A stretch of DNA of 64,000 bases, from NCBI RefSeq assembly GCF_044704955.1, contig NC_091984.1:143654001-143718000 (forward strand), given 5' to 3'. Origin of the DNA: Pristiophorus japonicus. Its lineage: Eukaryota. Under the pieces are notes generated by a model. The model saw nothing but the letters and a program-made list of their open reading frames with translations, made no database searches and was not told the origin of the DNA. This document shows positions 1 through 64,000 of this stretch, piece after piece (within the stretch, counting starts at the first letter, position 1; each line of letters opens with the position of its first letter). The translations under genes and the position numbers were made by a program.

Positions 1-240
1 AGCTTCATTCCAAAAGCTGGTATTAAATTCCAAAAGCTTGTATTAAGCAATTTTTACTTCATGGTCTCCTTCTGTGCTTTTCTGAAGATTGGTAACCTTA
101 CACACAACACCTCACCTCTCCCACCCCCAAAACCACCCCTCTCCCAACCCCAACACCGCCCCAAACTCCCGCCCCCAAAACAACCCCTCTCCACCCCCCA
201 AAACCCACCTTAAACTGATACTCACAGCGGGCAGGACTTA

Positions 241-488
241 TATGGGCACATGTGGTGAACCTGTGGAATTCTCTACCACAGAAAGTTGTTGAGGCCAATT
301 CACTTAATATTTTAAAAAAGAGTTAAATGTAGTCCTTACAACTAGGGGATCAAGGTGTATGGCGAGAAAGCAGGAATGGGGTACTGAGGTTGCATGTTCA
401 GCCATGAACACATTGAATGGCGGTGCAGGCTCGAAGAGCCGAATGGCCGACTCCTGCACCAATTTTCTATGTTTCTATGTTTCTATGA
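241..488 (+). mobile_element. CR1 LINE 3' end fragment
   Basis: RT C-terminal tail (VVNLWNSLPQKVVEANSL) and 3' UTR ending in (TTTCTATG)n, the same as other CR1 copies in the window. Confidence 0.85.
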
Positions 489-1250
489 CCCGCCGCGGGA
501 CACATCACCACTGAGGGCTCATGTCCCCTGGCCTCACAATGGAAACCATGGCAACACAGAAGCCGCAGGGGTGGACCAATCACAGCAAAGTGCTACAGAA
601 TGTGCATTTGTGCCTGAGAGAGCAACGAGGAGAGAGCTTCAATCTATTTAACCCTTCGATCCCTGGCTGCCGTCTGAAAACTAAGCCCGAGTTGGGAGAG
701 ACAGTGACTACATTATTCCCGCTGTTATTCTGCACCCTGCTCATTCATCTCAACCCCTGTGTTAATGTTTCTCTGCTCAATGGTACTGCTCCCCACGGCA
801 AATCCAACCAGAGAGATTTCTCAGCTGGGTGTGAAACATGGAGAAGCAGAGATGGGCATGGACTGTGTGGGGGCACTAAAGGACCCACTGGCTCCGACCA
901 ATAATAAAACAGTCAGTAAGGACACGGTGAAAAGTGGGGGATGGGACCAGATGATGGACCTGGGCAAGTCCGACAAGGAGGCTGTCCTGCCGGCCAGAGC
1001 GATGGTGAAATACGCTGGCCTCAGCCTGCCTGGCATTGTGGAAGGGCAGGCAGCTCCGATCCTTACCGTCCCAGACTGTCAGCCAATCACCGTGGCTTCC
1101 TCCTTCGGAGAGCTGTTCAAATCTCCACGGGTTTCACAGCTGCAGCTCACAGACACGCTGGTGAGCAGATTGTTGGGGTGTTTGCTCTACACGTGTCCAG
1201 TTGCTGTGTGTCATGGGCCTGGGCAACATTATAATTGGAGCCCATTACTG

Positions 1251-1978
1251 GTCTCATAAAGTGACGGTCACGTTGATTAGTCTGAGCTTTTGACCACACA
1301 TCCGCAGCATAACTAAGACCGCCTATTTCCATCTCCGTAACATCGCCCGTCACCGCCCCTGCCTCAGCTCATCCGCTGCTGAAACCTTCATCCATGCCTT
1401 TGTTATCTCTGGACTCAACTATTCCAACGAACTCATGGCTGGCCTCCCACATTCTACCCTACGTTACCTAGAGGCGATCCTAAACTCGGCTGCCCGTGTC
1501 CTAACTCGCACCAAGTCCCGCTCACCCATCACCCCTGTGCTCACTGACCTACATTGGCTCCCGGTTAAGTAACGCCTCGATTTCAAATTTCACATCCTTA
1601 TTTTCGAATCGCTCCATGGCCTTGTCCCTCCCTATCTCTCTAATCTCCTCCAGCCCCACAACACCCCCCCGCCCCCACTAGATATCTGCGTTCCCTAATT
1701 CTGCCCTCCTGAGCATCCCTGATTACAATCACTCAACCATTGGTGGCCGTGCCTTCTGTTACCTGGGCCCCAAGTTCTGGAACTCCCTCCACACACCTCT
1801 CCGCCTCTCTATCTCTCTTTCCTCCTTCAAGATGCTCCTTAAACTCTATCTCTTTGACCAGCGCTAATTTCTACTTATGTGGCTCGGTTTCAAATTTATA
1901 TCGCATAATACTCCTGTGAAGCGCTTTGGGTCATTTCACTATGTTAAAGGCACTATATAAATACAAGTTGTTGTTGTT
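1251..1978 (+). mobile_element. L2-clade LINE 3' fragment
   Basis: Degenerate L2 ORF2 end (ETFIHAFVISGLNYSN..., SHITPVLTDLHWLPV-like), ending in TATATAAATACAAG(TTG)n; similar copies at 12310 and 51070. Confidence 0.75.
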
Positions 1979-2269
1979 TGGGGGAACAAGGAGAACCAGA
2001 AGGAGGCGCTGTTGAGCTTCTCCAAGAACATAATCCAGTTGAGAGCAGACACTATCCAACTGTTTGTAGACAAAACCCACGCAAGGATTCAACCGCTCTG
2101 CGATGCCGCGTGATAAAGTGTGGGCTGAAGCGCTCAGTGTGCTGGGGAACTTGGCCATGGTGGGAATAGGAGGGTCCAGGTGTTGCTGCACCTGGATGGA
2201 AACAGTGAGCAGGTCACCAGGTCCTGTCGTTCAACACTGTGCTCGGTATTCCCACGTATTGGATCTGCC

Positions 2270-2520
2270 AAGACTTCCTCAGTAACTGAGAATGATCCAG
2301 GGGAATCCAAAGGGACTACATGGACTCCCTCTGTAACTGAGAATGATCCAGGGGAACCCAACAGGGGCTAGGTGGACTTCCTCAGTAACTGAGAATGATC
2401 CAGGGGAATCCCACAGGGGCTACATAGACTTCCTCAGTAACTGAGAATGAGCCAGGGGAACCCAACAGGGGCTAGGTGGACTTCCTCAGTAACTGAGAAT
2501 GATCCAGGGGAATCCCACAG
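2270..2520. repeat. ~53-bp minisatellite (GACTTCCTCAGTAACTGAGAATGATCCAGGGGAA...), about 5 units
   Basis: Visible tandem units that produce repeated SVTENDPGE peptides. Confidence 0.9.
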
Positions 2521-3066
2521 GAACATACCATTATTGTTGCCGGAGGAGAAGAGAAGAGTGAGAAGTGAGGAACATATCATTATTGTCCCCAGGGCGGGGA
2601 GAGAGGAGATGAATATACCATTATTGTACCGGGGTGCGGGGGGGGGGAGAGGAGAGGGAGAGGTGAGGAACATACCAATATTGTCCCTGGGGAGGTGTGT
2701 GGGGAGGAACCTACCATTAGTGTCCCCGGTGGGGGAGAAGAGAGGGAGAGGTGAGGAAGATGCAATTATTGTTCTGTTGGGGAGAGCGAGAGGTGAGGAA
2801 CATACTACTATTGTCCATGGAGGGGGGTGGAGAGGAGAGGAACATACCATTATTCTCCCCGGCGGGGTGGGGAGAGTTGAGGAACCTGCCATTATTGTCC
2901 CCAGGGGGAGAGCAGTGAGGAACATACCATTATTGTCCCCAGGGGTGGAGAGGAGAGGGTGAGGTGAGGAACATACCATTATTGTCCCCGGCAGGGGAGT
3001 TGGGGGGGGCGGTGGGTGCGGGGGCGAGGAGAGTGCGGGGTGAGGAATTTACCATTATATTCCCCA
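2520..3066. repeat. G-rich ~40-45-bp minisatellite (GGAACATACCATTATTGTCCCC-G-rich)
   Basis: About a dozen degenerate units; the same motif recurs at 56726-56990. Confidence 0.85.
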
Positions 3067-6000
3067 CAGGGGTAGATGTGTGGACCGTCGGCGAGAGATG
3101 ACAGTCCGGGGTCGAGGAGGCCTATAAAGGCCGCAAGATCAGGAATCGGGCAGCGTCGAAGAGAGGCGACAGTCCGGGGTCAGCGAGAGGCCAAGAAAGG
3201 CCGCAAGATCAGGAGTCGGGCAGCATCGGAGAGAGGTGACAGTCCGGGGTCAGCGAGAGGCCTATAAAGGCCGCAAGATCAGGAGTCGGACAGCGTCGGA
3301 GAGAGGTGACAGTCCGGGGTCAGTGAGAGGCCTATAAAGGCCCGGCTTGTACAGCTACAGGGAGAAGGCAAAAAAGAAGTAGAAAGAAATAGAAAGGTGA
3401 TGTCACAGCCAAGTGAGCAAGTGTTTGGCTGGTGATTGGTTCTTATTTCTCTTCTATATCAGTGAGTAACTTTTAGCATTATTGTTGCCAATTTAGTTTA
3501 ATCTAAGGGTTAAGTCATGGCAGGAGAGCTCGGCCACGTGTTATGCTCCTCGTGTACTATGTGGGAAATCAGGGACGCCTTCGGTGTCCCTGACGACTAT
3601 GTGTGCGGGAAGTGTATCTGCCTCCAGCTCCTGACAGACCGCGTTGCAGAATTCGAGCTGAAGGTGGATTCACTCTGGAGTGATGACGTGAATAGCACGT
3701 TTAGTGAGTTAGTCTACCCCAGGTAAAGGGTCCACAGCCAGATAGGGAATGGAAAACCAACAGGAAGAGTAGTGCAAGGAAAGTAGTGCAGGGATCCCCT
3801 GCGGTCATCCCCCTGCAAAACAGATACACCGCTTTGAGTACTGTTGAGGGGGATGACTCATCAGGGGGGAACAGCAGCAGCCAAGTTCATGGCACCATGG
3901 CTGGCTCTGCTGCACAGGAGGGCAGGAAAAAGAGTAGGAGAGCGATAATGATAGGGGATTCAATTGTATGGGGAATAGATCGGCGTTTCTGCGGCCGCAA
4001 CTGAGACTCCAGGATGGTATGTTGCCTCCCAGGTGCAAGGGTCAAGGATGTCTCACAGCGGGTGCAGGACGTTCTGAAAAGGGAGGGTGAATAGCCAGTT
4101 GTCATGGTGCACATTGGTACCAACGATATAGGTAAAAAACGGGATGAGGTCTTACGAGACGAATTTAAGGAGCTAGGAGCTAAATCAAAAAGTAGGACCT
4201 CAAAAGTAGTAATCTCGGAATGGCTACCAGTGCCACGTGTGAATCAGAGTAGGAATTGCAGGATAGCTCAGATGAATACGTGGCTTGACCAGTGGTGCAG
4301 CAGGGAGGGATTCAAATTCCTGGGGCATTGGAACCGGTTCTGGGGGAGGTGGGACCAGTACAAACCGGACGGTCTGCACCCAGGCAAGACTGGAACCAAG
4401 GTCCTAGGAGGAGTGTTTGCTCGTGCTGTTGGGGAGGAGTTAAACTAATATGGCACGAGGGTGGGAACCAATACAGGGAGACAGAGGGAAACAAAATGGA
4501 GACAGAAGCAAAAGACAGAAAGGAGATGAGTAAAAGTGGAGGGCAGAGAAACCCAAGGCAAAAAACAAAAAGGGCCACTTTGCAGCAAAATTCTAAAGGG
4601 TCTAAGTGTGCTAAAAAGGCAAGCCTGAAGGCTCTGTGCCTCAATGTGAGGAGTATTCGGAATAAGGTGGACGAATTAACTGTGCAGAGAGCAGTTAACG
4701 GAAATGATGTGGTTGGCATCACGGAGACATGGCTCCAGGGTGACCAAGGCTGGGAACTCAACATCCAAGGGTATTCAACATTTAGGAAGGATAGACAGAA
4801 AGGAAAAGCAGGCAGGGTGGCATTGCTGGTTAAAGAGGAAATTAATGCAATTTTAAGGAAAGACATTAGCTTGGATGATGTGGAATCGGTATGGGTGAAG
4901 CTACGGAGTACCAAGGGGGAGAAAACGTTAGTGGGAGTTGTGTACAGACCTCCAAACAGTAGTAGTGATGTTGGGGAGGGCATCAAACAGGAAATTAGGA
5001 GTGCATGCAATAAAGGTGCAGCAGTTATCATAGGTGACTTTAATATGCACATAGATTGGGCTAACCAAACTGGAAACAATACGGTGGAGGAGGATTTCCT
5101 GGAGTGCATAAGGGATGGTTTTCTAGACCAATATGTCGAGGAACCAACTAGTGGGGAGGCCATCTTAGACTGGGTGTTGTACAATGAGAGAGGATTAATT
5201 AGCAATCTCGTTGTGCGAGGCCCCTTGGGGAAGAGTGACCATAATATGGTGGAATTCTACATTAGGATGGAGAATGAAACAGTTAATTCAGAGACCATGG
5301 TCCAGAACTTAAAGAAGGGGAACTTTGAAGGTATGAGGCGTGAATTGGTGAGGATAGATTTGCGAATGATACTTAAGGGGTTGACTGTGGATGGGCAACG
5401 GCAGACATTTAGAGACCGCATGGATGAACTACAACAATTGTACATCTCTGTCTGGCGTAAAAATAAAAAAGGGAAGGTGGCTCAACCGTGGCTATCAAGG
5501 GAAATCAGGGATAGTATTAAAGCCAAGGAAGTGGCATACAAATTGGCCAGAAATAGCAGCGAACCCGGGGACTGGAAGAAATTTAGAACTCAGCAGAGGA
5601 GGACAAAGGGTTTGATTAGGGCAGGGAAAATAGAGTACGAGAGGAAGCTTGCAGGGAACATTAAAATGGACTGCAAAAGCTTCTATAGATATGTAAAGAG
5701 AAAAAGGTTAGTAAAGGCAAACGTAGGTCCCCTGCAGTCAGGGGAATTCATAACTGGGAACAAAGAAATGGCAGACCAATTGAACAAGTACTTTGGTTCA
5801 GTATTCACTAAGGAGGACCTTTATATACATTCCGGATATAAAAGGGGTCAGAGGGTCTAGTAAGAAGGAGGAACTGAGGGAAATCCTTATTAGGCGGGAA
5901 ATTGTGTTAGGGAAATTGATGGGATTGAAGGCCGATAAATCCCCAGGGCCCTGATGGTCTGCATCCCAGAGTACTTAAGGAGGTGGCCTTGGAAATAGCG

Positions 6001-6741
6001 GATGCATTGACAGTCATTTTCCAACATTCCATAGACTCTGGATCAGTTCCTATGGAGTGGAGGGTAGCCAATGTCACCCCACTTTTTAAAAAAGGAGGGA
6101 GAGAGAAAACAGGGAATTATAGACTGGTCAGCCTGACATCGGTAGTGGGTAAAAGGTTCTGTGCTGGGGCCCCAGCTGTTTACATTGTACATTAATGATT
6201 TAGATGAGGGGATTAAATGTAGTATCTCAAAATTTGCCGGTGACACTAAGTTGGGTGGCAGTGTGAGCTGCGAGGAGGATGTTATGAGGCTGCAGAGTGA
6301 CTTGGATAGGTTAGGTGAGTGGGCAAATGCATGGTAGATGAAGTATAATGTGGATAAATGTGAGGTTATCCACTTTGAGGGTAAAAACAGAGAGACAGAC
6401 TATTATCTGAATGGTGACAGATTAGGAAAAGGGGAGGTGCAATGAGACCTGGGTGTCATGGTACATCAGTCATTGAAGGTTGGCATGCAGGTACAGCAGG
6501 CGGTTCAGAAAGCAAATGGCATGTTGGCCTTCATAGCGAGGGGATTTGAGTACAGGGGCAGGGAGGTGTTGCTACAGTTGTACAGGGCCTTGGTGAGGCC
6601 ACACCTGGAGTATTGTGTACAGTTTTGGTCTCCTAACTTGAGGAAGGACGTTGTTGCTATTGAGGGAGTGCAGCGAAGGTTCACCAGAATGATTCCCGGG
6701 ATGGCGGGACTGACATATCAAGAAAGACTGGATCAACTGGG
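3067..6741 (+). mobile_element. Near full-length CR1 LINE (5' UTR repeats, ORF1, ORF2 APE-RT), degenerate, internally deleted and 3'-truncated
   Basis: ORF1 has zinc finger CSSCTMW..CGKC and SGNH esterase motifs (IGDSIV, VHIGTND, DGLH). ORF2 has APE (CLNVRS, ITETWL, GDFN, SDH) and RT with a deletion near 6152. Several stops and frameshifts. Confidence 0.93.
3517..4448 (+). pseudogene. CR1 ORF1 (zinc finger plus SGNH esterase), disrupted
   Basis: ORFs 3517-3726, 3786-4004 and 4104-4448 together carry the CR1 ORF1 motifs. Confidence 0.85.
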
Positions 6742-7292
6742 CTCGGCTCATGGGACGTGGACATGGCTCACGTGGCGTGGACTCGGCCCACGGGGGGTGG
6801 ACTCGGGCCACGGGGCGCGGACACGGCTCACGGGGCGCGGACTCGGCTCAAGGGGCGCGGACTCGGCTCACGGGGCGCGGACACGGCTCACGGGGCGCGG
6901 ACACGGCTCACGGGGCGCGGACTCGGCTCACGGGGCGCGGACACGGCCCACGGGGGGCGGACACGGCCCACGGGGCGTGGACACGGCTCACGGGGCGCGG
7001 ACTCGGCCCACGGGGCGCGGACACGGCTCACGGGGCGCGGACTCGGCTCACGGGGCGCGGACTCGGCTCACGGGGCGCGGACACGGGGAGCGGGGAGCGG
7101 TCTCGGCTCACGGGGCGCGGACTCGGCTCACGGGGCGCGGACCGGACTCGGCCCACGGGGCGCGGACTCGGCCCACGGGGCGCGGACATGAGGAGTGGGG
7201 AGCGGACGCGGCTCACGGGCGCAGACACGGCTCACGGGGAACGGACACAGCTCACGGGGAACGGACATGGCTCACGGGCGCAGCCACGGCTC
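6742..7292. repeat. 20-bp GC/CpG-rich minisatellite (CACGGGGCGCGGAC[TC/AC]GGCT)n
   Basis: About 25 tandem units that abruptly replace the CR1 3' end. Confidence 0.95.
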
Positions 7293-7414
7293 AGGGGGCG
7301 CTATCCATTTCACCCCCCGCACCACCCCCCTTCCCAGGGAAGACAATGTCACACCCCGTCAGCGCCCCCCGGAGGCACTAAATGCAGACACACAGCGGGG
7401 GAATTTCATCCCCA

Positions 7415-7710
7415 ATCTGTTTTTGTGATGTTAATTGAGGGATAAATATTGGCCAGGACACCGGGGAGAACTCCCCTGCTCTTCTTCAAAATAGTGGCAT
7501 GGGATCGTTAACAGCCACCTGAGAGAGCAGACAGGGTCTCGGTTTAATCTTTCGCCTGAAAGACAGCCCCTCCGACAGTGCGGCACTCCCTCAGTACTGC
7601 ACCGGAACTATCAGTTTCGATTTTGGAGCTTAGTCTCTGGAGTGGAACTTAAACCCACAACCTTCCGACTACAGAGGCAAGTGTGGTGCCCATTGAGTCA
7701 CAGCTGACTG
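7415..7710 (-). mobile_element. tRNA-derived Deu-domain SINE (SacSINE1-like), partial
   Basis: Deu core (GATCCCATGCCACTATTTTGAAGAAGAGCAGGGGAGTTCTCCCCGGTGTCCTGGCCAATATTTATCCCTCAA) and a degenerate tRNA-like head. Confidence 0.75.
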
Positions 7711-7729
7711 ATCCATCCACAGAGTTCGC

Positions 7730-10410
7730 CCTCAGTGTGCAGGAAGTGTCACCAGCTACAGCAACTCGAGCTCCGCGTTTCGAAGATTGAGCGGCGGCTG
7801 GAGTTACTGCGGTGCATCCGCGAGGCTGAGAACTTCGTGGATAGCACGTATCTAGAGGTGGCCACCCCGCAGCTTAAGAGTGTGCAGGCCGAGAGGGAAT
7901 GGGTGACCACCAGACAGAAGAGGAGGTCCAGGCAGGTAGTGCAGGAGTCCCCTGAGTCCATCTCACTCTCCAACCAGTATTGTGTTCTGAGTACTGGTGG
8001 GGGCGATGGTGTCTCTAGGAAGTGCAGCCAGACCCAAGTCCATGGCACCACGGGTGGCTCAGCTGCACAGGGGGGAGGAAGAAGAGTGGAAGAGCAATAG
8101 TGGTAGGGGATTCGATAGTTAGGGGAAAAGACAGGCATTTCTGCGGCTGCAGACATGACTCCAGGATGGTATGTTGCCTCCCTGGTGCCAGGGTCAAGAA
8201 TGTCACTGAGTGGCTGCAGTACATTCTGAGGGGGGAGGGTGAACAACCAGAGGTTGTGGTCCATATCAGTACCAATGACATAGGTAGAAAGAGGGATGAG
8301 GTCCTACAGGCAGAGTTTAGGGAGCAAGGGGAGAGATTAAAAAGCAAGACCTCAAAGGTAGTAATCTCCGGATTACTCCCAGTGCCACGTGCTAGTGAGT
8401 ACAGAAATAGGAGGATAGAGCAGATGAATGTGTGGCTGGAGAGATGGTGCAGGAGGGAGGGCTTTAGTTTCCTGAGGCATTGGGACCGTTTCTGTGGGAG
8501 GTGGGACCTGTACAAACCGGACGGGTTGCATCTCAACAGAGCTGGAATCAATATTCTTGCAGGGATGTTTGCTTGTGCTGTTTGGGAGGGTTTAAACTAG
8601 CTTGGCAGGGGGATGGGAACTGGAGAATAGATTCAGTGGGGAGAGAAGCAAAGCTGGAATTGGAAAGCAGAAAAGGAGAAATTGAATTTGTAAGGCAGAG
8701 GAAACAAATCTAGAAAATAGACAGCAAGGCAGTTTGGGAGTGCTCAATGGTATATACTTCAAGCAAGGAGGATAGGGAATAAGGCAGATGAGCTGAGAGC
8801 ACAGATAAACACTTGGGAGTACGATATTATAGCTATTACTGAGTCATGGCTGAAAGAAGGGCAGGTATGGCAGCTCAACATTCCTGGTTACAGGATTTCA
8901 AACGGGATAGAGAGGGGGATAAAAAAGGAGGGGGTCGCAGTTGTGAAACAATTGAAAGAAACAATTACAGCTGTGAGGAGGGATGATATGTCGGAAGGAT
9001 CATCAAATGAGGCCATATAGGTCAAATTGAAGAACGAAAAAGGGGTAATCACACTGCTGGGAGTGTACTATAGACCCCCAAACAGTCAGAGGGAGAGAGA
9101 AGATCAAATATGTGGGCACATTTCTGACACGTGCAAAAACTGTAGGGCAGTTATAGCAGGGGATTTCAACTACCCTAATATTAACTGGGATAAAATTAGT
9201 GTGAAAGGTATAGAGGGTCCGGAATTAAAAAAATGCATTCAGGAGAACTTTTTTAGCCAGTATGTAACGAGCCCAACAAGGGAGGGGACGGTTCTGGACT
9301 TGGTTTTGGGGAATGAAGAGGGGCAGGTGGAAGGGGTATCAATGGGAGAGCATTTTGGTGCCAGTGATCATAATTCAGTTAGATTTAGGGTAGTTATAGA
9401 AAAGGACAAAGATAGACCAGGAATAAAAGTTATCAACTGGGGAAAAGCCAATTTTGCTGAGTTGAGATGAGATTTGGCCAAAGTGGACTGGAAACGGCTA
9501 CTTGAAGGTAAATCAGTGTCAGAGCAGTGGGAGGCATTCAAGGGGGAAATCCTGTGGTTTCAGAGTAAGTCTGTTCCCTTAAAGAAAAAGGGTGGGACTA
9601 ACAAATCTCGAGGCCCTGGATGTCAAGGGAAATACAGTGGAGGATAAAGTAAAACAGGGGAGGCTTATGGCAGATACCGAGGGTTCAATACTGCAGGAAC
9701 TTTCGAGGAGTATAGATAGTGCAGGGATGCAATTAAAAAGGAAATTAGGAAAGCAAAGAGAGAGCATGAAAACTTTTTGGCAAGTAAAATCAAGGAAAAC
9801 CCAAAGTTGTTTTATAAATACATTTAGAGAAAGAGGATAATTAAAGACAGAGTCTGGCCTATTGGAGACCATAAAGGTAATCTGTGTGTGGTGCATATGA
9901 TGTATGATAGGTCCCACATGGCAGATTGGTCATGAAAATAAAAGCCCATGGGATCCAGGGCAAAGTAGCAAGTTGGATCCAAAATTGTCTCAGAGGCCGG
10001 GAGCAAAGGGTAATGGCTGATGGGTGTTTTTGTGACTGGAAGGCTGTTTCCTGTGGGGTTCCACAGGGCTCAATGCTGGGAGCCTTGCTTTTTGTGGTAT
10101 ATATCAATGATTTAGACTTGAAGATTGGGGATATGATAAAGAAGTTTGCAGATGATAGTAAAATCTGCTGAGTGGCTGATAATGAAGGAGAAAGCTGTAG
10201 ACTGCAAGAAGATATCAATGAAATGGTCAAGTGGGCAGAACAGTGGCAAATGGAATTTAATCCGGATAAGTGTGAGGTAATGCATTTGGGGAGGTCGAAC
10301 AAGGCAAGGGAATACACATTGAATGGCAGGACACTGAGAGGTGTAGAGGAACAAAGGGACCTTGGTCTGCATGTCCATAGATCCCTGAAGGTAGCAGGCC
10401 AGGTAGATGG
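7730..10410 (+). mobile_element. CR1 LINE of a second subfamily: ORF1 plus deleted ORF2
   Basis: Esterase ORF1 (VGDSIVRG, HISTND, DGLHLN), APE (YYRPP, GDFN, SDH) and RT (GVPQGS, FADD); internal deletion near 9895. Confidence 0.88.
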
Positions 10411-10924
10411 GTTTTTTACGACAATCCGGCAGTTTCATGGTCACCATTACTGACACTAGCTTTTTATTCCAGATTTATTGAATTAACTGAATTTAAATTT
10501 TCCAGCTGCTGTGGTGGGATTTGAACTTGTGTCTCTGGATCATTAATCCAGGCCATAGTAGTCCATAGCTCTTTCAAAGAGCCAGCACAGGTTTGATGGG
10601 CCGAATGGCCTCCCTCTGAGCTGTGAGATGCTGTGATTAAGGAGCGGGGCTCCAACTCGCGTAGACAATGTGGGTGCAATTATTGAAAGCAGGGGTTTGG
10701 GTGGAGCACATATAGATGTACCACAAGGGGGCGCAACAGCATTGATTGATCCAATTATTGGCAGCGGGGAAACCGGGGATGGAAATAGTTTCAATAAAAT
10801 GTATGCTGCGACTTTTAAAGTGGTCAACACCACCAGCACGATCATAGAATCACAGAAAATTACAGCACGGAAGGAGGCCTTTCAGCCCATCGTGTCCGTG
10901 CCGGCCAACAAACAGCTACCCAGC

Positions 10925-11620
10925 CTAATCCCACTTTCCAGCTCTGGGTCCATAGCCCTGTGGGTTATGGCACTTTAAGTGCACATCCAAGTACTTTTTA
11001 AATGTGGTGAGTGTTTCTGCCTCTACCACTCTTTCCGACAGTGAGTTCCAGACTCCCACCACCCTCTGGGTGAAGAATTGATTCCTCATCTCCCCTCTAA
11101 ATCTTCCACCAATTACTTTAAATCTATGCCCCCTGGTTGTTGACCCCTCTGCTAAGGAAAATGGGTCCACTCTATCCAGGTCCCTCATCATTTTATACAC
11201 CTCAATAAGTTCTCCCCTCAGCCTCCTCTGTTCCAAGGAAAACATCTCGAGCAGATCCAATCTTTCCTCATAGCTAAAATTCTCCAGTCCTGGCAACATC
11301 CTCGTGAATCTCTTCTGTACCCTCTCTCGTACAATCACATCTTTCCTGTAATGTAGTGACCAGAACTGCACGCAATACTCTAGCTGTGGCCGAACTAGTG
11401 TTTTATACATTTCAAGCATAACCTCCCGGCTCTTGTATTCTATGCCTCGGCTAACAAAGGCAAGTATTCCGTATGCCTTTTTAACCATCTTATCGACCTG
11501 GCCTGCTACCTTCAGGGATCTGTGGACCTGCACTCCAAGGTCCCTCCGTTCCTCCACCCCTCTCAGTACCCTCCCATTTATTGTGTATTCCCTTGCCTTG
11601 TTGCCCCTCCACAAATGCAT
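10925..11620 (-). mobile_element. CR1 LINE ORF2 C-terminal fragment
   Basis: ORF 10925-11719 contains LVRPQLEYCVQFWS and FFTQRVVGVWNSL. Confidence 0.9.
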
Positions 11621-11917
11621 TCGAACAAGGCTGCAGTTAGAGCAGCCTTTCCACCCGCTGACAGCACTCACTGAGTCTGACTCATGGCATCGATCAGCTG
11701 GACATTGATCTGGAAACACCAGCCCCCTGTTGAGGGAATCAAGGCTCTGATGCGACTGATAAAAGTCAAGATGAGGTTGCGGAGAGGTACACAGCTGCTG
11801 CTGGTTACAATGACCAGAAGGAGGCTATTCAGCCCCTCGAGCCTATTCCCCCATTCAATCAGATCACGGCTCATCTGCATCTGAACTCCATCTACCCGCC
11901 TTGGTTCCACAAGTTCC

Positions 11918-12247
11918 AAGGCCTATACTCTCTAGAGTTTAGAAGAATAAGAGGTGATCCCATTGAAACATGCACAATTCTGACAGGGCTTGACAGGGTA
12001 GATGCAGGGAGGATGGTTCCTCTGGCTGGGGAGTCCAGAACCAGGGGTCACAGTCTCAGAATAACGGGTTCGCCATTTCGGACTGAGATGAGGAGAAACC
12101 TCTTCATTCAGAGGGTGGTGAATCTCTGGAATTCTCTACCCGAGAGGGCTGTGGAGGCTCAGTCCTTGAGTATATTCAAGACGGAGATCGATAGATTTTT
12201 GAATATTAAGGGAATCAAGGGATCTGGGGGCAGTGCAGGAAAGTAGC
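11918..12247 (+). mobile_element. CR1 LINE 3' fragment
   Basis: RTRGHSLRI...QRVVNLWNSLP motifs. Confidence 0.85.
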
Positions 12248-12309
12248 GGGGTGGGGCGGTGTGGCAGGACACGAGGCCTATTCGTGCGGGGGAGGGATTA
12301 ATTCGCACC

Positions 12310-12755
12310 TAGTCCCGCTCACCCATCACCCCCGCTGACCGACATTAGCTTCCGGTTAAGCAGCGCCTCGATTTTTAAATTCCCATCCTTGTTTTCAAAT
12401 CCCTCCATGACCTCGCCCCTCCCTATCTCTGTAATCTCCTCCAGCCCCACAATCCCCCGAGATGTCTGTGCTCCTCCAATTCTGCCCTCCTGAGCATCCC
12501 TGATTATAATCGCTCAACCATTGGTGGCTGTGCCTTCTGTTGCCAAGACCCTCAGCTCTGGAACTCCCTCCCTAAACCTCTCCGCCTCTCTACCTCTCTT
12601 TCCTCCTTCAAGATGCTCTTTAAAACATACCTCTTTGGTCACCGACACTAATTTCTTCTTATGTGACTCTGTGTCAAATTTTGTATCTCAAATTTTGTGC
12701 CTTGGGACGTTTCTCTACGTTAAAGGTGCTATATAAATACAGGTTGTTGTTGTTG
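12310..12755 (+). mobile_element. L2 LINE 3' fragment
   Basis: Similar to 1510-1978 and ends in (TTG)n. Confidence 0.75.
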
Positions 12756-12821
12756 AATTGAGGCAAAATCTGGTATTCTGGATGTCGCCGCTCCTTTTAA
12801 CACCCTCTGCAAAGCACGCAC

Positions 12822-14197
12822 AGCAAATGTAATGCCCCTATTTAAAAAAGGAGGCAGACAGAAAGCAGGAAACTATAGACCAGTTCGCCTAACATCTGTC
12901 GTTGGGAAAATGCTGGAGTCCATTATTAAAGAAGCAATAGCAGGACATTTGGAAAAGCATACTTCAATCAAGCAGAGTCAGCATGGTTTTATGAAAGGGA
13001 AATCATGTTTGACACATTTGTTGGAATTCTTTGAGGATGTAACAAGCAGGGTGGATAAAGGGGAAACAGTGGATGTGGTGTATTTGGATTTCCAGAAGGC
13101 ATTTGATAAGGTGCCACATAAAAGACACAAGATAAAAGTTCACGGGGTTGGGGGTAATATATTAGCATGGATAGAGGATTGGCTAACTAACAGAAAACAG
13201 GGAGTCAGGATAAATGGGTCATTTTCCCTTTGGCAAACAGTAACTAATGAGGTGCCACAGGGATCAATGCTGGGGCCTCAATTATTTACAATCTCTATTA
13301 ATGACAAAGGGACCGAGTGTAAAGTAACCAAGTTTGCTGGGAGGACAGAGGCACCAACATTATTGTCCTCGAACAGGCCAACATCCCCAGTATTGAAGCA
13401 CTGACCACACTTGATCAGCTCCGCTGGGCAGGCCACATTGTCCACATGCCAGACATGAGACTCCCAAAGCAAACGCTCTCCTCGGAACTCCTTCGCGGCA
13501 AACAAGCCAAAGGTGGGCAGAGGAATGTTACAAGGACACACTAAAAGCCTCCCTGATAACGTGCAACATCCCCACTGACACCTGGGAGTCCCTGGCCAAA
13601 GACCTCCCTAAGTGGAGGAAGTGTATCCTGGAGGGCGCTGAGCACCTCAAGTCTCATCGCCGAGAGCATGCAGAACCCAAGCACAGGCAATGGAAGGAAC
13701 ACGCGTAAACCTGTCCCACCCTCCCTTACCCTCAACAACTATATGTCCCACCTGTGGCAGGGACTGTGGTTCTCGTATTGGACTGTTCAGCCACCTAAGG
13801 ACTCATTCTACGAGTGGAAGCAAGTCTTCCTCGATTCCGAGGGACTGCCTATGATGATGGGTGGGAAAGCAAATTGTGAGGAGGATACAAAAAATCTGCA
13901 AAAGGGATATAGACAGGCAAAATGAGTGGGCAAAACGTTGGGAGATGGAGTATATTGTGGGAAAATGTGATGTAATCCACTTTGGCAGGAAAGCAATTTA
14001 TTTTTTAATTGGAGAAAAATTGCAAACTGTTGCAGTACAGAGGGACCTGGGTGTCCTGGTGCATGAAACACAAAAAGTTAGTATGCGGGTACAACAAGTG
14101 AACAGGAAGGAAAATGGAATATTAGCCTTTACTGTAAGGGGGATGGAGTATAAAAGTAGGGAAGTCCTGCTACATCTGTACAGGGTATTGGTGAGAC
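12822..14197 (+). mobile_element. CR1 RT fragment interrupted by an RTE element
   Basis: NYRPV.LTS, QHGF, YLDFQKAFDKVPH and PQGS motifs; the RT resumes after ~13857. Confidence 0.88.
13340..13857 (+). mobile_element. RTE-clade LINE 3' end inserted in CR1
   Basis: QLRWAGHIV.M...LPKQ-type RTE C-terminus, zinc-finger-like CPTCGRDC and an (ATG)n tail. Confidence 0.75.
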
Positions 14198-14374
14198 CCC
14201 CTGAGAACCCCCCCCGATCGTCCAGATTCCCTCCCGTTCCCACAAGGTCAGCCCCCGATCACTCCCCTTGGTCTACCCCCCACTTCCCAACCCTCCTCCC
14301 CCCAACCCCCTAACGACCCCCGACTCCCCCAGGAGCTGGAGCATCACCGCGGAGCTCTCCTCAGGCCGACATAA

Positions 14375-14815
14375 CAGTGCTGGATAACATTCACTAACAC
14401 ACACACACACACCTACAGACAGTGCTGGGTAACAGTCACACACGCACACACCTACAGGCGGTGCTGGGTAACAGTCTCACACATACACTCACACACACTC
14501 TCACACCTACAGGCGGTGCTGGGTAACAGTCACACACACACACACGTACACAGACAGTGCTGGGTAACAGTCACACACAGAGACACACACCTACANNNNN
14601 NNNNNNNNNNNNNNNNNNNNNNNNNNNNNNNNNNNNNNNNNNNNNNNNNNNNNNNNNNNNNNNNNNNNNNNNNNNNNNNNNNNNNNNNNNNNNNNNNNNN
14701 NNNNNNNNNNNNNNNNNNNNNNNNNNNNNNNNNNNNNNNNNNNNNNNNNNNNNCAGTCACACACACACAACACACACACACACCTACAGGCGGTGCTGGG
14801 TAAGCCACACTAACA
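14375..14815. repeat. (CA)n-containing tandem repeat (CCTACAGGCGGTGCTGGGTAACAGT(CA)n) spanning an assembly gap
   Basis: Units lie on both sides of the 158-N gap at 14596-14753. Confidence 0.85.
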
Positions 14816-15310
14816 CTCAGGGACATGTACACGGTGATACACTGACTGCTCCTCTCCCTAAGCTGAGGCCTCACTCGGTACAGTTTTGTGCTGCTGCCAC
14901 GAGCCACACGTTAAGGAGAGAGAATGCAACGTTGTGACTGGGGCCTCCTGCCCCCAGATTGCCCCCAGCAGTCAGCACAGAGTGCACAGTGCGATCCCAC
15001 CATCGGGGGCTGCCCCAACACCCCCAGTGTGCTGAGTGAGAGCCAATGCTCAGCCTGGGAGGGTTTAACCCCAGCAGCTTTTAGTGTCTCTGTGTTTAAT
15101 CTTGTGCACTCCAGGGGTTCAAGGTCAAATTGGTCGTTTTAAAATGATTGAAAAATTGGCTTTGAATCAAATCTCCTGCTGATGTGCCATTGCTTGACAG
15201 CCACCCCAGCCAATCAGGACAGACACTTACTGAAATGCAGCCAATCCAGCTGAGGGGGAGGTGGGACATTTCCAAAGCACTCGCCAGACACAGACAGAAT
15301 ATTCTTCACG

Positions 15311-15316
15311 TTTATT
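15311..15316 (-). terminator. Candidate polyadenylation signal of the Ig light-chain mRNA
   Basis: AATAAA on the minus strand followed by a GT-rich element (TCTGTCTGTGTCTGG); a second AATAAA lies at 15406-15411. Confidence 0.6.
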
Positions 15317-15828
15317 GTCTTTTACAGATACACATTTACAGAAACAAGACTTGAATAAACAGCCCAGCGAGAGCGAGCTGGAGACATTCACAGGGAGAAT
15401 GCAGCTTTATTAAAACAGTTGTGGAGCCGTGAGAATCCTGTTCCTTTAAACGGGGACAAAACCTTGAATTGTAACAGCAGGGTGAGCAGGGAGGGGGTCT
15501 GCTTACTGAAGCGGCACTTCGCAGTTTAACATTAGTTTTACTCTGCTGACAGTCTTCAGCATCTTCGAGAGGTTTTACTTGGCAGCACGAGTCAACACTG
15601 CCCCATCAAACACTCCCAGGGCAGGTACAGCACAGGTTCGATACAGAGTAAAGCTCCCTTGACACTGCCCCAATAAAGTACCTTACCCCCTGACCCTCAG
15701 ATGTTTTCCCTGACCCAGTCCCGAGAAGGAAGAGAGTAGAAATGAAGTGCTAAAGTGACCTTTGCCCTCCCGGCTCACCCCCTGTTCTATTTAAAGTTGC
15801 GTCTCCCCCCCGGACTGTCCCTGACACA

Positions 15829-16157
15829 CTACGCACATTCTGCTCTCCTGACTCCCTTGCTGAGGGGAGAGGAGAGGCTCTCGTGGGTGAGGCTGCAGGA
15901 GAAGCTGGCGTTGGACTCCCAGTCGGAGCCAGAGAGGGTCAGCAGGCTGCTGACACTGTAGGTGTTGTCCGAAGCTCGCAGGTAGTCGCTGGTCTGGACC
16001 CCGGCCGAAATGGTCGCCCCGTCCTTCTTCCACTCCACCTCCACCGCATCGGGGTAGAAGTGATCGGCGAGGCACACCAGGGTGGCAGTGCCCTTGGTCG
16101 TGACCTCCTCCGGGGAGGGGGGCAGCAGGGTCAGCGTGGGTTGTGTCTTCCCTCGGC
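15829..16157 (-). CDS. IGKC: Immunoglobulin kappa-type light-chain constant exon
   Basis: Acceptor TCCCTTTCAG, phase-compatible with J. Reads (S)RGKTQPTLTLLPPSPEEVTTKGTATLVCLADHFYPDAVEVEWKKDG...YSVSSLLTLS..W...FSCSLTHESLSSPLSKGVRRAECA*: both C1 cysteines, the Trp and the penultimate interchain Cys are present. Confidence 0.96.
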
Positions 16158-16401
16158 CTGAAAGGGAGGAGAAGGATGTTTAATAGGTGTATATTAGTGT
16201 GTGTGTGTGTGTGTGTGTGTCACTGTGGGTGTTTCCGTGTGGGGATAATTCACATCTGATAACGGAGAGCTGGGTTAATGAACTCCTGGCTGGCGATTAA
16301 CCATTAGAGGGGAGCAACACTAATTCTTAATCTTATTTTCCTCGCTTGATAAGTTGAATCGAAATATAAATGCATTTGATGTTAAGGTGATTAAAAAAGA
16401 G

Positions 16402-16844
16402 TCTTGCATTTATATAGCGCCTTTCACAACCACCGGACATCTCAAAGCACTTTACAGCCAATGAAGTACAGTCACTGTTGTAATGTGGTAAACACAGCAG
16501 CCAATCTGCGCACTGCAAGCTCCCACAAACAGCGATGTGATAACGACCTGATAATCTGTTCTTTTGTCATGTTGGTTGAGGGGTAAATATTGACCAGGAC
16601 ACGGGGAGAACTCCCCTGCTCATCTTCGAAATAGTGGCATGGGATCTATTACATCCACCTGAGAGGGCAGACGGGGCCTTGGTTTAATGTCTCATCCGAA
16701 CGACGGCACCTTCGACAGTGCAGCGCTCCCTTAACACTGCACTGAACTGTCAGCTTAGATTTTTGTGCTCAAGTCCCTGGAGTGGGACTTGAACCCATTA
16801 CCTTCTGACTCAGAGGCAAGAGTGCAACGCACTGAGCCACGGCT
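16402..16844 (-). mobile_element. Full-length tRNA-derived Deu-domain SINE (SacSINE1-like)
   Basis: A box TGGCTCAGTG, B box GGTTCAAGTCC, Deu core and L2-type tail GGCGCTATATAAATGCAAG. Confidence 0.82.
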
Positions 16845-17399
16845 GGTACTCAAAATCATATTGGACTGTTGTATAAACATCTGCAGTGCAGGGTTGGCAC
16901 CCATTCAGCATTGAAATGGTTAACAGTAAGAGTCGGTAAAGACTGAGTGTCCCGTTAAGACACTGTTCACTGGCAGGAAGCTCGAACTGTAGATGGGTGG
17001 ATACAGGGGAAACAGGCTCAGCAGTGAGAAAGCTCAGATCACACACAGATCGGGAGAACTTTATCCGGGAACATTGCGGCACACTTGTATAAACACACTT
17101 CAGCAAGGCTTCATGTTGGGTGTCGGTGTAGAAGCTTCTAGATTGCATTTAAAAGCTTGCTGCCCAGCACCGCGGTGAGGTCAAGGGTGAGGCTACAATT
17201 AGCCTCAGTTTACCGGGGTCAGGCAGGGTCACTGCTCCCAATGATCCCGTGACCTCCTGGAAGGTCAGAGTGCGCGGACAATGGGCGAGGGTCAGAATCA
17301 GGGCCCTCCCACTTCAATGAAAGAAAGCCTTGAATTTATATAGCGTCTTTCACAACCTCAGGACGTCCCAAGGTGCTTTACAACCAATTTGCACACAGG

Positions 17400-17765
17400 C
17401 AGATTTACGAGGATGTTGCCTGGACTGGAAAATTTTAACCATGAGGAAAGATTGGATAGGCTGGGGGTGTTTTCCATGGAACTGAGGAGGCTGGGGGAAA
17501 CCTCATTGAGGTGTATAAAATTATGAGGGGCCGAGATAGAGTGGATAGGAAGGCTCTATTTCCCTGAGCAGAGGGGTCAACAACCAGGGGGCATAGATTT
17601 AAAGTAATTGGTGGAAGGTTTGGAGGGTATTTGAGGGGAAATATCTTCACCCAGAGGACGGTGGGGGTCTGGAACCCACTGCCTGAAAGGGTGGTAGAGG
17701 CAGAAACCCTCACCACATTTAAGAAGTACTTGGATGTACACTTGAAGTGCCGTAACCTACAAGGC
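17400..17765 (+). mobile_element. CR1 3' fragment
   Basis: Homologous to the 10960-11310 copy. Confidence 0.82.
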
Positions 17766-17985
17766 TCAGTCTCTGGGCTCACACTGAGACAATGAGCCCA
17801 CTTGGGGAGCTCAGTCTCTGGGCTCACACTGGGGCAATGAGCCCACTTGGGGAGCTCAGTCTCTGGGCTCACACTGGGACAGTGAGCCCACTTGGGGAGC
17901 TCAGTCTCTGGGCTCACACTGGGACTATGAGCCCATTTGGGGAGCTCAGTCTCTGGGCTCACACTGGGACAGTGAGCCCACGTGG
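17763..17985. repeat. 45-bp minisatellite with an internal hairpin, about 5 units
   Basis: Unit GAGCCCACTTGGGGAGCTCAGTCTCTGGGCTCACACTGGGACAGT. Confidence 0.92.
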
Positions 17986-18183
17986 GGAGGGGAGCTGTGC
18001 CCCAGCCAGAGGTAGTGCCTTCAGGAGTGAGATGGGGAGCAGAACACGGGCAGCCTGTGGTGTAGAGGGGAGACATTTCACCGGCCGAGGGCAGGTGCTG
18101 AGCCCATTTACCTGCAAGAATTTGGTAAGTGGATGGGGAAAGTGGGCCGGGCACTGAGGTAACGTCCTGTGTTACTGGTGGAA

Positions 18184-18472
18184 TTGGTCATTTTAAACAT
18201 GGCATCTTCCCATTCTCCCTGCCACATGTCTCCATGGTTGGTTTTGCAGAACCTTACAGTCCCCCGTTAAAACACTCTGTCTCAGGATGTTCTCAAAATG
18301 TGAAGCAAAACCTTTTCCCTCTCACAGAGCCAATCTTCCCCAAATCTTACCTAAACCCACGATAAAACATTAAAATACACCAATGGTATTCATACATTTG
18401 GAATCAATACAATACTGAAAATGTAAAAATGTTTCTCACCAATACCCTTCACCAAATTCATTATAGTACATA
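18184..18472 (-). mobile_element. LTR-element remnant: 3' internal region, PPT and the first ~75 bp of the LTR
   Basis: Minus strand reads ...TTAACGGGGGAC|TGTAAGGTTCTGC; the LTR start matches the plus-strand LTR at 18473. Confidence 0.6.
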
Positions 18473-21400
18473 TGTCAGGTTCTGCGAAACCAACCACGGA
18501 AACATGTGGCAGGGAGAATGGGAAGATGCCATGTTTAAAATGACCAACTGCAGCCAACAGCCTGTAAACCGCGGAGGATGATGGGACTCTGGCCACCCTG
18601 TACAGTAACAGACCATGTTGCATGGGCACGGAACTGGACGGGGGATGAGCCAGCTACCATGGGGGGAGAGGAGTGTACATTTGGTTCTTCCAGGAAAATG
18701 GATACAAGGCAACTTTATATTTTGAAAGGACATTTCTCCAGCTTTTTGTGTAAAAACCTCACTGAAGAGGCAACATGTCCAGGCAAAATCTCCCCAGTAA
18801 TACACAAGGCAACAGAATGGGTATCATTTGAATAATTAAACAAAGGCCCACAGGTCTGATGCAATCATTTTGGCCAGCTCAGACAGAGTGGCACATCTGT
18901 CGAGATAGTTAACAATCATCTTCATTCACCCCATCAGCGAGCGACAGGATACAGGAGGTGTGGCTAATCTCCCATTCCAGACAGATCGATACACATCGAA
19001 CTGCCATTCACACCCCATTTTATTCAAGGAAGACCCAAGACAATGGCACGAAGATGAACGGACGATACGAAAAGCTGCAAAAACACACAAGGGTTGTTGG
19101 AGGTTGGGGTCGGAGATTGGAGGTGTTAGAGGTTGGGGGTTGGAGGTTGGAGGTTTTAGATGTTGGAGGTTGGAGGTTGGAGTCAGCTTTTGCATTGAGT
19201 TGTAGAGTTGAGTTAAGAAGGTGGGAGTCAGTTTTCGTTGTGGATAAGTTGAGTTAAAGGGGAGTTGAGTCAGCTCTTCACAGGGCCCTCGCTCTGGGGA
19301 AAGTGTGCTTAACTCCAGCAGCTTTTTGCTTAGGAGGGCATCAAACAGTAAATTAGGGGTGCATGCAATAAAGGTGCAGCAATTATCATGGGTGACTTTG
19401 AAATGCATATAGATTGGGCTAACCAAACTGGAAGCAATACGGTGGAGGAGGATTTCCTGGAGTGCATAAGGGATGGTTTTCTAGACCAATATGTCGAGGA
19501 ACCAACGAGGGGGAAGGCCATCTTAGACTGGGTGTTGTGTAATGAGAGAGGATTAATTAGCAATCTCGTTGTGCGAGGCCCCTTGGGGAAGAGTGACCAT
19601 AATTTGGTGGAATTCTACATTAGGATGGAGAATGAAACAATTAATTCAGAGACCATGGTCCAGAACTTAAAGAAGGGTAACTTTGAAGGTATGAGGCGTG
19701 AATTGGCTAGGATAGATTGGCGAATGATACTTAATGGGTTGATAGTGGATGGACAATGGCAGACATTTAGAGACCGCATGGATGAACGACAGCAATTATA
19801 CATCCCTGTCTGGCGTAACAATAAAAAAGGGAAGGTGGCTCAACCGTGGCTATCTAGGGAATTCAGGGGCAGTATTAAAGCCAAGGAAGTGGCATACAAA
19901 TTGGCCAGAAATAGCAGCGAACCCGGGGACTGGGAGAAATTTAGAACTCAGCAGAGGAGGACAAAGGGTTTGATTAGGGCAGGGAAAACAGAGTACGAGA
20001 GGAAGCTTGCAGGGAACATTAAGACGGACTGCAAAAGCTTCAATAGATATGTAAAGAGAAAAAGGTTAGCAAAGACAAACGTAGGTCCCCTGCAGTCAGA
20101 ATCAGGGGAAGTCATAACTGGGAACAAAGAAATGGCAGACCAATTGAACCAAGTATTTTGGTTCGTTAATCACTAAGGAGGACACAAACAACCTTCCGGA
20201 TATAAAAGGGGTCAGAGGGTCTAGTAAGAAGAAGGAACTGAGGGAAATCCTTATTCGTCGGGAAATTGTGTTGGGAAAATTGATGGGATTGAAGGCCGAT
20301 AAATCCCCAAGGTCTGATGGTCTGCATCCCAGAGTACTTAAGGAGGTGGCCTTGGAAATAGCGGATGCATTGACAGTCATTTTCCAACATTCCATAGACC
20401 TGGATCAGTTCCTATGGAGTGGAGGGTAGCCAATGTAACCCCACTTTTTAAAAAAGGAAGAAAAGAGAAAACAGGGAATTATAGACTGATCAGCCTGGTA
20501 TCGGTAGTGGGTAAAATGATGGAATCAATTATTAAGGATGTCATAGCAGCGCATTTGGAAAGAGGTGACATGATAGGTCCAAGTCAGCATGGATTTGTGA
20601 AAGGGAAATCATGCTTGACAAATCTTCTGGAATTTTTTGAGGATGTTTCCAGTAGAGTGGACAAGGAGGAACCAGTTGATGTGGTGTATTTGGACTTTGA
20701 GAAGGCTTTCGACAAGGTCCCACACAAGAGATTAATGTGCAAAGTTAAAGCACGTGGGATTGGGGGTAGTGTGCTGACGTGGATTAAGAACTAGTTGGCA
20801 GACAGGAAGCAAAGAGTAGGAGTAAATGGGTACTTTTCAGAATGGCAGGCAGTGACTAGTGGGGTACCGCAAGGTTCTGTGCTGGGGCCCCAGCTGTTTA
20901 CATTGTACATTAATGATTTAGACGAGGGGATTAAATGTAGTATCTCCAAATTTTCGGATGACATTAAGTTGGGTAGCAGTGTGAGCTGCGAGGAGAATGC
21001 TATGAGGCTGCAGAGTGACTTGGATAGGTTTGTTGAATGGGCAAATCCATGGCAGATGAAGTATAATGTGGATAAATGTGAGGTTATCCACTTTGGTGGT
21101 AAAAACAGAGAGACAGACTATTATCTGAATGGTGACAGATTAGGAAAAGGGGAGGTGCAACGAGACCAGGGTGTCATGGTACGTCAGTCATTGAACGTTG
21201 GCATGCAGGTACAGCAGGCGGTTAAGAAAGCAAATGGCATGTTGGCCTTCATAGCGAGGGGATTTGAGTACAGGGGCAGGGAGGTGTTACTACAGTTGTA
21301 CAGGGCCTTGGTGAGGCCACACCTGGAGTATTGTGTACAGTTTTGGTCTCCTGGCTTGAGGAAGGACATTGTAGCGATTGAGGGAGTGCAGCGAAGGTTC

Positions 21401-22358
21401 AACAGACTGATTCCCGGGACTGACATATCAAGAAAGTCTGGATCAACTGGGCTTGTATTCACTGGAGTTCAGAAGAATGAGAGGGAATCTCATAGAAACA
21501 TTTAACATTCTGATGGGTTTAGACAGGTTTGATGCAGGAAGAATGTTCCCAATTTTGGGGAAGTCCAGAGCCAGAAGTCACAGTCTAAGGATAAGGGGTA
21601 AGCCATTTAGGACCGAAATGAGAAGAAACATCTTCACCCAGAGAGTGGTGAAGCTGTGTAATTCTCTGCCACAGAAAGTTGTTGAGGCCAATTCACTAAA
21701 TATATTCAAAAAGGAGTTAGATGTAGTCCTTACGACTAGGGGGATCAAGGGGTATGGCGAGAAAGCATGAATGGGGTACTGAAGTTGCATGTTCAGCCAT
21801 GAACTCATTGAATGGCGGTGCAGGCTCGAAGGGCCGAAGGGCCGACTCCTGCACCTATTTTCTACGTTTTTATGTTTCTATGAGCCAACCGAGAGGCAAC
21901 CGACGCAACATCGAGGAGGAAAACCGAACCGACCAACAACGTAAAACCCACTCCAGTGGGACCCCGAGCTGAAATAAGTGACCCCAGAACCCCAGAGTTG
22001 ATAGGATTGTGAGTGTAGCCCAAACCCCCTCACAGACACAATTTAGGACAGGAATTGGTAAGACGGGTGGAAGTGGGAGGTGGGGTTGTGTGTGGGTGGA
22101 ATGTTTCAACCTCTTATCTTCCCCTTCCCTGTTGCGAGAATTTTTTGTGTTGTTGAGTGAGATTGTGCCATTACTGCTATTTACGACCTCTTCCTATGCC
22201 CTCTATCTTTGTGTTTACTATTCTAAATAAACAACATAGCCATTTTGTACTCTTACCCACTGTGTCTGGTGCCTCGTTATTCACCCATCCTCATAAATCG
22301 CACGAACAGAACCTCAGGGGAGTGTGGATTCGAACCCACACCCCAAGCTCCCTTTACA
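18473..22358 (+). mobile_element. Long (~1.3 kb) LTR split by a CR1 insertion
   Basis: Begins TGTCAGG and ends CCCTTTACA, with AATAAA near 22225. The distal part shares motifs with the LTR at 36829-38359. Confidence 0.55.
19331..21882 (+). mobile_element. 5'-truncated CR1 LINE (APE end, RT, 3' UTR)
   Basis: ORFs 19388-20176, 20414-20794, 20795-21505 and 21453-21770; (TTTCTATG)-type tail. Confidence 0.93.
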
Positions 22359-22359
22359 C

Positions 22360-22552
22360 CTGCATTTATATAGCGCCTTTCACACCTGAGGATGTCCCAA
22401 AGTGCTTCACAGACAATGAAGTACATTTTTGAAGTGCAGTCACTGTTGTAATGTGGAAAACACAGCAACCAATTTGTGCACAGCAAGCTCCCACACACAT
22501 CAATGAGGTAATTGAGATTTTTAAGCGATGTAGGTTGCGGGATAAATATCGG
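22360..22552 (-). mobile_element. Deu-SINE 3' fragment
   Basis: Matches the tail of the 16402-16844 SINE. Confidence 0.7.
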
Positions 22553-23078
22553 CCTGAACTCGAGCTACAGAAACAGCAACTGAGAGTCTCCCCACAACCC
22601 TGGAGCACTGCAGCCGCCGGATTGCGAGCCCTGCTGCCCCTGTTTGTGATCAGAAGTTGGACAGGAGGTGAGCGGGGGCTGGACAAATCAGAGTTGGAGC
22701 TGGGGGAGGCGGGACCTCGGGAGTGTCAGTGTGCTGAGGCTGAGCTCAGTTATATCAGAGACTGTGACAGGAGCACAGACTGCCCCCAGCGAGCTCACTC
22801 ACTCACACCCACACTCTGCCCGTGTCTCACACACCGTGTCTGTCACACTGAGACAGGCAGGAGGCTCGGGAGCGATTTCCGGGGATGGTGCAGGGACGGG
22901 ACCGCGGTGTGTCAACGTCCAGATCTCCTCCACACGGTGGGTAACAGTTCGTTACTTATACTTTGCTGGGTGAAGGGGGAATGTGGGTCAAGGAATACAG
23001 CCGGGCTCCCTGTCATACACAGCACTCTTCAATTAACCCTTTCATTCACCGCAGCTCCCCACCACATTATATAACCCA

Positions 23079-23500
23079 TACAGAGGCATTGGAGAGGGTG
23101 CAGAGAAGGTTTACAAGGATGGGACCAGAAATGCGAGGGTGTACATATCAGGAAAGGATGAACAGGCTGGGGCTCTTTTCTCTTGAGGCTGAGGGGTGAC
23201 CTGATAGAGGTCTTTAACATTGGGAAAGGATTTGATAGAGTGGATACAGAGAGAGTGTTTCCACTTGTGGGGAAGAGCAGAACTAGAGGCCATCAATATA
23301 AGATAGTCAGCAAGAAATCCAATCGGGAATTCAGGAGAAAATTCTTTACCCAGCGAGTGGTGAGAATGTGGAGTTGGCTACCACAGGGAGTGATTGAAGT
23401 AAATAGTATCGATGTATTTAAGGGGAGGCTAGACAGCGATATGAGGGAGAAAGGAATAGAGGGTTATGCTGATAGATTTTAATGAGGAAAGATGGGAGGA
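23079..23500 (+). mobile_element. CR1 3' fragment
   Basis: LERVQRRFTRM...RGDLIEVF...FFTQRVVRMW. Confidence 0.85.
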
Positions 23501-23606
23501 TCAAGTGTAATCATACGTAAACTAACACCTTCGCATATTCAGCATTTGTGTCTTAGAAAGATTCAGTATTTAAAGTGTTAATAACGGAGCATTGGGGTTT
23601 ACTTAC

Positions 23607-23641
23607 TCAGTCTGAGCTTGGTTCCTTTACCGAACGTGAGC
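23607..23641 (-). CDS. IGKJ: Ig kappa-type J segment (LTFGKGTKLRL)
   Basis: FGxG motif, donor GTAAGT at 23606-23601, preceded by a 23-RSS. Confidence 0.95.
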
Positions 23642-23680
23642 CACAGTGACAGCTTCCAGTGCAGCGGCTGTACAATATCC
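23642..23680 (+). other. 23-bp-spacer recombination signal sequence of J
   Basis: Heptamer CACAGTG 23642-23648, 23-nt spacer, nonamer ACAATATCC 23672-23680 (7/9 consensus). Confidence 0.9.
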
Positions 23681-23689
23681 TCCGTCCCT

Positions 23690-23932
23690 GGCTCACTCAG
23701 TCTCTCTCCCCCTCTCTCTGTCTGTGTGTGTGTGTCTGCGTCTTTCTCAGCGTCTCACTCTCCCTCACTTTTTCTCTCTCTTTCTCACTCTCTCTCTCTC
23801 ACACATTCTGTTTCTCGCTGACTGCCTCTCACTCTTTCCCCCTCTCCCACTCCCCCTCCATCTCCCTCACTCCATCCCTCTCACTCTCTCTCTCTTTCAC
23901 TGTCCCTCATACTCTCCCTCCCTCTCACTCTG
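23690..23932. repeat. CT-rich low-complexity / microsatellite tract
   Basis: (CT)n and (GT)n runs. Confidence 0.85.
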
Positions 23933-24204
23933 TGACGAGTTATCTGTGGCAGTGCCCAGGAGAGTTGGGGATCCGACGTGTTTGGGACAAATCTCCCAGC
24001 TGCCCTTCCCGCCCCATCAGATGGTAACCCTGGGGCCACGGAATTGCTGGAGAATGAAAGTCCCCATCACACAGGGCTCACCTCTTTGTGCCCCTCGAAC
24101 AACGGGCTCCGTCAGCAAGCGAGATGTTTGTGTTGCTGACATCGGCCTTTCTCGGGGATCATTATAAAATAACGAGTTTCAGGGGCTTTAGAAATCTATT
24201 TCCT

Positions 24205-24990
24205 CAGTCCGTGAATATCGTGTGTATGTGGAGTGTGAGAGGCTGCAGCCCCTCTTCCACTATTTGAAGGGGCTGCTCCTCAATTTCTGCCTCCACTTCA
24301 GTCCCATGCTCCTGGGCCTGGTCACCAGGTGCAGGGGGAGTGGGCAGGTCGGCGGGCCCCCCGTGGGTCTCCTCCTGGGCCTGGCCACCCGGTGCGTGGA
24401 GAGCGGGCAGGTCGGAGGGCCTCCCCGTGGGCCTGTTCCTGGTTCGAGCCACCCGGTGCAGGGGGAGCGGGCAGGTCGGAGGGCCTCCCCGTGGGCCTGC
24501 TCCTGGGCCTGGCCACCCGATGTGTGGAGAGCGGGCAGGTCGGAGGGCCTCCCCGTGGGCCTGCTCCTGGTTCGAGCCACCCGGTGCAGGGGGAGCGGGC
24601 AGGTCGGAGGGCCTCCCCGTGGGCCTGCTCCTGGTTCGAGCCACCCGGTGCAGGGGGAGCGGGCAGGTCGGAGGGCCTCCCCGTGGGCCTGCTCCTGGGC
24701 CTGGCCACCCGATGTGTGGAGAGCGGGCAGGTCGGAGGGCCTCCCCGTGGGCCTGCTCCTGCGTTTGGCCAAGGTGGCCATGCACAGGTCCTAGTTGGAT
24801 GGGGCCCATGGGGTGGCTGCAGTGACTGCCTGCCTCCCTTCGGGATCTTTGTCCATACCCCGGTGACCCCGGGGATAGAGCTCAAGGTAGGCCTGAGGCC
24901 TTCTGCGACGGGTGGGCACCGCAGGGCCTGGAGTGTGGGGTGGGCAGGGAAAGAGCACGACCATTTCACTTGTTCACTTTCCTTTCATGT
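24205..24990 (+). mobile_element. Tx1-clade LINE ORF2 C-terminal fragment with an internal 64-bp tandem expansion
   Basis: VYVECERLQPLFHYLKGLLLNFCLHFSP...GLLL.LAKVAMHRS resembles the Tx1 zinc-knuckle tail; seven 63-64-bp units at 24310-24760. Confidence 0.65.
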
Positions 24991-25336
24991 TTATGCTTTG
25001 GGTTTAATAAGTTGTGGCCCTCTCAATAGTGGGGGGTTTGTGAGATTATTTGGATTGAGGACACAGGACCACCCAGTGCCTCCGTGCTGTCTGAATGTAC
25101 AGAGTCGAGCTGTGAGATTGTCAGTGATGAAGACACAGCCCCAACTCTTCTCTGACCCACTCCATACTTTTCCAATTCACTGCAGCTTCCAGCTAAATAT
25201 TCCTGCCGTCACTCCCATCGAGCTGTGTGTCAGTCATGTGTAAAACCGTACAGGAGGTGGGGCTGTGTGTCCATTATTATATATTATATATAACTGTGGG
25301 GTGAGTCAGTACAGAAGGTGGGGCTGTGTATATTGA

Positions 25337-25364
25337 GGTTTTTGTCCGGCTGTGTATCACAGTG
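25337..25364 (-). other. 12-bp-spacer RSS of V
   Basis: CACTGTG-ATACACAGCCGG-ACAAAAACC on the minus strand; V12/J23 is the kappa configuration. Confidence 0.95.
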
Positions 25365-25663
25365 TAGAGGGAAGCTATACCCTTGCTGACAATAATAGTC
25401 CGCGACATCCTCGCTCTGCACGTTGCTGATGCTCAGGGTGAACGTGTTGGACTGGTAACTGCCGGTGAAGCGATCGGGGGTTCCAGTGAAACTAGTTGTT
25501 GCGTAATAGATCAGCAGAGTGGGTTTCTGCCCAGCGTTCTGCTGGTACCAAGCAACATAATTGCTAACGGATGCACTGGCAGTACAGGTGATGGTTGCAG
25601 TCTGTCCCTCACTCACTGACAGCACCGGGGGAGACTGGGTCATGATGATGTCCCCACTGATAC
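25365..25663 (-). CDS. IGKV: Ig kappa-type V exon (shark type III / NS4-like)
   Basis: Acceptor CCCCTCAG. Reads [42 protein letters not shown]...FTGS...[16 protein letters not shown] with both Cys and the Trp intact. Confidence 0.97.
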
Positions 25664-25850
25664 CTGAGGGGGAAATGGGGAAAGAAAGTGAAGTAAGCAC
25701 TGTCACAGAAAGACACTGTAAAATGAGAGATTGCTCGAGACACTGAGCTCTCCTCTAGTGTCAGCATTTGCCCTTCAATCACTGGTCAGTAGAGTTGGAC
25801 AGAAATCGACAGCAGGGAGATATTAAACATGGAAGGAGAGAGATTCGTAC

Positions 25851-25899
25851 CTGCGAAGCAGAATGCCAGAGGCCAGATCAGCTGGATGGGTGAAATCAT
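25851..25899 (-). CDS. IGKV: Leader exon MISPIQLIWPLAFCFA(G)
   Basis: 49-nt exon with a phase-1 GT donor that joins in frame to the V exon; hydrophobic signal peptide. Confidence 0.92.
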
Positions 25900-25958
25900 G
25901 GTGTCTGCTCCTGTCCCTGTGCCTGCTTACTGATAAACTACCCTTCACTGGGCTCTGC

Positions 25959-26012
25959 TTTATAAACCTGCAGCCTGTGAGAGTCTCACTGCCCATCCCT
26001 CAGTATGTAAAT
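25959..26012 (-). promoter_or_regulatory. Ig V promoter: variant octamer ATTTACAT (26005-26012) and TATA TTTATAAA (25959-25966)
   Basis: Light-chain octamer orientation and spacing, about 60-110 nt upstream of the ATG. Confidence 0.7.
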
Positions 26013-26769
26013 GTCTTCACCCAGATAAAGCCACGTCAGCAACTTACACTTCCTCTCTTCTCTCCCTCCCTCTTCACCTCCCTCTCCCTTCCTCTCTCTT
26101 TCCATTCCCCCTCTCTCTTTCCATCCCTCCCCCTCTCTCTCTCCATCCTACCTCTTTCTCCCTCTCCCATTTCCACAGACTCCCAGCTGCAGTACACTGA
26201 AATGCAGAGTAAACCTCCCTGAGTCCTGCCCCACCAATGGATGTTAACCCTTGACCCCAGACCATGCCTTCTCCTGGAGTAAGGCCCCATTCCCCACAGT
26301 TGGCCTCTCTCAGTACACTGGCTGTTTATTGCCCAATTGAGGGCCGTTCTGTGCTGTGGGCCTATTCTCAGTGGGGACCGGTTTGGACAGAAAGTTCATT
26401 TCGTGAAGGCCCAGCAGAGGAAGGAAATCCTCACCCCATCAGTGTGAGCTGGAGCGACAGGACAGGGTCTGACCCACTGCCCCATCCTGTCTGCCCAGAA
26501 CATCTTCGAATCCCTTCCCCTCTCCTTCCCCTTCCATGGCCCCGCTCCGGGTCAGGGTGTTTTGACTGGGATCAGGTCCGACGATCCCAAATTTACAACA
26601 GGAAGGGTTCGCACTCCACGTCGACCATGGACTCCATGTCCCACTGGTCCTCCAATAGAGCTCAGGAAACATGGCTCCTTCCTATTGGTCCCCCAACAGG
26701 GCCCAGGAAACATGAATCCTTCCTATTGGATATATACTTGAAAAGCAACAATTTGCTGGGTTACGGGGG

Positions 26770-28356
26770 CGAGGAACTTAACACAATCACAATCACTAAG
26801 GAGGTGGTACTCAGTAAGATAATGGGACTAAAGGCGGATAAATCCCCTGGATCTGATGGCTTGCATCCCAGGGTCTTATGAAAAGTCACGGCAGGGACAG
26901 TGGATTCATTGGTTGTAATTTACCAAAATTCCCTGTATTCTTGGGAGGTCCCAGCAGATTGTAAAACTGCAAATGTATCGCTCCTATTTACAAAAGGAGG
27001 CAGACAAAAAGCAGCAATCTATAGACCAATTAACCTAACATCTGTGGTTGGGAAAATGTTGGAGTCCATTATTAAAGAATCAGTAGCAGGACATTTGGAT
27101 AAGCATAATTCAGTCAGGCAGAGTAAGCATGGAATTATGAAGGGGAAGTCATGTTTGATAAATTTGCAGAATTCTTTGAGGATGCAATGAGCAGGGTGGA
27201 TAAAGGGGAACCAGTGGATGTGGTGTATTTGGACCTCCAGAAGGCATTTCACAAAATGCCACGTAAGAGGTTACTGCACAAGGGTTGGGGATAATATGTT
27301 AGCATGGATAGACGATTGGCTAACTAAGAGAGTCTGCAAAAATGGTTCATTTTCGGGTTGGGAATCAGTAACTAGTGGGGTGCCGCAGGGATCAGTGCGG
27401 GGACCCCAACTATTTACAATAAATATTAACGACTTGGATGATGGAACCGAATATAATGTAGCCACGTTTTCTGACGATACAAAGATGGGAGGAAAAGCAA
27501 TGTGTGAGGAGGACACAAAATACCTGCAAAAGGACGTAGGCAGGCTAAGTGAGTGGGCAAAAATTTGGCAGATGGTGTACAATGTTGGAAAGTGTGAGGT
27601 CATGCATTTTGGCAGAAAAAAAAATCAAAGAGCAAGTTATTATTTAAATGGTTAAAGATTGCAAAGTGCTGTGGTGCAGCGGGTACTTGTGCATGAAACA
27701 CAGAAACTGTATGCAGATACAGTAAGTGATCAGGAAGGCCAATGGAATATTGGCCTTTATTGCAAAGAGGATGGAGTCTTGCTACAGCTAAACAGGGTAT
27801 TGGTGTGGACACACTAATTTTGGATTCCATATTTAAGAAAGGATATACTCGCTTTGGAGGCAGGTCAGAGAAGATTCATTAGGTTAATTCAGGAGATGAG
27901 GCGGTTGATTTATGAGGTAAGGCTGAGTAGGTTGGGCATCTGCTCATTGGAATTCAGAAGAATGAGAGGTGATCTTATCGAAACGTATCAGATTATGAGG
28001 GGGCTTGACAAAGTGAATGCAGAGAGGATGTTTCCACTGAGGGGGAGAATTGAACAAGAGGACATGATCTTAGAATAAGGGGCCTCCCATTTAAAACAGA
28101 TGAGGAGGAATTTCTTCTCTCTGAGGGTTGTAAATCTGTGGAATTCGCTGCCTCAGAGAGCTGTGGAAGCTGGGTCATTGAATAAATTTAAGACAGAGAT
28201 AGACAGTTTCTTAACCGACAAGGGAATAAGGGGTTATGGGGAGCGGGGAGGGAAGTGGAGCTGAATCCATGATCGGATCGGCCATGATCGTATTAAATAA
28301 CGGAGCAGGCTCAAAGGGCCATGTGGCCTACTCCTGCTCCTATTTCTTATGTTCTT
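26770..28356 (+). mobile_element. Older CR1 RT and 3' UTR fragment
   Basis: KSPGSDGLHPRVL, GVPQGS, FSDD; many disruptions. Confidence 0.85.
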
Positions 28357-28699
28357 TAACTGGGGAGGAGTGGGACTAATTGGGTAATTCTTTGAAAGAG
28401 CCGGCACAGGTACGATGGGCCGAATGGCCTCCTTCTGTGCGGTAAGATTCTAGGCTGTGAGCGCAGTTCACAGTTTTCTCCTGCGTCATTAACAAAGGTA
28501 CAGCTGTGACAACCTCCCTCTTTCACTTCCTCTGTGGGTGAAGTTTCATTCTTCCGATCTGACAATCTCTTCAGTTATTTTTTGCATGGGGGATTTCTGC
28601 TGTGGTCTGAGTCTCTAATAATAACCGTCCAATCAGGCAGAATAACAGCAGCTCGGACCGGCTGGGACAGTGGATCCAGGCTCAGTGCTGACCTTGCAA

Positions 28700-29125
28700 C
28701 GTCCTCCTCACCAACATCTGGGGACTTGTGCCAAAAGTGGGAGAGCTGCCCCACAGACGAGTCAAGCACCAGCCTGACATAGTCCTACTCACAGAATCAG
28801 ACCTTTCAGCCAATGTCCCAGACTCCTCCATCACCCGAGGTGGCAGCTCAGTGGTACACTGTCAGGAGGCAGTGGCCCTGGGAGTCCTCAACATTGACTC
28901 CGGACCCCATGAAGTCTCATGGCATCAGGTCAAACATGGGCAATGAAACCTCCTGCTGATTACCACCTCCCGCCCTCCCTCAGCTGATGAATCAGTACTC
29001 CTCCATGTTGAACACCACTTGGAAGAAGCACTGAGAGTAGCAAGGGCACAGAATGTACTCTGGGTGGGGGACTTCACTGTCCATCACCAAGAGTAGCTCG
29101 GTAGCACCACTACTGACCAAGCTGG
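28700..29125 (+). mobile_element. LINE APE-domain fragment
   Basis: NIWGLVPKVGEL..RVKHQPDIVLLTES and WVGDF.VHH motifs. Confidence 0.6.
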
Positions 29126-29139
29126 CCGAGAGGGGCGAT

Positions 29140-29548
29140 GCTGACATTGCAATCCCAGGTACCGGGGGCCTGGAGGACTGCAAACGTGGTACCTTTGTTT
29201 AAAAAGGGAGCAAGGGCTAGATCGAGTCACTACAGGTCGGTCAGCCTAACCTCGGGGGCGGGATAGGAGGAATCTTCATTTAACAAGACACGGATCAATC
29301 AAGGACAGTTAGCATGGATTCGTTAAGGGAAGGTCATGTCTGAATAACTTGATTCAATTTTTTGAGGAGATAACAAGGAGATTCGATGAGGGCAGTGCGT
29401 ATGATGTAGTGTATATGGATTTTAACAAGGCTTTTGTTAATGTCCCACATGGCAGACTGGTCACAAAAGAAATAGCCCATGGGATCCAGAGCAAAGTGAC
29501 AAGTTGGATTCAAAATTGGTTCAGAGGCAGTTAGCAAAGCGTAATGGT
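29140..29548 (+). mobile_element. CR1 RT fragment cut by the LTR palindrome
   Basis: DVVYMDFNKAF.NVPHGRL; ends exactly at the TG of the inverted LTR. Confidence 0.8.
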
Positions 29549-30028
29549 TGTAAGGGGTGGTTTGCAGAGGGTCAGCTTTCCCTTCTGACCTTATATGAAC
29601 GGATCCGAATCGCTCCCACACCCTTGGTTCTAGACACTGGAATTATGAAGGGACTGTGACAGACTTGGAGAGACAATCGGTTTCAAGGTAGGAAGCAGCT
29701 ATGGCTTTATTGTGTTTAAAAAGAAGTAAAAGGCACACCTTTAAGAACACACACAGACCAATACACACTGAAGGGTACAACACATTGAATAAAATGTCAA
29801 ATTACAGCCTGTGGGGAAAAGAATACAGCTTAAACTCTAAATGGGGTAAAGAGGAGAATGCAGATACATTTACACAAGTTATCCCAGCCTCCCCCCTCCC
29901 AATTCCTCTAACTAACTAAGTTATAGCTCTGAGGGTTCAGGGGCTATGCTCACCAATCCCTTCAGACAGTTGCCGGTGAATCGCGGTTTCGGGGTTCGCT
30001 GCACTTGGCCTTCTAGGCGAGCCGTACC
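29549..30028 (-). mobile_element. Inverted copy of the distal 480 bp of the LTR
   Basis: Reverse complement of 37881-38359 and of 30033-30472. Confidence 0.92.
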
Positions 30029-30475
30029 CAGGAACCGCGATTCACCGGCAACTGTCTAAAGGGATTGGTGAGCATAGCCCCTGAACCCTCAGAGCTCTAA
30101 CTTAGTTAGTTAGGGGAATTGGGAGGGGGGAGGCTGGGATAACTTGTGTAAATGTATCTGCATTCTCCTCTTCACCCCATTTAGAGTTTAAGCTGTATTC
30201 TTTTCCCCACAGGCTGTAATTTGACATTTTATTCAATGTGTTGTACCCCTCAGTGTGTATTGGTCTGTGTGTGTTATTAAAGGTGTGCCTTTTACTTCTT
30301 TTTAAACACAATAAAGCCATACCTGCTTCCTACCTTGAAACCGATTGTCTGTCCAAGTCTGTCACAGTCCCTTCATAATTCCAGTGTCTAGAACCAAGGG
30401 TGTGGGAGCGATTCGGAACCGTTCATATAAGGTCAGAAGGGAAAGCTTACCCTCTGCAAACCACCCCTTACATAA

Positions 30476-30493
30476 TGGCAACCCAGATGGGAC
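30476..30493 (+). other. Primer-binding site, tRNA-Arg(CCG)
   Basis: TGGCAACCCAGATGGGAC is 17/18 complementary to the vertebrate tRNA-Arg(CCG) 3' end as I recall it (...GTCCCATCTGGGTCGCCA). Confidence 0.75.
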
Positions 30494-30546
30494 ACTGGTA
30501 CAAGGGACGTGATAAGAGAGAGGCTGGTTTCAGGAAACGAAGCAAA

Positions 30547-32260
30547 ATGGAAGAGGAGATTTCCTCGTATGTGTTTAAGAGGGTAAATGTGGCTAAGGAG
30601 TGGGTACTTGATCTATTGTATGCTGAGCATCCAGAAGATGCTGCAGCTCAATGGACCGAGAGCAAGGACCATAAAAAGTCGACAGAGAAGGCCATTTGGC
30701 TAATTTGCCTTCAGCAACAGATCCGGCTTCTAGATGAGGAGAATGAAAAATTAAAGGGAGTATTGAAACAGGCAGAAGAGAGGTCCAGCGCAAGGGCCAC
30801 AGTCGGGGAAAGGCTATGGACAGAGGTGGGACAGTTAAAAGAAAGTAGAGAGCTCACTAAAGAAAGGCACAAAACCCAATTGGACCATTTACAGTGTCAG
30901 ATTATTGAAGCCAAGAATAGCGAACTGGCATTGCGGGAAGAGAATTCCTGCCTCGCCAAGCAAGCTAAAGAGTACGGGCAGAGGGTGAGAAACATTCAGG
31001 TAGCCTATAAGGTAGCCAGTACCAGGGAATTTGAGGCAGGAGACCACGGCCCCTGCCAGCAGCAGATCCAAAGCTTGAACCTTGCTCTATCCCAGGCTAA
31101 AGGCATGGTGTGCCTGATAAACCCGGGTTTAGCCCAGAAACACCTGGTTGAGCAAGGAGAAACCCCTCAGTCACCGCCTGCAGCTCCCAGGAATGGCCCT
31201 GGGCAGCAGAGGTGTCAGCCAGAGTGCGGGGCAGGCAAGGATTACACCGGCATTCCCGAGTTTTAACTCAGCTTGGCAGCAGGGGAAAGAGGGCAAGCCA
31301 ATACAAGAAGGGCCGGAACCAGGGCCAATGCACCCAGTCCGGCAGCAGAAGTTTGGCCCACCTGATGCCAATGGGGCAGCAGGACCCCTAGAAAGCAACT
31401 TCGTAGTCCCCCACGACACCCAAAAACTGAGGGCTATGATCGGCCACCTAAGTAAGCTCACCCAACAGAGGGATCCCTTGGTACACTTCCTGGAAGTGGA
31501 ACACACAGGGGATATTAATGGGTGCGATGATTCAGAGCAGGCGAAGCTGTTGCTCTTCTCACTAGACACCAAGCTGTGCCATTCCCTCTCTGCAGACAGC
31601 AGAAAGGGGCGAAACACGTACGCTACAGTTAAGGAGGAGGTTCTAGAGGCCATAGGTATGAACGACGGGAGTCCTTTCTCCCGAGTGGAGAAAACAGTGC
31701 AGCTCTATGGGGAGACTCCACAGGCTTTCGCCGACAGGTTGTGGCCGGTCTACGAAAGGGCCTGTAGTGGGGTTCTTGACCGGGCCCACCTGACCCCTAA
31801 TGAGCTGGCTCACTGGCTCCGCAGCCTGGTGGCAAACAGCTTACCTGGAGTAAAGGCAAAAGCCTAGGTCTGGTTCGATCCAAGAGATCCCAGAACCACC
31901 GAGTAGACAGTGGTTAGACAGTTGACCCTGGCTTACTGGAACGGTGGAGGGACAGAGGAGCCCTCCTCTAAAGGGAGGGTCCATGAGATTAAACCCAGCC
32001 AAGGCAAGAGAGAGTGGCATCAGGAAGGTGGGAACCCTCCCCATAAAGGGGACAAGTGTTTTGGGTGTGGGAAAAGTGGGCACTGGAGGAAGGACTGTAG
32101 GAGCCCATGGAAAGAGACTAAGGGAAAGGCCACTTCAGCCCCAACCCATAAGGCCGGGGCAGGAACACCGAGTACGATGCGTTACGATGGAGGTGGAGAA
32201 AGTGAAAGGGACCTACCTGCTAGATACTGGTGCTTCCAGCACCCTTGTATATGCAGATAA
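30547..32260 (+). pseudogene. gag: gag (coiled-coil N-terminus, capsid-like region, CCHC knuckle), frameshifted with stops
   Basis: ORFs 30400-31266, 31148-31867 and 31910-32260; CFGCGKSGHWRKDC at 32057-32098. Confidence 0.8.
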
Positions 32261-35200
32261 CCCAGCTATCTCACCTCTATCGAACGGGGTCCCGTACAGT
32301 CTCGTGGGGTTCACAGGCAATGAGCAAACTGGTTCGTTTTCCATCCTGCTCACCATTCAGTTAGGGACACTCAAAACCAAATGGAAGTGTGTCCTGATGA
32401 AATGGGAGCAGAAGGGAAAAGGGATCCTGGGGGCTGATTTTATCATTGGCCACCAGATCCTAGTGGATCTCAGGAACCACTGTCTATGGGGAGCCATAGT
32501 GACTGACAGGGAAGGTGAGGTGGCGGTGATCCCAGAAAAAGGGGCCAAGGGAACATTGTGTACCGTGAAGCCAAAGGAGGGTTATGACTTGGAATTACTG
32601 GTCAGTAACACCCCAGTGGAGTACCAGGCATATGTACGGGCACACCTTGCAGCATTCGCCACCCACAAACATGACTGTGGCAGGGTAACGGGGGTGGAAG
32701 TTAGTATAAAAGGGGACCCCATGACCCGACCACAAAAGCAATATAACTTCCCCAAGGAGGCAGAGGCAGACCTGACAACAGCGCTGGGATTACTGGTAGA
32801 GCAAGGGGTGTTAAGACCGATAGCAACCCATGTGAACTCTCCACAATTCATGGAGGGCCACCGTGGACTATCGAGTACTAAATAAGAATATCCCTGCCTG
32901 TGCACCCACTGTAGCAGCCGTAGCGGATCTCATAGGGAGTATTCCAGCATCCGCGACCAATTTCACAGTGCTGGACATTTCAAGTGGGTTCTGGTCCATT
33001 TCTTTAAAACGGGAGGACCAGTACAAGTTCACCTTTACCTTTAAGGGCCAACAATACATTGGGAACTGTCTTCCCCAAGGCTTCCACAACAGCTCCAGCA
33101 TTTTTCACCAATGTATGGCGAACTGTTTAAAGGGCTTTAGCAGACCCCAGCAGTTGGTGCAGTATGTGGATGACCTGCTCCTGTTCACCGATCAGGGGGA
33201 GGAGCATGGCCCACTGCTGGCTGAGCTGCTGGAGCTGCTAAAAGAAGAAGGGTTTAAAGTAAACCCCAATAAGGCACAGGTCGGCCAGAAGGAAGTCAAA
33301 TTCCTGGGGTTGACTCCGCGCTGGGGAAAGGGCCATAGACAAGGCAAGAAGGGAGGCAGTACAAGAGTTACCAGCCCCCAACACAGTGACAGGGGTAAGA
33401 TCCTTTCTAGGACTCACCGGGTACTGCAGAGACTTCATTGAGGATTATGCAGCCACCGCAGCCCCTCTGCTCAGGCTCCTACACAAGGGTGTAGAGTGGG
33501 ACTGGGATGAGGGTTGCGAGGCAGCATTTAATCAGCTGAAGAAGAACTTGCAGACCGCGCCAGCCTTAGGAACGATAGATGTAGGAAAGGAGTTTTTCCT
33601 GGAGGTGGCAGCCAGCGGGGACAGTTTGAGCTCAGTGCTGCTTCAAGAGCGGCACGGCCAGCTGAGACTGGTGGTTTACTCCTCCAGGATCCTCACAGAT
33701 GTGGAAAAGGGGTACTCCAACTGTGAGAGACACTCCTAGCCACACATTGGGCAGTGAAAAGATCCTTGATCTTCACGGGAGGGTCTCCTCTTACACTCCT
33801 AACCCACCACACACCTACTCAGATGCTCCTAGATGGGAGGATTAAGGACGGGACGGTGAGCAGTGCCCGCATTGCTCGCTGGACACTGCTCCTCTCCCAG
33901 ATGGACCACAGAGTAGAAGGCCCCCGTGAGCCAATGCTCGCAGCCAACCTAATCTATCCAGGGAAAGCCCACAGGTGCTCCATTGAAGGGTTATGGGAGG
34001 TGAACATTGGCCTTCGGGCGGGGTTACACCCTACGGGCCGGGACATCTACGTGGACGGGTCCAGCACGGTATCTGTTGGCGAATGACTCACTGGGTGCGG
34101 AGTTTATGACCCAAGGGCAGGTATTGCCCTGGCAATCAAGCTCCCCAGCACCATGAGCACCCAGCATGCTGAACTTTCCGCCGTAATGTATGTGGTGACC
34201 CACCCCGAGGAATTCCCTACCCCGTACACGATTTGCTCGGACAGTATGTTCACCTACAATTCATATACGGAGTACCTGGCTCTCTGGTCCCGTCGCGGAT
34301 ACACGTCCGCTGACGGGAGACCCCTGGCAATCAAGCCCCTGCTGGAGAAAATCATGACAGCGGTGGGGGAAGAGGGAAAGGTCTACATACATAAGGTGAA
34401 GGCCCATTCAAAAACCGAACCCCGTGCAGAGGGAAACCAACAGGCTGACAAACTGGCCAAAGAAGGTGCCCGCACTGGAAAGTTCTGGGACCCCTATGAC
34501 ACCGGCCGCATAGCAGTGGTCAAGAATAAGAACAGGGCAGCAGAGAGTACAGGGACAGCCTTGGCCCCGGACTTAAAAACAGTTCAGGCACAGGACCCAG
34601 TCCTGAAAGCTGTCCTGAATGCGCTAGCTAGAGGAGAGAGAGTAGAAGGTCCGTACGGCACAGCAGCCATTACCGTTAAGGAAGGCATGCTGTTTAAAGA
34701 GGGACAATGGGTCGTGCCACAGCAGCACCAGAGGGAATTCCTAAAACTGGCCCATGAGGGTCCAGGACCGGGACACCCCGGGCCTGAGACCACCTGGCAA
34801 CGGGTGGAACAGGCAGGATGGTGGCCGGGACTCAGGGAGGACATGCGCGAGTTCTGTGCGAACTGCCTGGTGTGTGCTGCGAACAACCCTGACCCCCAGA
34901 AAAGGAAGGTGTCCCTAGGACACGTCAGGAGGGTAGAGGGACCATGGCAGTCAATCCAAATTGACTGCATCGGGCCCCTACCCACCGCCCAGGGAGGCTA
35001 CAAATACTGCCTCGTCCTGGTGGACTTGTTCTCAAAATGGGTTGAAGCCTTCCCCTGCTGAACAGCCACCGCACTAGGGACAGCTAAGATTCTAGTGAGG
35101 GAAGTGTTCTCCCGGTGGGGACTCCCACAGTATGTGGAGTCGGACCAGAGGAGTCATTTCACCGGGCAGGTAATGCAGGCAACCCTTAAGGTGCTCGGCA

Positions 35201-36267
35201 TTGAGGGGAAATGGCACGTTGCCCACAATCCACAGTCATCCGGTATTGTGGAGCGTTTAAACCGCACCATTAAAGAAAGGCTGCGGAAGGAAACGGGAGA
35301 CTCGCCCCAAAAGTGGGTAGAGGTCTTACCGTTGGTCCTAATGGGGATCCGAGCCAGTCAGTCAAAGAGCACGGGGTATTCCCCATACGAGCTCATGACT
35401 GGCTGGATCATGCGGACCCCCACCCATGTCCTAGCCCCGGTGCTCACAGAAGGTCAGCTCAGAGAGGTGAACCGCGACCGGTTTGTCAGGAACCTGTTTG
35501 AACACCTCAAACAGATTCACTGGCAGGCTGCTAGTAACATGGGCAGACAGCATCAGAGTAACCGATTGCTGCTAGAACCCAGCAAACACCACGAATGGGA
35601 GATAGGGGACCAGGTCATGGTGAGGAACTATGCTCGGGTCGGGGTTTTTGAAGCATTATATATGGGGCCACACAGCATTGTGGACAAGGCAAGCCCGATG
35701 GTCTATGCCATAAAGCTGCCCCGCCGTACTAAGTGGTTCCACATCAACCAGTGCAAGCTGTACAATCCAGGGTCAGCCAACCACAGAGGACAGCCGGGAC
35801 GGGTGAACTATCCTCAGGACAGGGACCCTCCGTTGGCCGCCCCCGACAGTGGAGGGCCCACAGGGAATGTGGCAGGCTCAGAAACCATGCCTATAGGGGC
35901 GGTGAATTGCAGTACTGGAGGGGCTATCCCACCCATCGTTTGGGATTCGGACGCACTCCCAGTAACCCAAGCCCTGAGAAGGACCCTCCATACGCCACGG
36001 CCAAAGATACCGTGGTCACCGGCATCTGAGCCTCAGCGATTCTACCCTAGGAGAAGGGCAGCCCGACAGGAAAGGCCGAAGATCAGAAGTACAGAGGCCG
36101 CTCAGAGTAGGGACCACCAGCCAGCCGCCTCCAGCGGTGAGGGTCTCACAGGAGCAGTAGCAACGAGCTTTCCCAGAGACAAGGGTTTCCAGCTCACCGG
36201 CTGCGGGGAAACCCTCGCACCCAGGCAGCTATCAGGCCGCACAAGCCATGGGCCTGACAGGGAGTAA
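32190..36267 (+). pseudogene. pol: pol: protease, RT, degenerate RNase H (tether), second RNase H, integrase
   Basis: LLDTGAS; LDISSGFW, LPQGF, QYVDDLL; LEVAAS..VYSSRILTDVEKGYS; IYVDGS, AELSAV, ICSDS, KVKAHS, GNQQADKLAK; HHCC, QIDCIGP, SDQRSHF, VERLNRTIK, YMGPH. Confidence 0.9.
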
Positions 36268-36828
36268 CCAGGCCACCCGGAGACCGGTGGCGGTTGTACA
36301 TAGCTCTACTTTTAGTTTAAGGCAGCTGACTGCAACATTTTACATTTTAAGGTTTAGTTTAGAATTGAGGTTAATGTTGCAGTAATGTTTAGGTGATTAT
36401 TTTGAGTTTGTCTTGTGTGTCAGCCAGCCTGAGAGCAGTTCTCAAGGGCAGGATCTAGACATTACCGGGTGATGGACAAACCTCAGGAGACCAATTGATG
36501 TTGTTTAGTTTTAATCTATGTTTTCTTTCCTTCTGTAATGTGGTTGTACATTGCCTATATGCTGGTGAATATAATGTAACTGAAATGAAATATAACTGTG
36601 CTGAAATGCAATTGTAGTAATTGAACCCCCTCCAAGCTGGGAGGGTATAAATGTAAAAAGTTTTTACCTGTAAAGGGGAAAGTGTGCATCTATGGTGATG
36701 TTGCATAAGTGTAATGCATTTTGGCTGTTAGTTTAGCTAATTTACGGGGAAGGTTATCTCTTGGGAGTCAGGAACTTTGCTCACCTCGAAGGATGATACC
36801 ATAAGTGATATGGTATCACAGGGGGGAA

Positions 36829-38359
36829 TGTAGAATTTACCAATATCTCGCAAAGATTCCAGGTACCTTTCCTCTGCAGAGGAGAAGAATCCCTTTCTGG
36901 ACTTTTAAAATGGAAGGAAAACTTTGGGACACAAATGAATTTTAAAGGGGCAGACGAGGCCTGCAGGGGATAAAAGGGGGTGCATTCATGGAGACCACCC
37001 CCCAGTGTTTGGACTCATAGGAAAGGGAATTTAATTTTGAACTATCTACCAGAAAGTTTGAAATCCTAAAGTGCACATGGAAGAAACTACGAACTTTAAT
37101 CGAATTTGAGATTTTTAAAAGGTGTATGTTGGGTTTGCAAGAAAAGGGGTGGAGTCAATATCTAAAGGGCCAGTTTGGACATTGGAACTAATCAAATTGT
37201 CTGGGAACTGTATACCCTCGAAACTTGCCCCTTGAAAACATTAGCATTTAAACAATGCCACATACATATTCCAACACCTTTTCAACAGGCATGGAAATAT
37301 CTGGCTCAGGCCAGACAAGCACAATGGAGAGCTCATCAACTTCGAAAAGCCTATTAACGCCAGATTAAAACCACTGAATCAAGTTTCAGTTAGCTGGGCT
37401 AGATTTGATGGGAGATAACGGAGCCTTTTTTTGTGGGTATATCTATTCCCAGTTTTACCAAGGAACAGACTCGAACAGCAGAACACAGACTCAAACACTG
37501 ACAGACACAAGCAGCCGGAAGTGGGGAGTGAAGAAATGGAGTAGTGAAGGAAACTACAAGAAATCATCAAGGACCGACTGAGCACGAGGCCCACGAAATG
37601 GAAGGTTGTCAGCAACCAAATTGACAACCCGGGCCACCACAACCAGCGAAACGACCAACCAAAACCAACTCAGAAAAAACCGAAGAATCGACATTTATTT
37701 CCACTCTACAATCTACTTCGGAATGACCAACGGGTGAGAAATGACCAAAAGGGACTAACTAAACTATTCCTAACCAAAGAAAGTGGGTACTTACCCCATA
37801 CATCCAAAACGCAACTTACCGCATCAATGGACGCACCCCAACCAAAGACTACGCAGTCCGAAGTCCTCTCCTCCGACCGAGGTACGGCTCACCTAGAAGG
37901 CCAAGTGCAGCGAACCCCGAAACCGTGATTCACCGGCAACTGTCTAAAGGGATTGGTGAGCATGGCCCCTGAACCCACAGAGCTATAACTTAGTTAGTTC
38001 GGGGAATTGGGGGAGGGAGGCTGGGATAACTTGTGCAAATATATCTGCATTCGCCTCTTTACCCCATTTAGAGTTTGAGCTGTATTCTTTTCCTCACAGA
38101 CTGTAATTGGACAATTTATTCAATGTGTTGTACCCCTCAGTGTGTATTGGTCTGTGTGTGTTATTAAAGGTATGCCTTTTACTTCTTTTTAAGCACAATA
38201 AAGCCATACCTGCTTCCTACCTTGAAACCGATTGTCTGTCCAAGTCTGTCACAGTCCCTTCATAATTCCAGTGTCTAGAACCAAGGGTGTGGGAGCGATT
38301 CGGAACCGCTCATATAAGGTCAGAAGGGAAAGCTGACCCCCTGCAAACCACCCCTTACA
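36829..38359 (+). repeat. 3' LTR, ~1.53 kb
   Basis: Follows PPT AGGGGGGAA; TGTA...TACA termini; AATAAA at ~38197; distal 440 bp match the 5' LTR fragment. Confidence 0.75.
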
Positions 38360-41300
38360 TAACAGATAAAAGGATGAGGACCCCGGAATTGGGGACAATA
38401 GATGGGGAATCCCGTCTAGTTGCCCTTGAGAAGGTGGGGATGGGGCCACTTCTTCAAACGCTGCAGTCCACCTGGTGAATGTACCCACAGTGTTGCGCTC
38501 GGCAGCATCTTTCAGTATCGTGACCCCTTGACGGTGCCAGCAAATATCAGCGGGTAATATTTTGCAATGTTGCTGATCTTTTGCAATGAGCAAAACCTGT
38601 CAATAATTTATTGATCTAAAGTCGGCAGCATGATAAACATTTCGAAATCAAGTCATCCCAAACCATTATTCGTCAAACCACCAATGTATTCAACAATTCG
38701 AGCAGTGTTTCAGTGAGTTATTAATTTCCTGCCCGCCCTACTTAAACAGAGTTATATTTTAAACTGTGGTGACACTTCATTAACAATTCATCTGGTTATA
38801 AAATGACTGCGAACAAGGCCACGTGTTTCTATTTTCCAGGGTTGTGCAAGGATCGAGACTCAGAAATCAAATGTCCAACACTCATAGAATCTAAGCACCA
38901 ATGTTATCAGCTCAAAATAAAAATAATACCATTGCTACTTTACTTTAATGTGTACATTTGATCCACTTTCCATCCCGTCTGTCTCAGGATTGACTGCTCG
39001 TGCAATGTTCCGAATATTCATATTGCAATATGTTTTATACCTGACGGCAAATTTATAATCATGGATTTTTTGCGGCCATAAGTGGACTTTCTCCTGGACT
39101 TGGTTTCAGGAGCTCCTTGACAACACGGAACTGTGAACGGCGACCCACACAACACAGATTCCCTTTCATTTCCCAGAACTACAGTGTGATGTAACACTTG
39201 TGACTGACACACTAACAGTGTTGGCCCATCGCCGGCGCTCAGCAGATACTTACTTCCGTTCCCTAGAATACCGAGCAATATAAATCAATGTCAATTCAAA
39301 CCATGTGACTTGTCATGGAGTACAGTTACTGTCAGTCCCAGTTAAAGGTGAGGGAGAGAAGGGAGGCAGAGAAAGTCAGCAGGAGAAGGCCAGCCCGATT
39401 CTCCCAGCACAGCCCGGCTCCCTGTCTCTGCCACAGATCTGCCACGACATAAACTGACAACATGCCACTGTGTGAATCCTCCCATTCTCACTGAGAGACA
39501 TCATCCTGATACACGCAAGGTATAACATCACTGGGTCTTCAGTTGTAGGTTAAAAGAACATTATAATATCAATACACATATTCCAAAGGGAGAGAGAGAA
39601 AAGGGAACAAGTGATATTTCTGAATTTCTGACACTAACCGGAAATCAGCAACAAATACTGAGTGCAGGGCAAACAGCAAGTTCCCAGAGCCGGCAGAAGG
39701 GCAGTAATACAGTGGGCACGGATTCACACAATTAGTAACAGCTTACAGTGACTTGCCGGGGACTGTAAGGACTGCAAGAATACAATCACAGACCATTTGA
39801 TACTCTGGAGTTTACACTCACACTGAACATGGATTCAGATGAATGTAACTCCCGCTTCAGAAATGGCGATGACTCGGGGTGTGGAGACAGGGAAAGAAGT
39901 GAGTGATACAATTTGAGAATATGGCGATAAATAACGTGAACTAAAGACATCTCCAGTCACACTTCCAGCAGCAGACGGGATATGCACTGACCAGAACCGC
40001 GAGGAGACTTTGCCCGACAGTGTCAGTGTATTATGATGTCAATGAACATATTACACAGGGAAGGCAGAGGAAAAGGAGAAGATGATATTCAGCAAATTTC
40101 TGACAGTGAGCGCTGAGCAGCAAAACAAAAGCTTCGGAAGAAACAGAACAATCTCTCGGGCCCGCAGCAAGCGCAGTCATAAAGTGAAGCCCTGCTTCAC
40201 AAAGTGAGTCATTTCATAAGCAGTTCCCGGGATACTGAAAGCAGCCTTTAGAACTGGAACAGGTGACAGGGATATCAGCCAATGGGACCGCACTGAAGCA
40301 GGCCATTCGGCCCATTGTAACCGGGCCTGCTCCCTGAAAGATCTGGCCAATTCCTCCCAGTCGCTGCTTCTTCCCCATATCCCGGAAAGTTTTATTTGTC
40401 AAGTAGATAACCAATTCTCTTCTGCGAGTGATTATTGCATCTGCTGAGCCAACCTCTCAGGCAATGCATTCAAGATCAGAGCAATAAATTCAACTGGGTT
40501 TGTCTCTGAGAATTGACGGTGACCTTGGTGCTGGACACAGGGTGACAACTGACCCTGGGCCTTGATATATTCCAAAAAGCCTTATTGTTACAGGCGCCTA
40601 TCTTCCAGTGGGATCATTGGGCTGCATTGACCCTGGGAGTGGAGACAGTCAGTGGGGCAGTCAGACTCGCTTCACTCTGAGCTTACTGACTTACATCTTT
40701 CAATAGACTGTAGACTTTTACAATCTAACAGCCGAAATATCCGAGTTTTAAGCTGCTCACATTTCTTTCACATTAAACCTGGGAGGTTGGGTCGCATTCG
40801 GTGGCGGGAACTCATTGACTGAATGTGAGATGTCAGTTTCCTGTTGAAATTGCATATCCATCGGACCGAACGGTTTAACATTGGCCGCTTTCACACACTG
40901 GGCTCTGACACACGGAACTGTAACTGTGCGGGAGGAGAATGTAAGACAGACACAGATTATGGGGCGGGGTGACAGGACTGCATCAAGTTGTGAAAGGTTG
41001 GGAGATGGGAGGTAGAAGCACATTGTTCCCAGTGGATGGGGGCTCAAGGAGGAGGCACCAAAGGCACTAGACATTTGGAATAAGGAACAGGACAAACTTC
41101 CCAACAAATAGTTGTGAGGCTGTGAGATTCAGTTCCAGGGTTTGTGTATAAGCAGCAAATATGTCCACATAAAAGTGGATGGGATAGGTGTGTGAGGGAA
41201 GGGGTGATGAGGGATGTGGGGACAGAGGGGTAAATGCCATTCTCACTAACTGCTCACTGTAAGGATCTGACGGGATTTTCAATGTGAATTTGAATCGGGT

Positions 41301-43367
41301 GTTGAGCGGCTGTTTCTGGATGTGTGTGGAGCGGGAATCAGAGGGGGAGAATCTGGGCCAATTTCAAACATATTGAGTGTACAGTAATTGTCAGACATTC
41401 CCGGCTATTACAGCTGGTGGAGGGGAAGGAGAGGCTGTCTGTTGTAATGTGAATAAACCCATTGTATCATAAACTGCGCGGATTCTCAGCTATAATTGCA
41501 CCAGTCCCAAAGTCAGTAAATGAAGGAAATAAATGATGTTTAAAATTAACATTCTAATGTCAATAAAACGCTCAGTTAAGGAACACGGGAGAGCGGGAAA
41601 TATACTCACTGAATTTCTGATAATGAATGGACTTGGAAAAACGCAGCGAAAAAGGACAGCTACCGAGATAGGATCAGTAATGCAGTTAACCCCTGGTCTG
41701 TACATTTAGTCCCGGAATATAGTCACTTCCCGGGGATTCCAAGGAATGCTTCAATGGGACAGTAAATCATTCCTGTCTGTGTCAGTGTCGGTAGCACGGT
41801 GAATGGATAGGCGGTGAACAGATCTCTCATTCTGACAGAGAAGTGATGGTGACTCTTGATTCTGGACACAGGGCTTCAACTGACTGTCAGATGTGAGATT
41901 GAGAGAAATTCCTTATTTATAATCGAGGAACACCTCCCGTGGGATCAGCAAAAAGCAACATTGACATTACTTCTAGTCAGTGGGACAGCGTGACATCTCC
42001 CTTCATGGAAAGGTGTTGTGTAAGTGTTTATAAATTGATGTTGGGTGTTATGAAATGAAACAGCCCAAAGATTGGAATAATATGATGGTCCCATGTCCAT
42101 GTCTGGATGTACTGAAAGCCGGGCTCTGAGCCAAGCACTGCCCCTGAACCACAAACAGCTCCCTTTTCCTTCTGTGCTGGGACCCGGCTCACACCTGGCC
42201 ATGCACCAATTGCATTCCCCCAATTCTCAGACACCTCTCAAGGCTTCATACCGCCCCTTACCATGAGAACTCGCTCTTGTTCATCTCACACTGAGCTTTC
42301 ACAATTGGAATACCAATCTGTGTCCTTAGAACAGGAAGAGGTCGGGCTTTCGACCAACACGAGGAATAAAGTAACATTCAAACCTCAGACAGAACAATGT
42401 GCCCAGGCCCTGAAATAACCTGGGTTTGATAAGGATTAGGAGCAGGAGGAGGTCATTGGGCCCCTCGACCCTGCATCACCATTTAATGAGATCATGGCTG
42501 ATCTGAAATGTCAGTGGAATTAAAATGCTCTGAATGTTTCAGGGGATGATACGGACACCAGACACCGGACGGGCGGGAACCGAGGTATAGGGATTGGAGG
42601 GTGATCTGATTTGCAATATTGCAATAAGCTCTGCCAAGTGTGAAACAGGATGTGTCTGGAGATCTCCGTCCCCCAGGATGCTGCGGTGGGTCCAATGTTT
42701 GTGCTCAGCTCTTCATTGTCCATTATTATCCATTCTGTGCCCACTTTGATCCTTTCAGTAATATAGGATATTAGGATTCGGGATATAGTAACATTGGGAA
42801 CAGGAGCAGGCCATTCGGCCCCATAGATCCTGGCCAATCTGCAGGCCAGCTCCATTTTCCCTCCTTGCTCCATATCACATGATACCCTTATCGAACAAAT
42901 ATCTTCCATCTCAGCCTTGGAAGCCCCACTTGGCCCTGTATCCATTGGGGCGGGAATACCCACATTCCCACTACACTTCCTGCCGAAAAGTGCTTCCGGA
43001 CCTGGCTCCTCAAAGGCCTAGATCTAATTGTACCTTTATTTCACCAGGTCTTTAATCCCACACCAGAGGAAATAGTTTCTCTGCATCGACCCAATAGAAA
43101 TGGTTCACATTTTACACAACACTATCAGATCACCCTCCAGTCCCCTATACTGCAGTGAATTTATGTCATATTTATGCAATATTTAGCCACTAAAACCTGG
43201 TAATATTCTGTGCAGGAAGGTTCTCTTCCCTTCTAATGGGCGGGAGGGACCTCCACAGGAGATCAATGCAGCCTGGTTGCACAATGCACAGGACTCAAGT
43301 GGGAATGTCATCAGAGGACCTGGCTGCAGTGGTGCAAACCTTTCAATGATCTCAGTGGATCACAAAC

Positions 43368-46300
43368 TATTATTTATGTATACTTGTATTTACTCTGTAC
43401 AGCCATCAGAGGGCTCATCCCCTGGAGTCCCAAAGGATCCCATAATCTCTTGGGAGCACAGGTATTTAAGGAGGCTTCACAGGTTAGAGAGGCACTCTGG
43501 AGACCTGCAATAAAAGACTACGGTCACACTTTACTTTGAGCTCACTGTTCAGTCTGACTCTTTCTCCATACACAACAACTGACGACGAGATACAGATAGT
43601 GAACCCAAAGATGCAGAGAACAGTGGGCATCCTGGAGAAATTCTCGGAGGAAGATGTTTGGAAAACTTTTGTGGAGTGACTCAACAAATATTTCGTGGCC
43701 AATGAGCTAGATGGGGAAGAGAGCACTGCCAAACGAAGGGCGAAACTCCTCACCATCTGTGGGGCACCAACTTATGGCCTCATGAAGAATCTGCTCACTC
43801 CAGCGAAACCCACGGAAAAATCATACGCCAATTTGTGCATACTGGTCCGAGAGCATTTGAACCCAAAGGAAAGCATTCTGATGCTGAGTTATCGGTTCTA
43901 CACCTGCAAAAGGTCTGAAGGCCAGGAAGTGGTGAGTTATGTCGCCGAGCTAAGACGCCTTGCAGGACATTGCGAATTTGAAGGACATTTGGAGCACATG
44001 CGCAGAGACTTTTTCATATTTGGGATTGGCTATGAAACCATACTTCGCAAACTTTTGACTGTAGAGACCCCAACCTTAATTAAGGGCATAGCGATAGCCC
44101 AGGTGTTCATTGCCATCAATGACAATAGGAAGCAAATCTCTCAGCACCAAATTGCTGCTACAAATACAGTGAACAAACTGATTTGTTTTTGAATCATAAC
44201 GTACAGGGCAGGTCACACATACCTGCAGCTACATGACCGCAGATGTCTCAGAGTCCACCATCAAGGGTGATGAGTGCAAGCTATTAACACCTTGTTGGCG
44301 CTGCGGGGGTGATCATCACTTCTATTCATGCCGATTCAAAGACTACGTTTGCAGGGAATGTAGTACAATGGGACGCCTCCAACGAGTGTGCAGGTGAGCT
44401 GCAAAGCCTGTTAAATCTGCAAACCACCAGAGGAGGACAGATCCACACAGGGTCACGACGAACCAGAGCCTCAGATCGAGGAGGCAGAGGTACATAGGGT
44501 GCACACATTCATCACGAATTGTCCCCCGATAATGCTGAATGTTGAACTAAATGGACTCCCGGTCTCAATGGAGCTGGACACGGGCATGAGCCAGTCCATC
44601 ATGCGCAAAATGACTTTCAAAAAGTTGTGGTGCAACAAGGCCTCGAGGCCAGTCTTAACTCCAGTTCGCACGAAACTAAGAACTTGCACGAAAGAACTGA
44701 TTCCTGTAATCGGCAGTGCTACCATAAAGGTCTCCTACGATGGAGCGGTGCAAAAGCTACCACTCTGGGTGGTACCGGGCGATGGTCCCACGCTGCTCAG
44801 CAGGAGCTGGCTGCGAAAGATACGCTGGAACTGGGATGACGTCCGAGTGCGATCGCCCGCTGACGACACTTCGTGTGCCCAGGTCTTAAACAAATTTTCT
44901 TCTCTGTTTAAACCATTCATCGGGAAATTCCAAGGATCAAAAATGCAGATCCACCTAATTCCGGCGGCACAACCCATCCATCACAAGGCGAGAGCAGTAT
45001 CGTACAAGGGTAGAGATTGAGCTAGACTGGCTGCAAAGAGAGGGCATCATTTCGCGGATCGAGTTCAATGAGTGAGCCAGTCCTATCATCCCAGTCCTCA
45101 AGGGAAATGGCACCGTCAGAATCTGTGGCGAATGACAAAGTAACTATCAATTGTTTCTCCCTGCAGGACCAATAGCTACTACCAAAGGCTGCCGACCTCT
45201 TTGCAATGCTGGCGGGAGGAAAGACGTTCACAAAGCTGGATCTGACTTCAGCCGACATGACGCAGGAACTGGAGGAATCATCGAAGGCCCTCACCTGCAT
45301 TAACATGCACAAAGGTCTTTTTGTTTATAACAGATGCCCGTTTGGAATCCGATTGTCGGCAGCGCTATTCTAGAGAAACATGGAAAGCTTACTGAAGTCA
45401 ATCCCGCACACCGTGGTCTTCCAGGATGACATCTTGGTCACGGGTCGGAACACAGTCAAGCACCTGCAGAACATGGAGGAGGTTCTTAGTCGACTCAACC
45501 GCATGGGGCTCAGGTTAAAACGCTCAAAGTGCATTTTCCTGGTGCCTGAAGTGGAGTTCCTGGGAAGAAGGATTGCGGCGGACAGCATCAGGCCCACCAG
45601 CGCGAAGACGGAGGCAATCGAGAACACACTGAGGCCGCAGAATGTGACGGAGCTGCGGTTGTTTCTGGGACTCCTGAACTACTTTGGTAACTTCTTACAG
45701 GATCTCAGCACACTGTTAGAACCACTGTATGTCTTACTACGAAAAGGGGATGAATGGGTTTGCGGCAAAAGCCAAGAAAATGCCTTTGTAAAAGCGAGAA
45801 AATTGCTATGCTCAAACAAATTGCTTGTGTTGTATGATCCATGTCAGCGTTTGGTACTAGCATGTGACGCGTCGTCAGATGGCGTCGGGTATATATTGCA
45901 ACAAGCTAATGATTTCGGGAAAATGCAACCAGTTGCTTTTGCATCCAGATGTCTGTCTGAGGCTGAGAGAGCCTACAGCATGATTGAGAAAGAAACGTTA
46001 GCGTGTGCATATGTGGTAGAGCAAATGCATCAATATCTGTTTGGGATAAAATTTGAATTGGAAACTGACCATAATTCACTTATATCGCTGTTTTCCGAGA
46101 GAAAAGGGATAAATACCAACACATCGGCCTGCATCCAGAGATGGGCGCTTATGTTGTCCGCATACAACTTCGCCATCCGCCACAGGCCAGCCACAGAAAA
46201 CTGCGCCGATGCTTTCAGCAGGCTGCCATTGGCCACCACAGGGATGGAATTGGCACAGCCCGCAGATCTAGGCATGGGTATGGAACCATTTGAGAGTGAG

Positions 46301-47892
46301 CAATCACCCATCACTGCCCGACAGATCAAAACCTGGACAAGCCAGGACCCCTTATTATCTCTAGTCAAAAGCTGTGTGCTTCACGGGAGCTGGTCCATTG
46401 TCCCAGTGGAAATGCAGGAAGAGATAAAGCCTTTCCAGCGGCGCAAAGATGAAATGTCTATATATGCAGACTGCCTTCTGTGGGACAATCAAGTAGTGGT
46501 CCCCAAGAAGGGCAGAGACACCTTCATCAATGACCTCCACTGTACCCACCCGAGCATTGTAATGATGAAGGCGATAGCCAGATCCCACGTGTGGTGGCCC
46601 GGTATCGATGTGGACTTAGAGTCCTGCGTTCACAGATGTAACACATGCTTGGAGTTAAGCAATGTATCCAGGGAGGTGCCGCTAAGTTTATGATCTTGGC
46701 CCTCCAAACCATGGTCTAGAGTACACATTGACTATGCAGGCCTGTTCTTGGGTAAAATGTTCCTTTGAGGTTGAAGAGCGTACTCCAAGTGGATTGAATG
46801 GGAGATAATTTCGGCTAGCACATCCGCTGCCACTACTGAAAGCCTGGGGGCCACCTTTGCCACACACGGCCTACCCAATGTGCTGGTGAGCGACAACGGG
46901 CCATGTTTTACCAGTGCTGAGTTCGAAGAATTCATGAGGGATCAAACATATCACATCTGCCCCGTTTAAACCAGCGTCCAATGCGCAGGCAGAGAGAGCA
47001 GTGCAAACCATCAAGCAAGGCTTGAAGAGGGTAACTCGCCCATCCCAAGTCCTGCTTAGCTACCGCACGGGACCCCACTCACTCACTGGGATCCCACCTG
47101 CTGAACGGCTCATGAAAAGAGCACTTAAGACAAGGCACTCGTTAGTTCACCCTGATCTACATGAACAGGTAGAGAGCAGGCTGGCTTCAACAAAGTACAC
47201 ACCGTGATAGCGCTAATGTGTCACGCGAGATTGAAATCAATGATCCTGTATTTGTATTAAATTATGGACAAGATCCCAAGTGGCTTTCCGTCACTGTCAT
47301 GGCCAAAAAGGAGAGCAGGGTGTTTCGCGTCAAACTTTCAAATGGACTCATTCAACAGAAACACTTGGACCAATCAAACTCAGATTCACGGACTATCCTG
47401 AGCAACCCACCTTGGACCCTACCGTTTTTGATCCCCCAACATACACATGAGGGGCAACCGGCACCACGGTTGACCATGAAGCAGAACCCATCATCCGCAG
47501 CAGCCCAGCAGGGCCCAACACACCAGGGCGCAGCTCAGCAAGGCCAGCTCCACAGCAGCCCAGTGAGGGCCCAACAAATGATTCAACACCAGCTTTCACA
47601 CCGAGATGATCAACCAGGGCAAGAAGGGCCCCAGATCGACTCACATTGTAAATAGTTACACTTTTGAATTTGGGGGGAGTGTTGTTATATATGTATACTT
47701 GTATTTACTCTGTACATCCACCAGAGGGCTCATCCCCTGGAGTCCCAAGGGATCCCATAATCCCTTGGGAGCGCAGGTATTTAAGGAGGTTTCACAGGTT
47801 GGAGAGGCACTCTGGAGACGTGCAATTAAAGACTAAACTCACACTTTACTTTGAGCTCAGTGTTCAGTCTAACTTTTTCTCCATACACAACA
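43368..47892 (+). mobile_element. Ty3/Gypsy LTR retrotransposon, complete structure but degenerate
   Basis: ~210-bp LTRs at 43368-43577 and 47683-47892, PBS-like TGACGACGAG, PPT GGGGGGAG; gag, PR (ELDTG), RT (FQDD), single RNase H (LACDAS) and IN (WWPGI, SDNGP). Confidence 0.92.
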
Positions 47893-48467
47893 CAGATCCT
47901 TACTGAAAAGCCACACTCAACCTCATCCTGCAGTGCCAATCCTCACATCCCCATCACTCTACCTTCCCTAATCCTGCACTTCCTTACTCACACCAACTTA
48001 GCTTGCACCTCCACTCATCCCCTCTCTCTATCTCCATTATCACATCCCTTTCTCACCAGCCACCCCTCACACTCACCCTCACCTCATCCAATCATACCAA
48101 CTAAGCACACAAGGGTAGGCACTTGGCTCTTTTAGCCAAATAGTAAATCTTTATTTTTAACATGTTGCCTTCTTGGACAGTGGAAGTGTCTCAGTGAGTT
48201 GCAGTGATTAGCGAGACATAAAATTACCCCCGCAATCGTGCTGAGTGTGAAAGGAATGATTTGTGCATTGTAGGGGTACTGTAGGGGTGCTGTTGTGGGG
48301 TGGTGCCAAACTGGTGCATCATGTGGCAGCCACAGTGCACAGTGTGAAGGGAAGTAAATGTGGCCACGGTGAGGGTATCCCTGGCCTTCCGGGCAGCAAT
48401 GTCTTCAGGTGCTGATGCCCCGTGTCCTGTGCAGCATCAGGTGATTACGGAGAATGTTGGTGCTGTG

Positions 48468-48902
48468 GTTGGTGTTGCTGGTGTGTCTGGTGCTGCTGGT
48501 GTGCCGGGTGATGCTGATGTGTCCGGTGATGCTGGTGTGTCTGGTGATGCTGGTGTGCCTGGTGATGCTGGTGTGCCTGGTGATGCTGGTGTGTCTGGTG
48601 ATGCTGGTGTGCCGGGTGATGCTGGTGTGCTGGGTGATGCTGGTGTGTCTGGTGCTGCTGGTGTGCTTGGTGCTGCTGGTTTGTCTGGTGATGCTGGTGT
48701 GTCTGGTGCTGCTGGTTTGCCTGGTGATGCTGGTGTGCCTGGTGATGCTGGTGTGTTTGGTGATGCTGGTGTGCCGGGTGCTGCTGGTGTGTCTGGTGAT
48801 GCTGGTGTGCCTGGTGCTGCTGGTGTGTCTGGTGATGCTGGTGTGCCTGGTGATGCTGGTGTGTCTGGTGCTGCTGGTGCGTCTGGTGATGCTGGTGTTG
48901 GG
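48468..48902. repeat. 9/18-bp minisatellite (GCTGGTGTGCCTGGTGAT)n
   Basis: About 24 units of 18 bp; open in several frames. Confidence 0.95.
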
Positions 48903-49129
48903 GCTGATCTTGGTGGGATTTTGAGGAACAAGGTGAGATTTTTTCAAGGGCACCGATGCGGATGGAATATCTGGCAGCTGAAGTTGAGATGACAGAAGCG
49001 ATCTGTCAATGGTGAGAGAGGTTGCTCCAAGGAGGTGCCAGTGAATAGAGAGTTTACTCCAAACACTTCCAACCAGCTTCAAGCTCAAATGTGTATTTCA
49101 AATCCTGAATGCTCCAGCTTCTGAGATTG

Positions 49130-50670
49130 GAAGAATAGGCAGATATTTCAGGAGAACCCTAAGGGGAATCTCGCTCTCTAACCAGTTTTGTGTTCTGAAA
49201 TTCGGTGTGGGAGATGTTTCCCAAGGATAATTCAGCCTGCTCCAAGACCACAGCACCATGTGTGGCTCCGCTGTACGGGACGGGTTGACAAGGGGGGGTG
49301 GGGGGTGGACAAGGGGAGGTGGGGGTGGACAAGGGGGTGTGGCGGTGGACAAGGGGGGGGCGAGGGAGGAGAAAGGTCAAGAGAGCCATAGTTATAGAGG
49401 ATTCTATAATCAGGGGAGCAGACAGGTGTTTCTGTGGCATGAGTCCAGGATGGTATGATGCCTCCCTGGTGCGAGAGACAAAGATATCACAGAGCAGCTG
49501 CAATCCATTTGGAAGGGGGAGGGTGCACTGCCAGACATGTCAGACTGCCAATGACATGGGTAGAAAGAGGGACAGGAATGGCAACTCAACGTTCCTGGTT
49601 ACAGGGCTTTCAGATGAGATAGAGAGAGGGTTTAAAATGAGGCATCGTGACATTATTGGTTAAAGAAACAATTATAGCTGTGAGAATGCATGTCATGTTA
49701 GACGAATCTTCAACTGATGCTATATGGATTGCAATAAGGAATAAAATAGGGACAATCACATTGCAACGAGTGTACTATCAACCCGCAAACAGTCCGAGGG
49801 TGATAGGAGAGCACATTTGCAGGATCATTTAACACAAGTGCAAAAACAATAGGGCAGTAATAGTGGGGGATTTCATTTAGCCCAATATTAGCTGGGATAC
49901 AATCAGTGCTAAAGGTACAGGCGGCCCAGAATTCCTAAACTGTATTCAGGAGAAGGTTTTTCGACAGTTAGCCAGCCTAACAAGAGTGTGGGGGATCAGT
50001 TCTGGATTGAGTGTCAGGGAATGAAGCTGGGAAGGTGGCAGGGATATCAGTGGGAGAGCATTGTTGTGGAAGTGATCATAATTCAGTTAGATTTAGCATA
50101 GTTATGGATAAGGACAAAGATAAAACTGGAGTAAAGGTTCTAAATTGGGGGAAGTCCAATTTTACTGTGTTGAGAAGTGATTTAGCCAAAGTGGACTGGA
50201 AACAGCTACTTAAGCTACAGTGGGAGGCATTCAAGAGGGAGAAACAAGGGGTTCAGAGTAAACATGTTCCCACAAAGAAAATAGAAGAACTGCCAAATTT
50301 AAAAGCCCCTGGATGACTAGGGGCAGAAAGGGGAAGATAAGGCAAAAAGGGAAGCTTAGATCAGATATCGAGAGCTCAATACTGCAGAAAGCCGAGAAGA
50401 GGATAGAAAGTGTAGGGGTGACATCACAAACACAATTAGGAAAGCAAAGAGAGAGCATGAAAATATATTGGTGAGTAGAATTAAAGAAAACACAAAGATA
50501 TTTTCTCAGTTGATAAAGAGCAAGAGGATAAGTAAGGAAAGAGTAGGGCGGAGGATGGGGTAAGGTACTTAATGAATCATTTGCCTCTATCTTCACAAAA
50601 GAGGGGGACCATGCAGATGTTGAAGATAAGGAGGAAGAGAGAGAAATATTGGACGGGATAAACATAGTGA
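49130..50670 (+). mobile_element. Old, heavily deleted CR1 (ORF1 and APE remnants)
   Basis: AIVIEDSIIRGADR, YYQP and GSDHNSVRF motifs. Confidence 0.7.
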
Positions 50671-51069
50671 ACGCCAATGCCTCCAATGCTTCATTGCAGA
50701 ATGTGCAGGCTCTCTCCCTGGGGCGTGGATCTGCCATGAGTACAGCTGCTTCTGTCCTCTGGCTCCTTGTCCTTGTCCTGCTCCTTGCTGAGGCAGCTGC
50801 ACAGCCAGCAATGCTGAGAATGAGCTTCTGCAGCATCAATCAGCCTCCCCTTTAAGAACTAGAACCAGCCGGTGAAAATGATGACTTGCAATTAAACTGC
50901 ACGTGATATTGGTCCACCTTTTGAGTGTAATGCCAATGAGCTTGGTCTTAAAGACTTGAATTAGCGCTCCAATCATTTCTTTGAGTGGTCAGAATGAATT
51001 TTGCGTACAATCTAAAGCATTAGCACCTGGCGCTAATTCTCCAACTTTTCAAATGATACTGGCCATTCC

Positions 51070-51895
51070 TGGATATAAATAGTTTCTTCCCATTGTCTTT
51101 GTTCCCTAGCCACAAAATCCGTTCCCTAGGCACCAATTCCATCCCTCTCCCTTGCAACTGACTGAGCTGAACTTTGGTGGTATAGTTGACACGTGATGAG
51201 CTTCTGAACACGTGCCATCACGAAGACTGCCAATTTGCACCTCTGTAACATCGCCTGTCTCCACCCCTGCCTCAACACATGCCCAGCTGAAACCCCCATC
51301 AATGCCTTTGTTAACTCTAGACTTGACTATTCCAATGCTCTCCTGGCCGGCTTCCCACATTCTACTCTACGTAAACCTTAGGCCATATAAATCACTACTG
51401 CCTGTATTCTAATTCTCTCAAAGTGCTTGTTCACCCACCGCCCCTGTACTCGCTGACCTACATTGGATACTTGTTAAGCATTGCCTGGATTTTAAAATTC
51501 TCACCCTGATATTCAAATCCCCCATAGCTTTGGCCCTCCCTATCTCTATAATATCCTCTAGCCCTACAATCCTCGCAGATAGCTGCGCTCCTCCAATTCT
51601 GGCCTCTTGTGCACCTCCCATTATAAGGGCTCCACTATTGGTTGCCGTGCCTTAAGATGCTGAAGCCCTAAGCTCTGGAAATCCCGCCCTGTACCTCTCC
51701 GCCTGGCTCCGACTCTTTCCTCCTTTCAGACTCTCGTTAAAACCTACCTCATTGACTAAGTATTTGGCCATTGGCCCTAATATCTCCTTATGTGGCTCAG
51801 TGTCAAATGTTGTTTGATAACGCTCTTATGAAGCGCCTTGTGGTGTTTCACTGCTTTAAATGTGCTGTATAAAGGTACGTTTTTGTTGTTGTTGT
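51070..51895 (+). mobile_element. L2 LINE 3' fragment (older)
   Basis: Homologous to 1251-1978; (TTG)n tail. Confidence 0.72.
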
Positions 51896-52499
51896 ATTTA
51901 TGATAAAAGTATAAGAAATAGGAGCAGGAGAATGCTATTCAACCGATCGAGCCTGCTCTGCCACTCAATAAGATCATGGCTGATCTTCTACCTCAATTCC
52001 ACCTTCCCGCACAATTCCCGTAATGTCTTGTGATCGAGACAGTGCCTGGGGTTGCCCTGAATTTCTGAAATACTTGGTACCCCTTTATAAACTGAGACAC
52101 TCTCATAAACCCCTGTTAACACTGATACAGTCCAAGGACTCCCTGACTGTCTACTGTCCTCGGCATCCCTATATACACTGACTCACTGTCTCTGAGAGCC
52201 TAAATAGTGACCTCATTTGGGGATGTCCTAAATGAATAGTGTCCTTGACACCCTTTTAAACATTGACCCAATCTCACACAATCCTTTGATGCTGACACAG
52301 TCTGGGTACTACCTGAATGATACAATACTTGGTGCCCTTTTTACATATTGACCAATGCAAATAATGAAAGTATTGGAGACCGCATTTTGTACATTCCAAA
52401 TACCACTGCCCTATCATGTTTGCCTGCTGATTTATTCCAGTTGCCCAGCCCTCATAAAGTTAAAGGACTTCCTGGCCATTTGCTTGGAGCACTGTTAGA

Positions 52500-53090
52500 A
52501 TCATAAGAACATAAGATAAGGACAATAGGAATAGCAGCAGAAGTAGGCCTTACAGCCCCTTGAGCCTGCTCCACTGGTCTATAAGATCATGGCTGAAGTT
52601 GGACCTTAACTCCACCTTCCCGCACTATCTATTTTTAGGCTGGATAGCTCTTGGTCGGCCGGCACGGACACAATGGGCCGAAATAGCCTCCTTACATGCT
52701 GTAAATTTCTATGAATCTATGATCTCCATATCCCTTGATTCCCCTCGAGTCCAAAAATTTAGCAATCTCAGCCTTGAATATACTCAACGACTGAGCATCC
52801 ATAGACCTCTCGGGAGAAAATTGCAAAGTTTTACACCCCTCTGACTGAAGAAATTCCTGTTCCTCTCAGTCTTAAAGGGCCTGCCCCTTATCCTGAGACT
52901 ATGCCTCCTAATTCTAGACTCTCCAGCCAGGGAAATAACCTCTCAGCATCTACACTGTCAATCCCTCTCAGAATCTGAAGTGTTTCAATGAGATCAGCTC
53001 ACATTGTTCTCAAGCTCAGAGAGTATAGTCCAATCTACTCAATCTCTCCTCACAGGACAACGCACACATCCCAGGAAATAATCTTCTGAT
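52500..53090 (-). mobile_element. CR1 3' fragments
   Basis: EERLSRL..., 3' UTR and TTCTTATG tail on the minus strand. Confidence 0.7.
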
Positions 53091-53099
53091 TCTCATCAA

Positions 53100-53870
53100 T
53101 CTGATGATAAAAGCTTGCTGGGAATGTAAGTTGTGAGGAGGATGCAAAGAGACTACCAGGGGATATAGACAGACTAAGTGAACAGGCAAGACATGGCGGA
53201 AGGAATATAAAGTGGAGAAATGTGAAGTTATCCACTTTGGTAGGAAAAATAGAAAAGCAGAGTATGTTTTAAATGGTAAGATTGGGAAATGTTGGTGTTT
53301 CGAGGGATGTGGCTGTCCTTGTACAACAATCACTGAAAGTTAATATACAGGGACAGCAAGTAATTAAGAAAGCTCATGGTATGTTGGCCTTAATTACAAG
53401 AGGATTTGAGTTTAAGAGTAAAGACGTCTTACTACAATTATACAGGGCCCTGGTGAGAAGGCACCAGGGGTATTGTGTACAGTTTTGTTCTCCTTACTGA
53501 AGGAAGGATATACTTGCCATTGAGGAAGTGCAACAAAGGTTCACCAGGCTGATTCCTGGAATGTGGTGATTGTCCTATGAGGAGAGATTGAGTAGACTGG
53601 GCTTATATGCTCTAGAGTTTGAAAGAATGAGAGGGGATCTCATTGGAACATACACAATTCTGACGGGGCTTGACAGGGTATATGCAGGGAGGATGTTTCC
53701 TCTGGCTGAGGAGTCTAGAACCAGGGGTCACTGTCTCAGAATAAGGGGTTGGCCATTTAGGACTGAGATGAGGAGAAACTTCTTCACTCAGAGGGTGGTG
53801 AATCTCTGGAATTCTCTACCCAGAGGGCTGTGGTGGCTCAGTCTTTGAGTATATTCAGGACAGGATGGTG
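53100..53870 (+). mobile_element. CR1 RT C-terminal fragment; remainder at 54915-55093
   Basis: LLQLYRALVR, RGDLI and FFTQRVVNLWNSLP motifs. Confidence 0.82.
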
Positions 53871-53879
53871 ACAATTTTT

Positions 53880-54900
53880 TTCGGACAGCCGAATTTGAGA
53901 AGGACACTCTATAATCCCTCATGGTTGACAGAGTCGAAGGCCTTTGTGAAGTCAAAGAAGGCCATGTACAGAGGTTGATGCTGCTCCCTGCATCTCACTT
54001 GAAATTGATGTGTGGTGAAGACCATGTCTGTTGTGTCCCTTAGTGGGCAGAATCCACATTGTGACTCTGGAAGGAGCTCTTCAGCCATTGGGAGGAGACG
54101 ATTGAAGAGGATTCTTGCGATAATCTTTGCAGTGGCAGACAGCAGGGTAACTATTCTGTAATTACCGCAATCGGATTTGTCCCCTTTCTTGAAGATGATT
54201 TCGATCATGGCTTCTCTGAGATCCCCAGGCATGCTCTCCTCCTTCCAGATAAGAGAGATGAGGTCATGGATTTGCGTCAAGAGTACTTCTCCGCCATGCT
54301 TTAGTACTTCGGCGAGGATTCCATCTGCTCCTGAGGCCTTGTTATTCTTCAGTTGTTGGATGGCCTTTTCATCCTCATGCCGGGCTGGGATTGTGCTGAG
54401 GTGGTGGTGGGCAGCTTGCTGTGGGATGGAGTCAAGGACACTCTCATCAAAGACATATCCTTGGTTGAGGAGATCCTCGAAGTGCTCCTTCCAGCAGGCA
54501 CTGACTGCATCTCTGACCTTGATGAGCACTCCTCCATTCTTAGCTCTCAGTGCAGTAGGACCTCAGTGCTTGGGCCATAGGTGGTCTTGATGTGCTAAAA
54601 AATCCACCCTCGTCGTGGTTGTCGAGTCGTTGCTGGATCTCCTGCACTTTTTCCACCCACCATCTGTTCTTTAGGTCACGAGTTTGTTGTTGGACTTCGG
54701 CCTTCAGTTGTCTATAGATCTGCTTTCTTTCTCTCGAGTTGTGGTGTTGTTTTCAATTCAAGAATGCCTTGCATTTACAGTTTATTAGCTCCTGGATCTC
54801 CTGGTCCTCCTCATCGAACCAGACTTGATGTTTCCTGGTCGAGTAACCAAGAGTTTCTTCACAGCTGCTAATTATTGTGCGCTTGAGGTCAGACCAGACT
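53880..54900 (-). mobile_element. RTE-clade LINE RT fragment
   Basis: KASGADGI.AE, FKKGDKSDCGNYR, ESQCGF and FFDFTKAFDSVN motifs. Confidence 0.85.
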
Positions 54901-55208
54901 GCCTAAGAAGAAGGATATTCAAGACGGAGATCGAAAGATTTTTGGATGTTAAGGGAATCAAGGGATACGGGGACAGTGCAGGAAAGTGGAGTTAATGTAG
55001 AAGGTGTGCCCTGATCTCATTGAATAGTGGAGCAGGCACAAGGGGCCGAATGGCCTACTCCTGCTCCAATTCTTTGGTTCTTATGTTCTTATGAACCATT
55101 GTTGCAGCTCCTGCACAGCGAGCTTCTGGGTCCAATGGCAATGGTGCCTCAGAGCCAGGGTGCCCCAGAGCGAGGGTGCCCCAGAGTGAGGGTGCCCCAG
55201 AGCCAGGA

Positions 55209-55448
55209 TTTTTTTTTTTTTAAATCCAATTTCGTTCCAGATCAACTCTAACGCCAAAGATCACTTTGCACCAATGTGTTTGATCTTAGGCCAAAAGGCC
55301 GAGAGGCGAAGTTGCACCGTTCCTGGAAATATTGCAATACCAGGTCGGTGCATGGAGTGGACGGGGCATGCCCCTGATCCAGCTCCCTGTCCAAAAATCA
55401 ATTCAATATCATGTCCCCAGAGAGGATATTAAACTGATAAGAACAGAT
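55209..55448 (-). mobile_element. U2 snRNA-derived SINE-like element B (U2 nt ~38 to end, second U2 5' stem, unique tail, poly(A))
   Basis: ATCTGTTCTTATCAGTTTAATATC...ATTTTTGG...ACCTGGTATTGCAATATTTCCAGGAACGGTGCAAC, then TCGCCTCTCGGCCTTTTGGCCTAAGATCAA, tail and A13. Confidence 0.85.
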
Positions 55449-55773
55449 TTTTTTTTTTTTTTTTAATTTTTCGTTGCCAATCTTTCCAATCCTTTGTCAA
55501 ATCACAAACGCCAGAGGTCACCTTGCACACATCAAGGATCACTCTGCGCCAATGCTCTTAGCCAAAAGGCCTAGAGCCACTGCACCGTTCCTGGAAGTAC
55601 TGCAATACCAGGTTCGTGCCATGGAGGTGGATGGGTCAAGCCACCCCACCCACCTCCTATTTCCAAAAAGCATAGGAGAACCACCTTCCTGATCCAGGGA
55701 GAGCCACTTTGGGGTCATGGTTATTCCCCTGTCAGGTCAGTTACGCATGATCTTAGCCAAAAGGCCGAGAAGT
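55448..55773 (-). mobile_element. U2/U1 chimeric SINE-like element A (U2 5', U1 5', U2 3' half, U2 5', tail, poly(A))
   Basis: CTTCTCGGCCTTTTGGCTAAGATCA; ACTGACCTGACAGGGGAATAACCATGA (U1-like); GATCAGGAAGGTGGTTCTCC (U1-like); ACCTGGTATTGCAGTACTTCCAGGAACGGTGCA; A17 tail. Confidence 0.85.
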
Positions 55774-56725
55774 GTGCCCCAGAGCCAGGATGCCCCAGAG
55801 CCAGGGTGACCAAGTGCGAGGGTGCCCCAGAGTGAGGGTGCCCCAGAGCCAGGGTTATCCCGAGCCAGGGTGCCCCAGAACCAGGGTGCTCCAGAGCCAG
55901 GGTGACCAAGTGCGAGGGTGCCCCAGAGTGAGGGTGCCCCAGAGCCAGGGTGCCCCAGAGCCAGGGTGCCCCACAGCCAGGGTGCCCTTGCTAGGGGTTT
56001 GGAGGAGTCGGCCTCCAGCACTGTGCGTGTCTCCCAGCACACCTTGCAGCCCATCCTTGGCAGCTTGCAAAGCATGGTGGGCTCGCAGAGAGAGGGTGGG
56101 GACCCAGAACTCACGCCACGTGTCACGGGGGAGGGAGCAGCAGCTATTGCAGCACAGGCTGGTGCAACGCAATCACTTACTGCTGTAATGGGCTCAGTGC
56201 TTGGTGGCATAAAGACTGGGTCTGCTCTCGTGCACGCTCAGTCCGCTCTCATGCATGCTCGGTCTGATCTAGTGCACGCTCGGTCTGCCCTCGTGCACGC
56301 TTGGGCTGCTCCCGTGCACACTCAGTCTGTTCCCGTGCACGCTCGGTCTGTTCCCGTGCACGCTCAGATCGATGCCATGCAAGCGCTGACTGCTGCCATC
56401 ATTTCTGGGTTCCCCGCAGTTCAACAGAGAGGTCATGGTGCCGAAGCAGGCCTGCAATCTGTGCTCGATGAGATTGGTCCGGATGCTGAGGCACTGAGGG
56501 GGAGTGGCAGTGGGTCGGTAGAAATGGAAGGTGTTGCCCTCTCTCAGGATATCAGCATTCCTCCCACCACTGCCACTTCACCATTGCAGTTGGCGCTGTC
56601 TGCACCCCAGCCGTCCGAGACTGCTGCTGCCCAGGCTGAGGTGGTGCAGAACTGGTCCAGGGCATCCTGCTAGGCCATGTACAGTCTCTGTATGGCATAC
56701 TGAGCAGCGGTGGGGGGGCGGGGTT

Positions 56726-56992
56726 GCATACCATTATTTTCCCCGGGAGGGGGGAGGGGAAACATAGGGACGTACCATTATTGTCCCCGGGTCGGGGAAC
56801 ATATCATTATTATCCCCAGGCTGGGGCGAGACGTACCATTATTGTCCCCAAGGGGCGGGGGGACGGGGGGGAACATACCATTATTGTCCCTGGGGCGGGG
56901 GGGAGATGGGAACATAAACATTATTGTTCCTGGCGAGAGGGGTGGGAACATACCTTTATTGTCCCTGGGGGGGAAGAGGGAGAGGTGAGGGC
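56726..56992. repeat. G-rich ACATACCATTATTGTCCCC minisatellite
   Basis: Same unit as 2520-3066. Confidence 0.82.
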
Positions 56993-59580
56993 TGTTATGT
57001 ATGCAACCCGAGGTAACCTGTATCACACCGGCACCAGAGGGCGTACCTGTTGGAGTCCCAAGGGCTCCCAGCATCCCTTGGGAGCACTGTATATAAGCAG
57101 GCCTCCCATACTGTACCAGCACTTGGAGTTTGAATAAAGGAGCTAAGGTCACACTCATGTCTACAATACTCACTTACATTACTTTATCATGAGCTTAACA
57201 CCTGGTGACGAGATAATGAACAATCATGCGAAAATGCAGAGAACTGTTGATACCCTGGAGAAATTCTCAGAAGGGGACGATTGGGAGATCTTCGGGGAGT
57301 GAATCGACCAATACTTCATGGCCAACAAGCTGGAAGGGGACGAGAACGCTGCCAAACGAAGGGCGATCCTCCTCACCGTCTGTGGGGCAACAACCTATGG
57401 CCTCATGAAGAATCTTTTAACTCCGGTGAAACCAACAACCAAATCATATGAAGAACTGTGTACGCTGGTCTGGGAGCACCTAAATCCGAAGGAAAGCGTT
57501 CTGATGGCAAGGTATTGATTTTACACGTGTCAACGGTTTGAAGGCCAGGAAGTGGCGAGCTACGTCGCCGAACTAAGGCGCCTTGCAGGACATTGCGAAT
57601 TCGATGGATTCCTTGAGCAAATGCTAAGAGACTTCTTTGTGCTTAGCATTGGCCATGATGTTATCCTTCGCAAACTATTGACGATTAAATCAACGAACCT
57701 GAGCAACGCCATAACGATAGCCCAGGCATTTATGACCACCCGCGATAACACCAAAACAAATTTCATGGTACAAAGAGGTTTCGGCAAGTACTGTACACAA
57801 AGTTACGTCATTTTCAGGTAGCAATGCATATGGCAGAACGTACACGCCTGCAGCTGCATGACCTCAGATGAACCAGAGTCTGCCATCAAATGTTAATGCG
57901 AGGCAGTTAACACCTTGTTAGCGCTGCGGAGGTGATCATCGAGTCCATCAATGCCGCTTCAAACACTGTGTGCAAAGTCTGTGGAACAATGGGATACCTC
58001 CAGCGAATGTGCAGACGAGCTGCAAACCCTGCAAACCACCACGTTGCAGAGGAGGATCGATCCATGGCAGATCAGGCTGAACTAGAGACTCGAACTGAGG
58101 AGGCAGAAGTGTCTGGGGTACACACCTTCACCATGAAATATCCACCGAGCATGCGAAAAGTTGAACTGGATGGAATTCCAGTATCCATGGAACTGGACAT
58201 GGGTGTGAGTCAGTCCATCATGAGCAAAAAGGCCTTCGACAGGCTGTGGTGCAACAAGGCACACAGGTCCAAGCTTAGCCCCATTCATACCAAGCTAAGA
58301 ATTTACACTAAAAAGCTGATCCCTGTTATTGGCAGCGCAGCAGTAACAGTCTTCGATGATGGAGCAGTGCACAAACTCCCACTGTGGATTGTACCAGGAG
58401 ATGGCCCCACACTGTTCGGCAGAAGCTGGCTGGGAAAAATCCTTTGGAACTGGGACGACATCCGAGCGCTTTCGTCCGTCGCCAACGCCTCATGTGCCCA
58501 GGTTCTGAGCAAGTTCCCGTTGTTGTTTGAGCGAGGCATTGGAAGTTTCTTGGGGGCGAAGGTGCAGATCCACTTGGTTCCCGGTACACGACCCATCCAC
58601 CACAAGGCACGTGCGGTGCCATACATGATGCGAGAGAAAGTGGAAATTGAGCTGGACAGGCTGCAGCGAGAAGGCGGTGGAGTTCAACGAGTGGGCCAGT
58701 CCAATTGTTCCGGTTCTCAAAGGCGATGGCACGGTCAGAATTTGTGGGGACTATAAAGTAACAATTAATTGTTTTTCGCTGCAGGACCAGTACCCGCTAC
58801 CCAAGGCAGACGACCTATTTGCGACCCTGGCTGGAGGAAAGACGTTCACCAAGTTGGACCTGAACTTGGCCTACAGGAGCTGGCGGAATCTTTGAAAGGC
58901 CTCACCTGCATCAACATGCACAAAGGTCTGTTCATCTACAATAGATGCCCGTTTGGGAATCGATTGGCCGCGGCAATTTTTCAAAGGAACACGGAGAGCC
59001 TGCTAAAGTCGGTTCCGCACACCATGGTTTTCCAGGACGACATACTGGTCACAGGTCGGAATACCATCGAACTCTTGAAGAACCTGGAAGAGTTTCTAAG
59101 TCGGCTAGATCACGCGGGACTCAGGTTGAAATGCTTGAAGAGTATTTTCCTGGTGCCAGTGGTCAAGTTATTGGGGAGAAACATAGAAACATAGAAACAT
59201 AGAAACATAGAAACATAGAAAATAGGTGCAGGAGTAGGCCATTCGGCCCCTCGAGCCCGCACCACCATTCAATGAATTCATGGCTGAACATGCAACTTCA
59301 GTACCCCATTCCTGCGTTCTTGCCATACCCCTTGATCTCCCAAGTAGTAAGGACTACATCTAAGAATCGCGGCAGACGGCATCAGACGGAGGCAATCAAG
59401 AATGCGCTGAGTACACAGAATGTAACGGAGCAGCGGACGTTCCTGGGATTCCTCAACTATTTGGATAATTTCCTCCTACCCAGGTTAAGCACCTTGCTAT
59501 ATGTGCTGCTACGCAAGGGAGATGACTGGGTATGGGGGAAATCACAAGAGGCTGCGTTTGAGAAAGCCAGAAATCTGTTA
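56993..59580 (+). mobile_element. Ty3/Gypsy element (5' LTR 56993-57200, PBS, gag, PR, RT), interrupted by CR1 insertions
   Basis: TGTT...AACA LTR and PBS TGGTGACGAG; proteins homologous to the 43368 element (LLTVCG.TTYGLMKNLL, ICGDYKVTIN, FQDD). Confidence 0.9.
59179..59361 (-). mobile_element. Short 5'-truncated CR1 insertion
   Basis: CR1 3' UTR with five TTTCTATG tail units inside the Gypsy RT. Confidence 0.88.
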
Positions 59581-62410
59581 TAGAAACATAGAAACATAGA
59601 AAATAGGTGCAGGAGTAGGCCATTCAGGCTTTCAAGCCTGCACCGCCATTCAATGAGTTCATGGCTGAACATGCAACTTCAATACCCCCTTCCTGCTTTT
59701 TCGCCATACCCCTTGATCCCCCGAATAGTAAGGACTACATCAAACTCCTTTTTGAATATATTTAGTGAATTGGCCTCAACAACTTTCTGTGGTAGAGAAT
59801 TCCACAGCTTCACCACTCTCTGGGTGAAGAAGTTTCTCCTCATCTCGGTCCTAAATGGCTTACCTCTTATCCTTCGACTGTGACCCCTGGTTGTGGACTT
59901 CCCCAACATTGGGAACATTCTTCCTGCATCTAACCTGTCTAAACCCGTCAGAACTTTAAATGTTTCTATGAGATCCCCTCTCATTCTTCTGAACTCCAGT
60001 GAATACAATCCCAGTTGATCCAGTCTTGATATGTCAATCCCGCCATCCCGGGAATCAGTCTGGTGAACCTTCGCTGCACTCCCTCAATAGCAAGAATGTC
60101 CTTCCTCAAATTAGGAGACCAAAACTGCACACAATACTCCAGGTGTGGCCTCACCAAGGCCCTGTACAACTGTAGCAACACCTCCTTGCCCCTGTACTTA
60201 AATCCCCTTGCTATGAAGGCCAACATGCCATTTGCTTTCTTAACCGCCTGCTGTACCTGCATGCCACCCTTCAATGACTGATGTACCATGACACCCAGGT
60301 CTCGTTGCACCTCCCCTTTTCCTAATCTGTCACCATACAGATAATAGTCTGTCTCTCTGTTTTTACCACCAAAGTGGATAACTTCACATTTATCCACATT
60401 ATGCTTCATCTGCCATGCATTTGCCCACTCACCTAACCTATCCAAGTCACTCTGCAGCCTCATAGCATCCTCCTCGCAGCTCACACTGCCACCCAACTTA
60501 GTGTCATTCGCAAATTTGGGGATACTACATTTAATCCCCTTGTCTAAATCATTAATGTACAATGTAAACAACTGGGGCACCAGCAAAGAACCTTGCAGTA
60601 GCCCACTAGTCACTGCCTGCCATTCTGAAAAGTACCCATTTACTCCTACTCTTTGCTTCCTGTCTGCCAACTAGTTCTCAATCCACGTCAGCATATTACC
60701 CCCAATCCCATGTGCTTTAACTTTGCACATTAATCTCTTGTGTGGGACCTTGTCGAAAGCCTTCTGAAAGTCCAAATACACCACATCAACTGGTTCTCCC
60801 TTGTCCACTCCACTGGAAACATCCTTAAAAAATTCCAGAAGATTTGTCAAGCATGATTTCCCTTTCACAAATCCATGCTGACTTGGACCTATCATGTCAC
60901 CTCTTTCTAAATGCGCTGCTATGACATCCTTAATAATTGATTCCATCATTTTACCCACTACCAATACCAGGCTGACCAGTCTATAATTCCCTGTTTTCTC
61001 TTTCCCTCCTTTTTTAAAAAGTGGGGTTACATTGGCTACCCTCCACTCCATAGGAACTGATCCAGAGTCAATGGAATGTTGGAAAGTGACTGTCAATGCA
61101 TCCGCTATTTACAAGATCACCTCCTTAAGTACTCTGGGATGCAATCTATCAGGTCCTGGGGATTTATCGGCCTTCAATCCCATCAATTTTCCCAACACAA
61201 TTTCCGGACTAATAAGGATTTCCCTCAGTTCCTCCTTCTTACTTGACCCTCTGACCCCTTTTATATCCGGAAGGTTGTTTGTGTCCTCCTTAGTGAATGC
61301 CGAACCAAAGTACTTGTTCAATTGGTCTGCCATTTCTTTGTTCCCTGTTATGACTTCCCCTGATTCTGACTGCAGGGGACCTACATTTGTCTTTACTAAC
61401 CTTTTTCTCTTTACATATCAATAGAAGCTTTTGCAGTCCGTCTTAATGTTCCCTGCAAGCTTCCTCTCGTACTCTGTTTTCCCTGCCCTAATCAAATCCT
61501 TTGTCCTCCTCTGCTGAGTTCTAAATTTCTCCCAGTCCCCAGGTTCACTGCTATTTCTGGCCAATTTGTATGCCACTTCCTTGGCTTTAATACTATCCCT
61601 GATTTCCCTTGATAGCCACGGTTGAGCCACCTTCCCTTTTTTATTTTTATGCCAGACAGGGATGTACAATTGTTATAGTTCATCCATGCGGTTTCTAAAT
61701 GTCTGCCATTGCCCATCCACTGTCAACCCATTAAGTATCATTCGCCAATCTATCCTAGCCAATTCACGCCTCATACCTTCAAAGTTACCCTTCTTTAAGT
61801 TCTGGACCATGGTCTCTGAATTAACTGTTTCATTCTCCATCCTAATGTAGAATTCCACCATATTATGGCCACTCTTCCCCAAGGGGCCTCGCACAACGAG
61901 ATTGCTAATGAATCCTCTGTCATTGCACAACACCCAGTTTAAGATGTCCTCCTCCCTAGTTGGTTCCTCGACATATTGGTCTCGAAATCCTTCCCTTCTG
62001 CACTCCAGGGAATCCTTCTCCACCGTATTGCTTCCAGGTTGGTTAGCCCAATCTATATGCATATTAAAGCCACCCATGATAACTGCTGCACCTTTATTGC
62101 ATGCATCCCTAATTTCCTGTTTGATGCCCTCCCCAACATCACTACTACTGTTTGGAGGTTTTTTGCCCTTTGGTGTTCTGCAGCTATACCCATATAGATT
62201 CCATATCATCCAAGCTAATGTCCTTCCTAACTATTGCATTAATCACCTCTTTAACCAGCAATGCTACTCTACCTCCTTTTCCTTTTATTCTATATTTCCT
62301 GAATGTTGAATACCCTTGGATGTTGAGTTCCCACCCCTGATCATCCTGGAGCCATGTCTCTGTAATCCCAATCACATCATATCTGTTAACATCTATTTGC
62401 AAAGTTAATT
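59581..62410 (-). mobile_element. CR1 LINE ORF2 (APE-RT) and 3' UTR
   Basis: Series of minus-strand ORFs with CR1 APE/RT motifs; tail at 59581. Confidence 0.93.
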
Positions 62411-64000
62411 CATAGAAACATAGAAACATAGAAAATAGGTGCAGGAGCAAGCTATTCAGCCCTTCTAGCCTGCACCGCCATTCAATGAGTTCATGGCTGA
62501 ACATGAAACTTCAGTACCCCATTCCTGCTTTCTTGCCATACCCCTTGATCCCCCCAGTAGTAAGGACTTCATCTAACTGCCTTTTGAATATATTTCGTGA
62601 ATTGGCCTCAAATACTTTCTGTGGTAGAGAATTCCACAGGTTCACCACTCTCTGGGTGAAGAAGTTTCTCCTCATCTCGGTCCTAAATGGCTTACCCCTT
62701 ATCCTCAGACTGTGACCTCTGGTTCTGGACTTCCCCAACATTGGGAACATTCTTCCTGCATCTAACCTGTCTAAACCCGTCAGAATTTTAAACGTTTCTA
62801 TGAGGTCCCCTCTCATTCTTCTGAACTCCAGTGAATACAAGCCCAGTTTATCCAGTCTTTCTTGACAGGTCAGTCCCACCATCCCGGGAATCAGTCTGCT
62901 GAATCTTCGCTGCACTCCCTCAATAGCAAGAATGTCCTTCCTCAAGTTAGGAGACCAAAACTGTACACAATACTCCAGGTGTGGCCTCACCAAGGCCCTG
63001 TACAACTGTAGCAACACCTCCCTGCCCCTGTACTCAAATCCCCTCGCTATGAAGGCCAACATGCCATTTGCTTTCTGAACCGCCTGCTGTACCTGCATGC
63101 CAAACTTCAATGACTGATGTACCATGACACCCAGGTCTCGTTGCACCTTCCCTTTTCCTAATCTGTCACCATTCAGATAATAGTCTGTCTCTCTGTTTTT
63201 ACCACCAAAGTGGATAACCTCACATTAATCCACATTATACTTCATCTGCCATGCATTTGCCCACTCACCTAACCTATCCAAGTCACTCTGCAGCCTAATA
63301 GCATCCTCCTCGCAGCTCACACTGCCACCCAACTTAGTGTCATCCGCAAATTTGGAGATACTACATTTAATCCCCTCGTCTAAATCATTAATGTACAATG
63401 TAAACAGCTGGGGCCCCAGCACAGAACCTTGCGGTACCCCACTAGTCACTGCCTGCCATTCTGAAAAGTACCCATTTACTCCTACTCTTTGCTTCCTGTC
63501 TGACAACCAGTTCTCAATCCACGTCAGCACACTACCTCCAATCCCATGTGCTTTAACTTTGCATATTAATCTCTTGTGTGGGACCTTGTCGAAAGCCTTC
63601 TGAAAGTCCAAATATACCACATCAACTGGTTCTTCTTTGTCTACTTTACTGGAAACATCCTCAAAAAATTCCAGAAGATTTGTCAAGCATGATTTCCCTT
63701 TTACAAATCCATGCTGACTTGGACCTATCATGTCACTATTTTCCAAATGCGCTGCTATGGCATCCTTAATAATTGATTCCATCATTTTACCCACTACTGA
63801 GGTCAGGCTGACCGGTCTATAATTCCCTGTTTTCTCTCTCCCTCCTTTTTTAAAAAGTGGGGTTACATTGGCTACCCTCCACTCGATAGAAACTGATCCA
63901 GAGTCAATGGAATGTTGGAAAATGACTGTCAATGCATCCGCTATTTCCAAGGCCACATCCTTAAGTACTCTGGGATGCAGTCCATCAAGCCCTGGGGATT
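62411..64000 (-). mobile_element. CR1 LINE nested in the APE of the previous copy; runs off the window
   Basis: Tail at 62411; ORFs 62511-63146 and 63225-63956 (GVPQGSVLGP, FADD). Confidence 0.93.

Follow-up and report, generated by a model that had tools for sequence, protein, structure and literature searches.

What kind of element is it that combines a retroviral reverse transcriptase (RT), two RNase H domains and no envelope gene in the genome of the cartilaginous fish Pristiophorus japonicus? The window, that is, the whole stretch of 64,000 nt analysed here (contig NC_091984.1), holds such an element, and an initial annotation read it as a basal lineage at the boundary between retroviruses and retrotransposons. 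We find instead that it is a defective copy of an abundant endogenous retrovirus (ERV) family, hereafter family A. The best explanation, to which we assign a probability of about 0.78, is that this high-copy family of the SnRV-related grade goes back to a retrovirus with env, which it later lost while it kept multiplying intracellularly in the germ line.

The window copy and its family

The window copy is organized as follows (coordinates within the window; strand in brackets):

29549-30028 (-): inverted piece of the 3' part of the LTR, head-to-head with the 5' LTR remnant
30033-30472 (+): 5' LTR remnant, only the last 440 nt of the LTR, ending in CA
30476-30493 (+): primer binding site for tRNA-Arg(CCG), with one mismatch
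30547-32180 (+): broken gag; N-terminal coiled-coil-like region, capsid and one CCHC knuckle (about 32054-32101); start codon inferred
32184-32470 (+): aspartic protease, DTG (Pfam gag-asp_proteas at E 0.001, short of the curated threshold)
32800-33450 (+): reverse transcriptase, broken by frameshifts (RVT_1, E 3e-31)
33560-33900 (+): tether, a degenerate first RNase H with A/H/H at the catalytic positions (RT_RNaseH_2, E 2.5e-17)
34045-34470 (+): second, complete RNase H (RNase_H, E 8e-17), with an in-frame stop at 34084
34714-35763 (+): integrase with HHCC (H2C2), core, GPY/F-like motif and SH3-like end, with a stop at 35059
35764-36267 (+): end of the pol frame, a tail of some 165 codons rich in Pro/Arg/Ser, then the pol stop
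36268-36819 (+): T-rich non-coding region at the usual env position, no env remnant detected
36820-36828 (+): polypurine tract (PPT), directly 5' of the TGT start of the LTR
36829-38359 (+): 3' LTR, 1,531 nt, TG...CA; U3 block shared with a sister family at 36910-37327

The span first given to the element (30033-38359) holds at its 3' end, where the LTR is complete; the 5' LTR is reduced to its remnant, adjoined upstream by the inverted piece, which is 97% complementary to 30023-30472 and also aligns to the 3' LTR. The same inverted-LTR structure occurs in a near-identical duplicate of the window copy on the same contig. Between the 5' remnant and the 3' LTR there are 20 differences over 439 aligned nt. 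The reading frames are interrupted by frameshifts near 31243, 32180 (where the copy is about 190 nt shorter than others), 32844, 33320 and 33720, and by further in-frame stops at 31865 and 31904. The motifs initially read in the RT (LDISSGFW, LPQGF and YVDD) are all present, as is the CCHC knuckle of Gag (zf-CCHC, E 7e-5).

Motifs were counted in 21 copies, the window copy and 20 others, with some sites unread by the motif scan. The protease DTG was read in 17 of these, YVDD in 19 and a single CCHC knuckle in Gag in 20. The tRNA-Arg(CCG) primer site occurs in 18 of the 20 other copies (exactly in 12), and a matching tRNA-Arg(ccg) gene exists in the same genome. Integrase is followed by a GPH motif (GPY/F-like) and an SH3 match; the Pro/Arg/Ser-rich tail of pol was found in 19/20 and 20/20 sampled family copies and has no family match. 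No dUTPase was detected in a Pfam search of family A. Gag and pol lie in frame across a single TGA in 11 of 15 readable copies, and this TGA also stands at the junction in 5/5 copies of the sister family (family B, described below). An exact 4-bp target site duplication (TSD) flanks 10 of 13 insertions. Pol of family A is under purifying selection: an approximate dN/dS was obtainable for three Pol domains and is at most 0.06 in each, the value for the tether (family A versus family B) being 0.06.

The probable replication cycle is as follows. The LTR would drive transcription; Gag would be made alone and Gag-Pol by readthrough of the in-frame TGA; tRNA-Arg(CCG) would prime reverse transcription, in which the dead RNase H may act as a structural tether while the second RNase H would perform RNA cleavage and generate the PPT primer; and integrase would insert the product with a 4-bp duplication.

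The coiled coil of Gag was judged by sequence and a weak HAP1_N match. The capsid has no match by sequence in the PDB, and a Foldseek search with the capsid model (pLDDT 77) gave no match at E<=0.001, the best being MLV CA at 2e-3. In structural comparison the model matches the C-terminal domain of MLV CA (Z 12.3, rmsd 2.4 over 85 residues) and scores Z 5.3 with the foamy capsid. By language-model features Gag comes closest to clusters of the Ty3/gypsy type (top score 0.91), and the closest Gag in the databases is an unnamed skate protein (Rhinoraja longicauda LOC144598870, 44%).

Paired RNase H domains

The first RNase H had been described as lacking its first catalytic Asp. This is correct and goes further: the three catalytic positions read A/H/H in 21, 21 and 20 of the 21 copies (one site unread), while gypsy controls read D/E/D in 3/4 and D/D/D in 1/4. 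Decay of a single copy is thereby ruled out as the cause of the missing Asp, and A/H/H is a family trait. The second RNase H is complete, as had been noted, and keeps D, E, D, H and D in 18, 19, 20, 20 and 21 of 21 copies, the rest being unread by the motif scan. The tether is colinear with the MLV/XMRV connection domain, and its A/H signature is common to several of the nearest relatives (frog- and coelacanth-type Pols). Pfam continues to recognize it as an RNase H of the gypsy type, and the same is true of the tether of lokiretroviruses (Loki). A tether followed by a new RNase H is the norm in all canonical retroviruses; the dual RNase H therefore marks no boundary lineage, contrary to what was first proposed. 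Elsewhere in the window, the element at 43368 has a single RNase H with intact D/E/D motifs, in agreement with its use as a single-domain comparator. The element at 56993 is a gypsy-like fragment.

Placement of Pol

Our trees comprise class I, SnRV, related, Loki and gypsy rows, the Loki rows being labelled by eye against a published alignment; foamy viruses, ERV-L, class II and Odin stood outside the trees and were compared by bit score, published-alignment motifs and fold. In the RT tree of 96 rows the element falls inside the canonical retroviruses (96/99), with class I as a separate subclade and with Loki (100/99) and gypsy outside; in a tree of 35 rows the canonical grouping has 100/99. 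AU tests on the 35 rows rejected the union of the element with Loki (p 0.009), with gypsy (p 0.023) and with class I (p 0.004). The view that it is of retroviral type and no ordinary Gypsy element is thus borne out. Grouping with SnRV alone (p 0.21) and a position outside all other canonical rows (p 0.17) were not rejected; a deep place among canonical retroviruses is therefore compatible with the data.

The top database matches are amphibian and coelacanth "NYNRIN-like" Pols (Pyxicephalus, Rhinophrynus, Aquarana, Xenopus and Latimeria), which are unclassified gene models, 43-46% identical over RT-RH-RH. In RT, frog and coelacanth Pols are 52-57% identical (phmmer 247-275 bits) and SnRV 47% (205 bits), followed by Loki (122-179 bits), foamy viruses from the PDB (140-147 bits, 147 being the top RT-core score among solved structures), MLV (about 135 bits) and Ty3 (113 bits). 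No Pol relatives were found in viral contigs. Among named viruses SnRV scores highest; it is of the same grade as the element, and the tree gives no support to a grouping of these two alone. This grade corresponds to clade Huo (Xu et al., 2018), or "non-class I/II". In our judgement, family A is a new env-less member of this known SnRV-related grade of canonical retroviruses, in an elasmobranch.

The initial annotation had favoured a "Loki/Odin/spuma-grade" element. Were it a lokiretrovirus or Odin element, the first in cartilaginous fishes, this would account for a dual RNase H without env, as in Odin, and for the gypsy-type Pfam score of the tether; over the RT-tether-RH span, moreover, SnRV reaches 301 bits and one Loki protein 325. 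Yet in each of the three trees (RT, RNase H and integrase, deep nodes being open in the latter two) the Loki rows make up a clade of their own, and the primer-grip segment of the element reads LPQGFHNS, as in SnRV-type rows, and not PFGY..S..F/WNIFLHK as in the Loki and Odin rows of the published alignment. A Loki Pol query found best matches in the genome that were only 34-36% identical (53 scored). We regard this reading as already largely refuted and very improbable; nor, by its Gag and gag-pol junction, is the element a foamy virus.

Absence of env and the sister family

The pol stop lies at 36265-36267, 561 nt before the 3' LTR, in line with the roughly 550 bp of non-coding sequence first reported between integrase and the PPT. 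The region 36268-36819 has no tblastn match to the third ORF of family B or to the gamma-type env of the genome; only 36255-36301, around the pol stop, matches family B there (81%). Env was found in 0/40 other sampled copies of family A, the sample being the best-scoring copies, so that rare env-bearing copies could be missed. The gamma-type env family of the genome (TLV_coat; 30 of 78 scored were examined) was considered as the env-bearing form and rejected as a separate family, with RT 41% and integrase 40-47% identical and no common LTR.

Family B is a much nearer relative in the same genome. Its RT is 89% identical, its tether residues and tRNA-Arg primer are the same, and it carries a 777-aa env-like third ORF (ORF3) in 12/12 sampled stretches. 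Pol DNA of the two families is 74-84% identical, with synonymous sites near saturation. This env-like ORF goes halfway towards what would make the element a simple deletion derivative, namely env in other copies of a known family. Family B, though, is not a named family, and family A is no mere deletion copy, given its own Gag and LTR, the purifying selection on its Pol and its older insertions: LTR K2P is 0.012-0.045 in A (13 pairs, LTR divergence about 1.9%) and 0.0023-0.0031 in B (4 pairs, about 0.25%).

Since the sister family has an env-like ORF, the absence of env in A is most likely secondary; as family A keeps no env remnant, it is parsimony that favours a loss there over a gain in B. 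The opposite history would be a deep canonical branch without env from the start, a canonical counterpart of the Odin stage, with B gaining ORF3 later. The unrejected basal position, the lack of an env remnant in A, the youth of B, an ORF3 without detectable homologue and the gypsy-like features of Gag are what such a branch could leave. However, the reading requires one more independent env gain, the capsid fold is closest to MLV, and env is present in other members of the grade: SnRV, CrocERV37-40 (PMC4299795) and lineage I of the elephant shark (CmiERV lineage I; Han, 2015), an element defined by its downstream env (PMC4422223). We judge it quite improbable. Following loss of env, family A would have behaved like ERV-L, retrotransposing within cells and multiplying in the germ line.

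The two families appear to have been in contact. The window-type LTR and the LTR of B have in common a U3 block of about 420 nt, 91-96% identical, and because pol DNA is so much less similar, this argues for a recent LTR exchange. Such an exchange, along with the common primer tRNA, could mean that env-less family A did not spread by purely intracellular retrotransposition but reinfected cells, either packaged together with B or with the Env of B as complement. We consider this unlikely, as recombination requires only co-packaging within a cell; the block reaches at least 96% in only 9/40 A copies, including two that duplicate the window copy, and the dated A insertions are older than those of B. 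Germ-line amplification after env loss remains our preferred history.

The env-like ORF3 of family B

ORF3 has a signal peptide, an RQRR site and, from cleavage site to transmembrane segment, about 400 residues with ten Cys. It has neither ISD nor CX6CC and is not gamma-type. It has an Ig-like module; beyond weak Ig_3 matches (E 5e-4 to 0.017, below cut-off) there are no homologues in Pfam, and none in the PDB by sequence or profile. Viral and metagenome contigs gave no match; the best match in the ESM Atlas (0.83) is unnamed. A BFVD fold search gave no match, but with an AlphaFold model of pLDDT 31 it is uninformative. There is no significant similarity to the Ig-like C-terminal piece of a frog relative. 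Genome scans for Fusion_gly and Baculo_F returned nothing under a strict filter without positive control, a result that does not imply absence.

ORF3 is laid out (signal, RxxR, fusion peptide, coiled coil, transmembrane segment) like the Env of Loki, which is similar to the F protein of Mononegavirales (PF00523), and its Cys spacing presumably resembles that of paramyxovirus F1. Tentatively, ORF3 might therefore be a paramyxo/pneumovirus-F-type (class Ib) fusogen with an N-terminal Ig-like module, so that a canonical Pol of the SnRV grade would be paired with an Env of the F type; we hold this as a possibility somewhat short of even odds. If true, it would be the third retroviral lineage with an F-type fusogen, after foamy viruses and lokiretroviruses, and would favour the view that the ancestral retroviral Env was of the F type; families A and B would then show, within one genome, the states before and after env loss, followed by an exchange of LTR sequence. 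Such an Env would bear directly on the origin of retroviral env, an open question for which Wang and Han give four scenarios. ORF3 is thus the lead worth following. Apart from it, family A adds a large env-less ERV family to a poorly classified grade, and would extend to a cartilaginous fish what mammalian ERV-L has shown, namely that a lineage may lose env and then amplify in the germ line. A young env-bearing and an older env-less family in one genome also make it possible to measure how losing env affects copy number.

Comparison with known systems

Membership in the Metaviridae (Ty3/Gypsy) is rejected by the dead first and complete second RNase H, the RT tree and the AU test. With Loki and Odin, family A has in common a dual RNase H with a well-preserved tether and, with Odin, the lack of env, whereas its RT, RNase H and integrase fall outside the Loki clade and its RT motifs differ. 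Foamy viruses (Spumaretrovirinae) also have a dual RNase H; their Gag is without a Cys-His box and their pol is not in frame with gag, whereas family A has a CCHC knuckle and an in-frame TGA junction, by which membership is rejected, and an RT much closer, by bit score, to the SnRV grade. Class I (gamma/epsilon, ERV1) resembles family A in the 4-bp TSD, zinc finger, GPY/F-like motif, readthrough junction and MLV-like capsid; membership is rejected by the AU test on RT.

ERV-L/ERV3 elements (MuERV-L, HERV-L, XtERV-S) are likewise env-less and amplified in the germ line, and XtERV-S has an in-frame gag-pol TGA. Family A differs in its CCHC knuckle, its GPY/F-like motif, YVDD instead of YIDD, the lack of dUTPase, a 4-bp rather than 5-bp TSD and an Arg rather than Leu/Ser primer. 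Table 1 of PMC4299795 gives ERV3/ERV-L and ERV4 a 5-bp TSD, no zinc finger and no GPY/F motif; the 4-bp TSD (10/13), zinc finger and GPH motif of family A thus reject this membership too.

The closest system is that of the SnRV-related ERVs, whose known hosts include cartilaginous fish, coelacanth and amphibians. They have in common with family A a canonical RT outside class I, YVDD, a tether plus RNase H, a coiled-coil Gag and one zinc finger, and we take the SnRV primer to be an Arg tRNA as well. Several NYNRIN-like Pols also have the A/H signature of the tether. SnRV Gag has a coiled-coil N-terminus and one zinc finger (PMC2717909), and SnRV/Ovex1-related ERVs are marked by a GPY/F-like motif and a zinc finger (PMC4299795). 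Compared with SnRV, family A is without env, accessory ORFs and the extra domain between RNase H and integrase, and is set apart by a very long LTR and a high copy number.

Structure of the window element

The element and its copies elsewhere in the genome of P. japonicus form an env-less ERV family, here called family A. In the window it is laid out as follows:

29549-30028: inverted LTR piece, head-to-head with the 5' LTR remnant
30033-30472: 5' LTR remnant
Interior, in order: primer site, gag, pro, RT, tether (the degenerate first RNase H), RNase H, integrase (IN), in-frame tail
Between in-frame tail and 3' LTR: T-rich non-coding DNA and PPT, 561 nt
36829-38359: 3' LTR, 1,531 nt

All motifs named in the initial annotation were found. 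This copy is dead, because it carries five frameshifts (near 31243, 32180, 32844, 33320 and 33720) and four stops (31865, 31904, 34084 and 35059). Both its structure and its flanks recur in a near-identical duplicate elsewhere on this contig. Two loci on this contig, L031 and L032, match the window copy at 99-100% identity and have one or both flanks in common with it, as a result of either segmental or assembly duplication. Head-to-head inverted LTR pieces take the place of the 5' LTR (29549-30472) in the window and in L031, and a similar, smaller inversion is found in L034. An in-frame ATG overlaps the primer binding site (30475-30493); a skate Gag gene model begins at the equivalent position. 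The window also holds an ordinary gypsy-type element with a single RNase H and intact D/E/D motifs (43368-47041), a fragmented one (57500-59600), and minisatellite arrays at 6659-7298, 17764-18033, 24290-24865, 48365-48940 and 55109-56404 (units of 20, 45, 64, 9/18, 16 and 21 nt).

Family A across the genome

Searching the 5.9-Gb genome with the RNase H region and with IN gave 4,713 and 2,286 first-look candidates, which are not copy numbers; 40 of each were scored. From the RNase H search we retrieved 20 whole stretches, and from the IN search another 20 covering the 3' part. The non-coding region directly joins the LTR in all 20 of the former (two with internal pol deletions, two being 99-100% duplicates of the window) and in 19 of the latter, the remaining one breaking off. 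None of these 40 stretches matches either env-type protein found in this genome, in agreement with the annotation of the element as env-less.

The primer site, readable in 18 of 20 copies, corresponds to a tRNA-Arg(CCG) gene of this genome. In 11 of 15 readable copies gag and pol share one frame interrupted by a single TGA, mostly with CTA next; TGA followed by CTA is a readthrough context. Exact 4-bp TSDs flank 10 of the 13 copies having both LTRs. LTR-LTR K2P distances span 0.012-0.045 (median 0.019), and the age of the bulk (0.012-0.025) depends on the assumed rate: 27-57 My at the 2.2e-10 assumed in PMC4422223, a tenth of that with the mammalian rate used in PMC7947760. Three loci (L036, L046, L050) are tandem or nested, with an additional LTR, primer site or PPT abutting the element's LTRs.

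Among 21 copies (window counted), the catalytic positions of the first RNase H read A, H and H in 21, 21 and 20, in place of the D, E and D of gypsy controls; the second RNase H keeps its acidic residues and His in 18-21. RT, tether and RNase H are colinear with MLV/XMRV RT over the full length (E 5e-67). Approximate dN/dS between family A and its sister family B places the tether under protein conservation (0.06), with 0.03 for the second RNase H and 0.06 for IN; synonymous sites in RT are saturated. The dual RNase H had been read as the mark of a lineage at the retrovirus/retrotransposon boundary. According to PMC9040795 and PMC7947760 it is the ordinary retroviral arrangement, and therefore does not by itself indicate such a lineage.

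Phylogenetic position

Over RT and both RNases H, the top protein matches are an unnamed Pol (84%) and frog and coelacanth 'NYNRIN-like' Pols (41-46%), followed by turtle- and bird-type Pols (36-37%) and snakehead retrovirus, SnRV (34%). The sole named relative of Gag is from a skate (44%). The RT tree (LG+G4) had 96 rows: 67 retrovirus-like and 27 gypsy-like, hand-chosen from 206 proteins, and two of the element. SnRV (P0013), a WDSV-like protein (P0144) and six Loki proteins were assigned by visual comparison with the supplementary RT alignment of the Odin paper; all trees comprised rows other than foamy, ERV-L, class II or Odin. The element is placed among the canonical retroviruses (96/99), where it shares an open grade with SnRV and the frog/coelacanth and turtle/bird rows; Loki (100/99) and class I stand apart. 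AU tests on 35 of these rows reject its union with Loki (p 0.009), gypsy (0.023) and class I (0.004); neither union with SnRV alone (0.21) nor a place outside all other canonical rows (0.17) is rejected. Trees of RNase H (45 rows) and of IN (56 rows) separate Loki as well; their deep nodes are open. The initial reading of the element as retroviral rather than gypsy thus holds, while its Loki grade does not. Membership of Loki/Odin would account for one Loki protein outscoring SnRV over RT-tether-RH (325 vs 301 bits), but given the separate Loki clade and the AU result we regard it as very improbable. Family A adds a new env-less member to a retroviral grade that is known but poorly resolved. 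In the SnRV Pol, RNase H and integrase are separated by an insert (about 190 residues) that carries two HxT/S motifs and that we take to suggest a 2H phosphoesterase.

Sister family B and its env-like gene

When the genome was searched with a fragment of a related RT (149 places scored), 29 of the 30 loci examined belonged to family B. Compared with that of family A, its RT has 86-89% protein identity and about 74% DNA identity; the two families share tether residues, primer site and TGA junction, and B has its own 1.3-kb LTR. B insertions are much younger (K2P 0.0023-0.0031 in the four scorable of six pairs; 4-bp TSD in two of four). In a DNA tree of eight A and five B copies the families are separate sister groups (100), and therefore A is no deletion product of present-day B. 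Beyond IN, their match on the 3' side is limited to the pol stop and its surroundings, about 47 nt in all. In the LTRs, however, a U3 block (window 36910-37327, about 420 nt) is 91-96% identical between window-type and B copies, in contrast to 74-84% for pol; it occurs with an identity of at least 96% in 9 of 40 family A copies; family A LTRs are mosaics of several U3 types.

A third ORF (ORF3) follows pol in all 12 fetched B stretches (L115-L126), internally deleted in one and cut by the stretch end in five. It encodes 777 aa from the first ATG, which is preceded by a pyrimidine tract and an AG of the kind seen at splice acceptors. The protein begins with a hydrophobic N-terminus (signal) and an Ig-like segment, which taken by itself scores below cut-off (Ig_3 E 5e-4). 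RQRR comes next and leads into a stretch rich in Gly/Ala and a region resembling a coiled coil; there are ten Cys, one TM helix near the end, a basic tail and eight N-glycosylation sites. Its C-terminal half as genome query scored 106 places at 96-100% identity. By position and layout ORF3 is a putative env, and it is not of the gamma type because ISD and CX6CC are absent. About 400 aa separate cleavage site and TM; this distance and the Cys spacing suggest, we presume, a paramyxovirus-F-like fold. An F-type env is thus conceivable, though we lean slightly against it; sequence searches and fold comparison found no known homologue and confirmed no F-like fold. In a Pyxicephalus gene model (protein P0003, residues about 1190-1290) integrase is followed by a hydrophobic stretch and then an Ig-like domain (Ig_3 E 0.012). 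An Ig-bearing env may begin here; this piece has no significant similarity to ORF3. A separate high-copy ERV family (L052-L084) has a gamma-type env with ISD and CX6CC, and its IN lies near the base of class I with an Astyanax Pol.

Origin of the env-less family

Family A is most likely an autonomous env-less ERV. Gag-Pol would be made by readthrough, with tRNA-Arg priming, a structural tether, a predicted active second RNase H and insertion with a 4-bp TSD. Env would have been lost after the split from the ancestor common to A and B, with A continuing to copy in the germ line. We infer loss in A rather than gain in B because B has ORF3 and other members of the grade carry env (PMC4422223; PMC4299795). 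On the same grounds a primitively env-less deep lineage seems improbable, even with a place outside the other canonical rows unrejected. Use of B's Env in trans, for which ORF3 would be the candidate in this genome, is unlikely too, if a little less so; the preferred reading remains autonomous amplification.

SnRV-related ERVs have been described in amphibians, zebrafish, coelacanth and elephant shark (PMC4422223; PMC6001957; PMC4977317), env-less amplification in ERV-L (PMC8278194) and Odin in PMC9040795; PMC7947760, whose Table S2 lists five chondrichthyan genomes, did not report Loki from cartilaginous fish. Further related work includes PMC2717909, PMC10435555, PMC12690878, PMC13524379, PMC12583693 and bioRxiv 2024.07.05.601823 and 2021.11.23.469661. 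Searches of mostly open-access literature turned up no account of family A, and none of a non-gamma env with an Ig module joined to a Pol of the SnRV grade; the supplementary ERV sequence sets of PMC6001957 and PMC10435555 may already include A or B. The unconfirmed F-type env of family B is the part which could matter most, if true; foamy Env is F-like (PMC11468914). By ESM Atlas features Gag is nearest to Ty3/gypsy-type clusters (0.91), which counts against the evidence for a non-foamy, canonical element. Family A is set apart from foamy viruses by its RT scores (foamy 140-147 bits, SnRV 205, frog/coelacanth type 247-275), its CCHC box, its in-frame gag-pol junction and its predicted capsid fold, which is closest to MLV CA (Z 12.3, rmsd 2.4, 85 aligned), followed by HERV-K (9.8), Arc/PEG10/PNMA2 (about 9) and foamy (5.3).

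Follow-up and report, generated by a model that had tools for sequence, protein, structure and literature searches.

The 64-kb window, by which we mean the whole stretch of 64,000 nucleotides that was analysed, contains a composite of 565 nt, read on the minus strand from 55773 to 55209, which is best explained by an elasmobranch lineage of SINEU-like, non-autonomous retroposons, two copies of which lie nested one in the other at U2 nt 38/39; we give this reading a probability of roughly 0.6. The initial annotation of the locus had described the minus strand as U2, U1, U2, tail, A17, U2, tail and A13, and every one of these modules was found, in the order given. Added to that description are a second partial U1 copy, the homology of the two tails to each other and a duplication of ~ 26 nt within the inner tail. 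The upstream unit has a length of 326 nt (55773-55448) and the downstream unit of 239 nt, both being short and non-coding. The features are, in the reading direction of the composite:

55774-55790, minus-strand letters TCCTGGCTCTGGGGCAC: 5'-side copy of the likely target-site duplication, identical to 55192-55208; a T-variant minisatellite unit
55742-55773, minus: U2 snRNA nt ~ 4-35 (covers stem-loop I and enters the branch-site region), from the cmscan alignment
55697-55741, minus: probable U1 snRNA nt ~ 3-48 (5' splice-site region and stem-loop I), best Rfam family, weak
55675-55696, minus: TG and a probable second partial U1 copy (~ nt 28-47), from local alignment and reading of the letters
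55581-55674, minus: U2 3' part (~ nt 90-187, with Sm site and stem-loops III and IV) up to the U2 3' end, from cmscan
55553-55580, minus: hairpin of U2 nt 1-29 with which the inner core begins, adjoining the preceding U2 3' end
55465-55552, minus: inner non-snRNA tail, 88 nt, with the internal duplication of ~ 26 nt; matches no Rfam family
55448-55464, minus: poly(A) closing the upstream unit, an uninterrupted run of 17 A (A17), from the search for A/T runs
55311-55447, minus: U2 sequence that starts at nt 39 and runs to the U2 3' end, with the Sm site and stem-loops III/IV retained, Rfam 64.3 bits
55280-55310, minus: hairpin of U2 nt 1-30 with which the outer core begins, aligned to U2 model positions 1-30; adjoins the preceding U2 3' end
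55222-55279, minus: 58-nt outer tail of non-snRNA sequence, shown by tail-to-tail comparison to be homologous to the inner one
55209-55221, minus: poly(A) closing the downstream unit, an uninterrupted run of 13 A (A13), from the search for A/T runs
55192-55208: 3'-side copy of the likely target-site duplication, by sequence identity with the 5'-side copy
55141-55997: host minisatellite of 16 bp with a higher order of 96 bp, receiver of the composite, from repeat analysis

In a cmscan against Rfam, where the gathering score for U2 is 46 bits, two U2 matches exceeded this threshold, one at 55575-55776 with 66.3 bits and one at 55307-55471 with 64.3 bits. In the alignment of the former, U2 model positions 1-35 were matched and positions 36-38 were gapped; in the alignment of the latter, the U2 model resumed at position 39 after the A-run. 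The first 23 nt of this U2 39-188 part are canonical and the region of stem-loop II is shortened by a deletion at 55400-55425. For 55668-55743, U1 was the best Rfam family, albeit with weak scores of 13.6-15.4 bits (E 0.06-0.18) that lie below Rfam significance. The aligned part comprised U1 nt 1-48, with a high posterior probability over the first ~ 30 nt, and since these positions align well, we accept the sequence as a probable U1 5' piece. The two poly(A) stretches, A17 and A13, are the only A/T runs of at least 13 in the 64-kb window. Two U2 matches over the gathering score could also be left by a U2 gene cluster or by variant snRNA genes that had never been retroposed. This is hardly credible, because both matches are mosaic or truncated, lacking nt 36-38 or nt 1-38, and then run into poly(A), and because a duplication flanks them within a minisatellite. 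Functional or variant U2 genes are thus contradicted by the anatomy of the locus.

Of the joints, the one between the two units matters most. The 20 nt that follow A17, at 55428-55447, read TCTGTTCTTATCAGTTTAAT; they occur a single time in the 64-kb window and are identical in 20 out of 20 positions to the sequence that is given as the specific 3' target sequence of Keno (PMC6136364). Utopia, too, is followed by U2 sequence from nt 39 onward, and this sequence is identical to that behind Keno (PMC4640811). On the other side of the inserted unit, at 55742-55773, lies the complementary U2 5' part (nt ~ 4-35); to which element it belongs is ambiguous, since this leading U2 piece may be a part of the interrupted copy or the upstream element's own head. 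The inner joint shows no duplication between the units and U2 nt 36-38 are missing. Elements mobilised by LINEs are often 5'-truncated or inserted in tandem, and the outer copy attests to the use of sites other than U2; we therefore considered that a 5'-truncated copy of U2 plus core had met an unrelated insertion, or a random template jump, at nt 39 without any target-specific enzyme. However, each of the 20 nt at the joint agrees with the known target, the complementary 5' part of U2 sits upstream, there is no duplication between the units, and a random truncation or jump in an RNA of 188 nt would place the breakpoint at nt 38 or 39 by chance in only ~ 1 in 100 cases. A chance tandem is very improbable on these grounds and was rejected. 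From the exact target joint, its low probability by chance and the U2 5' part on the other side, we conclude that the composite records a site-specific integration into a U2-derived sequence, at the Keno/Utopia site; the joint with the U2 target that had been proposed before is thereby supported.

The upstream U2/U1 mosaic is devoid of U2 nt 36-92 and, therefore, offers no target; only the type with the full U2 head can be hit. The former idea that the elements insert into each other consequently holds for insertion into the unit with the full U2 head but not for insertion into the mosaic. Further, Utopia had been listed as an element of the Tx1 clade, which has to be corrected: it is an element with a restriction-like endonuclease and does not belong to Tx1 (PMC4640811).

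A LINE with a poly(A) end was not found in the 64-kb window; the LINE fragments that are present are L2/CR1-like and have no poly(A) run. Reverse-transcriptase fragments of LINEs without poly(A) ends were seen at 53909-54760 (minus), 20795-21505 (plus), 59981-60670 (minus) and 63225-63956 (minus), the one at 53909-54760 being a 5'-truncated L2/CR1-like copy just downstream of the minisatellite on the minus strand. The composite is not inserted in a LINE ORF. Another LINE ORF, at 4292-5860 (plus), encodes an APE endonuclease domain (Pfam Exo_endo_phos); the named relatives of its protein are all from elasmobranchs (sawshark, skate, stingray, basking shark and catshark), with the best from Pristiophorus japonicus at 76-86% identity, which assigns the genome to the sharks and rays. 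Besides, the window contains a fragment of an LTR-retroelement pol (45380-46693, plus) with reverse transcriptase, RNase H and integrase zinc-binding domain, and a 210-aa ORF (48360-48992, plus) that matches the Pfam Collagen triple-helix repeat with an E-value of 2e-22; it may represent an exon of a collagen gene or else a GC-rich repeat read as protein.

Both units end in the same core design, which consists of a U2 5' hairpin, a tail and poly(A), and in both a U2 3' end directly abuts U2 nt 1 of the hairpin (...GGTGCA at 55581 and ...GGTGCAAC at 55311). A LINE reverse transcriptase that jumps from template to template, end to end, would be expected to leave joints of this kind, of a U2 3' end to a U2 5' end. 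The tails are homologous, with ~ 84% identity over the aligned positions and with indels, and have a motif of 22 nt in common that is exact if three degenerate positions are allowed. Because they end in the same core with homologous tails, the two units are best regarded as subfamilies of one lineage, and the assignment to two separate families in the initial annotation was given up. The core hairpins differ from the leading U2 hairpin at several positions. Within the 64-kb window, no copies of either tail, of the U1 piece or of U2 39-92 were found beyond the composite itself, and the start of the tail, its conserved part, gave 0 matches when used as an exact pattern against the JGI metagenome contigs. 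An 80-aa open frame across the outer unit had no candidate in the protein collection, and the predicted folding of both cores was not stable beyond that of shuffled sequences (z -1.6 and -0.9). Runs of T4-T5 are present on the sense strand at five places and argue against transcription by pol III, as in SINEU.

The receiver of the composite is a minisatellite with the 16-bp consensus CCCTGGCTCTGGGGCA (minus strand), present in the segments 55141-55208 and 55774-55997. The direct repeat of 17 bp on both sides of the composite (55192-55208 and 55774-55790) is identical in 17 out of 17 positions. Since any two units of a 16-bp minisatellite look alike, such a repeat is weak evidence if taken alone. 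The two flanking units are, of all 18, the only ones that start with TCCTGG, the others starting with CCCTGG (minus strand), and removal of the insert together with one copy of the repeat restores the 16-bp phase. A true target-site duplication, which had been proposed from the restriction of CCAGGA to these two units, is likely because of the private T variant in both of them and the restored phase, but it is not proven. The entry point of the retroposon is the minisatellite's only T-variant unit. The duplication begins with TCC and is not A-rich, and the nick precedes the only unit that gives A/TC (the slash marks the nick), to be compared with A38/T39 C40 in U2. This resemblance was noticed post hoc and is a weak hint, suggestive only, of a sequence-selective endonuclease. 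Since the outer copy sits in the minisatellite and not in U2, U2 targeting is not strict: one of the two integrations at the locus is at the U2 site and the other is in the minisatellite, at the A/TC unit.

A model that accommodates these observations starts from a basic mobile unit that would comprise U2 nt 1-30 (stem-loop I), a non-snRNA tail of 60-90 nt and poly(A). The tail would serve as recognition end of a Tx1/Keno-type LINE and the U2 hairpin would be a trace left by insertion at the LINE's U2 target and subsequent transcription from a U2 promoter. At the 5' end of the core RNA, the reverse transcriptase would jump to the 3' end of another RNA, which may have been U2 or a U2-derived RNA for the downstream unit and the U2 3' part, then U1, for the upstream unit; the element would thereby gain snRNA sequence on its 5' side, as SINEU-1 and SINEU-2 of crocodilians have done. 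In a first event, a copy of the downstream type (full U2, core and A13) would have entered the minisatellite with a duplication of 17 bp, and its U2 head would have brought along an intact Keno/Utopia target. In a second event, a mosaic copy (U2 1-35, U1, U1, U2 3' part, core and A17) would have been inserted at U2 nt 38/39, with its 5' end either attached at nt ~ 35 or merged into the U2 5' piece homologous to it. A merger of this kind would be common among LINEs with a specific target if their RNA includes target sequence from upstream. We prefer nesting at this very locus, but it may instead have occurred in a source copy.

Several points weigh against nesting of two copies: it is seen at a single locus, the outer insertion lies outside U2, the U1 match is below significance, a repeat within a minisatellite is weaker evidence than a repeat usually is, and one flanking duplication would fit a composite made in one event, or copied as a unit, just as well. 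In the case of one event, a reverse transcriptase on the downstream core RNA (with A13) would have jumped, from the 5' end of this RNA, to the 3' end of a read-through transcript. The transcript, from a U2 gene or a U2-headed copy in which the mosaic was already present, would have been copied to its U2 5' end; the site-specific insertion at nt 38/39 would then have occurred at the source and not at the locus. Indeed, everything is enclosed by a single pair of repeats, the composite starts at U2 nt ~ 3-4, like a transcript from the U2 start site, the joint of U2 188 to U2 1 is end-to-end, and a disrupted U2 gene could decay and yet be transcribed, which fits the shortened stem-loop II. On the other hand, this history demands a jump onto a rare RNA instead of the abundant U2 snRNA, has a source locus that is not known and still has to include an insertion at the Keno site; we judge it to be unlikely, though it deserves to be kept in mind. 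A single flanking duplication would also be left if the composite of 565 nt had arisen once and now propagated as a unit, as a dimeric SINE family for which crocodilian SINEU-1D is a precedent (PMC4494074). In such a family, reverse transcription would often start from A17, a pure run inside the composite, and monomers would result; we consider this origin improbable. Whichever of the three histories applies, be it local nesting, one event or a dimeric family, each still needs one insertion at the Keno site.

The insertion looks young, since the flanking repeats are identical in 17 out of 17 positions and both A-runs are pure. Despite the perfect flanking repeats, stem-loop II is decayed and the core hairpins are diverged. 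It follows that the snRNA parts were inherited from a line of non-functional copies and not taken fresh from a working snRNA, which in turn favours a propagating family over one-off chimeras. A self-targeting, array-building system, as suggested in the initial annotation, is plausible but unproven. Taken one step further, jumps onto U2 RNA would put the U2 nt 38/39 target into each retrocopy, so that the LINE/SINE system would make its own landing pads, an idea we put forward tentatively and hold to be possible at best. If it was true, thousands of harmless targets could be spread through the genome, a site-specific retrotransposon would be freed from its dependence on a few essential U2 genes, and head-to-tail arrays could grow by repeated self-insertion.

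With its pure poly(A) stretches and perfect repeats, the composite would be a young elasmobranch counterpart that links SINEU-like elements to the Keno-type U2 site. Three propositions become testable on recent insertions: that the U2 hairpin of the core is a co-transcribed fragment of the target, that the snRNA heads are added by template jumps, and that these heads are new, harmless targets for a site-specific LINE. They bear on the question of how retrotransposons that are aimed at essential genes of low copy number persist.

Chimeras of the L1 type that arise by template switch (U6/L1 and snRNA-Alu; Buzdin 2002 and Garcia-Perez 2007, cited in PMC4494074) also have an snRNA 3' end joined to a poly(A) sequence, with one duplication around both. 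As far as they are described there, their partner is a randomly truncated LINE or mRNA, whereas both shark units have a full-length core from U2 nt 1; and they are one-off products, whereas the U2 part of the shark composite is already decayed, a sign of a lineage that propagates.

Keno (Tx1 clade, APE endonuclease) and Utopia (restriction-like endonuclease) have the same 3' junction as the shark insert, with U2 from nt 39 (TCTGTTCTTATCAGTTTAAT), and a variable 5' junction. As would be expected of a partner of a Keno/Tx1 LINE, poly(A) is followed by U2 from nt 39 (the 20-mer at 55428-55447) and a U2 5' part (nt ~ 4-35, of ambiguous ownership) is located upstream of the insert. Unlike these LINEs, the insert is non-coding with a length of only ~ 300 nt, and its target was a retroposed, U2-derived head and not a U2 gene. 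Utopia uses the same U2 site, but its reptile families make duplications of 20 bp, whereas the inner joint is without duplication and nt 36-38 are missing; from fishes, Utopia has not been reported (PMC4640811). The poly(A) tails and the outer duplication of 17 bp would fit Keno/Tx1 better than Utopia.

The closest likeness is to SINEU (SINEU-1 and SINEU-2), short poly(A) retroposons of crocodilians with U1/U2 heads, none of which was described outside crocodilians as of 2015 (PMC4494074, Kojima 2015). In the literature searched, we found no paper on SINEU or U2-derived SINEs in sharks. For SINEU, end-to-end template jumps were proposed to explain the repeated addition of U1/U2 at the 5' end, and Tx1-clade LINEs close to Keno, some of them with U1 or U2 heads, were proposed as drivers; all copies are old except for one family, and their transcription and the reason for the snRNA heads were left open (PMC4494074). 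Like SINEU-type elements, the shark composite has an snRNA-derived 5' region (two U2 matches over the gathering score and a weak U1 piece), poly(A) (A17 and A13), a short non-coding body and a repeat of 17 bp around the whole. The comparison with SINEU that had been made in the initial annotation is apt. The core of a short U2 5' piece and a non-snRNA tail, with further U1/U2 sequence added 5', follows the pattern of SINEU-1. The shark core is of the same design as SINEU-1J, the simplest SINEU, which consists of a short U2 5' piece and a non-snRNA tail. The head of the upstream unit recalls the order U1 then U2 in the head of SINEU-2, and the partial duplication of U1 has a parallel in SINEU-1G, where U1 is partially duplicated near TGG. 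More generally, the duplications in the U1 piece (55675-55741) and in the inner tail (55465-55552) resemble the partial duplications of SINEU-1 subfamilies. SINEU also includes a dimeric subfamily and has internal T-runs that argue against pol III, and the shark composite is likewise a double unit with T-runs. The two differ in their hosts, crocodilian versus elasmobranch, the likeness resting here on module architecture, and in their sites of insertion, since crocodilian SINEU prefer a Mariner transposon whereas the shark copy lies at U2 nt 38/39 inside another copy. In sum, the best reading of the sequence is that a SINEU-like family, published only for crocodilians, is present in an elasmobranch, where it would form a new, apparently young lineage.
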